A DNA stretch of 64,000 nt, taken from positions 480,001 to 544,000 of the forward strand of contig CAVSGI010000020.1 in the NCBI GenBank assembly GCA_963727445.1. Direction: 5' to 3'. A program made the translations under genes and the position numbers. How positions within the stretch are numbered: the stretch's first letter is position 1; each line of letters starts with the position of its first letter. This stretch comes from an uncultured delta proteobacterium (GTDB taxonomy: Bacteria > Myxococcota_A > Polyangia > Polyangiales > B10-G4). The notes beneath the pieces were generated by a model, which worked only from the letters and a program-made list of their open reading frames with translations, had not been told where the DNA came from and did no database searches. This document shows, piece after piece, positions 1 to 64,000 of the stretch.

Positions 1-1214
1 TGGTGAGGGCGCTCTTCTGGTGTTTTACCGCGGCCGCAGCGCGCCCCCGCGCCAGGGCCACCAGCCCCGCGCAGCCGTGGGCCTTCAAGAGCTCGCCGCG
101 CAGCCGCCCGCGCTTCGCCGCCGCGATCGACGCCTCCGCGGCCTCGGTCGCTTCGGGGAAGCGGCAGAGTTTGGCGAAGGTGAGCGCCTCGTGCTGGGCG
201 AGGAGCGAGCGCTGCTCGTCGGGCACGGCCTCCTCGCCGGCCGGGCTCCGGGCGAGGGCGCGCGCCTGCGAGAGGATCGTCGCGCTCTCGTCGGGCGCGC
301 CCAGATGACGGCTCACCGCGCCCATCATCGTCAGCACCTCGACGCGAAGGTCCGGTCGGTAGTCGGGGAGCTCCGAGAGCAGGCGCTCGAGCGGCTCGCG
401 CTGGGTCGGCCAGCGGTAGCCGTCCCAGCCGCTTCGAAAGGTCCGTCGCGCGTCGGCGACCGCGGATTCGGGATCGCGCCGGGTCGTGGGCTGTGCGGCG
501 AGGGCCGCGTCGAGGAGCGCCGCGGTAGTGGCGACGCCCACCACCTCGACCTCCGTACCGCCCGCCGCCGTGCGCACCGAGGCGAGATTGCGGCTCGGCA
601 CGATCGCGCGCGACAGAATCCGCGCGCGAGGCGAGGGATCCTTCGAGCTTGCTCGAGAGCCCGCCGACCGAACCGATCTTGTCGCCGAGGAGCTCGCCGC
701 TCACCAGCGTCGTCGATCGGACGCGCCGCCCGCTGAAGAGCGCCACCGCCGACACGAAGGTCGCGGCGCCGAGAGAGCGACCCGACACGTCGAGGCGCGG
801 CGCCACCGCCGGTTGTGCGAAGGCGAGGCCGTAACGGTCGAGGGGCAGGCGCGGCTCGGCGTGCTCCGCCGCCGCTCGGAGCGCGTCCTCGACTCCCTCG
901 CCCTGGAGGCTCGAGCGCGTCGACACGAAGACCAGGCGAGCGAAGCCGACGCCGGTCTCGGTCACGAACGGAAGGAGCACGGCGTGCGGCGGTACGGGCG
1001 CCGACTGACCCTCGAGGAGGGCGCGCCCGATCCCGAGCGCACGCAGCCGTTCCGCCATCGCCTCCGACACCGCGCCCGGGTCCGAGAGAAGCAGGGCACG
1101 TTCGATGGCGTCGAGGAGGAAGCGCCGCTCGCCGATCCGCTTCGCCGCCGCGTGGCGCGCCACGAGCAGATCCAGCCGACCCGCGATCACCAGCGCTTCG
1201 ATGGGGGTATCCAC
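1..1214 (-). CDS. Lon-type (S16) Ser-Lys protease domain fused to a C-terminal TPR-like helical region; no AAA+ domain; truncated at window edge; +1 frameshift at ~617
   Basis: Manual translation from GTG at 1214 gives MDTPIEAL...DVSGRSLGAATFVSAVALFSGRRVRSTTLVSGELLGDKIGSVGGLSSKLEG, with Ser (774-776) and Lys (648-650) 42 codons apart as in the Lon dyad. After removing one base at GAATC 616-620 it continues RAIVPSRN...EVEVVGVATTAALLDAAL, like the end of Lon_C, then Ala-rich helical repeats. Not in the ORF track because no stop lies inside the window. Confidence 0.75.
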   Translation of the reverse strand, partial: MDTPIEALVIAGRLDLLVARHAAAKRIGERRFLLDAIERALLLSDPGAVSEAMAERLRALGIGRALLEGQSAPVPPHAVLLPFVTETGVGFARLVFVSTRSSLQGEGVEDALRAAAEHAEPRLPLDRYGLAFAQPAVAPRLDVSGRSLGAATFVSAVALFSGRRVRSTTLVSGELLGDKIGSVGGLSSKLEGSLASRADSVARDRAEPQSRLGAHGGGRYGGRGGGRRHYRGAPRRGPRRTAHDPARSRIRGRRRATDLSKRLGRLPLADPARAARAPALGAPRLPTGPSRRGADDDGRGEPSSGRARRERDDPLAGARPRPEPGRRGGRARRAALAPRPARGAHLRQTLPLPRSDRGRGGVDRGGEARAAARRALEGPRLRGAGGPGAGARCGRGKTPEERPH

Positions 1215-1266
1215 TGAGCCCCGAAGAGTAGGGCCTGTGGGCCCGAGCGAGTAAGATCATCGGCCG

Positions 1267-2772
1267 ATGCACCCCCTCACCACCATCCATGCGGCCTTCC
1301 ACGAGCCGCAGACGCGGATCTACAAGGTGGTGAACGTCACGGTCTGGGTGCTGATCGTCCTGTCGGTCGTCCTCCTCGTGGTCGAGCCCTTCCTGGTCGA
1401 GCAGCCGTCTCACGCGCTCAGGTGGTTGGTGGCGATCGACGAGACACTCCTGGCCATCTTCGCGGTGGAGGTGTCCCTGAGGCTCCTCTCCTACCGACCA
1501 CCCGACCTGGACGTCTTTCGGCGGCCGCCGCTCGGCGCGCTCAGGACGCACCTCTGGTCGCGGTTGGCCTTCGCCTGTCAGCCCATGAACGTCGTGGACA
1601 TCATCACGGTGATGTCCTTCGTGCCGGCGCTGCGGAGCCTCCGCGCGCTGCGACTGTTGCGACTGCTCCGGACGATGAAGGTGTTCCGGTACGCCAACCC
1701 CTTCGAGGGTGTGATCCTCGCCATCGAGCGCGACCGGCTGCTCTTCACGCTGGCCTTCGGGTTGCTCCTGGTGGAGGTGGTCCTGGGCGGGGTCAGTATC
1801 TACCTCGTCGAGCGCGTTCAGAACCCGGGCATCAACAGCATCGGCGACGGCGTGTGGTGGGCGCTGGTGACGATCACCACCGTCGGCTTCGGCGACATCA
1901 CGGCGGTCACACCCCTCGGGCGGGTGGTGGCGGGCGTCCTGATGGTCGGCGGCATGTTCATGTTGGCCTTCTTCGCAGGTATCGTCGGCCACAGCCTGCT
2001 CAACACCGTGCTCAGCGTGAGGGAGGAACAGTTCCGGATGTCCGGCTACGTCAATCACATCGTCGTCTGCGGCTTCACCGACGACTCGTCGCTCCTGCTC
2101 GGAGGCCTGTCGGACGAGCTGGACCTCGACAAGACCAAGGTGCTGCTCTTCGCGAACCGGCCGCGGCCCAACTCTCTGCCGCCGCAGTTCATGTGGGTCG
2201 AGGGGGACCCCTCGAAGGAGAGCGAGCTCGACAAGGGGCGGCTCACCCACGCACGCGCCGTGATCCTCGTCGCCGATCACAACGAGCACGGCTCGCAGGC
2301 CGACGCGATGACCATCCTGACGGCGTTCACCATCCGCAGTTACATGGCGAAAAAGCAGAGCTCGGGCGACCGAAAGAACGAGCTCTACGTCATCGCGGAG
2401 ATCCTCGACCCCGAGAACATCGACCACGCGCGCACCGCGGGCATCGACGAGGTCGTGCAGACCCAGCGGGTGGGGATGGACCTCATCACCCACGCGGTGA
2501 CCAACCCCGGAACCGGCGGCCTGATCGCGCAGATCGCGCTCCACACCGAGGCCAGCATCTACGTCGGCCAGGTTCCGGACGCCCTCGAGCTGCCGACGAG
2601 CTATGCCGATGTCGCGGCGCACGTTCGCAAGACGACTGGGGCGCTGGTCATCGGATATCGGCCTTCGATGTCGGACCCTTCGCGGATCAACCCACCCGAC
2701 GACACCCGCATCCAAGCCGGCGGCCTGCTCGTGTATCTGGCCGAAGGGCCGGTGCTCGCCGCCGCGACCTGA
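1267..2772 (+). CDS. 6TM potassium channel with voltage-sensor-like S4 and C-terminal RCK (TrkA-N-like) domain
   Basis: S4-like LRSLRALRLLRLLRTMK; pore helix/filter WWALVTITTVGFGD; RCK start HIVVCGF, then VEGDPS, ARAVIL, IAEILD. Confidence 0.92.
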   Translation: MHPLTTIHAAFHEPQTRIYKVVNVTVWVLIVLSVVLLVVEPFLVEQPSHALRWLVAIDETLLAIFAVEVSLRLLSYRPPDLDVFRRPPLGALRTHLWSRLAFACQPMNVVDIITVMSFVPALRSLRALRLLRLLRTMKVFRYANPFEGVILAIERDRLLFTLAFGLLLVEVVLGGVSIYLVERVQNPGINSIGDGVWWALVTITTVGFGDITAVTPLGRVVAGVLMVGGMFMLAFFAGIVGHSLLNTVLSVREEQFRMSGYVNHIVVCGFTDDSSLLLGGLSDELDLDKTKVLLFANRPRPNSLPPQFMWVEGDPSKESELDKGRLTHARAVILVADHNEHGSQADAMTILTAFTIRSYMAKKQSSGDRKNELYVIAEILDPENIDHARTAGIDEVVQTQRVGMDLITHAVTNPGTGGLIAQIALHTEASIYVGQVPDALELPTSYADVAAHVRKTTGALVIGYRPSMSDPSRINPPDDTRIQAGGLLVYLAEGPVLAAAT

Positions 2773-2779
2773 CGAGGCG

Positions 2780-5026
2780 ATGCGCGTCTCGATAGCAGCA
2801 GTGCTCGTCGCCCTCCTGAGCCTCTCGTGCGGCGACGACGACGAAGCGGCGAGCGGTGATCCGGCGGCGGGTGGCGGAGCCACCGGGTCGGCGCGCGCGG
2901 AGCCCGCGACCGAGGAAGAGACCGGCTTCACCGTACGCTACGACCTGGCCTCGCACCTCATGCGCGCCGAGATGCGTGAAGGCGAGTCGCTGGTGGTGGA
3001 TCTCGGCGCGCCGCGGGGACACCAGCACACCCTCGGCGGCTGGCAGACGCAGCTCGGGGGGGATCATCGCCTCGGCGGGACGAGCGTGCTGATCATCCCG
3101 CGCACGGTCGGTCGGCTCCTGTTGCCGCGGATGGGGCAGGGGACTTTCGAGGTGGCGATTCGGGCTCGCGCCTTCGCGGATGGGCGCACCACCGTCTACC
3201 TGGACGAGCAGACCATCGCCCACGCCACGCTGCCCACCGACGGCGACTACGCGATCATCCGTGCGACGCTCCCCGAGGATGCGCTGGCCGAAGGTGAGCG
3301 CTTCCTACAGCTGCGCGTCGCGAGCGCCGGGAGCGCGCCGGGGGTCGGCAGCGCTGGGCTCGCCCTCGACTGGATGCGGATCGGTCCCGCGGGCACGACC
3401 TTCCGCGAGACCCCGCCGCCGACGGCCGAGGCGATGGTCGACGACGCGGGGCGGCTCACGATCCCCGAGGGGACGAGCGTCGCTTGGAGCTTCGAGGTGC
3501 TGCCTGGCGCGCGCCTGCGCGCGGTGCCGAGCGGCGAAGGGAGCGTCGTCGCGCGGGTGAGCACCGATGAAGGCGTGCCGCGAAGCACCACGCTCGACGC
3601 AGGGGAGGATGGAGCTCTGCTTCTCGACCTCGGGGCCCACGCCGGCGAAGTGGTGCGCGTCGACCTGAGCACCGAAGGCGAGGTGGCCCTCGCCGAGCCC
3701 GCGATCGTGACGCCCGGCGAGGCTCGCCCGGCATCGCGGCCGCCGGCGCCCACGAACGTCGTGGTCTACCTGGTGGACACCCTGCGCGCCGACAAGCTTC
3801 GCATCTACGCGCCCGAGACGCGGGTGCGCACGCCGGGGCTCTCGGCGTGGGCCGAGGCGGGGGCGGCGATCTTCGATCGCGGCCACAGCCAGGAGAACTG
3901 GACCAAGCCCTCGGTGGCGACGCTCCTGTCGGGCTTGATGCCCTGGGAGCACAACGCGACCGCGGACGACGCGGTGCTGCCGGGGAGCGTGGCGCTGTTG
4001 TCGGAGATCCTGAAGGACGCGGGCTTTCACACCGGCGCTTTCATCGCCAACGGCTACGTCTCGGACAAGTTCGGCTTCCGCCAGGGCTTCGACTCGTTTC
4101 GCAACTACATCCGGGAGGGGCGCCGCACCCAGGCACGCTTCGTCGCGGCGGACGTACTCGGATGGCTCGACGATCGTCCGGAGGATCAGCCCTTCTTCCT
4201 CTACATCCACACCATCGACCCCCACGTCCCCTACATGCCTCCGGAGGACGTGCTCAGGACCTATGATCCCGACCCCTACGAGGGGCCCGTCGACTTCGCG
4301 CGCGACCGGGAGACCCTCGAGAAGATCAAGAGCGGCGCGCTCCACGTGAACGACCGTGACAAGGCGCGCCTCGAGGCGCTCTACGACGGGGAGATCACCT
4401 ACCACGACGTCCACTTCGCTTCGATCGTCGAGGGGCTTTCGCGCCGCGGCCTCGCGGGCGACACGCTGGTGGTCTTCACCGCCGACCACGGCGAGGAATT
4501 CTTCGACCACGGCTCGGTGGGCCATGGGCACTCCGTCTACGAGGAGCTCCTGAATGTTCCCCTGGTGATCCGCATCCCGGGCCTCGACGGGGCTGGCGCA
4601 CACGTCGAGGAGGCGGCCGGCCTCGTCGACGTCGCGCCCACCATCCTCGACGCGCTCCATCGTCCGATCCCGGAAGAGATGTCCGGCCGCTCACTCCTGC
4701 CGCTGCTCTCGGGGGAGCCGGAGCGCGCACCGAGGCCGACGGTCAGCGGGTTCATGAACGGTTGGCGCACGATCGTGGTCGGCCGTTACAAGCTCATTCA
4801 GCGCACGGCCTCCCGCATGATGCTCTACGACCTCGAGGCCGACCCGGACGAGATGCACGACCTCGCCGAGGCGCGCCCGCTGACGCTTCGCTATCTCCGC
4901 GGTCTGCTCGGCCTGGTGCTCGCCGGCGCGCACGAGTCCCACGCCGCCGAGCACACGGAGATCGACGCCGAGACCGAGGCGCAGCTCCGCGCGCTCGGCT
5001 ACGTGGGCACCTCGAGGCCCGAGTAG
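2780..5026 (+). CDS. Sulfatase/alkaline-phosphatase-superfamily lipoprotein with N-terminal beta-rich region
   Basis: Lipobox LSLSC after ATG 2780; NVVVYLVDTLRAD, NWTKPSVATLLSG, DPHVPY, TADHGEEF..H..GHG, LYDLEADPDE, QLRALGY. Confidence 0.88.
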   Translation: MRVSIAAVLVALLSLSCGDDDEAASGDPAAGGGATGSARAEPATEEETGFTVRYDLASHLMRAEMREGESLVVDLGAPRGHQHTLGGWQTQLGGDHRLGGTSVLIIPRTVGRLLLPRMGQGTFEVAIRARAFADGRTTVYLDEQTIAHATLPTDGDYAIIRATLPEDALAEGERFLQLRVASAGSAPGVGSAGLALDWMRIGPAGTTFRETPPPTAEAMVDDAGRLTIPEGTSVAWSFEVLPGARLRAVPSGEGSVVARVSTDEGVPRSTTLDAGEDGALLLDLGAHAGEVVRVDLSTEGEVALAEPAIVTPGEARPASRPPAPTNVVVYLVDTLRADKLRIYAPETRVRTPGLSAWAEAGAAIFDRGHSQENWTKPSVATLLSGLMPWEHNATADDAVLPGSVALLSEILKDAGFHTGAFIANGYVSDKFGFRQGFDSFRNYIREGRRTQARFVAADVLGWLDDRPEDQPFFLYIHTIDPHVPYMPPEDVLRTYDPDPYEGPVDFARDRETLEKIKSGALHVNDRDKARLEALYDGEITYHDVHFASIVEGLSRRGLAGDTLVVFTADHGEEFFDHGSVGHGHSVYEELLNVPLVIRIPGLDGAGAHVEEAAGLVDVAPTILDALHRPIPEEMSGRSLLPLLSGEPERAPRPTVSGFMNGWRTIVVGRYKLIQRTASRMMLYDLEADPDEMHDLAEARPLTLRYLRGLLGLVLAGAHESHAAEHTEIDAETEAQLRALGYVGTSRPE

Positions 5027-5034
5027 GCTGGTGC

Positions 5035-5592
5035 CTAGAAGTTCAGACCTATCTGGAAGCCGAAGGGGTAGCTGACCCGAAAGAGCAGGGCGAGGCGCGG
5101 GGGTGCGAAATGCCAGCGCGCGCCGAAGCTCACCAGCGGCGATGGGCTCGCGCACACCCCTCGGACGCCCATCCCTTTGTCGCAATCGTAGATCCCCACC
5201 GTGAGCCCCAGCTCGGGAAAGAGCGACCACTTGTCGTTCACGTAGAAGTTCCACTGGGCCGCGACCTCGGGCCAGATGCTCCAGTCCCCCCAGCATCCAT
5301 AGCGGTTGCAGCGCCGGGCGCCGTTCCATCCGTCCCAGTTCACGAACATCGCTTCGCCGCCGAAGGTGATGGCGAACTCGTCCTCTACGCGGCCGTTGAT
5401 GAAGCCGTCGGGCACGATGGGGATGTCGACCCGGAAGCCCGCGCCGAAGGCCCACCACCAGCCCAGGTCACCATGGACGTCGAAGCGCACCCCGTCGATC
5501 TTGTTGTTTCGCTGCGCTTCGACGGTCGAGGCCGAGGCGAGGCTCGTCGCGACCGCTGCGAAGGCTACGGCTAGAATCGTCGTTCGTTTCAT
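5035..5592 (-). CDS. Secreted hypothetical protein, probable outer-membrane beta-barrel
   Basis: Signal peptide (VEA/Q), alternating amphipathic strands, terminal Phe (GFQIGLNF); overlaps the upstream gene by 4 nt. Confidence 0.7.
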   Translation of the reverse strand: MKRTTILAVAFAAVATSLASASTVEAQRNNKIDGVRFDVHGDLGWWWAFGAGFRVDIPIVPDGFINGRVEDEFAITFGGEAMFVNWDGWNGARRCNRYGCWGDWSIWPEVAAQWNFYVNDKWSLFPELGLTVGIYDCDKGMGVRGVCASPSPLVSFGARWHFAPPRLALLFRVSYPFGFQIGLNF

Positions 5593-6287
5593 CGGTGTCC
5601 CCTCATGCCGTGATGCCGGTGATGCCGGTGTCCGAAGCCGCGCGGGCGTGGGCCATGATGCCCCATATGCCGTCCGTGGTGGTGGTCGTCTTCGTACTCG
5701 AAGACGACCACGCCGGGCGGTGCGGGGACGCCGAGCTGGACGTCGATGCGCGCCCTCGGGACGGGTGCGTCGACGACGACCTGGGCGCTCGGCGCCACCG
5801 GCTGCTGCACCACCACCTGCGCCCGCGGCCGGCGGTGCCGGTGGCCGCGCACCACGACCAGGGTGTCGAGGGAGCCGCGATAGGCCCGATCGTCGACGAC
5901 ATACACCACCTGGGTCGGCCCGGGCACGATCGTCGGTCCCCGAAGCACACCGTAATAGCGGCCATCATCCCAGGCGAGCATCACCGGGCGTGGGCCCTGG
6001 GCGGTCTGCACCGTGACCGTGAGCTGCGCGCCCGGGGCGGGTGGGACGTCGTTGACGACGTAGGCCTCGATCACGCCGTCGGCGTGCGGCACCACCTCGA
6101 CGGGATGCGGTCCCGCCGTGACCACGGTTCCGCCATGGCTCGCCTGAAGCTGCACCGGGGGCGGTGTCGCCTCCACGGTGACGGACGCCGGGGCGTTCAT
6201 CAGGGGCGGGGGTTCGGGCTCGTCCTGGCAGCCGCCAGCCGTGAGGAGGGCGGATAGCAGGAGCATGCGGAGGATGTTTCCATGCAT
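5589..6287 (-). CDS. Hypothetical lipoprotein with His/Gly-rich C-terminus
   Basis: Lipobox-like TAGGC; HGGTVV..G.HPVEVV; tail DDHHHGRHMGHHG...HRHHRHHG. Confidence 0.7.
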   Translation of the reverse strand: MHGNILRMLLLSALLTAGGCQDEPEPPPLMNAPASVTVEATPPPVQLQASHGGTVVTAGPHPVEVVPHADGVIEAYVVNDVPPAPGAQLTVTVQTAQGPRPVMLAWDDGRYYGVLRGPTIVPGPTQVVYVVDDRAYRGSLDTLVVVRGHRHRRPRAQVVVQQPVAPSAQVVVDAPVPRARIDVQLGVPAPPGVVVFEYEDDHHHGRHMGHHGPRPRGFGHRHHRHHGMRGHR

Positions 6288-6354
6288 GCCGAGATGTATA
6301 GCATCGTATCTACAATCGATGCCAGGGGATGGTTTTTGGGCGGAATTTTGTGTT

Positions 6355-6382
6355 TTGACGGGATGGCGCCATGTGCTATATA
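6355..6382 (+). promoter_or_regulatory. Candidate sigma70 promoter for the XRE regulator
   Basis: TTGACG-16nt-TATATA with TG upstream of the -10, in an AT-rich intergenic region; 6-bp inverted repeat GCATCG-N10-CGATGC at 6301-6322. Confidence 0.45.
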
Positions 6383-6393
6383 GAAAAAGTCGT

Positions 6394-6846
6394 ATGCAAG
6401 ATGGTGGTCAGGTGGGGGCGCGGATCCGCGAGGCTCGGCAGCAGCGTGGGCTGAACAAGAATCAGCTCGCCCGTGCCCTGGGGACGTCCTGGCAGCACCT
6501 CGACAACTGGGAGAAGGGGAAGGTGGAACCGAGCCTCGGCTCCATCCGCAAGCTCTCCGAGGTGCTGGGGGTGAGCGCGGATTACCTCCTCGGTCTCGGC
6601 GACGCCGCGGCGCCGCGCCGCTCCGCGATCGACGAGTTCTTCGCGACCCTCGCACCCCCCGATCTCACGCCCGAGGAAGAGCACTGGCTGCGCAACGCTC
6701 CGGTGGACCATCAGCATCTCGATCCCGCGGACTACGCGCAGCTCCTCGACGGCGTCCGCCAGCCGGCGAGCCGCACGGCGGCCAAGTCGGGGGCGCGGCC
6801 GAGGATCGATCGCGGCGCGCTCGTGAAGAAGATCGCCGGCGAGTGA
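6394..6846 (+). CDS. XRE/HTH_3 family transcriptional regulator
   Basis: RIREARQQRGLNKNQLARALGTSWQHLDNWEKGKVEPSLGSIRKLSEVLGVSADYLL. Confidence 0.9.
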   Translation: MQDGGQVGARIREARQQRGLNKNQLARALGTSWQHLDNWEKGKVEPSLGSIRKLSEVLGVSADYLLGLGDAAAPRRSAIDEFFATLAPPDLTPEEEHWLRNAPVDHQHLDPADYAQLLDGVRQPASRTAAKSGARPRIDRGALVKKIAGE

Positions 6847-7860
6847 TCAAGCGAGCGGCGTGACCTCCACCCGCTCCGTCCTTCCGCCGCGGCGCATGAA
6901 GTACTCGAAGCCCGGTTTCAGAGCGGCGGCGCCGACGCTTCCATCACGACCGATCGCCAGGTAAGCGACTTGCGCTTCAGCGAGCGCACCTCCCCGGCGC
7001 CGGACGAGGCGCCGGAGGACGCCCTCGATCGCCTGCTGCGGCGCGACGCCGTTGCGCATCGCTTCGACGATGGCGAAGCTGCCGCAGGTGCGGATCACCT
7101 CTTCGCCCACCCCCGTCGCGCAGGCGGCGCCGACCTCTGCGTCGGCGTAGCCCCCCGCGCCCACGAGCGGCGAGTCGCCCACGCGCCCGGGCAGCTTGAA
7201 GGCCAGCCCCGAGGTGCTCACGCCCGCCACCACCTCGCCAGACGCATCGACGCCGAGGGCGCCGACGGTGTCGTGATTCTCCTCGGCGTCCAGGCGCATC
7301 GGGCTGCGGCCACCCGTCTCCTCCACCCACTCTCGGTAGCGGGCCTGCGCCGCCTCACCGCGAATGTCGTGGCGCTCGAAGCCCTCCTCGACGGCGAAGG
7401 CCTGGGCGCCAGCGCCGACGAGGAGGATGTGGCGCGTGTGTTCCATGACCTTTCGCGCGACCGCTATCGGGTTTTCGATCTCCTCGAGCGCGCCCACCGC
7501 GCCGGCCTCGAGGGTCGAGCCCTTCATCATCATGGCGTCGAGCTGCACCACGCCGGCTTCGTTCGGGTAGCCGCCGGCGCCGACCGTCAGGACTTCGGGG
7601 TCGCTCTCCACCGCCATCACGCCTGCCTGGATCGCGTCGAGGAGCGAGCCGGTCTCGCGAAATTTCTCGGCGCCGCGATCGCAGACCGTCTCGCCCCAGC
7701 TCCAGGTGGAGACGAGGACGAGGTGATCCTCGGAGTGGCCGTTCGCCTGCGCCGGGGGCGTCGGGTCGTGTCGCGTTTGGCGTCCGCCGCAGTCGCAAGA
7801 GGCGAGGGGCAGGCCGGTGGCAGCGATGGCGGAGTCACGGAGAAATCGTCGGCGTCGCAT
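6847..7860 (-). CDS. Ntn-hydrolase, glycosylasparaginase / isoaspartyl peptidase family, Tat-exported
   Basis: Tat leader MRRRRFLRDSA; VGAGGYPN..G.VQLDA; autocleavage site HDTVG; STSG, GRVGDSP, ATG.GE. Confidence 0.9.
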   Translation of the reverse strand: MRRRRFLRDSAIAATGLPLASCDCGGRQTRHDPTPPAQANGHSEDHLVLVSTWSWGETVCDRGAEKFRETGSLLDAIQAGVMAVESDPEVLTVGAGGYPNEAGVVQLDAMMMKGSTLEAGAVGALEEIENPIAVARKVMEHTRHILLVGAGAQAFAVEEGFERHDIRGEAAQARYREWVEETGGRSPMRLDAEENHDTVGALGVDASGEVVAGVSTSGLAFKLPGRVGDSPLVGAGGYADAEVGAACATGVGEEVIRTCGSFAIVEAMRNGVAPQQAIEGVLRRLVRRRGGALAEAQVAYLAIGRDGSVGAAALKPGFEYFMRRGGRTERVEVTPLA

Positions 7861-7911
7861 GGGCGCTACTCTACTCCCGCTCGCGTCTGGTATGACGTTG
7901 GCGTGGGGAGC

Positions 7912-9042
7912 ATGCTGCGCGCGGTCGCGATCCTGGCCGTCAGCCTCGTGGCGTCGGCCTGCGGCTCCAAGACGGGGATCCTCTCGGTCGACACCGAGAT
8001 GGACTCGGCGGTGGTCGATGCGGTGCCGCCCGACGTCTTCGACACCTTCCCCTGCCGGTGGAGCTACGGGCAGCCGATCCTCCTCGGCACGCTGGGGGGT
8101 GACGAGGGCACGTGGACGAATCTCGACGGGGCCGTCCAGGGTGGCGCGGACACGGTGTGGGTCCATGCGAACGCGAGCAGTGGCCCGCGGCGCGTCGATC
8201 AACGTCTCTCGCTCAGCGATCCCCCGCGCATGCTCGACCCGCCCCCCGCCGACGTGCGCCACCCACACCTGCACGGGCTCGCCGACGGATGGGCGTCGCT
8301 CGCGGACGACTGCTCGGTGGGTTTCTTCGACGCGGATGGGCGCGCCCGACGGCTCGTGCTCCCGGCGAGCTTCGACCCTCCGTGTGTGTTGTCGAACCTG
8401 AGCGCCGACTTCATCGACGTGACCTTCGGCGGCGCGACCACGACGGTGGAGAGACACGACGGCGGCGGGGGTTTGGTCTTCTCCGAGAGCATCGGCTCCC
8501 TCGGTTTGCCCAGCCCCTCCGTCGTGTCGTCCGATGGTCGCTTCCTCATCGCCTTCGGCAGCGTGCCCGATGGCAACTTTCTCCATCTGGTGTCGTTCGA
8601 TACCCGGACCCGGCGTCAGACTGAGGCCGAGGTGATGACCAGTGTCGATGCACCCCGGGCCTCGACCGCGCTGGACCGACTCCGCGCCGCCGCCCTCTTC
8701 CTCATAGAAGATGGAGCGGGCGCCAATCTGTTTCGGGTTGGCTTCGATCCCGCTGACTTCTCCCCCGAGGTCTTCGCCAGAGCGTCGGCACCGCCGATCG
8801 GCATGACTGGCGCGCTGGTCACGAACGAAACCGAGGCGCTGATGGCCCTCGAAGGCGGCGTGATCGCCATTCAGCCCCTGAGCGGATCGGCCATGCGCTC
8901 CCTCGATCCACCCGCTCCGGGGATCACCGACATGCGCATCCTGCTCTCCCCCGGCGAGAGCCGCGGCGGCGTGCTCTACAGCTACGTCGACCCGGACGCC
9001 GCGACGGCCCTCGAGTTCCGCATGCTCGTTTGCAATCGGTAG
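7912..9042 (+). CDS. Hypothetical lipoprotein, probable beta-propeller-like
   Basis: MLRAVAILAVSLVASACGSKTG lipobox, GGGAG upstream, GC3-biased codons. Confidence 0.7.
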   Translation: MLRAVAILAVSLVASACGSKTGILSVDTEMDSAVVDAVPPDVFDTFPCRWSYGQPILLGTLGGDEGTWTNLDGAVQGGADTVWVHANASSGPRRVDQRLSLSDPPRMLDPPPADVRHPHLHGLADGWASLADDCSVGFFDADGRARRLVLPASFDPPCVLSNLSADFIDVTFGGATTTVERHDGGGGLVFSESIGSLGLPSPSVVSSDGRFLIAFGSVPDGNFLHLVSFDTRTRRQTEAEVMTSVDAPRASTALDRLRAAALFLIEDGAGANLFRVGFDPADFSPEVFARASAPPIGMTGALVTNETEALMALEGGVIAIQPLSGSAMRSLDPPAPGITDMRILLSPGESRGGVLYSYVDPDAATALEFRMLVCNR

Positions 9043-9086
9043 GTGTGCCCCCGCGCCCTCGACCCAACACCTTTTCTGTTTGATCA

Positions 9087-9115
9087 TCAATAATGAATGA
9101 GGTATTCATTATTGA
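9087..9115. promoter_or_regulatory. Probable TetR operator (12-bp perfect inverted repeat)
   Basis: TCAATAATGAAT-gaggt-ATTCATTATTGA immediately upstream of the TetR start. Confidence 0.8.
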
Positions 9116-9119
9116 CGAC

Positions 9120-9737
9120 GTGCCTCAAGTGCTCAAAGAAGAGGTCCAGGAGCGGATCGAGGAGGCCGCGGAGCGGGTCTTCGCGCGCCATGGGTATCGG
9201 GGGGCGAAGATGTCCGAGATCGCCGCCGAGGCGGGGCTCTCCACTGGGAACCTCTATCGGTATTTTGGCAGCAAGGAGGCGCTCTTCGAAACGGTGATCG
9301 ACGAGGGGTTCGTCGAGACCTTCGAGCGACTCCTGGACGAACGCGTTCGGGCGCTGGCGTCCACCGAGCTGACGGCTCCGGGATCGGAGGCCCGCGATGC
9401 GGCCGAGACGATGTTGCGGTTTTGGATGGCACACCGACTGCGGGTGGTGATCCTCCTCGATCGCGCGGAGGGCTCCGCTCACGCGGACTTCGGTGACGCA
9501 TTCGTCGAGCGACTGGTCGGGCAGACCACGAAGGAGCTCCGACGGGAGCTGGGGAAACGGCGCCTGCCTCTCGTCGTGCACTCCACGCTCGAAGACGTCT
9601 TTCAGAGCTCGCGGCGCGCGGTGGTGTCGATCCTGGAGACCTACGAGCGGGAGACCGAGATCCGCACGGCCTTCGCAGCCTTCTGGGCATTTCAGCTCGC
9701 TGGCTTGGAAGGCTTCAGGCGATGGGTGACGAGATGA
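9120..9737 (+). CDS. TetR/AcrR family regulator
   Basis: GTG start PQVLKEEVQERIEEAAERVFARHGY...IAAEAGLSTGNLYRYFGSKEALF. Confidence 0.92.
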   Translation: MPQVLKEEVQERIEEAAERVFARHGYRGAKMSEIAAEAGLSTGNLYRYFGSKEALFETVIDEGFVETFERLLDERVRALASTELTAPGSEARDAAETMLRFWMAHRLRVVILLDRAEGSAHADFGDAFVERLVGQTTKELRRELGKRRLPLVVHSTLEDVFQSSRRAVVSILETYERETEIRTAFAAFWAFQLAGLEGFRRWVTR

Positions 9738-11125
9738 AAGACGACCTCTGGAAGCTGGATGGAGTCGCGCAGGCGGAGCTGGTGGCGAACGGCGAGGTCC
9801 GCCCGCGCGAGCTGGTCGAGATGGCGCTCACGCGGATCGACGCCCTGAACCATGAGCTCGGGGCGGTCGTCGGTCTCGATCGCGAGCTGGCCCTCGCCCG
9901 CGCCGAGGGAGACCTCGAGGGCCCATTCGCGGGGGTGCCCTTCCTGGTGAAGGACGTGCTCCCCTATCCCGGGTTTCGCTGCGCCTTCGGGTCGCGTCTC
10001 TTCGCCCAGAACGTGGCGCGGGACCACACGCCTTACACCGCGGCGATCGAAGCGGCGGGACTGGTGCCCATCGGGAAGTCGGCCACTTCCGAGTTCGGCC
10101 TCCTCGGCAGCACGGAGACGGCGCTCGAGGGCGTGACCCACAATCCCCACCGGCTCACCCATTCCGCTGGCGGTTCCTCCGGGGGCGCCGCAGCCGCGGT
10201 CGCAGCCGGTCTCGTCCCCTTTGCTCACGCCAACGACGCGGGAGGCTCGATCCGACTGCCAGCGGCCCTGTGTGGCCTCTTTGGATTCAAGCCGAGCGCC
10301 GGACGCACCCTCCCCGGGGTGGCGGTGAAGAACGATTTCGTCGACCTGACCAACGATCACTGCATCAGTCGCTCGGTGAGGGACAGCGCCCGCTTCCTCG
10401 CGGCGACGGAGGATCCGGCAGCCAGGGAGTGCGTTGGGTTCGTATCCGAACCGCTTACCCGCTCCCTCCGCGTCGGGGTCTACACCACCTCGTTGCTCGG
10501 AGCCGCGGCGCCAAAGAGCGGGGCCGCGGCCGTCGAGCGCGCCGCGGGGCTGTGTTCGGAGCTCGGACACGTGGTTCGCACCGTCGATCCACCGCCGGTG
10601 GATGGAGAAGCGCTTTCGAAGGCATTCTTCACGGTCGCGGGCTCGGCCATCGCGAGCGTCCTCGACATGGTCAGCGGGATGACGGGACAGCCGTTACCCG
10701 ACGGCGCAGTCGAGCCGTTCACCTCCGAGCTCGTCGCCTGGTATCGACAGCTCCCGGCGGGCGCGGTGGCCGAGGCGCGAAAGACCTTCGAAGAGGCCGC
10801 GTCCACGATGCGCACGTTCCTCTCGGAGCACGACGCGGTCCTCTGTCCCACCCTCGGAGTCGAGCCGCCGGAGATCGGCTTCCTCTCCCCGAACCTGCCG
10901 CGCCAGGAGCTTCTTCGACGCACCGAACGGCTCGCTGGCTACACCCCCATCCACAACATCGCCGGAGCGCCGGCCATGTCCGTCCCGCTTCACGTGACGG
11001 AAGACGGACTACCGGTCGGCGCCCACTTCGCCGCGCGCCCGGGGCAGGACGCGCTCCTCCTCGCGCTCGCGTACCAGCTCGAGGAAGCAGCACCCTGGCG
11101 CGACCGTTGGCCCGTGGGTGCGTGA
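9734..11125 (+). CDS. Amidase (amidase signature family)
   Basis: GVPFLVKD, AGGSSGGAAAAV, NDAGGSIRLPA, GLFGFKPS; ATGA overlap with tetR. Confidence 0.95.
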   Translation: MKDDLWKLDGVAQAELVANGEVRPRELVEMALTRIDALNHELGAVVGLDRELALARAEGDLEGPFAGVPFLVKDVLPYPGFRCAFGSRLFAQNVARDHTPYTAAIEAAGLVPIGKSATSEFGLLGSTETALEGVTHNPHRLTHSAGGSSGGAAAAVAAGLVPFAHANDAGGSIRLPAALCGLFGFKPSAGRTLPGVAVKNDFVDLTNDHCISRSVRDSARFLAATEDPAARECVGFVSEPLTRSLRVGVYTTSLLGAAAPKSGAAAVERAAGLCSELGHVVRTVDPPPVDGEALSKAFFTVAGSAIASVLDMVSGMTGQPLPDGAVEPFTSELVAWYRQLPAGAVAEARKTFEEAASTMRTFLSEHDAVLCPTLGVEPPEIGFLSPNLPRQELLRRTERLAGYTPIHNIAGAPAMSVPLHVTEDGLPVGAHFAARPGQDALLLALAYQLEEAAPWRDRWPVGA

Positions 11126-11255
11126 AAGCTCGGAGCTCGCCCGCCGCATCGTCCAGTTGGCGACGACGAAGGTGACATCCACGGCGAGCTCTGTCGTAGG
11201 CGGCGCCATCGCTCTTGACCCTGCGGCGGGCTGATAGGATCGTCGCCGCCGCAAG

Positions 11256-12968
11256 ATGGTCTCTCCCGCCGAGCTCAATCTCATCGAAGTCTTCAGAGGC
11301 GTCACGCCGACCAATTGCGAACGGTTCTGCCGCAAGGTTGCCGACATCTCGGTTCAGCCGGGGGAGTACGTCGTTCGCGAGGGCGAGCCGCGTGCCCTGT
11401 ACGGGATCCTCGAGGGTGCCTTCGAGGTCGTGAAGGTCGTCGAAGGGTCCGAGCGCGTCTTCGGTCGAAGGAGCGCGGGCCAGCTCTTCGGCGAGCTGAC
11501 GGTGGTCTTCGGTATGCCGCAGGCCGCTGACCTGCGGGCGGTCGAGCCTTCCCGCATCGTTCGTATCGAGCCTCATGACTACTACGCGCTCGCCGCGGAC
11601 GTCCCCGAGCTCGCTGAGCGCGTCGGCAAGCGGGCCGCCTACCGCATGGGCGGCCCCGGTGGAGTACAGGCGCTCTTGTCGCGCATGGATCCGGTGCGGG
11701 CGGTGGTGCTCGGTGGACGCCATGATGCGGCGTGCGCGGAGCTGCGCCGCTTCCTCGACCGTAACGAGATCCGCTTCGAGTGGCTCGACCCCGAAGTGCC
11801 CGCTGACCTGGCGAAGTGGTCGGGCACGCCGTCCATGTCGGAGGACTACCCTGTGCTGCGCGTCGTCGATGGAAAGACCGTCGCGCGCCCCACGCTGCGA
11901 CGCGCCGCGGAGCTGCTGGGGCTCTCCACGGAGCCCGCCGCCGCCGAGTACGACACCGTGGTCATCGGGGCGGGCCCGGCGGGGCTGGCAGCCGCGGTGT
12001 ACGGGGCTTCGGAGGGCCTCTCCACACTCGTCATCGAGCGCGAAGCACCCGGGGGGCAGGCGGGCACCTCGTCGCGCATCGAAAACTACCTCGGCTTCCC
12101 ATCGGGCGTGTCGGGTGGCGAGCTGTCGAGCCGGGCGCTTCGTCAGGCCCACCGCCTGGGCGCAGAGATCCTCGTGACCCGGGCGGTCGATCGCATCCGT
12201 GCCGACGGATTCTACGTGTACCTCGACGGCGGCGACGTGCTGCGCACGCGCAGCATCATTCTCGCCTGCGGCGTCAGCTGGCGACACCTCGCGATCGAAG
12301 GCTTCGACCGCCTCATCGGCAAGGGCATCTTCTATGGCGCCGCGCGCAGCGAGGCCTCGAACACGCACGGGCTGGACATCCACATCATCGGCGCCGGCAA
12401 CTCCGCCGGACAGGCCGCGATGTTCTTCTCCACCTACGCGCAGAGCGTCACGATCCTCTGCCGCGGCGACTCGCTCGGCAAGAGCATGTCGCAATACCTC
12501 GTCGACCAGCTCGCGACGCGCCCCAACATCCACGTCCTCTTCCGCACCCAGGCGACGGCCGCCCATGGCGGGAGCGCGCTCGAGGCGCTCGACATCCGCA
12601 ACGACGAGACCGGTGAGACCACCCGCGAGGCCTGCGGAGGCCTCTTCATCTTCATCGGCGCCGACGCGGAGACCGGGTGGCTGCCGCCGGAGATCGCGCT
12701 CGACGCGAAGGGCTACGTGCTGACGGGACACGATGTCCGGAATGCGGGCCATTGGTCACAATCGCGCGATCCCTACCTGCTCGAGACCAGCGTGCCCGGC
12801 ATCTTTGCCTGCGGCGACGTCCGCTGCTCGCCCGTCAAGCGCGTCGCCGCCGCTGTCGGCGAGGGCAGCATGGCGATCGCCTTCGTGCACCAGTATCTGA
12901 GCGAGCAGGCGGGGAGATCGGGAGATCCGAACCAGGTCGACCGGGCGGGGAGATCCGAACCAGGTTGA
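11256..12968 (+). CDS. cNMP-binding domain fused to thioredoxin-reductase-like FAD oxidoreductase (no CXXC)
   Basis: cNMP fold (VVREGE...FGEL); VIGAGPAG, GGQAGTSSRIENYLGFP, IIGAGNSAGQAA, ETSVPGIFACGD; YGAARSE in place of CXXC. Confidence 0.92.
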   Translation: MVSPAELNLIEVFRGVTPTNCERFCRKVADISVQPGEYVVREGEPRALYGILEGAFEVVKVVEGSERVFGRRSAGQLFGELTVVFGMPQAADLRAVEPSRIVRIEPHDYYALAADVPELAERVGKRAAYRMGGPGGVQALLSRMDPVRAVVLGGRHDAACAELRRFLDRNEIRFEWLDPEVPADLAKWSGTPSMSEDYPVLRVVDGKTVARPTLRRAAELLGLSTEPAAAEYDTVVIGAGPAGLAAAVYGASEGLSTLVIEREAPGGQAGTSSRIENYLGFPSGVSGGELSSRALRQAHRLGAEILVTRAVDRIRADGFYVYLDGGDVLRTRSIILACGVSWRHLAIEGFDRLIGKGIFYGAARSEASNTHGLDIHIIGAGNSAGQAAMFFSTYAQSVTILCRGDSLGKSMSQYLVDQLATRPNIHVLFRTQATAAHGGSALEALDIRNDETGETTREACGGLFIFIGADAETGWLPPEIALDAKGYVLTGHDVRNAGHWSQSRDPYLLETSVPGIFACGDVRCSPVKRVAAAVGEGSMAIAFVHQYLSEQAGRSGDPNQVDRAGRSEPG

Positions 12969-12978
12969 CTGGCGGGGA
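12908..12978 (+). repeat. Short imperfect tandem duplication (~28-bp period)
   Basis: GGGAGATCCGAACCAGGT at 12920-12937 and 12948-12965, with GGCGGGGA before, between and after. Confidence 0.75.
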
Positions 12979-13124
12979 CGGTGTAGGCGACCCGTCGACG
13001 ATCGGGTCCATGCGCACGAGCTCGACCGCCGAACACTCCGGCGTGAGCAGAAAGTGGCGTTGTGTACCGCCCCTGGCGCTCCGCAACATGGGCCGGCTCA
13101 GCGCAGCGTGATACGATCTCCGCG

Positions 13125-13781
13125 GTGCGCAGCGTGATCTTGCTGTTCATGGTCGTCAGTCTGCTCGTTGGATGCGGCAGGCTCGGCTTCGACGACGCTG
13201 CCCTCGCCGCGGGCGACTCCAGCGTTCCAGGCGACAGCGGTTCGGACACCGGCCGAGACACCGGGGTGATGGCGGATGCGTCGGGCGGCCCGGACACCAG
13301 CATGCCGGACGGGAGCTCCACGCCGGACGCGGACGCATCCGCCGATGCCTCGGAGATGACCGACACAGGCCCCGTGGACAGTGGCGCTACGGCGAGCCGG
13401 GCTGCGTGCTGCACGGCTTGGTGTCAGGACGCCGATCGTTTCGGTGGAAGCACCGTGGCGAGCGAGGCGTACACCGCGTCAAGGACGGGTTGCACGTCGT
13501 CCACCGGCTGCACTTGCGCCGTGTCGGCCGCGATCGCCACCACCTGGACCGTCATCACGGGTGACATCTGCGATGCCCACGACTTCGCGATGAGCTGCCC
13601 GGGCACTTGCGACGGGTCACAGTGCAACGAGGTGGAGATCTCCGGGCGATTCGTCTCCTCCTCGGAGGAGTGCGTCTGCGTGGGACGCGACATCGTCTCC
13701 GGGCTCACCCAGGACGTGTGGAGCTCCCAATGCGTCGAGAACAGCAGCGCAACCCCGTTCGAGAGCGCCTGTCCGCCTTGA
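13125..13781 (+). CDS. Cys-rich lipoprotein with acidic linker
   Basis: LLVGCGRLGFDD lipobox; D/A/G/S linker; many C-terminal Cys. Confidence 0.75.
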   Translation: MRSVILLFMVVSLLVGCGRLGFDDAALAAGDSSVPGDSGSDTGRDTGVMADASGGPDTSMPDGSSTPDADASADASEMTDTGPVDSGATASRAACCTAWCQDADRFGGSTVASEAYTASRTGCTSSTGCTCAVSAAIATTWTVITGDICDAHDFAMSCPGTCDGSQCNEVEISGRFVSSSEECVCVGRDIVSGLTQDVWSSQCVENSSATPFESACPP

Positions 13782-13872
13782 CTGACGACTCTCTGACTGA
13801 GGAACCGGATGACAGCCCGTCAGCGCGTCGACCTCGGACACGCGCGCTCGGCGATCGCGCTAGAATGTCGAT

Positions 13873-15189
13873 ATGTCCGCCGTCCGATGGCTTTGCGTCT
13901 CGACCTTGCTCCTACCGGGATGCGGCCTCCTCCTGGACCCCGACTTCGCGTCTCCCGATGCGGCGATGCCGACCCGTGACGCGAGCATGTCGGACGGCAT
14001 CGTCGTCGTAGACGCGGACGTCGACGCAAACGTCGACGCGAACGTCGATGCTGGGCCGGTGGATTGCCCGGTGGACCCCGTCGCCATCGTCCCCAGCAAC
14101 GTGTCGGGTCTCGTCATCGACGAGGGCACCATCGACCTCGCGCTCGGCCCGGGGACATACACGGCGACTCTCACGGGGGAGGGCATCACCATCGAGGCCG
14201 AAGCGGGCGAGGTCGTCACCTTCGACGCGAGCACGGACATCACGGCCGCCTACGCCGTCGTTCCGCTTCATTCCCTTCAGCTCGCGGCTGGCGCGACGCT
14301 CCGCTTCAAGGAGGATCGGCCCGTCGTGTTGTTGGTCGCGACCACGGCGAACATCGACGGGACGATCCCGGTGGCGGCGACGGCGGATCAGCCCGGTCCG
14401 GGCGGTTTCGCCGGGGCCTTCGCCGGCGTGCTCCCACCACCCGGCATGGGCCCAGGCGGGGGAGGCTCCTCTGAGACCGAGGAGGCGGGGACCGACGGTG
14501 GCGGCGGAGGTGGTGGCTCCGGCAGCCAAGGTTGCGCCGGCGGCGGGGGAGCCTCGGCCGGCGGCGGTGGGCTCGGCTACACGACTCCCGAGCTCGTCCC
14601 GCTCATCGGTGGCGCGGGTGGAGGCGCGGGAGGTCTACCGGGCGGCGACGGTGGACAGGGCGGTGGTGCACTACAGATCACGGCCGGTGCGTGCATCCGT
14701 GTGGGGGGAACGATCGACGCGAGCGGCAGTGGAGGCCTCGGCGGCAGGACGAGCAACCCCAACTCGGGGGGTGGCGGCGGAGGCGGCGGCGCAGGAGGCG
14801 CGATCCTTCTGGAAGCAGCGCGCGTCGTCATCGCCGCGGGCGCCTGCGTCGGGGCAAACGGCGGCGCCGGCGGCCAGGGCTCGCCCGACGCATTCACCGA
14901 AGGGGTCGACGGCGAGGCGGGATCCGCCTGCATGGCCCCGGTCCACGGTCCGGTGGCGGACCTTCAGGGTGGAGCCGGCGGCGATGGATCCGATGCCAGC
15001 GGCGCCTGCAGCGCGGGCGGCGTCGGCGCCCCGATCGATATGACCCTGCCGTACATCGAAGGGGGCGGCGGGGGTGGCGGCGCCGGCCGCATCCGGATCA
15101 ACACGCTAAGCGGGACGGAGCCTTTCGACGGAGTGCTCCCCGCGTTTTCATCGGACCTCGCGACCGTCGGCTCGATAGCCGTGAGATAG
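13873..15189 (+). CDS. Gly-rich surface lipoprotein
   Basis: LLPGC lipobox; poly-Gly repeats GGGGGAGGAILLEA, GGGGGGAGRIRIN. Confidence 0.8.
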   Translation: MSAVRWLCVSTLLLPGCGLLLDPDFASPDAAMPTRDASMSDGIVVVDADVDANVDANVDAGPVDCPVDPVAIVPSNVSGLVIDEGTIDLALGPGTYTATLTGEGITIEAEAGEVVTFDASTDITAAYAVVPLHSLQLAAGATLRFKEDRPVVLLVATTANIDGTIPVAATADQPGPGGFAGAFAGVLPPPGMGPGGGGSSETEEAGTDGGGGGGGSGSQGCAGGGGASAGGGGLGYTTPELVPLIGGAGGGAGGLPGGDGGQGGGALQITAGACIRVGGTIDASGSGGLGGRTSNPNSGGGGGGGGAGGAILLEAARVVIAAGACVGANGGAGGQGSPDAFTEGVDGEAGSACMAPVHGPVADLQGGAGGDGSDASGACSAGGVGAPIDMTLPYIEGGGGGGGAGRIRINTLSGTEPFDGVLPAFSSDLATVGSIAVR

Positions 15190-15201
15190 TGGCCTGAGCG
15201 C

Positions 15202-17502
15202 ATGCGGCTATCGGTCATCGTCAGCAGCGTCCTCCTGGTGACACTCCCGGTTTCCTGCGGGGGGGACGACGGCGACAAGGACGGTGGCCTCGAGGACGCC
15301 ACTGCGCGAGACTCCGAAGTCGTCGCCGACGGGGCGCCTGACGGAGGGCTCGATGGCTCGGTCGACGCCGGCCCGCCAGACGAGCGCTGGGGCGTGGTGA
15401 TCGCCGGCGCGGGCAGTGGGGGGATCGCGGCCGCGATACAGGCCGCGAGGATGGGCGTCCGCGTTCTGCTGCTCGAGCGGACGGACTACGTCGGTGGGCA
15501 GATGACGGCGGCGGGGGTGACCAGCATGGACGGTGGGAGGCGTCCGCCGGGCGGGACGGGTCTCTACCAGGAGCTCGAGGATCGCATCGGCGCGTACTAC
15601 GGCGACACGACGCGATTTCCGCCGTCGGGAAAGGCGATCGACACCTGCTACGGCGGCCCCGACGCGGTCTGCTTCGAGCCGCACGTCGGGCGGCAGATCC
15701 TCGAGGCCATGCTCGACGAGGCAGGCGTGACGCTTCGACTTCGCGCGCAGGTCGTGACCGTCACCCGTGCGGGCAATCGGGTGACCGGCGTCGTCACGGA
15801 CGATGGCACCGTCATCGAGAGTCACGTTTTGGTGGACGCCACCGAGCACGGCGACGTGATCCCCCTCGCGGGCGCCGCCTATCGCGTCGGCCGCTCGACG
15901 AGCGACGCGGTCGATGGCGCCGCATGTATCCAGGACATCACCTACCTCGCGGTGATCCGCGAGTATCCGGGCGCGGTGCCGCCGGAGCTGCGCATCGACA
16001 CGCCACCACCGGGCTACGACGACGCGCGCCGCGACGAGTTCGCTTCTCTGGTGGTAGACGAGCCCGGCGTCGTGCGCCTGCGCCCCGAGCCATCGACGTG
16101 GCTCTGGCATTCGACCTACCGCGGCATGCCCGATTCCACCAATCCCGTGAGCTACACGAACGCGCAGGCCGAGCTCATCACGCGCACCGGCGTGAACTAC
16201 GCGAACGACTATCCGGGCTACTACGTCGACACCAGCGGTGCCATGCCCCGGCCCACCTGGCGAGACACGCTGACCGTGGCCTACCTCGAGGACCCGGCGG
16301 AGCGCGCTCGCATCGACTGCGACGCGAAGCTGCGCACGATCCAGCTCCTGTACTACTTCCAGAACGAGCTCGGGAAGACGCAGTGGTCGGTCGCGAACGA
16401 CGAGGGTTACGACAGCGCCTGGAACGTCGAGGAGAACGACTGCGCGACGATCCCGGCGAGCCTCGACGCGATCGAGCGTCTGCTGCCGCCGATCCCGTAC
16501 GTGCGGGAGAGTCGGCGGATCGTGGCGATGCGGACGCTCACCGCGGCAGATCTGCGCCGGGCGGGCGGAGGCGCGCCGGCGGAGAGCGGCTTTTCGACGT
16601 CCATCGCCGTCGGCGACTACCCCTCCGACCTGCACAACTGCGGCAGCGTCGCGGACCTCGACCCGCGGCTCGGCGAAACCACCGAAGACACCGAGCTGGC
16701 AACGCACGGCGGCCCCTTCGAGGTTCCCTTCGAGACCCTCGTCCCCGAAACGGTGGACGGGCTCCTGGCCGCTGAGAAGAACATCGGCGTCTCGCGGCGC
16801 GCCAACGGTGCCATTCGCCTTCAACCGATCACCATGAACACCGGTCAAGCGGTTGGAGTCATCGCCGCGCTCGCGGTGGGCGGCTCCATCCAGCCGCGCG
16901 ACGTCGAGCCGGTCGCCGTGCAGGAGGTGCTGATCCGAGCGGGCGCCGCCATCTCGCGCCGACACTTCGATGACGTCCCGCTCGAGGACCCGCGCTGGGC
17001 GGACGTCCAGATGGCGTCGGCGCACGACGTGCTCATCGGCACCGGGCCATCGACCTTCGCGCCCGCGTCCACGCTGACCCGTGCGCAAGCGGCGATCTTG
17101 GTCGTCCGGCTCACCGCCATCCCGCTCGATCCCGTGCCGGCGGTGGCGACCTTCGACGACGTCCCCGTCGGGCATTTCGCGTTTGCATACGTCGAGGCGA
17201 TCGCTCGCGAAGGCATCACCAGCGGCTGCGGGGCGAGCCCACCGCTCTTCTGCCCGGATGCGCCGCTGACCCGCGCACACCTCGCGGTGTTCCTCGCCCG
17301 GGCGCTGAGCCTCGACCTGTCCTCCCCCCCGGCGACACCCACCTTCTCCGACGTCCCGGTGGACGCTTCGGGCTACGCCGCCATCGAGGCCATGGCCACG
17401 GCCGGGTTCATGCCGGGCTGCGCGCCCGCTGCCTTCTGCCCGGACGCTCCGGTCACGCGTGGCGAAGCGGCTGGTGTGATTCACGCCGTGCTTCTGCGCT
17501 GA
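15202..17502 (+). CDS. FAD-dependent oxidoreductase lipoprotein with three C-terminal SLH domains
   Basis: PVSC lipobox; VVIAGAGSGGIAAAIQAAR, GGQMTAAGV, VDATEHGD, PYVRESRR, RLQP..MNTGQA; three FxDVP...TRA/TRGE SLH repeats. Confidence 0.88.
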   Translation: MRLSVIVSSVLLVTLPVSCGGDDGDKDGGLEDATARDSEVVADGAPDGGLDGSVDAGPPDERWGVVIAGAGSGGIAAAIQAARMGVRVLLLERTDYVGGQMTAAGVTSMDGGRRPPGGTGLYQELEDRIGAYYGDTTRFPPSGKAIDTCYGGPDAVCFEPHVGRQILEAMLDEAGVTLRLRAQVVTVTRAGNRVTGVVTDDGTVIESHVLVDATEHGDVIPLAGAAYRVGRSTSDAVDGAACIQDITYLAVIREYPGAVPPELRIDTPPPGYDDARRDEFASLVVDEPGVVRLRPEPSTWLWHSTYRGMPDSTNPVSYTNAQAELITRTGVNYANDYPGYYVDTSGAMPRPTWRDTLTVAYLEDPAERARIDCDAKLRTIQLLYYFQNELGKTQWSVANDEGYDSAWNVEENDCATIPASLDAIERLLPPIPYVRESRRIVAMRTLTAADLRRAGGGAPAESGFSTSIAVGDYPSDLHNCGSVADLDPRLGETTEDTELATHGGPFEVPFETLVPETVDGLLAAEKNIGVSRRANGAIRLQPITMNTGQAVGVIAALAVGGSIQPRDVEPVAVQEVLIRAGAAISRRHFDDVPLEDPRWADVQMASAHDVLIGTGPSTFAPASTLTRAQAAILVVRLTAIPLDPVPAVATFDDVPVGHFAFAYVEAIAREGITSGCGASPPLFCPDAPLTRAHLAVFLARALSLDLSSPPATPTFSDVPVDASGYAAIEAMATAGFMPGCAPAAFCPDAPVTRGEAAGVIHAVLLR

Positions 17503-17648
17503 GCTCTACGCGAACGATGCTCCTGTCGTTTTCGCATTTCCGCCCCGAGGCAAAGCGCCCCGGTCGGTACGAAGTCGCCACATGTGCCGTCGAAAAGCCG
17601 GGCTGTTTCGGGGCACACATCGTGCTCCTCGGGACCGGAGGAGGTGAC

Positions 17649-18581
17649 ATGGAGGCGACACGCCCAATCCCACTGGTCCGACGACGCGCGCCGAAGCATC
17701 CCCCCTACGCCCTGCCGCCGGGAACCGTCGTCGCCGACCGCTACGTCGTCGAAGGACACATCGGCCTCGGCGGAACGAGCGTCGTCTATCGCGCCCATCA
17801 CCGCATCCTCGACTATCCCGTCGCCCTGAAGGTCGGGCTGAACCTGGAAGAGGAGGCCTTCGACCGCTTCGCGCGGGAGTCACGCGCGCTCAGCCGGATC
17901 GACGATCCCCACGTGGTGCGGGTGACGGACCTCGGTGAGCTCCCCAATGGCTTTCCCTTCTGCGTGATGCAGCTGCTCTTTGGGGAGAGCCTCGAGCACA
18001 ATCTCACCACCCACGGGCAGCTGCCCATCGGGCGGGCCGTCGCCCTCACCCGTCAGCTCTGCGAAGGCCTGCGGGCGGTCCACCGGACCGGCGTGATCCA
18101 TCGCGACGTCAAGCCTGCGAACCTCGTTCTCACGCGCGGCGACGACGACGAGACGGTGCTCGTGTTGGTCGACTTCGGGATCGCCATGCCGCTCCTCGCC
18201 CCACGCATCACGCTTCCCGGGCTGGTCCTCGGCACGCCGCATTACATGGCGCCGGAACAGGCGGTGCTCGGTCGCATCGACACACGGGTGGACGTGTACG
18301 GGGCCGGCGCCGTCCTCTACGAGATGCTCGCCGGCCGCCCACCCCACGAAGCCGCGACCATCGCCGAGCTCATCGGCCTGGCCAGAAACGGGCGGCCAGA
18401 GCCGGTCGAGCTCTTCCGCCCCGACTGCCCGGCCGTGGTGGCGCAGATCGCGATGCGCGCGCTCGCGCGCGATCCGAATGAGCGCTTCGCGACCGTGCGC
18501 CTCATGAGTGAAGCCCTCGCCGCCGCGGAGTCCGAGCTCCGCACCACTGATGACGAGATGTCGATTCGTCTCTGCGCGTGA
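17649..18581 (+). CDS. Hanks-type Ser/Thr protein kinase (cytoplasmic)
   Basis: GGAGG RBS; IGLGGTSVVY, VALK, HRDVKPAN, DFG, GTPHYMAPE. Confidence 0.93.
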   Translation: MEATRPIPLVRRRAPKHPPYALPPGTVVADRYVVEGHIGLGGTSVVYRAHHRILDYPVALKVGLNLEEEAFDRFARESRALSRIDDPHVVRVTDLGELPNGFPFCVMQLLFGESLEHNLTTHGQLPIGRAVALTRQLCEGLRAVHRTGVIHRDVKPANLVLTRGDDDETVLVLVDFGIAMPLLAPRITLPGLVLGTPHYMAPEQAVLGRIDTRVDVYGAGAVLYEMLAGRPPHEAATIAELIGLARNGRPEPVELFRPDCPAVVAQIAMRALARDPNERFATVRLMSEALAAAESELRTTDDEMSIRLCA

Positions 18582-18617
18582 CGTCTAGCGGATCGCGAGG
18601 GCTGCCCTACAGGCACA

Positions 18618-19541
18618 TCACAACCGCGAGCCGCCGCGGCGGACGCGACTGATTCGCACGTGGTCGATGGCGGCCCCGCGGACAGGATCCACGATGGGCT
18701 CCGCGCTGCCGCTGTTGCTGTTCGTCGTCGACGCACCCACCACGAGAGGGTTGCTCGAACCCGCGATGTCGACCGTGGACGACCCGCCGCACACCAGCCC
18801 GAGCGCGAAGGAACCGAAGTGGAGGGTGACAGTGTCGGTCGACGTGGCGCGTCGGCCGTCGACGAAGAGTCGGGCCTCGGGGGCGCCGAAGTCGACGTCG
18901 ACGTGGACCCACCCTCCATCGGTCGCGTCGACGTCGCTGCAGAGGACCGTGGAGGTCCCCGGGTCTTGCAAACGCGCGACGATCCGTCCATCGCTCGTTG
19001 CGAAGATCGTGAAGTGCCCGTCCAGGTCTCCCGTCGCGTCGCGGGAGACCAGCCCGTAGTTGGTCGACGGGCGCTCGTCGATCCTCACCCAGAAGTCGAT
19101 GCTCCCCGAGCTCAGCTCGAAGTCGTCGGAGTCCGGGACCTCCATCCACACCGGGGCGGCCGGGTCGAAGTGGAGCGCGCGCCCGCATCCGGCGGGTCCG
19201 TCGTCCCAATCCGGGGGCGCGCCCGACGAGCCGTCGTGCAGACCCGTGGCATCCGACAGGGTCTCGTCATCGAACGTGTAGAGAGCCACCGTGTCACCGT
19301 CCACGGCGGGGCACGGTCCCGCTGGCGAGGCGTCCATCCGCGGTTCGGTGTCCCCGGCGGCGTCTCTCGATGCATCGGGCGGCGCACCGTCTCGAAGCGC
19401 CGAGTCGGCTGAGTCGGCGTGCGCGTCGGGCACGCTCGAGTCCGACTCCCCAGCGTCCGACGGAGCGATCGCGTCCGACGTCACGGAGCACGCGCCGGTG
19501 GCGACCCACGACGCAAGTACGAGAAGTCGCCACGCGTGCAC
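18618..19541 (-). CDS. LamG/concanavalin-A-like domain lipoprotein
   Basis: TGAC lipobox, acidic linker, VALYTFD, SIDFWVR, WVHV...LFVDG, IDHVRIS. Confidence 0.82.
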   Translation of the reverse strand: MHAWRLLVLASWVATGACSVTSDAIAPSDAGESDSSVPDAHADSADSALRDGAPPDASRDAAGDTEPRMDASPAGPCPAVDGDTVALYTFDDETLSDATGLHDGSSGAPPDWDDGPAGCGRALHFDPAAPVWMEVPDSDDFELSSGSIDFWVRIDERPSTNYGLVSRDATGDLDGHFTIFATSDGRIVARLQDPGTSTVLCSDVDATDGGWVHVDVDFGAPEARLFVDGRRATSTDTVTLHFGSFALGLVCGGSSTVDIAGSSNPLVVGASTTNSNSGSAEPIVDPVRGAAIDHVRISRVRRGGSRL

Positions 19542-19686
19542 CCGACCATCTTAGCGCAGGTGCGGACGCGAGGTCGTCCTTCGACAGGTCTGCGGCGACG
19601 ACGATGACCTCGTCGTCAAGAATGCGGCGGATGTCCTCGCGTACGACGGCCGGACCGATCGCCGACACCGGTGCAGGTGAGGCCCG

Positions 19687-20397
19687 ATGCGCCCGAGGGA
19701 ACGGCCTGATAGCCTCGACGCGATGGGCGTTCGCTTCGGCTACCCCGGCGTCGAGGTCGAGCACGACGGCCAGCGTTACAGAGTCTGGGCGCACGAGGGC
19801 CACTCCGCGGACTACCTTCAGATCGATCGCCTCGAGGGCGACGACGCGAAGGGCGTCATGAGCATCGAGCTCTTTGACGCCCACGCCTCGAGCTACGAGA
19901 TCTACGTCGGGTCGGGAGAGGGCCCGCGGCGGGGTCGGGAGATCTCGAGAGAGCTCTTCGATGCGCTGCGATCCGCGATCGAGTCGATCCTGCGTGCGAG
20001 GGCGTTGCCGACGACGTTCGCATCGGCAACCCGCGAGCCGCTCGTCGCTCCGTCACGTGACGAAACCGGCCTCGCCGATGTGATGAAGATCGAAGCACTC
20101 GAGCCGTACCTCGCGAAGCCGCGGGCCGAGGCCCCGGCGATCGAGCGCGGGTTCGAGCTCGATCCCGCAGAGATGGTTGCTTTCCTCGTCAAGCGCGCGC
20201 GACGCCACATCGCGCATCTCTACTGGCTGGACGGAACGGACGGTGAACCCGACGCGGCGGAGGTCTTCGGCGCCCTGACGCGGACTGTTCGGGCGAAGGA
20301 GGTGCTCCGCGCGTGTCTGGATCGTTTCGACGCCGCCGAGGTCCGCCGCTGGGAGACCGCCGCCCTCGCGGCGATCGGGCTCAGCGAGGACGATTGA
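19687..20397 (+). CDS. Hypothetical protein
   Basis: Coding-like GC3 bias; no motif recognised; start uncertain. Confidence 0.6.
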   Translation: MRPRERPDSLDAMGVRFGYPGVEVEHDGQRYRVWAHEGHSADYLQIDRLEGDDAKGVMSIELFDAHASSYEIYVGSGEGPRRGREISRELFDALRSAIESILRARALPTTFASATREPLVAPSRDETGLADVMKIEALEPYLAKPRAEAPAIERGFELDPAEMVAFLVKRARRHIAHLYWLDGTDGEPDAAEVFGALTRTVRAKEVLRACLDRFDAAEVRRWETAALAAIGLSEDD

Positions 20398-20505
20398 TCA
20401 GCCCCGGCCGCGAGTTGACTGATCAGTTCGAGCGGGTGAACTTCCGACGCGAGCTGCATCTCGTCGGTCGCGACGCGAAGCCGTTCCGTCGGATAGACTC
20501 TCCCG

Positions 20506-22180
20506 GTGCGACCCGCTTGCAAGCGAGTGCTCCTGGTCGTCGGCCTGCTGGCCTGCGGCTGCGAAGATGACGGCAGTCGACTCCTCGTCGACCTGAAGAC
20601 CGACTACGTTCCCGGTGAGGAGTTCGCACGCGTCCGAACGACCCTCTATGCGGCGCTCCCACGCCCAGAGGATGCGCCGCTCGCGTCACAGGAGCAGATC
20701 GTCTCGAACGGGGACAGGTTCATCGTGGGAGAGCGCATCGCGGACGTTCACCCTCGTCGCCGAGAAAGGAACGACCGCTCTGAGGACGGAGCTCCTCGAA
20801 GCCGATGGAACGGTGCTCGCCACGCGCAACACCCGGGTGTACCTCTCCCCGCCCAACACCGGTGTCACCGTGCTGGTGAGTCGCGATTGCGTCGGCGTCA
20901 CGTGCCCCTCGACCGGCGACAGCGAATGCTACGGCGGCGTCTGCGTCTCCCCGGATTGCGTGGAGGAGAGGCCCACTGCGTGTGGGCCCGCGGTCTGCAC
21001 CGATGACGTCGAATGCATGGCGACCGTCGCGTGCGCCGCTGGACGCTGCGTGGCGGGGGCGTGTCTTTCAGAGGGCGATGACGCACTGTGTGGGCCCGCC
21101 GAGTACTGCAACCCCGAGACCGGTTGCGAGGCGAGCATGTCGATGGTGGACGGTGGTGGCCCAGACGGAGGCACCGATGGCGGCGTCATGGTGACCACCC
21201 GCCCCGCGAAGACGGTGTCTGCATCGGCCGAGTTCACCTGCGTGGTCCAGCCCTCCGGTCGCGTCTACTGCTTCGGGCTGGGCGACAGCAGCCAACGGGG
21301 CGACGGGATGGGCGGCTACACCTTCACGCCGAGCGAGGTGATTGGCGTCACCAATGCGGTAGACGTCTCCATCGGCGACGTGCACGGGTGCGCCACTCTC
21401 GACACCGGCGAGGTGGCGTGTTGGGGCCAGAACACGTCCGGCGCGCTCGGCGATGGGACCACGACGACGAGCAACAGGGCGGTGATCGTCGTCGGGCTGC
21501 CCGCATCCGAAGAGGTCTCCGTGAGTGGCGATCACTCCTGCGCCCGGACGCGGGTGGGCGAGGTCTACTGCTGGGGTGCGGGCACCGACGGGCAGCTCGG
21601 CACAGGGTCGGCGACCTCCTCTCCGAACGCCGTGCTGGTTCCGTCCATCACCGATGCCGTCGGCGTGGATGCCGCGGGCGGGCGCACCTGCATTCGTCGC
21701 GGCGCGACGGGAGCGACGGAGTGCTCGGGGGATGGTGTCTTGTCGCCCGCGTCCACGGGACTCGAGGGGGTGGTCATGAACGACGGAGACTGGGGGGACA
21801 TCTGCGCGCTCCTCCTGGATGGCTCGGTGCGCTGCGGCGTCGCGCTGACAGGCGCCGCGCAGGTGGCAGGGCTGGACCAGGCCTCTTCGATCGGGGTGGG
21901 CTTTGGCCATGCCTGCGCCGTGCGTCAAGACGGCAGCGTCTGGTGTTGGGGTGACAACGGCGAAGGACAGCTCGGTGATGGTACGACCGTTTCCCGAATG
22001 GCGCCCGCACCGGCGCTGATCTCGGACGCCGTGGAGGTCTCCTCGGGAATCAACCATTCCTGCGCACGCCTTCGAAGCGGTGAAGTGTACTGCTGGGGAC
22101 TGAACACCTACGGTCAGCTCGGGAACGGCAGCTACGACCCTTCGCCGACGCCGGGGCCGGTGGTCGGGCTTCCTCCTTGA
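20506..22180 (+). CDS. RCC1/BLIP-II repeat lipoprotein with Cys-rich region; +1 frameshift at ~20743
   Basis: Lipobox LLACGC and DLKTDYVPGEEF in ORF 20506; continues in ORF 20615 with repeats HSCA..GEVYCWG.N..GQLG.G. Confidence 0.85.
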
Positions 22181-22298
22181 ATCCCCTCCCGCGCGATCGA
22201 CTGGAGCGACGTCGCGCAGCTCAGCTTCCTGGTGAGAGCTCAGAACGTCTTAGGGACTAATTGTGTCCAACCCCCGCCACTTCGGCCAGGTTCTGACG

Positions 22299-23258
22299 AT
22301 GATGACTCCGCGAACGACGCTTCTTCTATTCGCAACCGGTCTGCAGCTCACGGCGTGCTCTCCATCCCCGGATGACGGCGCCGACGCCAGCGCCACCCGC
22401 GACGCGGGTCAGATGGCCGACGCCGAGGCCACCCTGCACGACGCCCGAGTGGCGACCGAAGACGGCGGCGCGACGGACGGCAGCGCATCGCCCGACGACG
22501 GCGGAGACGCCGAGACGCCTTTGGACGACGGCGGCGCGAGCCCCGCGGACCTCGTCTTCGCCGATGACTTCGACTACACGGACCCGTTCAGCGCGCACGG
22601 TTGGAGCGGCGGAACGAGTGCGAACTTCTTCCACGAACGCACGGGCTGTCACTCGAACGGATGCGTTCGGATCCTCTACGACCAAGCCGGAACGGCGCCG
22701 TATTGGTTCGGCGTACCCATCGAGTCGGAGCATCTTCGAGACTTCACCGTTCACTTCTACTTCCGCGTCGACAACACGCCCGCGCTCGGAGGCGCGAAGT
22801 TCTTCAAGGTATTCGGCGCGAGCTCGGACAGCGGCTATGCCAACTCCACGATCGCGCTCGACTACACGAGCGGGCAGCTCTCTCGGATCTCGTACGGCAC
22901 GGGCGCAGTGACGGTCAACGATACCCAAGCCATCATTCGCTTCGACGGAGTCGCGACCGACGGAGAGGTCGACACCGTCACGGCCACCGGCCCGTTCGCT
23001 CCACCGGAGGCCGAGTGGCACGAGCTCCGCGTCTACATGCGCTACAACAGCGACGGCATGCGTGACGGCGAGTACCGCGTATGGATCGACGGCGAGCTCC
23101 GCGTGCAGGCAGAGAACGTGAAGAACCGCCACGACACGAACCTCGCCTATCCGCGCTCCATCGACCTCGCGAACTACGCGAGCGCCTCCAGTCGCACGCA
23201 CGACTACAACCTCTGGTACGACGACATCGCCATATATCGCGGCCTCGTCTCCCCGTGA
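22299..23258 (+). CDS. Lipoprotein with jelly-roll (polysaccharide-lyase/LamG-like) domain
   Basis: LTAC lipobox; LVFADDFD, GAKFFK, WHELRVY..N...DGEYRVWIDG, WYDDIAI. Confidence 0.7.
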   Translation: MMTPRTTLLLFATGLQLTACSPSPDDGADASATRDAGQMADAEATLHDARVATEDGGATDGSASPDDGGDAETPLDDGGASPADLVFADDFDYTDPFSAHGWSGGTSANFFHERTGCHSNGCVRILYDQAGTAPYWFGVPIESEHLRDFTVHFYFRVDNTPALGGAKFFKVFGASSDSGYANSTIALDYTSGQLSRISYGTGAVTVNDTQAIIRFDGVATDGEVDTVTATGPFAPPEAEWHELRVYMRYNSDGMRDGEYRVWIDGELRVQAENVKNRHDTNLAYPRSIDLANYASASSRTHDYNLWYDDIAIYRGLVSP

Positions 23259-23281
23259 GGATCCGAACCGGAGCCCGTCGG

Positions 23282-23737
23282 TCACGCGGGAGCTGTGCTG
23301 TCGGCCCGTGGCGGTTGCTCGTGCGGGAGCACGAGACCGTACTGCGCCATGACGGCGAGGAGCTTCGCGCGGTCGGGCGGTCCTCCGGCGTTCACCACGG
23401 CGGCCACGTCGTGGAAGTACTGCGCGCCGATGTCGGGGGTGAGGATCACGAGCACGCGAGCCGGCGGCCTTCCCGCGTTCATGAAGTGATGCACCGCGCC
23501 GCGCGGTGTCGACATGAAGTCACCCGGGCCGAGGTCGCGCGTGACGTCGTCGACGCGGTAGCGCAGCACGCCCTCGAGCACATAGACACACTCCTCGTTG
23601 TGGGTGTGGCTGTGGGGCGGCGGGACGTGGGCGTTCGGTGGGACCACCATCTCGAACACCCCGAGCGTGCCCTCCTCGGCGCCGTTCACGAGGTACCGGA
23701 TCTCGAGCTGCCCGACATGAATCGATGACGTTTTCAT
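23282..23737 (-). CDS. Cupin domain protein
   Basis: PPPHSHTHNEECVYVLEG and PRGAVHHFMN; AGAAGGAG RBS. Confidence 0.9.
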   Translation of the reverse strand: MKTSSIHVGQLEIRYLVNGAEEGTLGVFEMVVPPNAHVPPPHSHTHNEECVYVLEGVLRYRVDDVTRDLGPGDFMSTPRGAVHHFMNAGRPPARVLVILTPDIGAQYFHDVAAVVNAGGPPDRAKLLAVMAQYGLVLPHEQPPRADSTAPA

Positions 23738-23851
23738 GGGGATTCTCCTTCTTGTCTTCGCCCTGTGGGTGACCATGAGGAGAACCTACGGCCGTTCCTC
23801 ATTCTGGGTTAGATAGGATTTTTACAATCCATTGTTGCAAGATTGAGCTTA

Positions 23852-24763
23852 ATGAAGGATCCGCTCCCCGCGATGCGCGTCTTTGCTCAGGTCGTCGACT
23901 CGAAGAGCTTCACGGCCGCAGCGCAGAAGCTCGGGCTGTCGAAATCGCTGGTGAGCCGGCAGGTCACGGCCCTCGAGGAGGCGTTTGCCGTCAAGCTGCT
24001 CAACCGCTCCACGCGCAGGCTGAGCCTCACCGAAGCCGGCAGCGTGCTCTACGAGCACTGCGTGCGCATCGTGCAAGAGGTCGAGCTCGCCGAGCGGCGC
24101 GTGGCGCACACACAGGCCGAGCCCGCGGGCCTCGTGCGCCTCACCTCCGCGCCCGCTGTCGCAGTGCGTCACGTGGTCCCAGCGCTCGCCGACTTCCACC
24201 GCGAGTACCCGAAGATCCGCGTCATGCTCTCCTGCAGCAACCGCACACTCGAGCTCGGCGAGTCCGGCGTCGACCTCGGCATCCGCATCCAGTCCAAACC
24301 GTCATCGCATCTGGTGGCGCGCAAGCTCGCGACGAACACCGCAGTGCTCTGCGCGTCGCCTGGCTATCTCGAGCGCCACGGTACGCCGCAGCGCGTGGAG
24401 GACCTGGCCGAGCACGCGTGTGTGCGCTTCCCCCCCACGGCGCCGAAGGGGACGTGGACGCTGCGGCGCAACGGGCGCTCACACACGGTTCGGATCGATG
24501 GTCCGCTCGAGACCGATGACATGGAGGCAGTGCAGGCTGCCGTCGTCGCAGGCCTCGGTATCGGCATCCTGCCCACCTACATCGCCGGTCGCGCGCTCGA
24601 GCGAGGTGAGCTCGTGCCCGTCCTGCGCACGCACCGGGTCGGAGTCGAGAACGCGATCTACCTCGTCTACCTGCCGAACCGCACGGTGCCCTCACGCGTC
24701 CGTGTGCTCATCGATTTCCTCGTCGCGCGCTTCTCGCCGCAAGCGCCGTGGAACCGCACGTAG
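23852..24763 (+). CDS. LysR family regulator (CrgA/DmlR-like), divergent from the cupin
   Basis: FAQVVDSKSFTAAAQKLGLSKSLVSRQVTALE...LLNRSTRRLSLTEAG; ACAAT-CC-ATTGT dyad at 23824-23835 upstream. Confidence 0.95.
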   Translation: MKDPLPAMRVFAQVVDSKSFTAAAQKLGLSKSLVSRQVTALEEAFAVKLLNRSTRRLSLTEAGSVLYEHCVRIVQEVELAERRVAHTQAEPAGLVRLTSAPAVAVRHVVPALADFHREYPKIRVMLSCSNRTLELGESGVDLGIRIQSKPSSHLVARKLATNTAVLCASPGYLERHGTPQRVEDLAEHACVRFPPTAPKGTWTLRRNGRSHTVRIDGPLETDDMEAVQAAVVAGLGIGILPTYIAGRALERGELVPVLRTHRVGVENAIYLVYLPNRTVPSRVRVLIDFLVARFSPQAPWNRT

Positions 24764-24774
24764 TTGTCGCGAGC

Positions 24775-27156
24775 TCAGAGCTCGCCGATCGGGTCCGGTG
24801 TCGGAAGCGACGTCGAGTCGAGATTCGTGCCGTTGTCGCGATAGGAGACGTCCTGTGACAACCGGTCCAGGTCGTAGCCGTCCACCTGGACGCACGCCCC
24901 GATGTCGGCGCCCTCCACCACGCCCGATTCGGTGTCGAAGGAGATCGTGAACGGGGGCTCATCCGCCAGGAAGAGTCCGCACGTCGCGGCGTCGACCACC
25001 GAAAAGCGAGTCAAACGAACCGCCGCGCCGAGCGCAGCCACGCCGTATCCGTAGCCCCGGTCCGGACAGTCGCAAGCCGAGCGCCCAACGTCTGCGATGG
25101 TCACGTCGCGCGCGTCGATCATGGCATCGCCGATGGCCACGAGTCCCAATTCGCTCGCGTGCTCGATGGCCAGGCGCTCGGCGGACACGGTCGCGTTCCA
25201 CTCGACCAACAGGGCGTACCCGAAGGCGAGGGAGCTCGTATCCGGCGCCGTGTCGCGAATCGTCGTATCGACGAGCGTCGCGGAGGCTTCGGAGTCGAGG
25301 ACCAAGAGACCGACCTCCTGCGCTCGGGCCACGAGGAGCCGCGTCGCCGAACATGTGGCAGACTGCTGAATCTCGACACCGTGCGACGTGACGTCCTGGA
25401 CGACGCCATCGGTGATCTCGAGCGAGGCATCGAGCGCGGCGACACCGACGCCATCGATGCGCTCGACGAGGAGGCCCGTGGCGCTGACGCGCGCGCCGGT
25501 CTGGGCGGTGACGCCCGTGATGACGTCGTCGCCCGACAACGGCGCCGACATGTCCCGAACGACCACCGATGAAAGGTCGGCGGTGGAATCCGCTCCGTTG
25601 GCGAGCACCCCGATGTCGTGGTTGCCGGTAGCAACGAGACGCGTCGCAGTGAGGCTCGCCCCTTCCTCGACCTCGATGCCTCGCCCCATGGGGAACGCGT
25701 CGTCTCTGGGAGTCGTCTCTCGAACCAGGACGTCCGTCAGCAAGAGCGACGTTCCGGCGCCGGTCGCGAAGACACCTACGTCGTGGTTGTTCGTCACCAC
25801 GAGCCGAGTCGCCTCGAATCCCCCGCCAGTTGCAGCTGTCACGCCCCTGCCTCCCGCGCTCGCGTAGACCCCCGGGACCGACTCGCGTACGACGGCGTCG
25901 GTGAGGCTCGCCAACGAGCCTTCTCCCGCGACGGTTACACCCGAGTCGGTGTTCCGCGTCGCCAACAGCCGCGTGGCTTCGAAGCGGGCGCCATCGTAGA
26001 CGCCGACGCCGTGGCCGAAGCGTGATCCCGCGGTTCGGGGCGCCGTGTCGCGCACGATGGCGTCCGTCAACGACATCGTCGTCGTGGCCCCCAAGACGCT
26101 CGCGCCGTGGTCGTGGTTGCCCTCGATGAGGACGCGACTGGCCTCGATGACGGGTCCGTCCTCGCCGCGAATCCCGAACCCACCCCCGCCGTCGAGGTCC
26201 TGCGATACGGTGTCGCGAATCACGACGTCGGACAGGTGCACCACCAATCCCTCACCGATCGCGAGGACGCCTGCATGACGGTTGCCGGATACAATCAATC
26301 CAGCGGCATCGAGCTGCCCTGCGCTCTCGACGTCGAGGCCACGACCCACACGCCCCGCCAGCGCACGCGTGTCGGTGACGACAAGTGACGCTGCGTCCAC
26401 CCGTCCGCTCGTCTGCACGACGATTCCGGCGCCCGTCGCCTCCGCGACGAGCACTCCGTCGAGCGAGAGCGCACTCCCGCCCTCGACGCGCAGACCCATC
26501 TGGGGAGCATCCACGATAGCGATGTTCTCGAGCACCGCCGGCTCTCCCCGTCCCATCGCCGCGACCACTCCCGCGGCGGGTCCACCGCCGTGGAGGATCG
26601 TCTCGGCGACACACGCCCCGACCAGGCGAACCCCCGAGCGGAGCGCAAACGTGCCGTCGTACTCGCCCTTCGCGAGCGCGACGGTCGTGCCGGCCCCGAG
26701 GCTTAAGAACGGAACCTCGCCGATGGACGAAAATGGCGCCCCGATGGACCCGTCGCCGCCCAGCGCAGCGCTGGCGTTCACGTAGACGATCGAGCCGCTC
26801 GCAGGCAGCCCGGCCGCGTAGTCCCCGGCGGGGCAGGGTTGCCCGATCGGCCTGCAGTCGGGTTCGCCGGGGAAATGCGCTTCGCCGAATGGGCATTCGC
26901 GCGCACCACCTTCGGGATACGGGTCACAGGTCGTGGCTTCATCCGTATCCGTGATCGTGCGCCATCCCATCGGGCACGGTGCGATGGCAATCGGCGGCAC
27001 GCCCCCCTCGAGCCATGGAATGTCCGGGGCCGCTGGTGTCGCGACGCCGCCGTCGCCGGCATCGGCCCCCACGTCGGCGTCGGGCAACGCTTCGGGCCCA
27101 TCGCCGCACGACGCGAGCCCTAGCGCCAGCAGGCCTGCCGCAGCCCATCGCCTCAC
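24775..27156 (-). CDS. Right-handed parallel beta-helix repeat lipoprotein
   Basis: LASC lipobox; Cys-rich N-terminus; GDGSIGAPF; repeated VVRDT...GRG.. units; paralog of 35447-38072. Confidence 0.8.
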   Translation of the reverse strand: MRRWAAAGLLALGLASCGDGPEALPDADVGADAGDGGVATPAAPDIPWLEGGVPPIAIAPCPMGWRTITDTDEATTCDPYPEGGARECPFGEAHFPGEPDCRPIGQPCPAGDYAAGLPASGSIVYVNASAALGGDGSIGAPFSSIGEVPFLSLGAGTTVALAKGEYDGTFALRSGVRLVGACVAETILHGGGPAAGVVAAMGRGEPAVLENIAIVDAPQMGLRVEGGSALSLDGVLVAEATGAGIVVQTSGRVDAASLVVTDTRALAGRVGRGLDVESAGQLDAAGLIVSGNRHAGVLAIGEGLVVHLSDVVIRDTVSQDLDGGGGFGIRGEDGPVIEASRVLIEGNHDHGASVLGATTTMSLTDAIVRDTAPRTAGSRFGHGVGVYDGARFEATRLLATRNTDSGVTVAGEGSLASLTDAVVRESVPGVYASAGGRGVTAATGGGFEATRLVVTNNHDVGVFATGAGTSLLLTDVLVRETTPRDDAFPMGRGIEVEEGASLTATRLVATGNHDIGVLANGADSTADLSSVVVRDMSAPLSGDDVITGVTAQTGARVSATGLLVERIDGVGVAALDASLEITDGVVQDVTSHGVEIQQSATCSATRLLVARAQEVGLLVLDSEASATLVDTTIRDTAPDTSSLAFGYALLVEWNATVSAERLAIEHASELGLVAIGDAMIDARDVTIADVGRSACDCPDRGYGYGVAALGAAVRLTRFSVVDAATCGLFLADEPPFTISFDTESGVVEGADIGACVQVDGYDLDRLSQDVSYRDNGTNLDSTSLPTPDPIGEL

Positions 27157-27180
27157 GAGCAGATCCTAACATCCCGCCGC

Positions 27181-28020
27181 TCACTCGGGCGAAGCGCCTG
27201 GATGCGCGTCGCGAACCGAGATGGGGCCGTTCGTGACGACCTCGACGCGCGTTCCACCCCCGCCCACGTCGAGGTCGAAGGTGCCCGATCCATCGGACGT
27301 GAAAGCGACGCCACCGACGTCGACGTCGGCGTTCACGGCGGTCGTCAACGAGAGGGTGTAGGTGCCGGGGGCCAGCGAGAGATCCACGAAGCCCTCTGCA
27401 ATGATCGACAAGGGGCCGTCTCCGCCTTCATACGTGAGTTGGACGTTTTGCCCGGAGTCGATCCGGACGTCGCCCGAGCACCTCACCCCGATCATCGCGT
27501 CACTCCGGAGGTCGACCACGCCGTGGGCCGTTCCGAGGATCTGCCCACCGGCATCGATGAGTAGACTGCCCGTCGGGCCCTCGAGATCGACACGACCGGT
27601 GGTGCGAAGATCGATGCTTCCGAGGTCTGCGAGAGTCACCGCGTCGGCTCGAACGTCCGCGCGCAAGAGTCGGTCGCGCGGCATGGCCACCTGAAGGTCC
27701 TCGAATACCAACCCCTCGTCCGAGCCAGCCCAGTCCAGCGCGAGGGTGTCCCCCACGCGATCGAAGGCCAATGACGGTGGAAGTGCCGGCGGCGATCCCG
27801 ACCCTACCCAGCGCGTGGTCGACATGGTCGCGGAGAAGTCCCCGGTGCTCGGCGACACGGTGAGAGACGGAGGTGCCCCGCCGATGTCGAGGGTCGTGAC
27901 TCCGTCGCCGGCACGAGTCGCGTGCCACTCGTTCGACTCAGCGCTCACGCCAAGACCGAAGCCGCACGCAGAGAGCGTGACGCAGAGCACGGAGACCGTC
28001 AGGAAGATTCGTGCGCTCAT
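27181..28020 (-). CDS. Lipoprotein with adhesin-like beta-strand repeats
   Basis: MSARIFL...LSAC lipobox; short beta repeats ending VVTNGPISV. Confidence 0.65.
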   Translation of the reverse strand: MSARIFLTVSVLCVTLSACGFGLGVSAESNEWHATRAGDGVTTLDIGGAPPSLTVSPSTGDFSATMSTTRWVGSGSPPALPPSLAFDRVGDTLALDWAGSDEGLVFEDLQVAMPRDRLLRADVRADAVTLADLGSIDLRTTGRVDLEGPTGSLLIDAGGQILGTAHGVVDLRSDAMIGVRCSGDVRIDSGQNVQLTYEGGDGPLSIIAEGFVDLSLAPGTYTLSLTTAVNADVDVGGVAFTSDGSGTFDLDVGGGGTRVEVVTNGPISVRDAHPGASPE

Positions 28021-28595
28021 AGCGCAAACCCCACCGTGAACGACACTGGCAGGCTCAGAATCACGCTGCCCGCTGGCATCAGACCTGGCGTCATCGCGTA
28101 GTCCGAAAAGTGATACTGCACACGCAGCGCGATACCGATACCGATACACATCCCGGGCAGCTCTTTCGTGGAGCAGATGAATCCGCGCGTGCCGAGGTCG
28201 ACGGCACCGGCCACGCCGAGCTCATCGCCGAGGTTCGCGCCCCAGCGATCTTGGAGCTCGACCTGCATCGCTACGAAGGGCTGCACGAAGGCGTCGGTGT
28301 CACCGTAGGTCAGGTGAGCCTCCGCCCGCGGAACGATCGAGAGCGCCGCTCGCTCACCGCCGAGGGTGGAGAAGCCCCCGCCGCTGACCCCGAGGGAGGC
28401 GGCGAAGTAGTCTCCGGAGTAGCCGAGTTGGAGCGTCGGCTCGAAGACGACGCGCCCATCGACTAGCGCCGGGTTCGCGGTGAGCTCGGCGAAGCCCATG
28501 GGGACGGTGGTCGGTGCGTCTTGCGCCTGACCGCGCGAGATCGGTCCCGCGAACACCGCGAGCAGGGTCACTACGAAAAGGACGTGGAGCTTCAT
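28017..28595 (-). CDS. Secreted hypothetical protein, probable beta-barrel
   Basis: Signal peptide MKLHVLF...AQD; amphipathic strands; 4-nt overlap with the downstream gene. Confidence 0.65.
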   Translation of the reverse strand: MKLHVLFVVTLLAVFAGPISRGQAQDAPTTVPMGFAELTANPALVDGRVVFEPTLQLGYSGDYFAASLGVSGGGFSTLGGERAALSIVPRAEAHLTYGDTDAFVQPFVAMQVELQDRWGANLGDELGVAGAVDLGTRGFICSTKELPGMCIGIGIALRVQYHFSDYAMTPGLMPAGSVILSLPVSFTVGFAL

Positions 28596-28799
28596 CACTG
28601 AGTAGCCGGCCAAGCATCAGATGTGCCTCGCGGAAACTGGCGTGGTTTCGCAATCCGGTCGAACGAGAAGTGGCCAGAGCGGCACAGGTGTCCGAGAACC
28701 TCGCTTCACGCGCGCTCGACTGGACCGATGAAGTGCGAGGGCGTGCATTTTTTTTCTAAAGAGCCCGGCTCAGATCGCGTAGCCTGGCGGAAGTTCAGG

Positions 28800-29249
28800 A
28801 TGAAGCCCTTGATGAATTCCGTCACGATCCGCCGCAGCGTGGAGGACGTCTTCGACTACGTCAGTGACTTGGGGAACGAGCGGTTCTGGAATCCACATTT
28901 GCTTTCGGTGGAAGCGCTCAGCGTCGGGCCGATCGTCGAGGGGACCCGGTTCCGCTGCCACTGGCAGGGCGGTCCTCCGGTCGAGTGCGCATACACGCTC
29001 GTCGACAGACCGCACCGCTGGGAGATCTACGGCACCGCAAAGGGGATGGACATCGCGTTCGCCGGCGACGTGGAGCCGACGGAAGGCGGAACGCGTCTGA
29101 CCATCACGATGACGCTCTTGCCGAAAGGGCTCTTTCGCCTCTTCGGGCCGATGATCCGAAGAGGGTTCCAGAAGAAAGAGGAGAAGAACCTCGCGAGCAT
29201 TCGCGCCGCTCTCGAAACAGCGCCGAGTGCGGTGCGCATGGAGCCCTGA
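28800..29249 (+). CDS. SRPBCC/polyketide cyclase-like protein
   Basis: SVTIRRSVEDVFDYVSDLGNERFWNP; GGTRLT; NLASIRAALE. Confidence 0.85.
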   Translation: MKPLMNSVTIRRSVEDVFDYVSDLGNERFWNPHLLSVEALSVGPIVEGTRFRCHWQGGPPVECAYTLVDRPHRWEIYGTAKGMDIAFAGDVEPTEGGTRLTITMTLLPKGLFRLFGPMIRRGFQKKEEKNLASIRAALETAPSAVRMEP

Positions 29250-29302
29250 GCTCCACGCGCCACCCTGACGTCGAGATCCGACCGGACACGAAAGGGGTCC
29301 CT

Positions 29303-30299
29303 TCAGTCGGGGCGCCAGCTTCCGATGATCTGAATGTAGTTCGACCGCTCGAAGGCCCGGGGGTCGGGGCATCGTTCGATGTTCATGCTTCCATGCGCCT
29401 GGGCGAGGGAGTCGTATTCGTTTTCCTCGAGCCACTGCGCGAGCCCTTCGCGCATGACCCGGAGGTGCTCCGGTCCGTTCTTCAACACGGCCGAGACCGT
29501 CTGGACGACGTGAGCGCCGCTCATCACGGCCTTGAGGGCGCCGATGCTGTCGTGCACGCCCCCGGACGCGACCAGTGAACCCGAGAAGGTCCCAGACACG
29601 ATCGCCAACCAACGAAGGCGCAAGAGAAGCTCCGACGGATCGCTCAAGTGCAAGATCGGAGCGACCTCCAGCGCTTCGACGTCGATGTCCGGCTCGTAGA
29701 AGCGGTTGAAGAAGACGAGCGCGTCCGCTCCGGCCTCGTCGAGGCGTTTGGCGAAGTGCACCAGCGAGGTGAAGAAGGGCGAGAGCTTCACGGCGACCGG
29801 GATGCCGAATCTTGTCCTTCACCGAGCGGGTCATGGCCGCGATGCGCGCTTCGCGAGCCTCGGCGCTCTCGAGTGGGTCCGTCGAGAGCTGATAGACGTT
29901 CAGCTCGATTCCGCTCGCCCCTGCCTCTTCCATCAAGCGCGCGAACTCCAGCCACCCGCCCAGCGACGTCCCGTTCAGTGACGCGAAGACCGGCACGTCG
30001 ACGGCCTCGCGGATACGGCGGAGCTGCTCGAGGTATGCCTCGGGGCCGAGCGTCAGCCCGTGCGGCGCGGCCACGAAGGACGTCGCCTCGGCGGAGACGT
30101 CGGCGTGCCCCTCGATGGCGCGGTGCGCCGCGAGTTGCTCTTCCTCGAGCTGCTCCTCGAAGAGCGAGCGCATGACGATCGCAGGCGCCCCGGCGTCTTC
30201 GAGGCGCTTGACCGTGTCGAGGTCATCAGCCATCGGCCCTGCCCCTGGCATGAGGGGATTCGAAAGCGGGATGCCCATGTACTTGGTGGCGAGGTCCAT
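29303..30299 (-). CDS. Dihydroorotate dehydrogenase-like flavoprotein (PFOR-associated); +1 frameshift at ~29808
   Basis: MDLATKYMGIPLSNPL, SLFEEQ, IELN in one frame; IPVAVKLSPFF, FNRFYEPDID, ASGGVH, FERSNYI in the next; rejoined by deleting one base in GAATC 29807-29811. Confidence 0.88.
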
Positions 30300-30308
30300 C
30301 TTCGTTCC

Positions 30309-33300
30309 CTATTCCGAGTCCGTGTCGTTGCCTCGGGGGGCGCCGAGGTCCGCGATTGTCGAGAGCTGCTGGTAAACCGAGAGCCGTCGCTCGGCGTGCT
30401 TCTGCGATTGCTTCACGAAGCGCTGGAACCGCGCCGGGTCGAGCCTCTCGACCATCCGGAAGCGTGATTCGAAGCGCATGTACTCCTCGACCCGGGTCGT
30501 CGGCGGGCCCGAGTCGAGCTGCAGCGGCGCCTCTCCCCCGCCCGAGCGCCGTGGGTCGAAGCGGTAGAGCGGCCACACTCCGGAGGTCACCGCGCGGCGC
30601 TGTTGGTCGAGGCCGAAGGCCAGATCGTAACCGTGGGCGATGCAGTGGCTGTAGGCGATGATCAGCGAGGTGCCCGGGAAGGCATCAGCTTCCCGAAAGA
30701 CCTTCACCAGCTGCTTGTTGTCCGCGCCGAACGCGACGTTCGCCACGTAGGCGTTGCCGTAGCTGATGGCCTCGAGGCCCAGGTCCTTCTTGGGGATTTC
30801 CTTGCCCGCCGCGGCGAACTTCGCCGATGCGCCGAGGGGCGTGGCCTTCGACTGCTGGCCGCCCGTGTTCGAGTAGACCTCGGTGTCGAGGACCAGGATG
30901 TTCACGTTTCGCCCCATCGCGACGACGTGGTCGAGGCCGCCGTACCCGATATCGTAGGCCCAGCCGTCGCCGCCGACGAGCCATACGCTCTTCGTGACGA
31001 GGTAGTCGACGAGGGCCCGGAGGTGTTCCGCAGCGGCGCCGCTCATCGTCCCGAGCTCGGACCTGAGGGACGCGACGCGCTGGCGCTGGGCGGCGATGCC
31101 GGCCTCGTCGGATTGGTCCGCTTCGAGGATCTCCGTGACCAGCGCGTCGCCGAGCTCACTCGAGAGCTCGCGCAAGAGCCGGCGTGCGTTGCCCGTGTGC
31201 TCGTCGACCGCGAGACGGAAACCGAAGCCGAACTCCGCGTTGTCCTCGAAGAGCGAGTTGGACCACGCGGGTCCGCGGCCATCGGCGTTGGTCGTGTAGG
31301 GCGTGGTCGGGAGGTTTCCGCCGTAGATGGAGGAGCAGCCGGTCGCGTTGGCGATGAGGGCGCGGTCCCCGAAGAGCTGTGTGAGCAGCTTGATGTACGG
31401 CGTCTCGCCGCAGCCGGCGCACGCCCCGGACGACTCGAAGAGTGGCATGAGGAACTGAGAGTGCTTCACGTCGAGGCGCTCCATCGTCGTCCGGTCCACG
31501 TCGGGGATGTCGAGAAAGAAGGCGTAGTTCTCGCGCTCCTGGGCCACGAGGGGCGCCTGCTCCGCCATGTCGATCGCCTTGTGGCGCGGGTTGGACTTGT
31601 CCTTCGCGGGGCAGACCTGGACGCAGAGCGTGCACCCCGTGCAGTCCTCGGGCGCGACCTGAAGGCTGTACTGAAGACCGCGGAAGTCCTTCGCTCTATA
31701 AGGGGTCGAGCGGAAGGTGTCCGGAGCGCCGGGGTTCGTCTCGGCGCTCCAGACCTTCGCGCGAATCGCCGCGTGGGGACAGACGAGGGTGCAGTGGTTG
31801 CACTGGATACAGATGGCCGGATCCCAGACGGGGATCTCCCGGGCGATGTTGCGCTTCTCCCACTTGCTGGTGCCGAGGGGCCACGTGCCGTCGACGGGGA
31901 AGGCGCTGACCGGCAAGAGATCGCCCTTGTTGGCGAGCATCACCGCGGTCACCCGCTGGACGAAGTCGGGGGCGGCATCGCTGACGATGGGCGGCCGGCT
32001 TCGGGTGCTGCTCACCGCGCTGGGCACCTTCACCTCGTGGAGGTGGGCGAGGGCTGCATCGACGGCGGCGAAGTTCTGCTTCACCACGGCGGGGCCACGC
32101 TTGCCGTAGGACTTCTCGATCGCGCCCTTGATGGCGTCGATCGCGGCTCGTCGCTCCATCACGTCGCTGATGGCGAAGAAGCAGGTCTGCATGATCGTGT
32201 TGATGCGGACGCCGAGGCCCGCGGAATCGGCCACGCCGTAGGCGTCGATGACGAAGAAGCGCAGGCCCTTTTCGATGATGGTCTCTTGCACATCGCGGGG
32301 GAGCTCGTCCCAGACCTCGTCGGGGCCGAACGGCGCGTTGAGCAGAAAGACGGCGCCCGGCAGGGCGTGCTCCAAGACGTCGTAGCGGTCGACGAAGCGA
32401 AACTGGTGACAGGCGACGAAGCTGGCGTGCCGGATCAGATACGCCGAGCGAATGGGGTCGGGTCCGAAGCGCAGGTGCGAGATGGTGACCGCCCCGGCCT
32501 TCTTCGAGTCGTAGACGAAGTAGCCCTGGGCGTGCATCTCGGTGTGTTGGCCGATGATCTTGATCGAGTTCTTGTTCGCCCCGACGGTGCCGTCGGCGCC
32601 GAGACCGTAGAAGATCGCCTGGACACCCTTCGAAGGGGCTTCGTCCACCTCCGGCAGGGGCAGCGACAGGTGCGTGACGTCGTCGACGATGCCGACGGTG
32701 AACCCATGGCGGGGGCGCGGGCCCTCGAGCTCGTCGAAGATCGCGTGCACACAAGCGGGAGTGAACTCCTTGGAGGAGAGCCCGTACCGACCGCCGACGA
32801 CGAGCGGCGTCTCGGCCCACGCTGCCTCACGCGTCTGATGCACCGCAGCCATCACGTCGAGGTAGAGCGGCTCCCCAATCGAACCGGGCTCCTTGGTCCT
32901 GTCGAGGACTGCGATCTTCGAGACCGACTTCGGCAGCGAAGAGACGAACGCCGACAAATCGAAGGGGCGGTAGAGGCGGACGACGAGCAGCCCGACCCTG
33001 TGACCCGCGGCGACCATGCGCTCGACGGTGTGCTGGGCGGTCTCGGCCCCGGAGCCCATCATGACCAGCACACGCTCGGCCTCCGGGTGTCCCACGTAGT
33101 CGAAGAGGTGGTAGCGGCGCCCCGTGAGCTCGCCGAACCGGTCCATCGCCTTCTGCATCTCGGCGGGGCAGGCCAGGTAGTGCCCGTTACAGGCCTCTCG
33201 GGCCTGAAAGAACGTGTCGGGGTTCTGCGCCGTCCCGCGCACCACCGGTCGGTCCGGCGTCAGCGCGCGCGCGCGATGTTCTTGGACGTGGGCGTCGTCG

Positions 33301-33887
33301 ATCATCGACCGGAGATCGTCGTCGCTCAGCTCCTCGATCTTGGCGACCTCGTGGGAGGTGCGGAAACCGTCGAAGAAGTGGATGAAGGGCACCCGAGACG
33401 CCAGCGTCGCGGACTGCGCGATGGCGGCGAAGTCGTGCGCCTCTTGGACCGAGCGCGAGCAGAGCATGCCGAAGCCGCTCTGCCGAACGGCCATCACGTC
33501 GGAGTGGTCGCCGAAGATGCTCAGGGCGTGGGTAGCGACCGTCCGCGAGGCGACGTGCATGCAGAACGACGTCAGCTCCCCCGCGATCTTGTAGAGGTTG
33601 GGCAGCATCAGGAGCAGCCCCTGTGATGCGGTGAAGGTCGTGGTGAGGGCCCCCGCCTGGAGCGCGCCGTGCACCGTCCCGGCAGCCCCCGCCTCCGATT
33701 GCATCTCCGCGACCTCGGGTACCGTCCCCCAGATGTTCGTCCGCCCCTGAGCCGACCAGGCGTCGGCGTGCTCACCGATGGGCGAAGCGGGGGTGATCGG
33801 ATAGATGGCGATCACCTCGTTGGTGCGGTGAGCGACCGACGCGACAGCCTCGTTGCCGTCGACGGTGACGAATCTCCGGGTGCGCAT
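30309..33887 (-). CDS. nifJ: Pyruvate:ferredoxin (flavodoxin) oxidoreductase, single-chain
   Basis: DGNEA, YPITP, EMQSEAGAAG, GGRYGLSSKEF, CIQCNHCTLVCP, CTGCTLCVQVCP, GACAGCGE, GGDGWAYDIG, DTEVYSNTGGQ. Confidence 0.97.
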   Translation of the reverse strand: MRTRRFVTVDGNEAVASVAHRTNEVIAIYPITPASPIGEHADAWSAQGRTNIWGTVPEVAEMQSEAGAAGTVHGALQAGALTTTFTASQGLLLMLPNLYKIAGELTSFCMHVASRTVATHALSIFGDHSDVMAVRQSGFGMLCSRSVQEAHDFAAIAQSATLASRVPFIHFFDGFRTSHEVAKIEELSDDDLRSMIDDAHVQEHRARALTPDRPVVRGTAQNPDTFFQAREACNGHYLACPAEMQKAMDRFGELTGRRYHLFDYVGHPEAERVLVMMGSGAETAQHTVERMVAAGHRVGLLVVRLYRPFDLSAFVSSLPKSVSKIAVLDRTKEPGSIGEPLYLDVMAAVHQTREAAWAETPLVVGGRYGLSSKEFTPACVHAIFDELEGPRPRHGFTVGIVDDVTHLSLPLPEVDEAPSKGVQAIFYGLGADGTVGANKNSIKIIGQHTEMHAQGYFVYDSKKAGAVTISHLRFGPDPIRSAYLIRHASFVACHQFRFVDRYDVLEHALPGAVFLLNAPFGPDEVWDELPRDVQETIIEKGLRFFVIDAYGVADSAGLGVRINTIMQTCFFAISDVMERRAAIDAIKGAIEKSYGKRGPAVVKQNFAAVDAALAHLHEVKVPSAVSSTRSRPPIVSDAAPDFVQRVTAVMLANKGDLLPVSAFPVDGTWPLGTSKWEKRNIAREIPVWDPAICIQCNHCTLVCPHAAIRAKVWSAETNPGAPDTFRSTPYRAKDFRGLQYSLQVAPEDCTGCTLCVQVCPAKDKSNPRHKAIDMAEQAPLVAQERENYAFFLDIPDVDRTTMERLDVKHSQFLMPLFESSGACAGCGETPYIKLLTQLFGDRALIANATGCSSIYGGNLPTTPYTTNADGRGPAWSNSLFEDNAEFGFGFRLAVDEHTGNARRLLRELSSELGDALVTEILEADQSDEAGIAAQRQRVASLRSELGTMSGAAAEHLRALVDYLVTKSVWLVGGDGWAYDIGYGGLDHVVAMGRNVNILVLDTEVYSNTGGQQSKATPLGASAKFAAAGKEIPKKDLGLEAISYGNAYVANVAFGADNKQLVKVFREADAFPGTSLIIAYSHCIAHGYDLAFGLDQQRRAVTSGVWPLYRFDPRRSGGGEAPLQLDSGPPTTRVEEYMRFESRFRMVERLDPARFQRFVKQSQKHAERRLSVYQQLSTIADLGAPRGNDTDSE

Positions 33888-34086
33888 GTGGGACAAGTGT
33901 CCGCAAACGTGGCCCGCCGCAAGCGCCGAAAAGGCTCCCGTTTCAGACGGTAGCGACGCGAGCGACGATGGGAGCTCGTCGGACCGACGCGCTCGTCATC
34001 GTCCCCTTCCGGCGCTGTCCTCACACGCGATGGCATGACGTTTGGGAGGCGATAATTTCCAAGGAGGGCATGTGATCATCGGTTCA

Positions 34087-34599
34087 ATGCCCGTGCATCA
34101 CCTCAAAGCGGTCGTGCTCGCCCTCTGGGCCGTGACCATCGCCTCCGGCGCCGTGGCCCAATCGATCCCGGGCACTCTCCCCAATCGCCTCGAGGTGACC
34201 CTCGAGCGCCCGGACGTGGATGACGCGTTCTTGCAACTCACCTTCGAGCGTTCCGGTGAGACGGCGGAGATCGTGGGCTGCCAGACACGCGCGCGGAACG
34301 TTGGCTGTCGCGCCACGCGCCGAATCACGCTCGACGCCCGCCAGACCGCGGCTCTCGAGGCGAGATGGCGTCGGCTCGCCGGCGGTGCGCGCTGCCGCAT
34401 CCGTCGACCTGAGGGCAACTGGAAGCCCTTCAACGTGGAGTGGACCGACGGAAGCATACGCGGCGAGGTGTACGAACGTGGCGACCGGGGTCTCTCCGCT
34501 CGATGCTTCGCCGCCGAACGGTTGGGCGGGTTCTTCCTCCGGGTGTGGACTCAGCGCCGGGAGGCCTCGACGACGGCGCAACGGAGGCGCGGCGGATAG
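34087..34599 (+). CDS. Secreted hypothetical protein
   Basis: Signal peptide AVA/Q; four Cys. Confidence 0.6.
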   Translation: MPVHHLKAVVLALWAVTIASGAVAQSIPGTLPNRLEVTLERPDVDDAFLQLTFERSGETAEIVGCQTRARNVGCRATRRITLDARQTAALEARWRRLAGGARCRIRRPEGNWKPFNVEWTDGSIRGEVYERGDRGLSARCFAAERLGGFFLRVWTQRREASTTAQRRRGG

Positions 34600-34768
34600 T
34601 CTGTCGCCGGTGCAAGTCATTCCGGTTTGGGGGCTCTGAGTCCGTCGACGTCGCTAGGTCAGCGCCACGCCGGGTGGCGACGACCTCACGGGCCTCGAGA
34701 CACTGGGCCACCCGCAAAGGGACGCGACCGCCGTGCACCAGGGTTGCACGCCGGGCTAGACTGCCTCC

Positions 34769-35366
34769 ATGACGAGCCGAGCCCCGGCATTCGTGGCCTT
34801 CGTCCTCCTCGCGTGCGCGTGCGGGGCGCGGTCGGGTACACTCGTCGAGAGCTCCGGTGAAGACGGTGGCACGGACTCGGCGATGGCGACCGACTCCGCC
34901 CGGGTGGATGGGTCGTCCCCGCCCCCCCCACCGCCGCCTACGTGTGTCGCCAGCGACGACGCCGGCGAGTTCTTCGGGGCGGTCCCCGGATTCGACATCG
35001 CGTTTCCATACGTGGTCGCCGGCGTCGAGCCAGACGGCGCCCACAGCTGCCCGCGGCTCTTCATCCGCGCGGGAGACGCGCCGGACTTCTCCGGAGCGAA
35101 GCTCGAGAATCGAGGTGCCCCTCGGAGACGACGCCCGCACCCCCGGGGTCTACCCCGGCCAGCTCACCGTCTTCCCGCCGGACGGCGCCATCTGGACCGA
35201 AGAGGTGCGCGTCGACGTCGTACGGGTAGACGGGCTCTTCGACACGATGGTCCCGATGGACGAATGGCGCGCCACCGCGCGTCTATCGCATCACGACGCG
35301 ACCACCGATCTGGACGGCACCGTCGCCGCCGCGCCGTATTGCTACGACTTCGCGATCTGTATTTGA
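34769..35366 (+). CDS. Hypothetical lipoprotein; +1 frameshift at ~35108
   Basis: LACACG lipobox in ORF 34769; continues IEVPLGDD...CYDFAICI after deleting one A in GAATC 35107-35111. Confidence 0.7.
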
Positions 35367-35446
35367 GCTGGCCGAATGGCCTACGAGGCACTCGGGCGCA
35401 CGACGCCGATGGATGAGCGCGGAGCTGGGACACCCGACCCCCTGCC

Positions 35447-38072
35447 ATGCGCTACGATGTCGTCGTAGTGCCTCGCGTGGTTCTCTCAGCCGTCCTCCTC
35501 TCGACAATCGCGATGCTCGCGGCGTGCGGCGACGACGTCTCGGAGGGACCGGCGGATGGGGACGCGGGCGTCGTTCCCGATGGCTCGTTTCCGGACGTCG
35601 GGGTCGACTTCGAGATCGCCCCGCCCGAAGCGCCCGCCGCACCGGAGCTGCCGCGGCTCTCGCCTTGCCCCGAGGGGTGGACCGAGGTGCCCGGCACCGA
35701 TGGTGGCCCCACCGTGTGCGAGCCGTGGTCCGGGAGCGCGGAGTGCGCCGATGACGAGGCGCGTTTCCCCGGCGAGGGGTGCGCCGCGATCGGTCCCGCG
35801 TGTCCGCCTGGGCGCTTCGCCGCGGACGTCCCGGCCAGCGCGCTTCACGTCGATCCGGATGCACCCTCCGGCGGCGATGGGACGGCCGCGTCGCCTTTCA
35901 ACACGATCGCCGAAGCCCTGGCGGCGGCATCCGACGGTGACGTGATCGCGCTGTCGAAGGGCCGCCACGTGCCCCCTGGAGCCGTCGACGTGGCCGTGGA
36001 GATCCGCGGTGCTTGCGTCGGGGAGACCCTCCTCGCATGCGATCCTCCCGACACGACGACCCTCGCCGTTCAGATTCGGCGTTCGAACACGACGATTCGA
36101 GATCTGCATCTCACCGGTTGTCGCACAGGATTCTGGATCGCTCCCGAGGACGCACCCGACTACACAATCGATTCCGTCCTCGTATCCAACACGTTGCGAA
36201 CGGCGCTGGCCGCTTTCGGCGGGCATGGGACCCTTTCGAGCTTCGTGGTTCGCGATACGCGAGGCAGCGCCACCGACGACCAGGATGGGCGAGGGATCGT
36301 GGTGAACATGGGCGCAGAGGTCGTCGCCCAACGAGTCGCCGTCGAGCGGGCCGTGGGGTTTCCGGCGTGGGCCTACGGCGACGGGTCGCTCCTCGAGGTC
36401 GAGGACATCGCGGTGCGCGAGTCCGCGCCCTCCGGTATGAGCGGCTTCGACGGCGCCGGGCTCCTCGCGAACATGGGCGGCACGATCATCGCTCGTCGGG
36501 CGGTCCTCGAGGACAATCACCGCACCGGCGCGAACGCGCACTACGGCGGCATCATGGAGCTCGAGGACGTCGTCGTGCGTCGAACCCTCGTACAAGCGGG
36601 AGACGGCGCGTACGGAATGGCGTTCGTCGCCGGCGAGGGCTCGAGCCTCGAGATTCGCCGCGGATGGACACGAGACAATCCCCTCGGGGGAGCATGGGTG
36701 CGTGACGAGGGCTCGACGGTGACCATCGAAGATCTGGTCGTCCAGAATTCCCCCGGACATCCATCCAACGGCCTCGGCGGATTCGGGATCGCCGCCTATC
36801 AGCAGGGGCAGATGACCGCCTCGAGAGTGTGGGTGGAGGATTTGTCGGGTGTCGCGGCCATCGCCATGAGTGCCGGCTCGGCTCTCGACGCATCGGACCT
36901 CACGGCGAAGGGCATCATCGGCTTTCCGGGCACGGGGGAGCTCGGCGGCGGCGTCGTAATCGCGCTCGAAGCGGTCGGCGCGGTGCGACGCGCATCGGTC
37001 GAAGATGCACGGCTCACGGCGTACGCCGCGGTCACGGGGACGCTCGATCTCGAAGACGCCCAGGCTCGGCAGATTCACGAGCAGGACAGCGATGGGGCTC
37101 CGGCGTGCGCGTTCTGCTCGACCGAGGCGGGCACGATGACGCTCACTCGTGCGGTCGCCGACGAGATCTCGGGTGGCGCCGTCGCAACCGGGAGGCTCGA
37201 GATGCCGGGTGCGGTCCTGACGGGAAGCGACGTCCGGATCACGAACGTGCATGATGTCGCGGGCTCTGCTGCCGGGCTCAGCAACACCGACGGGAAGATG
37301 GAGCTGTCGCGCGTCTGGATCGAGGGCGCGACCATCGCGGGGGTCATCGGCACCGGCGCAGACGCCGTCTTGGAGCTCTCGGACCTGGTCATCCGCGACA
37401 TCCGAGCTCGAGATCTCCGACGGGTCCGCCGGCTACGGCGTTTCACTCACGGATGGCGTCACCGCCCACCTGACACGCACCCTGGTCTCCGAGGCTACGA
37501 CCGTCGGCCTGCTGCTCTCCGGCGCCGATCTCGACATCGAGACCGCGGTCATCCGCAATATGCGGGCAAACAGAGGCGGGACCCGTGCGCGCGGCTTCGA
37601 AGCGCAGGGTGGAGCACAGGTGACGGCCGCGGACCTCGCAGTCGAAGGGGCCGGTGACCACGGGATCATTCTCTTCGAGGCGGGAACGGAGCTGTCCGGG
37701 CGACAGGTCGAGGTTCGCGACACCGCCGGTGCACCCTGCGATCCCGCGGATTGCAACGTCTTCGGGATGGGCGTCTCCGTGCTGGACGATGCCCACGCGA
37801 GCCTCGAGGACTTCGTCGTCACGCGCAGCGCGCTCTGTGGCGTGCGGCTTGCCCGAGGAGGCACGGCCGATCTGAGCCGCGGGGAGGTCTCCTATGGGGT
37901 CATCGGCGCCAACGTGCAGACGGAGGGCTTCGACGTCGAGCGGTTGTCGATGGAAGTCAGCTACCACCACAACGAGACGAACCTCGATGCGGTGATGCTT
38001 CCCGTGCCTCAGGTCGCCCAACAGGCGACCCCGTTCACGCTCCCGACCCTGGAGTCACCACTTGTGCCCTGA
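35447..38072 (+). CDS. Right-handed parallel beta-helix repeat lipoprotein; +1 frameshift at ~37411
   Basis: LAAC lipobox; GDGTAASPF; same N- and C-terminal motifs as 24775-27156 (IGANVQ..GFD..RL...VSY..N..NLD). Confidence 0.8.
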
Positions 38073-38181
38073 AGACCGGGGGGCCTCGTGCCTCGTCAAC
38101 GCCCGTCGGCCACGCACGTCCGATCCCGCCATTCGCCCTCGCTCCGCTGTCGTCATCCCCGGTACGCCAGAAGGGGACGCG

Positions 38182-38364
38182 ATGGTCCTAGAGCACGAGA
38201 TGCGGAACGAGACGGCCGCACTGCGTGCGGGTCGCGGCAGCGTCGACCGAGCCGACGAGCTCCTCGCGGGCGCCGGACGCCTGCGCTTGCACCTGCCCGC
38301 GTCTTTTCAAGCCGAGATTCAGCGGGGCCGTCACGGAGCTCGCCGCTGCGCGGACGACGGTTGA
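38182..38364 (+). CDS. Small hypothetical protein (60 aa)
   Basis: AAGGGG RBS before ATG; fills an intergenic gap. Confidence 0.35.
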   Translation: MVLEHEMRNETAALRAGRGSVDRADELLAGAGRLRLHLPASFQAEIQRGRHGARRCADDG

Positions 38365-38370
38365 GCGCGC

Positions 38371-38970
38371 TCACCGAGCGGAGTCGCTCGTCACTTCGAT
38401 GTCGTAGTAGACGGTGCGTCTCGGTTCCATGAAGAGGAGCAGGGACGTGTGACCGGGGGAACGACCCTCCAAGAACATCGTGCGACCGTCCTCGGTGATC
38501 GTATTCGCCACGACGTTTCCCGGACCTTCGGAGTAGGCCCTCATCCCGGTGGCGGGCATCTGGAACCGCTCGCCGATGGAGAGCACGATCTGGTGCGTTT
38601 CGTCGAAGACCCCCAAGGGGATCCGTGGAGCGTCCCGCCGAACCACGATGCGAAAGCTCTCGGAATCGAATCGGCGGTCGACGCGCAGCAGCACTCGACC
38701 CTCGTGCAGGCCGACGACGACGAACTGCACGGCGTCCGGAGACACCTTGACCCGTACGGCGTCACCGCCTTCGACGAGGAGATAGGACTGCGCATCGCGC
38801 GCCGACAGGAGTCGCTGCCCGCCAACGGCAAGCGCCACCTCGGACGTGTCGGCCTCGCTCGTCGGCTCCGCTGCCTCGATGTCCGGTCCCGAGCATGCGA
38901 GGAGGACGAGCGAGAGCGCACAGCCTCCGACCACATCGACGACGAGAGTCGCAATGTGACACCTGGGCAC
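38371..38970 (-). CDS. Lipoprotein with two pilus-formation N-terminal (T2SS-T3SS_pil_N-like) repeats
   Basis: LLAC lipobox; repeats LAVGGQ...VVVGLHEG and LSIGER...LEGRSPGHTSLLL. Confidence 0.65.
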   Translation of the reverse strand: MPRCHIATLVVDVVGGCALSLVLLACSGPDIEAAEPTSEADTSEVALAVGGQRLLSARDAQSYLLVEGGDAVRVKVSPDAVQFVVVGLHEGRVLLRVDRRFDSESFRIVVRRDAPRIPLGVFDETHQIVLSIGERFQMPATGMRAYSEGPGNVVANTITEDGRTMFLEGRSPGHTSLLLFMEPRRTVYYDIEVTSDSAR

Positions 38971-39058
38971 CAGCCAATACTACTCCATCGGGCGCCGTGG
39001 GCGTGCTCGGCGCCGGGACTGATGACCGGCACGCGCGGCCCGTGGTAGTCGAGAGCAC

Positions 39059-39265
39059 ATGACCGACTCCGGAACGTGGATGCTCTGCAGCTCTTGCCGC
39101 AAGCCGATCGCCTATGACACCGACTACTACGCGTGCAGCGTCTCGACCTGCAATCGCAAGCGGCTTCCGTTGTACTTCTGTTCGCTCGAGTGCTGGGACG
39201 CACATCTTCCCGGCGCACGTCACCGCGATGCGTGGGCGGAGGAGAAGCGAAGCCCGAAGCGCTGA
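39059..39265 (+). CDS. Small Cys/His zinc-finger protein (ZZ-like)
   Basis: W..CSSCRKPI....YYACSVSTCNRKR....FCSLECWDAH.P..RHRDAWAEE. Confidence 0.8.
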   Translation: MTDSGTWMLCSSCRKPIAYDTDYYACSVSTCNRKRLPLYFCSLECWDAHLPGARHRDAWAEEKRSPKR

Positions 39266-39388
39266 GCAAATCGCAGAGAGACGTTCGACGCGAGTCCAGC
39301 GCCGGAGTCGCACCTTCCTGCTCGTACGCGGATACATGGCGAGACGCCAACGGTTGTCCACGCCGAGTTGGACCCTACGGGAATTTCG

Positions 39389-39672
39389 ATGACGACATAC
39401 GCTGCAACTTTCGACCTGGGCGCCACCCAGAGCGTTTCGCCAGAGCGCGAAGCGCCGCCAGAGATCCAGCCTCCCGGTCCCCAACCACCAGCCGCCGAGC
39501 CCCCCGGGCCCACACCCCCCGAGATTCGGCCGCCTGGAACGCCGCCGCCCGAGGAATCGAGCCACCTCGCCGCTCGCCACCGGACATTGAGCCTCCCGAA
39601 ATCGAGCCCCCCGAGACCGAGCCGCCCGAGACCGAGCCGCCCTCGCGGGAGCCCAATCGTCATCCACGATGA
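39389..39672 (+). CDS. Small Pro-rich pentapeptide-repeat protein (EIxPP/ETEPP); apparent +2 frameshift at ~39554
   Basis: EIQPP, EIRPP in one frame; IEPP, DIEPP, EIEPP, ETEPP, ETEPP in another; 15-bp tandem units at ~39583-39642. Confidence 0.5.
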
Positions 39673-39679
39673 ACGACAA

Positions 39680-41251
39680 TCACTCCCCGCGCTTCTTCCC
39701 CCGCCGGCTTCGTCTTCGCCGCCGCCGCTTCTCCGGCTTCTTCGTCGTCCCCTCCGCCTTCGCCTCCGCGCGATCCACCGCCTGCTTCGCGGCGCGCTTC
39801 ACCTTCTTCGTGGCGAGGCAGCGGTCGCACTTGCCGCAGCGCGGGGGGCGGGCTTCGCCGAACCACTTACGGATGAAGGCGGAGCGGCAGCCGTCGGTCT
39901 GGGCGTAGGTGGCGACGGCGGCGAGGCGGCGGGCGTCCTCGCGGCGCATGGTCTCGAAGCGCTTGGCGAGATCAGTGGAGGAGGCCTTCATCTCGTCGCC
40001 GTTTACGCGCGGGACGAGGCGCTTGTCGCCACCGACCTCGATGAGCCCCAGCTGCTCGAGCTCGGCGGCGACGGCGCGGACGACGGTCTGGGGGACGCTG
40101 GCGGCGGTGGCGGCGGTCTTGACCGCGACCGGCCGGTCCTCGTCGGCCCAGGCGGCGAGGGCGTGGCCGACGCGGCGCACCTGCGCGGGGCTCGCGCGGC
40201 TCTTCTCGGCGAGGAAGTCCTGAATCGCGAGGTCGTCCTCGTCGTAGAGCAGCACGCAGCGCGAGGGCTTGCCGTCCCGTCCCGCGCGCCCCGCCTCCTG
40301 GATGTACTGCTCGAGGCTCCCAGGCACCTGGTAGTGCAGGATCGACCGGATGTCCGGCTTGTCGATCCCCATGCCGAAGGCGCTGGTGGCGATCATCAGG
40401 ATGCGCCGGCCGCTCTTCATGAAGCGGCGCTGACTGCTGGCGCGCTCCTTCTTCGTCATCTTGCCGTGGTAGCGGGCGACCGGGATCTGCGCCCGGCTCA
40501 GCGCGGCGAAGATCTGATCCACCGCCTTGGTGGTGCTGCAGTAGACGATGGCCGGACGCCTCAGGCGCCTCAGCAGCTGGCCCGCGCGTTCGAGCTTGAG
40601 ATTGCCGGACGCCTCGATCACCTCGAGGGCCAGGTTCTTGCGGTGCGGCGGCGCGCGGATCACCAGCGGCTCGTCCAGGTCGAGGCGCTCGGCGATGTTC
40701 GCCGTCACCTCCGGCGTCGCCGTCGCGGTGAGCGCCACGCAGCGCTCGATGCCGAGGGCGTGACGCTCGGCGCCGATGCGAAGATAGGCCGGCCGGAAGT
40801 CGTGGCCCCACTCCGAGATGCAGTGCGCTTCGTCCACGCAGAGGAGCGCGGGGGCGGCGGCCTCGAGCGCGGGGCGCGCCCACTCCGACTCGAGCGTCTC
40901 CGGCGTCGTCAGGATGATCAGCCGGCCGCCTTTCTCGATCCGCGCCAGCGTCTGCCGCTTCGTCGTGACCTTCAGCGTCGAGTCGAGGCGCGCCACCGGC
41001 ACGCGGCGGCTGCGCAGGCTCCGCTCCTGGTCGCGCATCAGCGCGATGAGCGGCGAGATCACCAGCGTCGGCCGCTCGCTCATCATCGCTGGCACCTGGT
41101 AGATCAGCGACTTGCCGTAGCCCGTGGGCAGCACCGCCAGGACGTCTCGGCCCTTCCGGATCGCGCGGATGGCGTCGCGCTGCTCCGGGTGGAGCTTCGC
41201 CACGCCGAAGACCTCGCGGGCGACCTTCGCCGCCGACTTCGCGCCCTTCAC
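39680..41251 (-). CDS. RecQ family ATP-dependent DNA helicase (no HRDC; basic C-terminal tail)
   Basis: LPTGYGKS, VDEAHCISEWGHDFRPAY, ALTATAT, ATSAFGMGIDK, QEAGRAGRDG, Zn site CR...CGKCDRC; GTGA overlap with the upstream gene. Confidence 0.95.
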   Translation of the reverse strand: MKGAKSAAKVAREVFGVAKLHPEQRDAIRAIRKGRDVLAVLPTGYGKSLIYQVPAMMSERPTLVISPLIALMRDQERSLRSRRVPVARLDSTLKVTTKRQTLARIEKGGRLIILTTPETLESEWARPALEAAAPALLCVDEAHCISEWGHDFRPAYLRIGAERHALGIERCVALTATATPEVTANIAERLDLDEPLVIRAPPHRKNLALEVIEASGNLKLERAGQLLRRLRRPAIVYCSTTKAVDQIFAALSRAQIPVARYHGKMTKKERASSQRRFMKSGRRILMIATSAFGMGIDKPDIRSILHYQVPGSLEQYIQEAGRAGRDGKPSRCVLLYDEDDLAIQDFLAEKSRASPAQVRRVGHALAAWADEDRPVAVKTAATAASVPQTVVRAVAAELEQLGLIEVGGDKRLVPRVNGDEMKASSTDLAKRFETMRREDARRLAAVATYAQTDGCRSAFIRKWFGEARPPRCGKCDRCLATKKVKRAAKQAVDRAEAKAEGTTKKPEKRRRRRRSRRGKKRGE

Positions 41252-42594
41252 TTCTTTCGAAGCAGCAGATGCGCGACGCCGGGACGACCCTTGGTGTCCT
41301 TCACCTGATTCACCCGCTCGACGACGAGACCTTGTCTTTCGAACCACGCGGACAGCTCCTCGAGCTCGTAGCGGCGACTGTAGAGCATCGTCACTGTACG
41401 CCCCTCGTCCTTGATGAGCAGATCGTGGCAGAAATTGAGCGAGCGCGGGACGCGGCTCGAATCATCGTCCTCGCGCACGATGACACGCATCTCGAGGTCG
41501 CTCGGCTTGCGCCCGCGCGCGGCTTCCCAGCGGCGGTAGGGGCCTTCGAGGAGCAGCCGCCGATTCGCTTCGGCCGCGGTCTCTTCCCGCTCGGTGTCCG
41601 TGAGCCGAAAGAGCGGATCCTTCTCGACCCGATCGGGCCTGAGCCCCACCTCGATCCAGAGCAGATCCCCCGAGCGCATCAGCACGTCGACCTTCTCGCG
41701 CAGGAACGTCTCCTCGTCGCGCACGTTGCCGAAGACGTTGCCGAGGATGAGGATCAGCCTCAGGCCATCCTCCGCGGGCAGACGGCTCGTCGGCATGCGG
41801 CCGAGGAAGCTCAGAGGGCCCTCCTCGAAGTCGGCGCAGCAGGCGATCACCGAGCCGTGGCTCGCCCCCCGATTCGACAGCGTCTTGCGCGTGTCCTGCG
41901 CCGCGCGCGAGAGCAGCGCGATGGAGACATCGGCCAGACAGAGGCTCAGCCACGGCAGCGTCTGGTTCTTCTCCTTTTCGAGATCGAGGAGGCGGTTCAA
42001 GAGGCGCACCTCCTTGCCGCCTTCCCCGGGGCCGAGGCTGATCACGTCGAGGCCGCGGACCCGCGCCTTGGGCGCAAAGCCCATCGCGTCGGCGATGGGG
42101 CCCTTGGCCTGGCCCCGTGTCCCGCGCGAAGGGTCGAGCCACTCCTCGGCGCGCTCCTCCACGCCGCGCAGCCACGCGGATTGCTCGTAACCCGTCCGGA
42201 TCAGGTTCTCCCAGGCGAGCGCGCCCTGGGGCTCGAAGTAGAGGAAGCGGTGGCCGAGGTAGTCGTAGTGGATGCGGTCGCGGAGCTGGCGCTGCAGGGC
42301 CGACGGCCCCGAGCCGTTCTCCACCTCGACCGCCACCAGCCCGAGGTCGGGATCGATCGACAGGTCGCCCGCGCGCATGCGCAGCGCCTCGATCCGCGCT
42401 GCCAGGCCGCGCTTCACGGCCGCGAGCTTCTGCGGCTTGAGGTTCTGTACCGAGCCCGAGCGCCAGTTGGCCACGTTCTCCACGCTCACGCCCGCGAGGG
42501 CCGCGACGTCCTTGTCGGATTCGATGCCCAGCTCGCACGCGATCGTCAGGAAGAGATCGATGAGCTGGCTCGGCGTCTTTTCCTTCTTCACCAC
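41248..42594 (-). CDS. XRE-like HTH fused to EgtD-like (Methyltransf_33) class I SAM methyltransferase
   Basis: HTH SDKDVAALAGVSVENVANWRSG; MTase motifs RFLY, ISLGPGEGGKE, LADVSIALL, ADFE, ILGNVFGN, SRRYE. Confidence 0.78.
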   Translation of the reverse strand: MVKKEKTPSQLIDLFLTIACELGIESDKDVAALAGVSVENVANWRSGSVQNLKPQKLAAVKRGLAARIEALRMRAGDLSIDPDLGLVAVEVENGSGPSALQRQLRDRIHYDYLGHRFLYFEPQGALAWENLIRTGYEQSAWLRGVEERAEEWLDPSRGTRGQAKGPIADAMGFAPKARVRGLDVISLGPGEGGKEVRLLNRLLDLEKEKNQTLPWLSLCLADVSIALLSRAAQDTRKTLSNRGASHGSVIACCADFEEGPLSFLGRMPTSRLPAEDGLRLILILGNVFGNVRDEETFLREKVDVLMRSGDLLWIEVGLRPDRVEKDPLFRLTDTEREETAAEANRRLLLEGPYRRWEAARGRKPSDLEMRVIVREDDDSSRVPRSLNFCHDLLIKDEGRTVTMLYSRRYELEELSAWFERQGLVVERVNQVKDTKGRPGVAHLLLRKK

Positions 42595-42601
42595 GTTCGC
42601 C

Positions 42602-43726
42602 TCAGCCCTCGGTTTCCTTCATGGCCCGCTGGATCACGGTCCAGGTGGCGCCCGCGTCGGTGGTGACGTCGTCCCAGCGCCCGGAGAAGCGACCACAGAA
42701 CGAGCTCTTGAGCACTTCGGGGAGCATGCGCCGCTGATTGTCCGCCATCAGCGGGTGCTTGAGATAGATGCAGACCTCTTCGGTCGCGCGCACCGACAGG
42801 CTCGCCGCGAGCTCGGGCGAGCGCCGCACGGCGTCGGCGATGCTCACGATCTCCTCGATCAGCCCCTTGCCCAGCTCGGGATGGCGGGCGCGGAGGATCT
42901 TCACCTCTTCTTCGACTGGCGGATAGTCCATCTGAAGCGGGGCGAAGCGATCGAGCTGCGCGGCGTCGATGCCGAAGGTCGCCGTGAACTCCGAGCCGCG
43001 GTTCACGGCGGCGATGAATTGGACGTTGTCGGGGATCTCCATGAAGCGGTTCTCGGTCGGATGAAAGAGCTTGCGCGTCGTGTCGAGCGCCGGCATCAGC
43101 GCGTTGCGCGCGCTCTCCTGGCAGCGGTTCAGCTCGTCGAGGAAGACGAGGTAGCGCTTGTCGGGATGGTGGACCGCGTCTTCGAGGGCTTCGAGGAGGT
43201 CGGTCTTGATGAAGTCGGTCACCGGCTGACCCGTTTCCGAAGCCCGCACCTGGATGGTGGCGAGAAAGTCGCTCGCCTCGACGACCGCGCCGCAATTGAA
43301 GAAGACGAACTCGAGGCCGAGGGACTGGGCGATGGAGCGCGCCAGCGTGGTCTTGCCGCATCCCTGGGGCCCGTCGAGGAGGATGTTCAGGCCAGACTCG
43401 AGGAGCACCTGGAGCTTCTTCGAGACGATCGGGTCGAGCCAGACGCCCTCGATGCGAAAGGGCGCGGGGCGCACGTAGCTCACCTCGATGGCGCCGCGGT
43501 CGGGGCGGTCGGCCTTGGTGATCTTGTCGATCTTCACGAGGCACGGGACGCCCGGCATCACCCGCGCGTCGTCCGAGAGCACCACCTTCGGCGCGCGTCG
43601 TCCGTCGAGGTGCGTGGCGCGATAGCGGAACTTCGAGTCCTCGACGGGGTTGGCCCAGAAGGTCGACTCCATCACGTCGCCGACCTTGATCTCTTCGAGC
43701 GTCAGCTTCCCTACAGTCGTGCTCAC
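42602..43726 (-). CDS. MoxR-type (AAA_5) ATPase with ~85-aa N-terminal beta-rich domain
   Basis: Walker A GPQGCGKT, Walker B VFLDELNR, NALMPALD, AAVN, DAAQLDRF, SVR. Confidence 0.93.
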   Translation of the reverse strand: MSTTVGKLTLEEIKVGDVMESTFWANPVEDSKFRYRATHLDGRRAPKVVLSDDARVMPGVPCLVKIDKITKADRPDRGAIEVSYVRPAPFRIEGVWLDPIVSKKLQVLLESGLNILLDGPQGCGKTTLARSIAQSLGLEFVFFNCGAVVEASDFLATIQVRASETGQPVTDFIKTDLLEALEDAVHHPDKRYLVFLDELNRCQESARNALMPALDTTRKLFHPTENRFMEIPDNVQFIAAVNRGSEFTATFGIDAAQLDRFAPLQMDYPPVEEEVKILRARHPELGKGLIEEIVSIADAVRRSPELAASLSVRATEEVCIYLKHPLMADNQRRMLPEVLKSSFCGRFSGRWDDVTTDAGATWTVIQRAMKETEG

Positions 43727-43735
43727 CGTCTTCTC

Positions 43736-46700
43736 CTACGCTGCCATCGCCTTTTTGACCAGGCCAGCGATGATGTTCCCGAAACGCCGCACGGCGACGT
43801 CGAATTCGTCCTCCATCACCTCGACGTAGTGAGGGAAGCACTTCTCGGCCAGGGGCCGCACCGCGACCTGCGCGCAGCACATCCCCTCGCGGCGGCTGAG
43901 GCGGGTGACCAGCGCTTTGAGCGCAGCCACCGAGCATTCGGTGGGCAGACCGTCGCTGATCATCACCAGGAGCTTCGCGCGGCGCGAGGAGGCGCGGGCC
44001 ACTCGCGAGACGTGGAAGAGCGCCGCGGCGTCGTTGTTGCCCCCGCCCGCGTTCAACGAGGCGACCGCGGGGCGACGCGCGTTGCCCGCGTCGTAGATGA
44101 CACGGTCGGTGAAGCCGAAGAGGCGGACGTCGATGCCCGGCAGGCCGCGGGCCGCGTCGGCCAGGAGCACGCCGAAGGCACGCGCTCGCTCCATGCTCCG
44201 GCCGTGCATCGAGCCGGAGCAATCGATGATGATGCCGAGGAAGAGATCGCTGGTCACCTCGGTCTCGCGCGAGATCAGCATGCGGGGATCGCGTCGGGTC
44301 ACGACCGCCGTCGCCCGGGAGCGATCGAAGCGGCGGCCTTTCAGGCGCATACGCCGCTGGACCAGCGACAGCCCGAGGTCGGCCAGGTAGCGCCGCATGT
44401 GGCGGGCGTGTCGCGCGACGCGGCGGCTCTCTTCGCGGTGGCGCGCCGCGTCGTAGGGCACGTGCTCGATCTGGGTGATGAGATCGAAGCGCTCGTCGGG
44501 GTTCACGTTGAGGATCAGCTTGCCGCCCGGGCTCGCCGGGCCGTCTCTGCCGCGCCTCGGGTCGAGGACGCGCTCGACTTCGCGCTGCACCTCGTCGTCC
44601 TCGATCCCCTCGCCGTGGATGATCCGATCGGCGCCGTCCTCGCCGAGGGCTTCGTGTCCGCCGAAGCTCTCCATGATGCTCACCTCGGAGCCAAACATCT
44701 CTCGCAGCCGATAGCTGATGGCGAGGAGGCTCCGCATGTCCCCCTTGCGGAAGGACTTGTCGAACATCTCGAGGGCCTGTGCGACGAGGGGATCGCCGTG
44801 GCGCTTGCCGAGCCCCATGCGGAGCGCGCGTACGAACATCGCGAAGCGCATCCCCGTGCGCTCCATCTCGCTCAGGAGCGAGCCGTTGTCGATGCGCACC
44901 GACGCTGGGTTGCGCGCGACGCCGAGACGGATGCGGGTCAGCACGGCGAAGGCCCGGCTCTGGAGCATGTCGAAGAGGGTGAAGACCGGCAGCTCGCGAG
45001 CGGAGTGGGCGAAGGCGTAGGCCACCAGCCGCTTGAGTCGATCGCCGTAGGCCGCGTCCGTCGCGCGGAGGTTTCGCTCGAGGTGCTCGTCGGCGACGAG
45101 GTTCAGAAGGCCGTGGATGCCCTCCATCTGCGCCTCGGCCCAGACCTTCGCCTCCTCGTCTCCCCAGTGATAGACGTGGTGGCCGATCTCGTGGAGCACG
45201 AGCGCCTCGACGATCTCGCGCCCGTGGCGCTCCTCACGCAGCAGGGGTAGCGGGCTCACGTGAATGCGATTGTCGCTCAGGCGCGTGTAGCCGAGGCCGC
45301 GGCCGCCGATCATGTGGAAACGGAAAACCCGGCCGGTGAGCTCGCGCCCCACGCGGACGCCCCAGGCGAAGGTGTCGGCGATGGCGAGGAGCTTTCGCGT
45401 GCGGCTGGGCTTGCGGGCGAGGCGCTGCACCACCGCCTGCCGCAGAGCGTCGTTCTGACACTCGGTGAGCAGCAGGGTGAGCAGCGCGTCCCGCACCTCG
45501 CGCGGCGTCTGCTCGTGGTCGAGGAGGGTGAGGACCTTCTGTTCGTTGGCGAGCTTGGGACCGGCGAAGAGGGCGGCGTGGGCCACGATCTCGAGTAGGC
45601 GCGGCTCGAGCCCGACGAGGAGCGACGCCTCGACCACCTCGCCGCGGAAGTGCTCGGCGACGAGGATGGGGTAGCCGAGGACGTCGCCGCAGCGAAGCAG
45701 GGCCGCCGCGGCGCGCCTCCGCAGATCGCCGATACGCTTGGTGCCCTGACGGAGGAAGGCGCGCAGCGCTTCGTCGTCCGCGTCGTTCGAGAGACCCTCT
45801 TCTTCGCGGCCGAGGAGCAGCTCGACCGCCGGTCGATAGGCGTGCGGATGGGGCGAGACGGTGAGCCGACGCGCGAGCGCCAGCGGGTCGCCGCCCGACT
45901 TTTCGAGCCGCATCCAGTCTTCGGTGCGAAACCACGAGCCCGACTCGGCGTTCGCGGCAGCGATGGCGCTCTCGAGCTCGGCCGCTTCGCCTCGTTCGAG
46001 GAGGCCGAGGGCGAGGCGGAAGCGGAGCTCGGGGTCGGTCGCGGCGTCGCGGGTGAGCGCGTGCAGCGCTTCGAGGTGCGGCGAGTCCGGCCAGAGCGCG
46101 ATGCTGTCCGCGATGGCCGACCACTCGACGGGCCGGGTCTCGCCGGTGAGCAGGCGCACCAGTCGCGCGATCCCCTCGTCGCCCAGCTCGACCAGACGCA
46201 GCGTGGCTTCGTGAACGACCTTCGGGTTCTTATCGCGGCAGTGCGCCTCGAGCGCGTCGAGATCCGTGAGCGCGGCGATCGTTTCGAGGAGCCTCTCTTC
46301 GGGTGGGGGCCGGTGAACGCGGCGCGCGCGGGCACGGGGAGGTAGGCCGCTCGCCGAGATCCACGGGGCGAGGACTCGGCGGGTCTCGTCGTCGAAATCC
46401 GTCATGCGCGCGGCCACCGCCGTTCGTCGTGCGTGGAGCGCCGGCAGGCCGATGCGCGCGTCGTGGAAGGCCATCAGGATCGCGGCGGCGTGTCGTCCGA
46501 GCTCCGTGTCGAGGGCGTCGACGGAGAGATCGAGGAGCGCGTCGTCGAGCAACGCTTCGAGGCGCCCGCGATCGCGCCACCGCCAGATCGACAGCACCCG
46601 CGCGACCGCGGCGAGGGCGCTCTGCCGGATGGTCTTCGACGGGGCGGCCAACAGGTCGGCGATGCCCGCCGTCACCCCGCCCTCGAAGGCCGCGAGCCCC

Positions 46701-48802
46701 TCCATGAAGGCGAAGGCGTGCGGCTCGAATCGGTAGAGGAAGGCGTGGCCCAGAGGCGGCAGGTTCTTCGCCGAGCGCCACACGGAGATCGCCCCCTCGG
46801 CGAAGGCGCGCCGGAAGCCCGCGTCGTCCTCGGCGTAACGCTCGAGCATGACGGCGACCGCGTCGGGCGCGTCGTGACTGCCGAGGAGCGCCACGCACGC
46901 GGCGCGGCACGGCGCTGGCGGGGGACCGCGCCGCGCGAGGGCCTCGGTCAGACCCCGATGCGGCCCCGATAGGCACGGTTGGAGCGCGTCTTCGAGGGCC
47001 GCCTCCGTCGCGTCAACGATCTGCCGTTCCACTTCCGGCGGCAGGAGCACGACCTCGGCGTCCCGACGGGCAGGGACCGGGGCCTCCTTCTTCGAAGGAA
47101 GGCGCGCCGCCGCCCAGTCGGCGATGGCCGGGGAGACGTGAGTCGCCAGCTCGTGCGCGAGGGCGAGCTCTTTGCCCCAGGGAACGGTGGTCGCGTGCGG
47201 CAGCACCTCGAGGAGCTTCTTCAGCTTCGGCGTGGGGAGCGCGCTCACCCGGCCGACCCACGCTTCGGCGCTCTCGCGCTTCGCGACGCCGCCGAGGGTC
47301 GCGAGGCCGACCGGGCTCTGCGCGGGATCGGGCAGATCGAGGAAGATCTGGAAGAAGCGATCCAGGTGCGCGTCGTCCAGCACCTCGGCGAGGCGCGAGG
47401 CCACCCGCTCGATCTTGTTGACGGCGAGGCGCGGCGACAGCGTCGGCTCGAGGCGCGCGAGGCGCTCGAAGCAGTCGAGGAGCGTCTCGGCGCTCATCGC
47501 GTCGAGGAAGAAGAGCTCGTCGGCCTGCGCCGCCTGCACCAGGAAGGCCAGGACCTCGCCGCGTCGCGAGGGCGCCTTGCCGACGATCAACGCCATCAGC
47601 CATTTGCGGCCTTTGGAGGAGGTGTCGAGGAGCGTGAGGAAGGGCGCGTTGCGCTTCATGTCGGTGAGGAACGCCGAGATGACCTCGTCGACGTCGAGCC
47701 ATCCCCAGAGCGCCGAATAGGGGTTGCTGCGGCAGTAGTGGAGCACCGCGCCCAGCGCCCAGACGTCGAGCACGTCCTTCCTGGGGCGGACCAGGTCGCT
47801 CTTCACCAGCGTCACGACCTGCTCGTCGTTGATACGGGGGATGCGGCGGCCGTTTTCGTAGACGCGCTCGAGCGAGGAGTAGCGAACGTCGCGGGGGACC
47901 CAGGGCGCCGTCAGGAAGGCGGGGAAGAAGAGCGCGCAGATCCCGGCGGCGCGCGGCAGAAACCAACGGCGGCGCCGGAAGGAGACGAGGAGCGAGGCCA
48001 CCACCCGACGGCGGAGCGGGAAGGGAACACCGAAGAGCGCGGTCTCGAGCTGCGCGAAGAAGGTCTCGCGCACCGCTTCGTCGGCATCGTCGTCGAGGAA
48101 GAGCGAGAAGAGATCGTCCAGGGCGTCGGCCTGATCCGTGTCGGTGTCGCCCCTGGCCGTCAGGATGCGATGGACCTCGCTCGGACTCCGGCGATGGCTG
48201 CGGGCGAGCCAGGCGGCCGTCTGCGGCCAGGCGATCTTCGAGAGCCACAGGCGCGCTTCGTCGCGGGTGACGACGCCCGATGCGGCGAAGTCGAGGAGCG
48301 CGGGGATGGCGTTGGGCGGGACCTCGACGCCCCGGGCACGGATGGCGCCGGCGATCGATTCGTCGGCGAGGAGAAAGAAGGCGTAGCTCGCCGCGCCGAC
48401 AGGTGCGCCGCCTGTGGCGGCGGCGCGCCGCACCTCGGGATCGGCGTGAAAGAGCGCGTGCACCCAGCGGAGGGGCTGCTCCGTGGCGGAGGTATGAAGC
48501 GCCGACAGCGCGGAGATCTTCACGGCGGGATCGCCGTCGTCGAGGGCACCGACCATCGCCGGCCAAGCGCTCGGCCCTTCGGCGCCGGCCACCACTGCGA
48601 GCGCCGCGGCGCGAACGCGCGCGTCGGGATGATTCAGCACCCGCGGCATCAATCCGAGGAAGACGACCCGCATGTGAAGCGGCTCCCGCGCGAGCTCTTC
48701 GAGGAGACCCGCGAGGTGCTGACCCTCGTGCAGCTCGGCCCGGAGGTGCGGCTCCATCCGTTCGTCGTGGGCGAGGAGCCAGAAGAGATCGAGATCGCGC
48801 AT
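43736..48802 (-). CDS. Giant HEAT/ARM-repeat protein with HEXXH metallopeptidase-like motif and C-terminal vWA domain
   Basis: HEAT repeats HPDARVRAAA, DGDPAVK, HADPEVRRAA; LHEIGHH at ~45176-45196 followed by NLVADEHLE; MIDAS DCSGSM (~44206-44225), GGGNND, MISDGLP. Confidence 0.88.
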   Translation of the reverse strand: MRDLDLFWLLAHDERMEPHLRAELHEGQHLAGLLEELAREPLHMRVVFLGLMPRVLNHPDARVRAAALAVVAGAEGPSAWPAMVGALDDGDPAVKISALSALHTSATEQPLRWVHALFHADPEVRRAAATGGAPVGAASYAFFLLADESIAGAIRARGVEVPPNAIPALLDFAASGVVTRDEARLWLSKIAWPQTAAWLARSHRRSPSEVHRILTARGDTDTDQADALDDLFSLFLDDDADEAVRETFFAQLETALFGVPFPLRRRVVASLLVSFRRRRWFLPRAAGICALFFPAFLTAPWVPRDVRYSSLERVYENGRRIPRINDEQVVTLVKSDLVRPRKDVLDVWALGAVLHYCRSNPYSALWGWLDVDEVISAFLTDMKRNAPFLTLLDTSSKGRKWLMALIVGKAPSRRGEVLAFLVQAAQADELFFLDAMSAETLLDCFERLARLEPTLSPRLAVNKIERVASRLAEVLDDAHLDRFFQIFLDLPDPAQSPVGLATLGGVAKRESAEAWVGRVSALPTPKLKKLLEVLPHATTVPWGKELALAHELATHVSPAIADWAAARLPSKKEAPVPARRDAEVVLLPPEVERQIVDATEAALEDALQPCLSGPHRGLTEALARRGPPPAPCRAACVALLGSHDAPDAVAVMLERYAEDDAGFRRAFAEGAISVWRSAKNLPPLGHAFLYRFEPHAFAFMEGLAAFEGGVTAGIADLLAAPSKTIRQSALAAVARVLSIWRWRDRGRLEALLDDALLDLSVDALDTELGRHAAAILMAFHDARIGLPALHARRTAVAARMTDFDDETRRVLAPWISASGLPPRARARRVHRPPPEERLLETIAALTDLDALEAHCRDKNPKVVHEATLRLVELGDEGIARLVRLLTGETRPVEWSAIADSIALWPDSPHLEALHALTRDAATDPELRFRLALGLLERGEAAELESAIAAANAESGSWFRTEDWMRLEKSGGDPLALARRLTVSPHPHAYRPAVELLLGREEEGLSNDADDEALRAFLRQGTKRIGDLRRRAAAALLRCGDVLGYPILVAEHFRGEVVEASLLVGLEPRLLEIVAHAALFAGPKLANEQKVLTLLDHEQTPREVRDALLTLLLTECQNDALRQAVVQRLARKPSRTRKLLAIADTFAWGVRVGRELTGRVFRFHMIGGRGLGYTRLSDNRIHVSPLPLLREERHGREIVEALVLHEIGHHVYHWGDEEAKVWAEAQMEGIHGLLNLVADEHLERNLRATDAAYGDRLKRLVAYAFAHSARELPVFTLFDMLQSRAFAVLTRIRLGVARNPASVRIDNGSLLSEMERTGMRFAMFVRALRMGLGKRHGDPLVAQALEMFDKSFRKGDMRSLLAISYRLREMFGSEVSIMESFGGHEALGEDGADRIIHGEGIEDDEVQREVERVLDPRRGRDGPASPGGKLILNVNPDERFDLITQIEHVPYDAARHREESRRVARHARHMRRYLADLGLSLVQRRMRLKGRRFDRSRATAVVTRRDPRMLISRETEVTSDLFLGIIIDCSGSMHGRSMERARAFGVLLADAARGLPGIDVRLFGFTDRVIYDAGNARRPAVASLNAGGGNNDAAALFHVSRVARASSRRAKLLVMISDGLPTECSVAALKALVTRLSRREGMCCAQVAVRPLAEKCFPHYVEVMEDEFDVAVRRFGNIIAGLVKKAMAA

Positions 48803-48879
48803 CGGCGGGAGGGCGATCCTGCCATTAAAGTCGTCGATTCGACGCGAGGGGTTGCGCGCTGACGAATCGGTCTTACCCG

Positions 48880-49360
48880 TGGTCTTCCTCCCTGCGGAAG
48901 GGGGTTCAACGTGATCTCGTGTTCATTTTGCCCAACAGTCGAAGACACACAGTCGACGGGTGGTTGCGGTGCCCACCGCGGCCGGTGAGATCGTGAGCCA
49001 TCCCTTCTTCACGCGGTAAGAGGACGAGCCCTTCCAATTGCGGGGGGCCCTCGGGCCGCGCCCGCATGGCGGCTTCTCGGGTGGGAGCAGCCGGGCGCGG
49101 CGCTCGGTGCGCTTTGTGACCACCGCGGCGCTGGTGTTTCACCGGCGCCATGCGCGCCTTTGAGCCGGACCGATGGTCCGCCGAGCGATCGAAAGATCCC
49201 TCCCATGCAGCCGATGAATGAGGGGTGCGCGCTCTCGGCTCGAGCTTCGTTCGATGGCCAGTGGCGTGGCGACTTGCGCCCACGGCCCCACAGAACAGGC
49301 TCGCGCGGAGTGCGCTGCATCCCGCCGAGTCGCGGCTGGCACCCCAGCGACCCGTCGACG
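48880..49360 (+). ncRNA. Candidate large structured non-coding RNA
   Basis: No credible ORF in 48803-49369; long closing stem 48952-48999 / 49298-49359; at least six internal hairpins; G-U pairs and a GAAA tetraloop favour the + strand. Confidence 0.6.
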
Positions 49361-49369
49361 AGCGTAGTC

Positions 49370-52300
49370 CTACGCGCCGCGCCCGTTCTGCCGGAGCGCG
49401 CGGCGGAAGCGGAGCGCGGTGTCGCTCGCCCAGAATCGCATCAGGTGGGTGGCGGTGTTGTCCTCGCCGACCTTCTCACCCCGCGTGCGCTCGAGCACGC
49501 GGCACGCGGCGGCGATGTCGTCGCAGACCAGGAGCGCGGCGCGCGCGGCGGTGAGCTCGACGTCAGCGACCCATCGAGTGACGCTCGGCGGCGGAGCGCT
49601 GGCGAAGCGCGCCGCCGCTTCCTCCACGAGCTTGCGGCTGCGGCGGGGGATCACCCGGGCCACCTGCCGTGCGTGTCCATCGAGGTCGGTCGCGCTGCCG
49701 TAACCCGGCACCTGCGAGTGCGTGGCGGCCTTCACCAGCGTGCTCAACTCGGGCGTCGGGACGCGCATCACCGGATAGGTCTCGCGCGCGAGGTGCGCCA
49801 GCGGCCTCGCGAGCAGAAATGCGAGCTCGGCCGTCGGCAGGTTCGCCGCCCAACCCGGCACCATGATCGCTGGCGGGCTCGCCAGCTCGACCGTCGCGTC
49901 ACGCGCCTGGCCGGTGTGCACGTAGAGATCGAAGTCGGTGACGCCGAAGATGGTCGCGATGCGGTCGGCGAGGTTGCGCGTCGAGTTCGCCGCGCCCGCC
50001 CGGATCCGGTCGCGCTTGGACACGCCGTACTCCGCGTACTCCACGGGGTAGATCTTGCCCAGGGCCTCGGCGAGGGCGGCGGTCATGTCGGCCGCCGGGC
50101 TGTCGAGGGCGGCGTGGACCTGGATCTGACGGATGCCGTGATCGCCGAGGAGCCCCGGCGGGGCTTCGCCCGCGCGAGGGCGCCGGGCCCTCAGAGTCAT
50201 CTGCTCTTCGGGCTGGCCTTCGCCCAGCACCATCAGCGACAGCAGCACGGCCACTGACTCTTCGGCGTCGCCCATGCTCGCCAGCGCGCTCGAGAGCGCA
50301 CGCCACACGTCGACCTCGGTCACGTCGTGGTGAAGGAAGCGCCGGAGCGTCTCGACCGAACGATCGTAGCTGCCCATCGCCGACAGCCTGTTCGCGAGCT
50401 CGAGGGACAGGGTCACCGCCCCTGGCTCGCGCTCGATGCCTTCGCGCAGCGTCGAGAAAGCGCGGTCGGCCCGACCGAGGTGGTCGCCGAAGACCTCGGC
50501 GATCGCCAGGTAGGTGGGCGCGGTGGTCTGACCCATCCGGTTCGCGAGATCCTTGTAACGCATGAGCGCACCGAGATAGCCGTCCCAGGTCGCGTTGCCG
50601 CGCTTGCCGATCATCGCGCGGTAGTCGCCGGCCGCGGTGCCCTCGGCGCCAGACAGCGAGACGGCTTCGAGCAGCGTCTTGGCGCACTCGTCGTGCTTCT
50701 TGAGCGCCTTTTCGATGCGCGCGACCTCGACCAGGGCGTCGGCGCGCTCCTGCGGGCCCTCGGCCAGCTCGGTGAGGCGGCGGGCGAGGGTCAGCGCCTC
50801 GTCACGCTTGCCCAGGCCGAGCTGCAGGCGGCAGAGACGGGTGAGGGCCTCGCGGTTCGCGTCGTCCTGCACCAACACCGCGCGGAGGCTGCGCACCGCT
50901 TGGTCGACGTCGCTCAGATGATCGTCGCAGATCGCAGCGAGGCGCAGATGCGCGCCGGCGAGCACCGAGCGGTCGGTCGTGTGCTCCACGAGGGTGCGGA
51001 GCGCTGCGGCCGCTTCGCTCCACTGACGCGCCCGTTCGAGGTAATCGGCGCGCCGCAGCAGCGTCGGGCCGTGCGTGGCGACGCGGGCGAGGGCCCGGTC
51101 GCAGGCGGCCAGGGCGGCGGGGAGATCGCTGCGATGGTCGGCGTGGAGCTCGGCGACGAAGCCGTGCAGATCGGCGGCCGCTTCGGGCCGTTGTGCCCTT
51201 TGCGCCGCGCGCCCCAGGGCGTCGATCAGATACGGCACCTGGCCGAGGGAGACGAGGACCGAACGCAACCTGCGCGCCACCTCGCGGTTGTCGGGGTCGA
51301 GATCGAGGGCACGCTCGAGATCCTTCACCGCGCCCTGATGATCGCGCGCCTCTCCGCGCACCACGGCGGCCTGCACCAGGAGCTGCACCGCCAGGTCACG
51401 GTCGCCCGTCACGCGCGCCTCGAGCTCCGCAGCTTCGCGGAGCGCGTCGGCGTCGCCCTCCGCGCGCGCGACGCGGGTGAAGCCGCGCACCACGCTCAAG
51501 CTCTCGCCGTCGCTCTTGATCGCCGCCCGGTAGGTCTCGAGGGCCCCTGGACCGCCGACCCGTTCGAGGAGCTCGGCGACCTTCGCCTGGTGGAAGGCTT
51601 GCACCGTGGGGTCCGCCGCGGCGGTCGCGAGGCGTGCTTCGAGGCCGAGGAGCGCAGCACCGTCACCCCTGACTCGCGCCATGGCTGCGAGCCCTTCGAG
51701 CGACTCGACGTCCCCGCGCGCGACCTCGAGGATCGCCTCGTAGGTGCGCGACAGCTCGTGGTCTCCCTTTTCGGAGCGCACCAGCTCGCGAAGCGCGGCG
51801 GCCTTGGCGGCCGGGTCGGTGATCACCTCGGCCTGACGTCGGAAGACGTCGGCGAGGCCTTCGACGTTGTTGCTCCGGTCGTAGATCGCTTCGAGGGCGA
51901 GGAGAGCGGCGATGTGGCGCGGCGACTTCGCGAGGATCTGCTGGTAGCAGCGCGCCGCAGACTCGAGGTCGTCGAGGCGCCCCTCGTAAACGGCGCCGGC
52001 GCGGAGCAGCGCGTCGTTCGAGTCTTCGTCCGCCGCGGAGAGGTTCGCCTCTTCCATCAGGCTGTCGGCGAGCACCTTCCAGGATTTCTTGTCCGAGAGG
52101 AGCCGCTGGCGTGCCTCCATGGCCGTCGCGTGGGCGGGCATGGCGGAGAGCGCCTTGTCGTAGGCGGCGAGGGCCTTGTCCGCCTGCTTCAGGCGCTCTT
52201 CATAGAGCTCCGCGAGCTCGACCGCGACGTGCGCCTTCTCCTCGTCGTTCTGGAGCGCGTCCACGCGTTGCTCGAGCGCGTTCGCGAGGTCCGGCCAGCG

Positions 52301-54631
52301 CTCCTTGCTCCGGAGCGCGCTCACCATCCCCTCGAAGGATGGCTCGTGTCCGGGCGTGATCATGAGCGCGCGCTTGTAGTAGCCGACCGACGCGTCTTCT
52401 TTGCCGAGGCGCGTGCGACAGACCTCGCCCATCTTGTGCAAGAGCGCGGTCTGCGCGTGCTTCGGCGTGATCTTCAGCTCCTGCTCCCAGGCCTCGAGGA
52501 GATTGTCGTAACGGCCAAGGCGCTGGTAGGTCGCGGTGAGGGCGTCTAGGGCGTCTCGGTGCGAAGCGTCGCCGGTGATCACCTCGCGTAGCTTGCGGAT
52601 CGCGCGCTCGGGATCGCCGAGGTCCCGATCGATGATCACCGCCGCGCGCGTCTTCAGATCGAGCGCGCGTCCGGGCGTGGCCAGGGCGGCCTCGCGCTCG
52701 AGGGCGTCGACGACGGTCGCGTGCTCGCCGGCGCGCTGGGCGGCGCGGCTCAGCGCCTGAAGACCGCCGATGTGGTTCGGGGCTTCGTCGAGGATGCGCT
52801 GGTACGCTGCGACCGCGCCCTTGGGCTCGCCCAGGCGGTCCTCGTAGATCGCACCCACGCGGAAGAGGAAGCCGACGATCTGCTCCGGGTCGTCGGTGCG
52901 ATCGATGCCGCGCTGATAGAGCTCGGCCAGCTCCCGAAACCGTCCGGCCGCGGTGTGCAGTCGATCGAGGGCCTTGAACGCTTCGTCGTTGCCGGGCGCG
53001 AGGCCCAGCGCCTGCGAGTAGTGACGCGCGGCCTCGTCGGGCTGCGAGAGCTTGGACTCCAGGATGCGCCCGATGGTGACGTGGGCGAGGGCGCGCTCGT
53101 GCGGATCGTCGCTCGCCGCGACGACAATCTGCTTGAGCCGCACCAGCGCCTGCCAATCGCCGATGCGGCGATAGAGTGCGTCGAGCGCGGTCCGCACCGG
53201 CTCGTAGCGACCGTCCAGATCGAGGGCGACCTCGTACCAGCGCCGCGCCCGCTCGAGGTCGTCGAGGACGTCGTCGAAGAGCATGCCCAGCCGGTGGGAG
53301 AGGCTGACGCGCTCGTTCAGCTCGGTGGCGGTCTCGGCGAGGCGGGTGAGGGCACCGGCGAGGGCTTCGTGGCGACCGGTGGCTTCGTAGAGCTCGGAGA
53401 GCTCGCGCACGATCAGGCGATCGGACTTGTCGAGCTGCTGTGCGTGCTCGAGGGCGGAGATGGCGGCCGCGGCGTCGCCCAGGGCGACCCGTTGGATGCG
53501 CGCGATGCGCCAGAGCGCGTCGATCTTGCCCTCGGCGTCGGCCGAGAGGCTCACCTCCGTCTGGAGCGCGCCCACCAGGTCGGTCCACATGCGCTGCGAG
53601 CGGGTGAGGCGCTTCAGCGACGAGAGCGCGCCGGGCGTCTCCGGCACGAGCTCCATCGCGGTGCGATAGAGGGAGACCGCTTGGCGTGGATCGTTGTCGC
53701 GGATCTCGGCGATCTTGGCGCGAGTGGCGGTCCACGCGGCGCGCAGCTTGGGGTCGCCGGTGATCGCGCTCGCCATGTGCGCGTAGGTCTTTTCGAGCGC
53801 CGACCAGGAGCCGGCCCTCCGCTCGAGGCGCTCGATCGCCTTGAGCACCGACGCCTGATCGCGGTCCAGCTCGAGAGCCTGGCCGTAAGCGGCGCGCGCC
53901 TCGTCGCGCTTGCCGAGGCCGTCTTCGAGCACGCGTCCCTTTTCGTAGTGGAGCGCGGCGCGCTGGCGAGGATCGGGGATGGCGCGGATCTCTCGATCGA
54001 AGAGCGGGAGCGCCGCCGCGTGCTTGCCCGCAGCGAGGGCCAGGCGCCGCGCACCGCGAATGGCCGCCACGTGCGTCGGTGCGTGGCGTGCCGCGTCGAG
54101 ATAGTGCCGCTCGGCGTTGCGCGGATCCTCGAGGATGCCTTCGTAGAGGCGCGCCACCTCGTAGTGAAGACGCGCGGCGCGCAGGTCGTCCGGCTTCTTG
54201 GTGAGCTCGCTGCGGCAGCGCTCAATCAGGGCGTGTGCGTCGCGAACGCGGAGCGGCTCGCCAGGAGGTGGCTCAGTGGGTTTGGCGTCCACCTCGCGTT
54301 CGACTTTGGGTGGGGGCGTGGCCTTGCCCTGCGCAGGCGACGGGGGTGGACGCCGAAAAGAAGCCGGCGTCGGGACGCGGAGGGGGCTGGGCCCGTTCTT
54401 CTTGGCAGCGGGCTTCGGGGTCGCGGCGCGGCTCGGTGGGGGGCGTCGTCCGGGCGTCGGTGGCGGGATCGATGCCGGCTTCGGGACGTTCACCTCGGTG
54501 GTGGGGTCTTCGACGAGCTCGAAGTCCGAGAGCGACATCTCATCGAGGGATTCGATGACGGTGTCGGGATTGTCCGGGACCTGAATGGTCTTCGGTCTGT
54601 TCGGCCCCCCGCTCTTGGAATCGTCCGCCAT
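49370..54631 (-). CDS. Giant TPR-repeat protein (1753 aa) with Pro-rich N-terminus, myxobacterial type
   Basis: Dozens of TPR-like units (A...Y..AL.LDP....AL..LE.LY). Confidence 0.9.
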   Translation of the reverse strand: MADDSKSGGPNRPKTIQVPDNPDTVIESLDEMSLSDFELVEDPTTEVNVPKPASIPPPTPGRRPPPSRAATPKPAAKKNGPSPLRVPTPASFRRPPPSPAQGKATPPPKVEREVDAKPTEPPPGEPLRVRDAHALIERCRSELTKKPDDLRAARLHYEVARLYEGILEDPRNAERHYLDAARHAPTHVAAIRGARRLALAAGKHAAALPLFDREIRAIPDPRQRAALHYEKGRVLEDGLGKRDEARAAYGQALELDRDQASVLKAIERLERRAGSWSALEKTYAHMASAITGDPKLRAAWTATRAKIAEIRDNDPRQAVSLYRTAMELVPETPGALSSLKRLTRSQRMWTDLVGALQTEVSLSADAEGKIDALWRIARIQRVALGDAAAAISALEHAQQLDKSDRLIVRELSELYEATGRHEALAGALTRLAETATELNERVSLSHRLGMLFDDVLDDLERARRWYEVALDLDGRYEPVRTALDALYRRIGDWQALVRLKQIVVAASDDPHERALAHVTIGRILESKLSQPDEAARHYSQALGLAPGNDEAFKALDRLHTAAGRFRELAELYQRGIDRTDDPEQIVGFLFRVGAIYEDRLGEPKGAVAAYQRILDEAPNHIGGLQALSRAAQRAGEHATVVDALEREAALATPGRALDLKTRAAVIIDRDLGDPERAIRKLREVITGDASHRDALDALTATYQRLGRYDNLLEAWEQELKITPKHAQTALLHKMGEVCRTRLGKEDASVGYYKRALMITPGHEPSFEGMVSALRSKERWPDLANALEQRVDALQNDEEKAHVAVELAELYEERLKQADKALAAYDKALSAMPAHATAMEARQRLLSDKKSWKVLADSLMEEANLSAADEDSNDALLRAGAVYEGRLDDLESAARCYQQILAKSPRHIAALLALEAIYDRSNNVEGLADVFRRQAEVITDPAAKAAALRELVRSEKGDHELSRTYEAILEVARGDVESLEGLAAMARVRGDGAALLGLEARLATAAADPTVQAFHQAKVAELLERVGGPGALETYRAAIKSDGESLSVVRGFTRVARAEGDADALREAAELEARVTGDRDLAVQLLVQAAVVRGEARDHQGAVKDLERALDLDPDNREVARRLRSVLVSLGQVPYLIDALGRAAQRAQRPEAAADLHGFVAELHADHRSDLPAALAACDRALARVATHGPTLLRRADYLERARQWSEAAAALRTLVEHTTDRSVLAGAHLRLAAICDDHLSDVDQAVRSLRAVLVQDDANREALTRLCRLQLGLGKRDEALTLARRLTELAEGPQERADALVEVARIEKALKKHDECAKTLLEAVSLSGAEGTAAGDYRAMIGKRGNATWDGYLGALMRYKDLANRMGQTTAPTYLAIAEVFGDHLGRADRAFSTLREGIEREPGAVTLSLELANRLSAMGSYDRSVETLRRFLHHDVTEVDVWRALSSALASMGDAEESVAVLLSLMVLGEGQPEEQMTLRARRPRAGEAPPGLLGDHGIRQIQVHAALDSPAADMTAALAEALGKIYPVEYAEYGVSKRDRIRAGAANSTRNLADRIATIFGVTDFDLYVHTGQARDATVELASPPAIMVPGWAANLPTAELAFLLARPLAHLARETYPVMRVPTPELSTLVKAATHSQVPGYGSATDLDGHARQVARVIPRRSRKLVEEAAARFASAPPPSVTRWVADVELTAARAALLVCDDIAAACRVLERTRGEKVGEDNTATHLMRFWASDTALRFRRALRQNGRGA

Positions 54632-54714
54632 GCGCCTGAAGAGCGCATGGTACAGGATCGAGCCTGATGCCGGGCAACCGAGAAATCGGGGAAATCCGGT
54701 AGCTTCCGATCTCC

Positions 54715-54924
54715 ATGAGCGACCTCGACGACATCCCCGACGTCCGCGACGGCCTGACGCGCAAGGAGCGCGTCGTCCTCTGGGTGCTGAAGAACACCCA
54801 GGAGGAGCTCGGCGGCCGTAACGTCCCCACCGCGATGCTCTACGGGCGGGTCTCTGAGCACGTGGACATCCGCGTGGACGAGCTCCAGAAGATCCTGGGT
54901 CGGCTCACGGGAAAGGGGCTCTGA
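54715..54924 (+). CDS. 69-aa protein resembling the GyrA/ParC N-terminal segment
   Basis: IPDVRDGLTRKERVVLWVL...PTAMLYGRV versus GyrA LPDVRDGLKPVHRRILYAM...KSARIVGEV; strong coding bias. Confidence 0.75.
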   Translation: MSDLDDIPDVRDGLTRKERVVLWVLKNTQEELGGRNVPTAMLYGRVSEHVDIRVDELQKILGRLTGKGL

Positions 54925-54928
54925 AGAG

Positions 54929-56137
54929 CTACTCCCGGATGAAGGGATCGCTGAACCGGGGATCGGTCAGGAACTCTTCGTCGGTGAGCGTATGGAGGAA
55001 GGCGACGAGCGCCGCCTTCTCCTCTTCGGTCATGTTCAGCTGAGGCACTTCGCCGTCGATGACGCCGAAGGGCGCGCCGAGGTTGGGAGACGCCTCGACG
55101 CCGTTGCTGTAGTGGTCGACGACCTCTTCGAGTGTGTTGAAGCGCCCGTCGTGCATGTAGGGGGCGCGCACTGCGACGTTGCGGAGCGACGGCACCTTGA
55201 AGGTTCCTTCGAAGCGCTCGGCGCCCGTGACCTCGCCGGCGCCGCGATCCGTCACTTCGGCGTCGAGCCCGTTCGAGGTGGTCGTGACAGCGATGAATCC
55301 CTCGCCCTGGTGGCACACGAAGCAGCCGAAACCGCCGAGCGGGGGAGGGGAGGAGAAGAGGAACTTGCCGTGGTTCTCCTGGTCCGTGAAGTTGACGAAG
55401 GCGTTGCCGCGCGTCGGCGCCTGGGCACGGCCGACGTCGTAGCGGCTCTTTGTGCTCACCATGCTGCGGACGAACTGCGCGATCGCCTTGGAGATGCGAT
55501 CTGCCGTGACCTCTTCGTCCCCGAACGCGGCGACGAAGAGCGGCGGGTAGTAGTCGGCCTCGCGCACGCGCTCGATGACGCCGTCGAGGGTCATGCCCAT
55601 CTCGACGGGATCCTGCATCGGCATGAGCGTCTGCGCCTCGAGGGAATCGGCGCGTCCATCCCAGAAGAAGATCTCGATGCCGTAGCGTGCCTGGGTCAGG
55701 CCCATGGAGTGCCGCCGGGTCTCGCCGCCCTCGAAGCCGAGGCTGCGGAGCCGATCGTCGCTGAAGCCGTGCTCCTGCTTGTGACAGGAGGCGCAGGCGA
55801 CGGTGCGGTTCTGCGACAGGTTGCGATCGTAGAAGAGCACGCGTCCGAGGGTCGCTCCCTCGTCGGTGATGGGGTTGTCGGCGGGCATGTTGTCGGTCGC
55901 CGTCATCGGCTGTTGACCGTGAAAGCCCTCGGTCTCCCTGTCGAAGTGCGCCGGCAGCTCGACGTTCGCGTAGGTGTAGGGCGTAGCTGGCAGCTGGATG
56001 CGAGAGGTGTTGCCCGCGTCGGTGCTCGCGTCCGCGAGGTCGGCGTCCGCACCACCATCCGAAAACATCGCGCCGGGGTCGTCGCAGGCGGCCGTGAGAA
56101 GCGAAAGGAAGAGAAGACGATGGATCGGGGTGCGCAT
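54929..56137 (-). CDS. Di-heme cytochrome c peroxidase/MauG family lipoprotein
   Basis: TAAC lipobox; LGRVLFYD, CASCH, FWDGRA, EMG, CFVCH, FKVPSLRNV...PYMHDG. Confidence 0.93.
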   Translation of the reverse strand: MRTPIHRLLFLSLLTAACDDPGAMFSDGGADADLADASTDAGNTSRIQLPATPYTYANVELPAHFDRETEGFHGQQPMTATDNMPADNPITDEGATLGRVLFYDRNLSQNRTVACASCHKQEHGFSDDRLRSLGFEGGETRRHSMGLTQARYGIEIFFWDGRADSLEAQTLMPMQDPVEMGMTLDGVIERVREADYYPPLFVAAFGDEEVTADRISKAIAQFVRSMVSTKSRYDVGRAQAPTRGNAFVNFTDQENHGKFLFSSPPPLGGFGCFVCHQGEGFIAVTTTSNGLDAEVTDRGAGEVTGAERFEGTFKVPSLRNVAVRAPYMHDGRFNTLEEVVDHYSNGVEASPNLGAPFGVIDGEVPQLNMTEEEKAALVAFLHTLTDEEFLTDPRFSDPFIRE

Positions 56138-56222
56138 TTGGGGGGGCGCTATAGCCGGGTCCGGCGGATCGGCAACCGAATGCAGCATTTGACGGCGACG
56201 ACGGTTTTGCGCCGCCCCGCTC

Positions 56223-57965
56223 TCATCGCAGGGCGACCGCGTAGGCGTCCCATCCGCTCGCGGGAGCGATGGTGGCCAGGGGAAAGTCCATGCCCGCATA
56301 TGAGGATGCGACCAGCGCCTGATCCCCGGCGCTGTAGACGTTCGCGCCACAGCGGCGGCACACGCGCGTCAGCCATTCGGGGTGGCCGGTGGCTGTGAGG
56401 TGGCTGAGCGTCTGCCCGTCCCCGTCGGCGACCAGCACCCCCGTCGCTTCGGTTTCACCGAGCCAATAGAACGCATCGTGCATGTCGGTGGTGACGTACA
56501 CGCCGCCCGAGGGGTGCGCCGCGAGGGACTCCACGTCCGAGTAGAGCGGGCTGTCGACGTGCCATTGATAGCGGAGGTCGGGGGTGAAGCGCGCGACGAA
56601 GCCACGGGTCTCGAGCCCCCGCGCCTCGAGTGAGGTCTCGTTGCCGATGTCCAAGAAGCCCGAGTAGTCGCCCGAGACGTAGACGTCGCCGCCGGAGACG
56701 ACGAGGGCACTGCCCTTCGAGATGTCGGTCGAGCCCAGGCGCAAGGCGTCTTCGAGGGTGCTGCCCCGGTAGCGCAGGACGTAACCCTGGAACTGGAACG
56801 AAGCGATGTCGCTGAAGTCGAGGGGCCCGACGCTGCCTGGACCGCGACGGGCTCCCATCACGTAGATGCTGCCGTCGGGGCCGACGCAGAGGTCGGTCGC
56901 GAGAATCGTGGGCCGCGGTGGCGGTCACGGCACCGAAGCTGAGGGTGTTGGTCGCGGGCGCGACGCGACCGACGAACTGGTTGCCGATCCGCCGGTCGAG
57001 GGTCGTCCCGTCGAAGGTGACCGTTTCGTTCAGGCCGCCGAGCACCGCGACCGTGCCGTCCTCGCCGATCGCCAGAATCCGACAACCACGCCTCTCCGTC
57101 CCACACCCTCGAGCTCACCAGGGCGCCGAATCGCGAATAGCGCGCGAGGCACGGTCCCAATCCGACGGCACGGGTGTCGGCGTCGAAGCGCTCGCCTCCC
57201 GAGCAGGTCGCCGCGAGCCAGAATCTCCCCGCTCGTTGGATGGATCGCGAGCCCGGCGATGTCGTAGCTGGAGAACCCCGACAGCTCCCGAGCGAAGCTG
57301 ACGCCGCCATCTGGGTCTTGTCCGAAGAGCACCACCCCGGTGTGAAGGCCGGTATCGCCGAGGGAGGCGCCGCGAAAGTAGCCGAGGAGCGCCCGACGTC
57401 CCGAAGCGTCCACGGCGGCGGTGTAGAGTCGCTCGTCGTCTGCCGTCGAACCGAAGCGCTGTCCCGTGGCGTCCGGGAGCGCACCCATCGAAGACACGAC
57501 GGTCACGTCGGAGGTGCCGGCGACTTCACACAGGAGCAGGTCGTCGGTGCTGGCGCACGGTCCGCGAAAACCTTCGAAGGTCGTGCCGCGCCCGGTGAGC
57601 GTCACGCGCACGGAGAAACCGCCCGAGGGTGCCGAGAGCGAGCAGTCGAAGCGGCGACAGAAGATCTGATCCGATCCGTCGAGCGCGGTGACCTCGACGT
57701 CGACCGAACCGGTCCCTTCGAAGTGCACGGTGACCTCGGCGCCGGTCGTCGCGTCGGCCGTCGCGTCGGCCGGCGGCGGCGCCGAGTCGGGCGCCCCCGA
57801 GTCCTCTTCGAAGACGACTCCCGTATCAGCCGTCTCGATCCCGGCGTCTTCCGAGCTCCCCGAATCGATCTCGGGAACAGAGCGCGGTCTGTCCTCACAC
57901 CCGTCGAGGGGCCCGAGCATCGCGAGCGCAACGATGCACCCGCAAAACCACTGGTCGTGCGTCAT
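56223..57965 (-). CDS. Beta-propeller (SBBP-like) lipoprotein; three +1 frameshifts (~57223, ~57077, ~56905)
   Basis: Four consecutive ORF fragments join into one frame when a base is deleted from each GAATC: EIWLAA, SDLAIGEDG, HDLATDL; blades AVDASG, AAHPSGGVYV. Confidence 0.72.
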
Positions 57966-58147
57966 TCTCCGTCTCCTGGATATCGACGGCGCGTCGTGGC
58001 GCCGGAAGCGCGGCCTACGACGAGGGCCCGCCGCGCGTATTCACGGCGTCGGGACCGAGGAAAAAGGGCCTTCTTCCCTGGACTTTCTTTGGGGTCCTTG
58101 CTGGTGCTCGCGCCGTGGTATGATGGATCTCACGGGCCCCCCGGGGA

Positions 58148-59847
58148 GTGGACTTTGTGAAAATCCTGAGCGCATTGCTCGCACTGGTGATCGTCGCTGG
58201 CTGCCAAGGGGTCATCTCCGATCCCGGGGCGACCGGCGGGCCGCCGGACGGCGTGACCAACCCACCGCCACCTGGAGGGTGCGTCGGCGAGGCCTGCCTC
58301 GACGTCGAGGAGGTGCCGGTCCCGAGCTTCCGTTTCCCCCGCCTCACTCACCAGCAGTGGGAGAACACGGTCACCGATCTCTTCCGGATGGACGCGGCTC
58401 CCGGTCTCGCCCAGGACTTTTTCCCCGACATCGAGCAGGGGACCTTCGACACCGACGCGCGCCGTCTCTCGGTGACCGCCGGGCTGTGGGGTGACTACCA
58501 GCGTGCGGCGGAGACGGTCGCCGAGCAGGTGACCGCTGCTGGGGCGATGGACGCCTGGCTCCCCGCGGGCCTGCCCGCGTCCGGCAACGAGCGCCGTGAC
58601 GCCTTCATCGCCGACTTCGGTCTGCGCGCCTATCGCCGGCCTCTCCTCGCGGATGAGGTCGCGCGCCTGGCCACGCTCTTCGACCAGGGCGCCACCCACT
58701 ACCCGACCCTCGACCCCTTCACCGCGGGCGTGCGGCTGACCCTCGAAGCGATGTTGCAGTCGCCGCACTTCGTCTATCGCGCCGAGCGGAGTCAGGAGTT
58801 GGTGGATGGCCTGATCGTCCTCGACGACTACGAGCTGGCGAGCAAGCTGTCGTATCTGCTCTGGGACACGATGCCCGACGACGAGCTCTTCGACGCAGCC
58901 GCGGCCGGCGGTCTGACGGATCCCGATGCTCTCGCCGCGCACGCGACCCGCATGCTGGAGGACGAGCGCGCCCACGCGAAGATCGCGAGCTTCCACGAGC
59001 AGCTCTTCCAGATGGATCTTTGGACCGACACCGACCACACCGTCGACGGGTGGCGCCCCGAGCTCGCCCCGATGATGGTCGAGGAGAGCCGACGCTTCCT
59101 CGAGAGCGTGGTCTTCGACGGCGGCACGCTTCGTGACGTGCTCACCTCCAACGTGGCCTTCGTGAACGAGGACCTCGCCGGGCTCTATGGCGTGTCGGGC
59201 GTCACCGGCGCCGAATACCAGCGCGTCACCCTCGACCCCACCGTGCGCTCCGGGCTCCTCACCCGACTCGGGTTCCTCAGCAAGTACGCGACCCTGACCG
59301 AGCCGGATTCCATCCATCGCGGCGTCTTCATCAACAACCGGGTCCTGTGCCGCAACATCCAGGCGCCGCCCTCGATCCCCGACAACCTGATGCCCACCGG
59401 AACCACCAATCGCGAGCGCATCACCAGCATCACCGGGCCCGGCACCTGCGCCGAGATGTGTCACCACACCATCATCAACCCCATCGGCTTCGCCTTCGAG
59501 GGCTACGATGCGATCGGCCAGTTCCGCACCGAGGACAACGGCCAGCCGGTGGATGCGGCGGCCACCTACGAGACGCCTTCTTCGGGCACCCTCAGCTACG
59601 ACGGCGCCATCGAGCTCTCCGACGAGCTCGCGGGGATCGAGGAGACGCACCGCTGCTACTCGACGCGGCTTCTCGAGTTCGAATACGGACGCGCGTACGC
59701 CACGGGGGACAGCCCCCTGGTCTACCGCGCGGCGCTCGGCTCCCAGAACGACGAGCTCGGCCTGCGCGAGATCATCATCGAGTTGGTGAAGAGCCGAACG
59801 TTCCGAACGCGCGCCGCCGAAGAGCTGGCCACCACGGAGGGCACCTG

Positions 59848-59848
<1 letters not shown>
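58148..59848 (+). CDS. DUF1592/DUF1588/DUF1595-type lipoprotein
   Basis: RLT..QW.NTV.DL, AYRRPL, LQSPHFVYR, YELASKLSY.LW..MPD.EL, IHRGVFI...LC, TNRER, INPIGFAFEGYDAIG. Confidence 0.9.
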
Positions 59849-61239
<1,391 letters not shown>

Positions 61240-61260
61240 AGCGGGCGCCGGCGGCTCCGC

Positions 61261-62394
61261 TCAGAACGCGAAGAAGTCGGCGAGGGGCGTCGCGTCCACC
61301 GCGGATCCGAGTCGATCGAGGCCGAGACCGTCCTCGATGGTGGCGAGGAGCGAGCTGTGGTCGGCGCGGATGGTGCTGACGTACCCGTCGTGTGCGCCGT
61401 AGGGCGAGAGCACGATGAGCGCGACGGGGTCGTCGGCCGCGAGCACACCCGATAGATCGTCCTCGTCCCAGACGATGACGAGCAGACCGCCGTCGGTGAA
61501 GGCGGGTGAGGCGAGGATGGGCGGAACGTTCTCCGAGAGCCACGCGTCGCCGTTGGCCAGGTTGCCGCTGCCGCCGGTGATGGGGTCGTGCATGTCGTTC
61601 ACCAGGTTCGGCGCGATGAAGGAGAAGGTGGGCGGGTCTGCGGCCAGGTCGTCGGCGAACGCGTCATAGTCGACGATGTGGTCGGCGCAGCGCGCGGGAT
61701 CGCTCTGTACGTCGTCGTAGTAGAGGAAAGGAACGTGTCGCGGCACGTAGTCGCCGTGGCTCGTCATGCCGCAGGGCGCGCCCATGTCTTCGCCGTAGTC
61801 CTTCCAGGTCGCGCCGGCGTCCTCGAGCTGGTTGCCGAGATGGGTGACGGACTGTGGGCAGCCGCAGTTGTGCAGGACCGCGTTGCAGTTGAAGGTGCCG
61901 CACTCACTGCCCATGGGCTCGCAGTCACAGCCGATGTCGCCGACGTCGGCCCCGGAGGTCATCGCGATGTAGTTGGGCAGGCTCGGGTGCGCCACGCCGT
62001 GGTACGCGGACGACGAGGCCCAGTCGGCGAAGAGAGAGTCGATGTAGGGCGTGTTGGTCGCGTCCAGCAGCGTCGACAGCGACGTGTTCTCCATCACGAT
62101 GACGAAGACGTGCGAGAAGCGCGGGATCCCGCTCGGCGTGAGGCAGGCCGGGACGCCGTTGGCCGTGCCGCAGGTCGTCCCCGTCGGACACCCCCCGCAG
62201 GGATCGCTCGCGCCATCGGAAGAAGAGGAGTCGGAAGGGGGCGCGTCGGGGGTGCTCATCGCGTCGGGCATCGTCGCGCCGTCGTCTCTCACGGCGCTGT
62301 CCATGGACGCATCGGGTGTTGGGAGGGTGGAGTCGTCACCACCGCAGGCGACCAGCAGTGTCAGGCCGAGAAAGACGAAATTGACGCGTCGCAT
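61261..62394 (-). CDS. Phosphoesterase family (acid phosphatase/PLC-like) lipoprotein
   Basis: LVAC lipobox; HVFVIVMEN, HPSLPNYIA, HVPF, PNLVNDMHD, VIVWDE, HSSLLATIE. Confidence 0.88.
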   Translation of the reverse strand: MRRVNFVFLGLTLLVACGGDDSTLPTPDASMDSAVRDDGATMPDAMSTPDAPPSDSSSSDGASDPCGGCPTGTTCGTANGVPACLTPSGIPRFSHVFVIVMENTSLSTLLDATNTPYIDSLFADWASSSAYHGVAHPSLPNYIAMTSGADVGDIGCDCEPMGSECGTFNCNAVLHNCGCPQSVTHLGNQLEDAGATWKDYGEDMGAPCGMTSHGDYVPRHVPFLYYDDVQSDPARCADHIVDYDAFADDLAADPPTFSFIAPNLVNDMHDPITGGSGNLANGDAWLSENVPPILASPAFTDGGLLVIVWDEDDLSGVLAADDPVALIVLSPYGAHDGYVSTIRADHSSLLATIEDGLGLDRLGSAVDATPLADFFAF

Positions 62395-62466
62395 GGAAGT
62401 CTCCGGCTAGAAGCGCCAGCAACGTTCCACCCCGCGAGGTCCGCGTCAAAGCGACGCGCCCGGATG

Positions 62467-63378
62467 TCAGCCGCCGAAGCTCTGACGCGCCCACTCGGCG
62501 AGGCCGAGCACCACTTCGTCCTTCGCGCGGGGCATCACCGCGAAACGCAGGATCTCGAGGGCGAGGGGGACGTGCACCTTGCCGTCGACGCGGATCATCG
62601 GCGGCGGCGCGATCCCGCCCTCGTCGGGCGCCGACTCGGCCCAGTCGACCTTGCGGCCGAGCTCGCGGCTGACGGCGACGGCGAGGTGATCCGAGAGCGC
62701 TTGAAAGGTCATGGGTCCGACCCAGCGCAGGACGTTCGGCTGATCGGTGAAGAGCGCGGCCTCCGCGGCCCGGATGCCCTTCGAGTCGGGGGTGATGGTG
62801 GGGCCGCCGGCGTGGTCGATCGCCTCGCGCAGCCGCGCGAAAGGCGCGCCGGGATTTCTCCCCCAGACGTCGCCCGTGACCTGCACCAGCTCTTCCTCGA
62901 CCTTCTCCGCGAGCGGCGTGACCACGGTGCGTGCCGCGAAGACCGACCGCGGCTCGTCGATGGCCGTCTCACCGAAGAGGCCCGCCTCGTGCCGCACGTG
63001 CCCGAGCGATGCGCGCGTCTGCGGGTCTTTGCCGCCCGTGCGCGACAGCCCGAAGGCGCGCACCGCCGCTTCGATCCCCGTGATGTCGCAGAACGAGAAG
63101 AAGCGCAGACCCGTGAGCGCGCTCGGCGTCTCCCTCAGGTCCTCGGCGCTCCGCGAGAGCTCCCCGAGGAGCGAGCCCTCCACCCGCCGCTGTAGCGCGT
63201 CGAAGAGCGCCTTCGCGCCCCCCGGGTCGCGCCAGCAGGCAAAGACCAGCTCTGCGCCCGCATCGGTCGCCACCGGTAAGACGCGGGTGTGCACCGCCTC
63301 GCGCGGCGCGTCCGCCGGTACCGGTGGCAGCTGCGCGAGCAGCTCGCCGAGCGGCCCACCGATCCCGTCCTCACTCAC
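62467..63378 (-). CDS. Hypothetical protein
   Basis: Coding bias; 4-nt overlap with the upstream epimerase. Confidence 0.75.
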   Translation of the reverse strand: MSEDGIGGPLGELLAQLPPVPADAPREAVHTRVLPVATDAGAELVFACWRDPGGAKALFDALQRRVEGSLLGELSRSAEDLRETPSALTGLRFFSFCDITGIEAAVRAFGLSRTGGKDPQTRASLGHVRHEAGLFGETAIDEPRSVFAARTVVTPLAEKVEEELVQVTGDVWGRNPGAPFARLREAIDHAGGPTITPDSKGIRAAEAALFTDQPNVLRWVGPMTFQALSDHLAVAVSRELGRKVDWAESAPDEGGIAPPPMIRVDGKVHVPLALEILRFAVMPRAKDEVVLGLAEWARQSFGG

Positions 63379-64000
63379 GACGCCTCCATCTCGGTGAGCA
63401 TCGCCCGATACCCCTCACGGTACGTGGGAAACGCATGCACGTAGCCGAGACGCGCGAGGAGCGCGCTCGAGCAGCGCTTGTTCGAGCGCGCGCGGCGTCC
63501 CACCGCCGCCGGCGCCTCCTGCTCTTCTTCCGGCGGCTCGGCCACACCGAGCTCCTTCGCCAGGAAGCGCTGCACTTCGCCGAGCGCCGCCGGCTCCCGG
63601 TCGACGCCGATCACCCGCGGCGGCGGCGCGTCCATCGTCGCGAGGAGCGCGAGCACCCCCGCGCAATCGTCACGGTGGATCCGGTTCGTCCACACGACTT
63701 CGCGCGGGGTCCGCGCTTCACCCATCTTCACTCGATCGATCATGCGCGTGCGACCCGGTCCGTAGATCCCGGCGAGGCGCACGGCCACCGAAGTGACACC
63801 ACTGGCTGCGATCGAGGCCTCGCCTTCGAGCATGCGCTTGCCCGAATGATGCGATGGCGCGGTCTCGGACGACTCGTCCACCCACGCGCCGCCGCTCTGT
63901 GCATAGACGCCCGTGCTCGTCGTCAGGATCACGCGCCCGAGCGGGTCTCCTCGCTCGCGCAGGAAGCGAAGCAACGTCTCGGGCCCTTTCACGTAGGCCT
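63375..64000 (-). CDS. NAD-dependent epimerase/atypical SDR (YeeZ-like), 5' end outside the window
   Basis: TSTTGVY..GAWVDE, RLAGIYGPGR, TNRIHRDD, SNKRCS, FPTYREG. Confidence 0.88.
   Translation of the reverse strand, partial: AYVKGPETLLRFLRERGDPLGRVILTTSTGVYAQSGGAWVDESSETAPSHHSGKRMLEGEASIAASGVTSVAVRLAGIYGPGRTRMIDRVKMGEARTPREVVWTNRIHRDDCAGVLALLATMDAPPPRVIGVDREPAALGEVQRFLAKELGVAEPPEEEQEAPAAVGRRARSNKRCSSALLARLGYVHAFPTYREGYRAMLTEMEAS

Follow-up and report, generated by a model that had tools for sequence, protein, structure and literature searches.

Introduction

ATPases of the MoxR type act as hexamers on partner proteins that carry a vWA domain (PMC7159879). The pairs that most resemble the one studied here, such as a jumbo-phage pair (PMC7824862) and the CobS/CobT-like pairs, place a MoxR ATPase beside a protein in which a zincin precedes a vWA domain with an intact MIDAS. 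Compared with these metallopeptidase-vWA pairs, the system that we describe has an extra solenoid of 1100 residues, a beta domain in its MoxR protein and a dedicated 400-nt RNA, and it is cellular. The DUF2201 pairs, we presume, also set a MoxR ATPase beside a protein with a zincin and a MIDAS-intact vWA domain. The closest folds of the present ATPase and vWA domain are those of NorQ-NorD, CbbQ-CbbO and Rea1/midasin; compared with these, our locus has no known client gene nearby, a fused peptidase and an RNA partner, and its MoxR protein is separate, unlike midasin, which is a single chain with six AAA modules.

The MoxR-vWA core is shared as well with the ternary conflict systems (VMAP, iSTAND, FtsH and beta-propeller), which are likewise found in myxobacterial and planctomycete hosts (PMC7159879); here, however, there is neither a conserved third protein nor a variable effector module, and the third component is an RNA. 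Ro60 (Rsr) is likewise a helical-repeat and vWA protein that is encoded beside a co-inherited ncRNA, Y RNA, whose ends are paired and whose gene usually has the same orientation (PMC4201824). But the large protein at our locus is three times longer than Ro60, has a peptidase and is without TROVE, and whereas Y RNA measures 80-130 nt and carries a Ro-binding motif and tRNA-like arms, the RNA here is about 400 nt long, with two pseudoknots and a consensus without that motif or those arms. We know of no MoxR partner of Ro60.

RNA controls a solenoid-bearing protease in Craspase (Cas7-11 with TPR-CHAT), and in type III toxin-antitoxin systems a tandem-repeat pseudoknot RNA restrains a protein, the toxin being an endoribonuclease; the present locus differs from both in having an ATPase partner and a zincin in place of a caspase fold, and in lacking a CRISPR array, a guide and a repeat array. 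OLE is a large, ornate bacterial ncRNA of the same kind as ours. ROOL, GOLLD and raiA (PMC5737381) also span several hundred nt with multistem junctions and pseudoknots; unlike them, the RNA here has no Rfam match and is tied to one protein pair, not to tRNA or prophage loci. In the open-licence literature searched, we found no description of a MoxR/vWA pair that includes an RNA subunit. We report here an RNA that is co-inherited with a very large protease-like protein and an ATPase in myxobacteria and planctomycetes, and propose that the three may form a protease machine under RNA control.

Results

Gene layout and the conserved unit

The window, by which we mean the whole stretch of 64,000 nt analysed here, comes from an uncultured delta proteobacterium (GTDB Myxococcota_A; Polyangia; Polyangiales; B10-G4; assembly GCA_963727445.1, contig CAVSGI010000020.1, positions 480,001-544,000 of the forward strand). 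An initial annotation had described four linked minus-strand genes, and their coordinates and spacings (a 9-nt gap, a 7-nt gap and a GTGA overlap) are confirmed: a 1688-aa HEAT-HExxH-vWA protein (43736-48802), a 374-aa MoxR ATPase (42602-43726), a 448-aa EgtD-like methyltransferase (41248-42594) and a RecQ-family helicase of 523 aa from a GTG start (39680-41251). The gene-free region upstream, 48803-49369, does fold better than its shuffles on both strands, with z -4.41 on the plus and z -2.44 on the minus strand.

The four genes had been read as a possible RNA-associated surveillance or defence machine, in a combination not recognised from any named system. We likewise find no named system that matches; but the four genes do not belong to a single system. 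What is conserved as a unit is the ncRNA, the HEAT-zincin-vWA protein and the MoxR ATPase. The proposal survives as a large, covarying RNA co-inherited with the two proteins, and finds no support for its methyltransferase and RecQ partners or for its defence context.

The HEAT-zincin-vWA protein and its ATPase

The make-up proposed for the 1688-aa protein, with HEAT, HEXXH and vWA parts, is borne out by a HEAT_2 match (residues 51-129, E 3.7e-10), an HExxH motif and a DxSxS motif. An alpha-solenoid (residues ~1-1140) leads to a zincin-like metallopeptidase domain (HExxH 1204-1208, NxxxDE 1234-1239), then to a helical linker and to a vWA domain, weakly matched by CobT_C/VWA_2 near 1518-1618, whose MIDAS is intact (D1527, S1529, S1531, D1591 and D1617, the DxSxS beginning at 1527). 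H1204, E1205, H1208, N1234, D1238, E1239 and the MIDAS residues are invariant in 35/35 full-length rows, and on these motifs we predict a metallopeptidase. Conservation is lowest in the solenoid, at 24-34% identity, whereas peptidase and vWA reach 62-63%, and the full-length matches form one length class of ~1540-1880 aa.

A model of residues 489-1688 (pLDDT 87, pTM 0.60) shows a long helical arm ending in the MIDAS. The vWA domain with the preceding arm matches Rea1-MIDAS (Z 18.9, rmsd 2.8, 194 aligned) and NorD (Z 18.4) as tied best folds; the match lists of the solenoid and peptidase are filled by vWA. Ro60, a closed toroid of helical repeats and vWA, is absent from the top fold matches of this model, lists that are again filled by vWA. 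Its TROVE domain has no match in the large protein, and it was not found in three of five carrier genomes tested, including G000 (86% complete). The parallel with Ro60 drawn earlier therefore holds as an analogy only, since the vWA is of the Rea1-MIDAS/NorD type. DUF2201_N and DUF2201 (Pfam) gave no match at E <= 0.05 in 35 members, nor in residues 1135-1401 searched alone. We found no known RNA-binding domain in the large protein or in MoxR, and no nuclease domain in the module proteins of the window.

MoxR (AAA_5, E 1.7e-14) is 64-78% identical across phyla, with Walker A, Walker B, N242 and R260 invariant in 79/79 rows. Its fold is closest to CbbQ (6l1q, Z 22.8, rmsd 2.9, 252 aligned) and NorQ (9qh4, Z 22.5), and the best PDB sequence match of its profile is midasin, a rank inflated by the six AAA modules of that protein. 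A five-strand N-terminal beta domain (residues ~18-87), searched as part of the whole MoxR fold, has no Pfam, Atlas or fold match, and there is no evidence that it is a new fold. By analogy with its family, MoxR would act here as an ATP-dependent hexamer on the vWA partner.

A double-pseudoknotted RNA

The candidate full-length ncRNA occupies 48952-49359 of the plus strand, about 410 nt with predicted ends at a 29-bp terminal helix that closes it (48952-48980 with 49331-49359; inverted repeat I1); the predicted length range is ~370-410 nt. The conserved core, the match to model R1, lies at 49055-49213. It comprises helices P1a (49055-49062/49094-49101), P1b (49070-49074/49089-49093) and P2 (49102-49111/49153-49165, with a 3-nt U-rich bulge), together with two pseudoknots: in the first a 6-nt bulge (49064-49069) pairs with 49203-49208, and in the second the loop (49079-49084) of a capping helix pairs with 49120-49124. 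By eye, in the window and in a syntenic relative (L015), a peripheral helix surrounds the core (48999-49011 with 49215-49227) and a further helix joins 48992-48999 to 49298-49305; helices analogous to the peripheral ones are present in a full-length consensus of 18 related copies, which has 86 pairs, 46 of them with two-sided change.

The core is well supported by covariation: 94.9% of cells are paired, 29 of 37 pairs show two-sided change, and the covariation score is 0.46, against 0.23 in shuffled and at most 0.13 in slid alignments (each for 41 of 53 copies). Pseudoknot 1 retains at least five of its six Watson-Crick pairs in 39/53 copies, against 9.9 +/- 2.5 in swaps, and in 27/39 against 9.9 in a second set. 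Outside the core the signal is modest, both for the family-wide peripheral helix (13/61 above the 95th percentile of swaps) and for helix P0c (42/61 against 32.5 +/- 2.5). The terminal helix exceeds that percentile in 28/80 copies, and the equivalent arms of L015 carry compensating changes. A U-tract follows the helix in 14/28 cases against a background of 18%, and helix and U-tract are both kept at two loci, L144 and L153, where other genes follow; these features favour a discrete RNA unit.

Because G-U pairs (77) outnumber A-C pairs (16) in the alignment, the strand of the RNA is fixed. The spacing of its anchors is even modulo 3 (29/27/23), so the motif is non-coding; a coding explanation is rejected also by the reading frames, none of which is free of stops in more than 54/80 copies. 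The window core scores 98.8 bits against R1, by construction, and the next best match in the window scores 14.7. There were no Rfam matches at gathering score in the window and 14 homologous loci, and chance-level ones only at E <= 10. ARAGORN was negative, and a scan found neither a sigma-70 promoter nor a local terminator. As to expression, no more than 5-6% of the words were present in six runs. In two soil metatranscriptomes, contigs from relatives, which carry no strand or ends, cover 48927-49134 and 48950-49170, but a similar piece (48950-49260) also occurs in a DNA run. From the structure and the co-inheritance described below, we conclude that this is a genuine non-coding RNA with two pseudoknots, inherited alongside both proteins.

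An inverted segment in the window

On the plus strand of the window, the RNA is antisense to the four-gene operon, a point absent from the initial annotation. The region ~48930-49376 matches L015 in the opposite orientation (62% over 476 columns, E 1e-26), whereas the TPR end aligns plus/plus. The inverted segment probably spans 48831-49361, as a 7-bp inverted microhomology at 48831-48837 and 49355-49361 offers possible breakpoints. We rejected a recombinase-driven invertible switch and prefer a one-off inversion, because the 29-bp arms flip along with the RNA, the homology extends 25 nt beyond one arm, and no recombinase was found among the 38 window proteins scanned (a few short ORFs lie outside the scan). 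The inversion might have been inactivating, or might reflect an error of assembly.

Co-inheritance and placement of the RNA

In an order-level set of 151 genomes, the 15 strong RNA matches all fall within the 16 genomes that have the large gene, although at least three of them (G000, G023 and G059) match R1 by construction; in a planctomycete-class set of 150 genomes, the RNA occurs in two and the large gene in the same two. These counts include related copies, and kin are not independent. Six weak matches (26-34 bits) in genomes without the large gene, and a second match in G118 (29 bits), were treated as noise. There is one strong copy per carrier genome. Where at least 700 nt upstream of the large gene were available, the RNA was present at 44/48 loci and weakly at three more. 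The large gene adjoins MoxR at 60 of 80 MoxR loci and lies within 10 kb at 68, and all three parts occur in 10/10 genomes chosen for a MoxR gene lying apart. In a quick tree, the Planctomycetota rows fall within a starred clade with Polyangiaceae.

Placement bears directly on whether the RNA is a cis-regulatory leader, that is, a riboswitch or a protein-bound autoregulatory element controlling the large gene and MoxR, in which case the proteins would be an ordinary MoxR/peptidase-vWA couple. Such a leader would account for the RNA lying sense-upstream of the large gene in 67 of 80 distinct copies (mostly 220-490 nt away), for its staying beside that gene in 4/5 genomes where MoxR is displaced, and for the 3' arm of the terminal helix coming within ~45 nt of the start codon at several loci; moreover, the compact core, with its two pseudoknots and invariant bases, might serve as an aptamer. 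Ten of the 80 copies have no large gene following in the DNA covered, but for five of these only 0.9-1.5 kb of metagenome contig is covered, and the 80 copies include two false negatives with a shortened large gene and one contig too short. Against a leader, full-scoring copies are antisense or unlinked, some before a convergent gene: the RNA is intact while antisense in the window and in L023 (the G000 copy scores 98.8 bits), lies 26 kb away before a convergent gene in G102 (101.7 bits), more than 1 Mb away in G063 (77.8 bits), and downstream of MoxR on the other strand in G306 (95.1 bits). No Rfam riboswitch matches, and a covarying 3' domain with paired ends is more than a switch needs. Because the RNA stays intact when antisense, 26 kb away or more than 1 Mb away, we favour a trans-acting RNA and consider a leader unlikely.

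Neighbouring genes

The methyltransferase is a partial match to Methyltransf_33 (residues 180-317, E 2.2e-8), which upholds that part of its description as an HTH-EgtD-like protein, whereas the HTH part has only a faint LacI match (E 0.084); the RecQ protein carries DEAD, Helicase_C and RecQ_Zn_bind. Both had been proposed as nucleic-acid-acting partners in a system of five parts, as their tight spacing in this genome and a methyltransferase 3 kb downstream of MoxR in L015 would suggest. While the RNA is indeed conserved beside homologous large-gene/MoxR pairs, each of the two occurs at 0/80 MoxR loci, 60 of which have at least 3.5 kb downstream. Furthermore, 10/16 genomes with the large gene lack the methyltransferase, 7 of the 13 (of 151) that have it lack the large gene, and in G001 it stands beside the TPR gene without the module. 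A five-part system is thus scarcely credible: the methyltransferase is a chromosomal neighbour and the RecQ gene a local one, both outside the module, and the upstream TPR gene was rejected along with them.

Clustering of ORFs from 83 loci found no further family of proteins that goes with the pair; protein kinases make up the next real cluster (24/83 loci, at varying positions), and the recurring neighbours are kinases and metabolic genes. This matters for another account, in which the RNA is itself the functional centre, as scaffold, sponge or ribozyme, and the proteins are its assembly or remodelling factor, like a split Rea1 or Ro60 with Y RNA, the peptidase trimming bound protein. The RNA is large and ornate, and the Rea1-like arm ending in the MIDAS and the midasin match of MoxR are in keeping with such a role; but no further conserved gene offers a possible client, no catalytic RNA motif was recognised in the RNA, and the zincin site is invariant. 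Because of that invariance we argue that proteolysis is central, and regard an RNA-centred machine as quite improbable.

Is the module a defence system?

MoxR-vWA conflict systems are enriched in multicellular-type bacteria, which are among the hosts here (PMC7159879), and the module is spread across phyla, strictly co-inherited yet patchy (16/151 and 2/150 genomes). It also behaves as a module, present or absent at a single site within one genus: in G001, 1.9 kb of unrelated DNA lies between the same flanking genes. These features would suit an abortive-infection system akin to type III toxin-antitoxin, in which the RNA holds a toxic protease inactive until its loss on infection frees the protease. 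The neighbours, however, do not point to defence, since only 1/82 immediate neighbours matches PADLOC (E <= 1e-25), as a generic sigma-54 activator. Within the cluster the large protein and the methyltransferase have no PADLOC match, MoxR has only weak generic ATPase matches, and RecQ matches the DpdF/PsyrT models as any helicase might, since none of the partner genes was found in a scan of the four neighbours. MoxR scores 16.7 bits against the bpMoxR cut-off of 27, and the VMAP-type N-terminal motifs and the FtsH/beta-propeller variant P-loop (motifs of PMC7159879) are absent from its sequence and consensus. Nor do the single length class of the large protein and the MoxR identity across phyla suggest effector swapping. 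The RNA is single-copy, with no tandem repeat array in 48700-49450, and viral contigs hold no close relative, only remote ones at the vWA level (27-34% over 67-137 residues). Defence therefore finds no support in context or in effector swapping, and a toxin-antitoxin-like role seems very improbable.

Discussion

The reading that we prefer, at a probability of roughly 0.5, is a three-part ribonucleoprotein: an RNA-gated zinc protease that is reset by MoxR. The RNA would be a stable, end-paired transcript, in most cases co-transcribed with the partner gene, and it may bind the 1100-residue solenoid, a conserved basic helical segment (~1315-1340) after the peptidase, or both. As in NorQ-NorD, CbbQ-CbbO and Rea1, the MIDAS would hold a peptide of the client; the RNA would decide whether the peptidase reaches that client, and ATP hydrolysis by MoxR would open or reset the complex. 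Its role is likely to be an accessory one, in stress or quality control, in myxobacteria and planctomycetes with large genomes.

The pair alone is a variant of the known MoxR/peptidase-vWA type, and the case for novelty lies in the kind of RNA and its association with that pair. The RNA is apparently undescribed and has no Rfam match, although the supplementary motif tables of PMC5737381 could bear on this. We give even odds to its representing a new class of bacterial RNP, split-midasin-like and outside CRISPR, in which an ATP-driven solenoid metalloprotease has a 400-nt double-pseudoknot RNA as its obligate regulatory subunit.

To our knowledge, few bacterial RNAs are both large and complex, and for most of those no protein partner is known. 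Here the function of the RNA is directly testable, because the two proteins strictly co-inherited with it have intact catalytic residues. Even as a leader, the RNA would count as a candidate for a new riboswitch with a double pseudoknot; if it is a ribonucleoprotein subunit, the wider MoxR/peptidase-vWA family may have RNA partners that have so far escaped notice. The RNA-linked module thus offers a handle on the widespread, unexplained couples of MoxR ATPases with metallopeptidase-vWA proteins.

The conserved module

The four linked minus-strand ORFs of the window were initially proposed as one five-part system with an upstream RNA, and their lengths, their gaps of 9 nt and 7 nt and their GTGA overlap are borne out; each gene is single-copy in the window's genome, G000. 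Pfam recovers HEAT_2 in the 1688-aa HEAT-HExxH-vWA protein (hereafter the big protein), AAA_5 in the MoxR ATPase directly downstream and the RecQ architecture; the vWA domain is matched weakly, the methyltransferase is a partial Methyltransf_33, and its proposed HTH is only faintly matched.

An ATPase scan identified 96 relatives, mostly from Myxococcota and Planctomycetota, of which the best 80 were returned (64–78% identical); the closest among the matches listed come from Polyangia, which makes a myxobacterium the probable host. Among the loci of these best 80 of 96, the big gene is present in 68, immediately upstream of MoxR in 60. The methyltransferase and RecQ, suggested as partners, are present in 0 of the same 80 loci, with at least 3.5 kb of downstream sequence available in 60. 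The methyltransferase and the neighbouring TPR gene occur in one of seven additional loci, the syntenic L015. Across the 151 genomes of the order, 13 carry the methyltransferase and 16 the big gene, and 6 carry both, while ORF clustering of 83 loci yields no third conserved protein. In G001, from the same genus (86% complete), 1.9 kb of unrelated DNA separates the TPR gene from the methyltransferase gene; the RNA, the big gene and MoxR were not found there, and the best RecQ matches lie on other contigs at 42–44% identity. From the neighbour counts and the G001 site we therefore conclude that the RNA together with the big gene and MoxR makes up the module, which spans about 6.8 kb and whose site varies. 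A five-part system that includes the methyltransferase and RecQ is, given these counts, hardly credible.

Several features of the surroundings may be recorded. The methyltransferase (41248–42594) is EgtD-like with a possible N-terminal HTH, and forms its own unannotated family in the 13 genomes (52–82% identity). RecQ carries a long basic tail at each end, with short imperfect tandem repeats just beyond its stop (39560–39680). A beta-helix ORF (35447–37657) and an overlapping ORF (37251–38072) resemble one frameshifted gene, and an ARAGORN tRNA-Gln (24734–24812), possibly spurious, runs into the ends of two ORFs and lacks Rfam support. At the module's site in G001 (L189:6880–8810) two ORFs are seen by eye: one is lipoprotein-like with cysteine-rich repeats, and the other, on the opposite strand, resembles an outer-membrane barrel. 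In L015:4256–14700 (G023, 54% complete), frameshifts, probably long-read assembly errors, split the big gene, MoxR and the methyltransferase. Six loci (L063, L064, L065, L069, L072, L084) carry an opposite-strand three-gene cluster 3' of MoxR (~148, 345 and 366 aa), which has no Pfam matches and recurs in that lineage only. Three loci titled Enterobacterales, Enterobacteriaceae and Alcaligenaceae (L043, L044, L077) have the ATPase, two of them also RNA and big gene; they may be misbinned contigs or transfers.

Structure of the RNA

The gene-free region was described as foldable, and 48803–49369 indeed folds better than shuffles (z -4.41 on the + strand versus -2.44 on the - strand). BLASTN matches the intergenic region to 44 loci, and a profile to 55 of 87. 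Conservation of the RNA beside vWA/MoxR pairs holds as well: where the sequence upstream of the big gene extends to 700 nt or more (48 loci), the RNA is present in 44, matches weakly in 3 and is absent from the available sequence of 1. Neither Rfam nor ARAGORN matches it.

We aligned 41 of 53 copies by structure-blind MAFFT, omitting 12 with long insertions or poor 3' anchoring. In the core, 94.9% of cells are paired and 29 of 37 pairs show two-sided changes; 0 of 500 shuffles match this, and slid structures drop to 36–51%. The strand is fixed because G-U pairs number 77 and A-C 16, and anchor spacing is even modulo 3. Most 3' ends in this alignment were placed at the predicted partner, a choice that favours the pairing of the 6-nt bulge (pseudoknot 1). 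The swap test for that pairing uses all 53 copies, with partner sites set by an independent flanking motif. The bulge takes 27 distinct sequences among them, and at least five Watson-Crick pairs form in 39 copies and six in 26, as against 9.9 and 2.3 with swapped bulges; a second set gives 27 of 39 copies versus 9.9. In pseudoknot 2, the terminal loop and a partner 40–47 nt downstream co-vary in several ways. A second exact complement of the bulge, at 49148–49153 inside a variable hairpin region, could offer an alternative pairing in the window genome only.

An RNA-first scan of metagenome contigs gives 42 matches, 36 at 54–110 bits to the model and 7 by pattern only; their nested pairs covary as well (in a fitted alignment), and a big-gene start lies downstream of 17. 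For 18 hand-picked copies of one lineage, the full-length consensus holds 86 pairs over ~370–390 nt, with 46 two-sided changes, and is closed by a terminal helix followed by a U-tract; its equivalent in the window is 48952–49359 (+). Family-wide, the helix exceeds the 95th percentile of swaps in 28 of 80 copies, 14 of which have the U-tract (background 18%).

Co-inheritance and position

With stricter filters in both the RNA and big-protein searches, 21 of the 151 order genomes match the RNA at E <= 0.01. Fifteen matches reach at least 49 bits, all in genomes with the big gene; the other six (26–34 bits) fall in genomes that lack it. The sixteenth big-gene carrier, G143 (82% complete, 540 contigs), retains residues 944–1686 only. 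Among 150 genomes of the class of G063, the RNA occurs in 2 and the big protein in the same 2, and ten genomes selected for a MoxR lying apart all hold RNA, big gene and MoxR.

A cis-acting leader would sit before the big gene in sense, as do 67 of 80 distinct copies, with 2 more before a shortened gene; 10 (G306 among them) are not sense-upstream in the available sequence, and 1 contig is too short. The RNA is antisense to the big gene in the window and in L023; in G102 it sits 26 kb from that gene and is followed by a convergent gene; and in G063 it is far from both genes, themselves far apart, on one chromosome. Relative to L015, nearly the entire intergenic region of the window is inverted, the RNA gene moving with its upstream region (48831–49361); despite this, both pseudoknots are kept and both protein genes are intact. 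We consider a leader unlikely. Separately, upstream of the RNA copies of L144 and L153, which have no big gene after them, lies a divergently oriented gene that by eye resembles a DNA methyltransferase.

The protein pair

The model of big-protein residues 489–1688 (pLDDT 87, pTM 0.60) predicts that an alpha-solenoid is followed by a zincin-like alpha/beta unit around HExxH, then by a helical linker and the vWA. Conservation is highest in the peptidase and the vWA; none of 35 full-length rows departs from the peptidase and MIDAS residues, and none of 79 rows from the ATPase motifs. The solenoid shows only generic likeness to importin-type repeats. Searching 1.84 billion representatives at E <= 1e-30 recovers 380 clusters; most of the best 150 span 1540–1880 aa, and the shorter ones are probably fragments. 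The Atlas places the big protein in an unnamed cluster of 211 members. MoxR has a CbbQ-like, NorQ-like ATPase fold; its highly conserved N-terminal beta domain (43421–43726), without Pfam, Atlas or fold match, might at a guess be OB-like and bind RNA or a partner. The vWA fold matches Rea1-MIDAS and NorD equally, and a midasin-like remodeller with the RNA as its client is a reading we find distinctly improbable.

Proposed mechanism and known systems

We put at roughly 0.5 the probability that the triad is an RNA-gated metalloprotease RNP reset by MoxR, a reading that rests on the RNA structure, co-inheritance, survival off the 5' position and intact catalytic motifs. The RNA would be a stable transcript, bound by the big protein, whose peptidase it would gate; MoxR would then reset the complex. 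Craspase is closest to the triad in this proposed output. Hexameric MoxR acts via a MIDAS-bearing partner (PMC7159879, section 8). Defence with the RNA as antitoxin seems more doubtful than a client role: of the 82 immediate neighbours scanned, out of 134 listed, one has a PADLOC match, and the viral searches turned up no close copy.

In the parts of the sources consulted, the protein pair corresponds to the peptidase-fused kind of MoxR/vWA pair (PMC7824862) and is not among the MoxR-vWA ternary systems described (PMC7159879); DUF2201 membership was rejected. The triad is not the Ro60–Y RNA system as covered there (PMC4201824), which by analogy appears closest in genomic logic. No description of the triad turned up in the open-licence literature searched. 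Novelty lies in the triad; the pair by itself would be a novel form of a known kind. The large RNA tied to this conserved protease-ATPase pair is a real class, apparently undescribed, and the role of the triad may be in stress or quality control.
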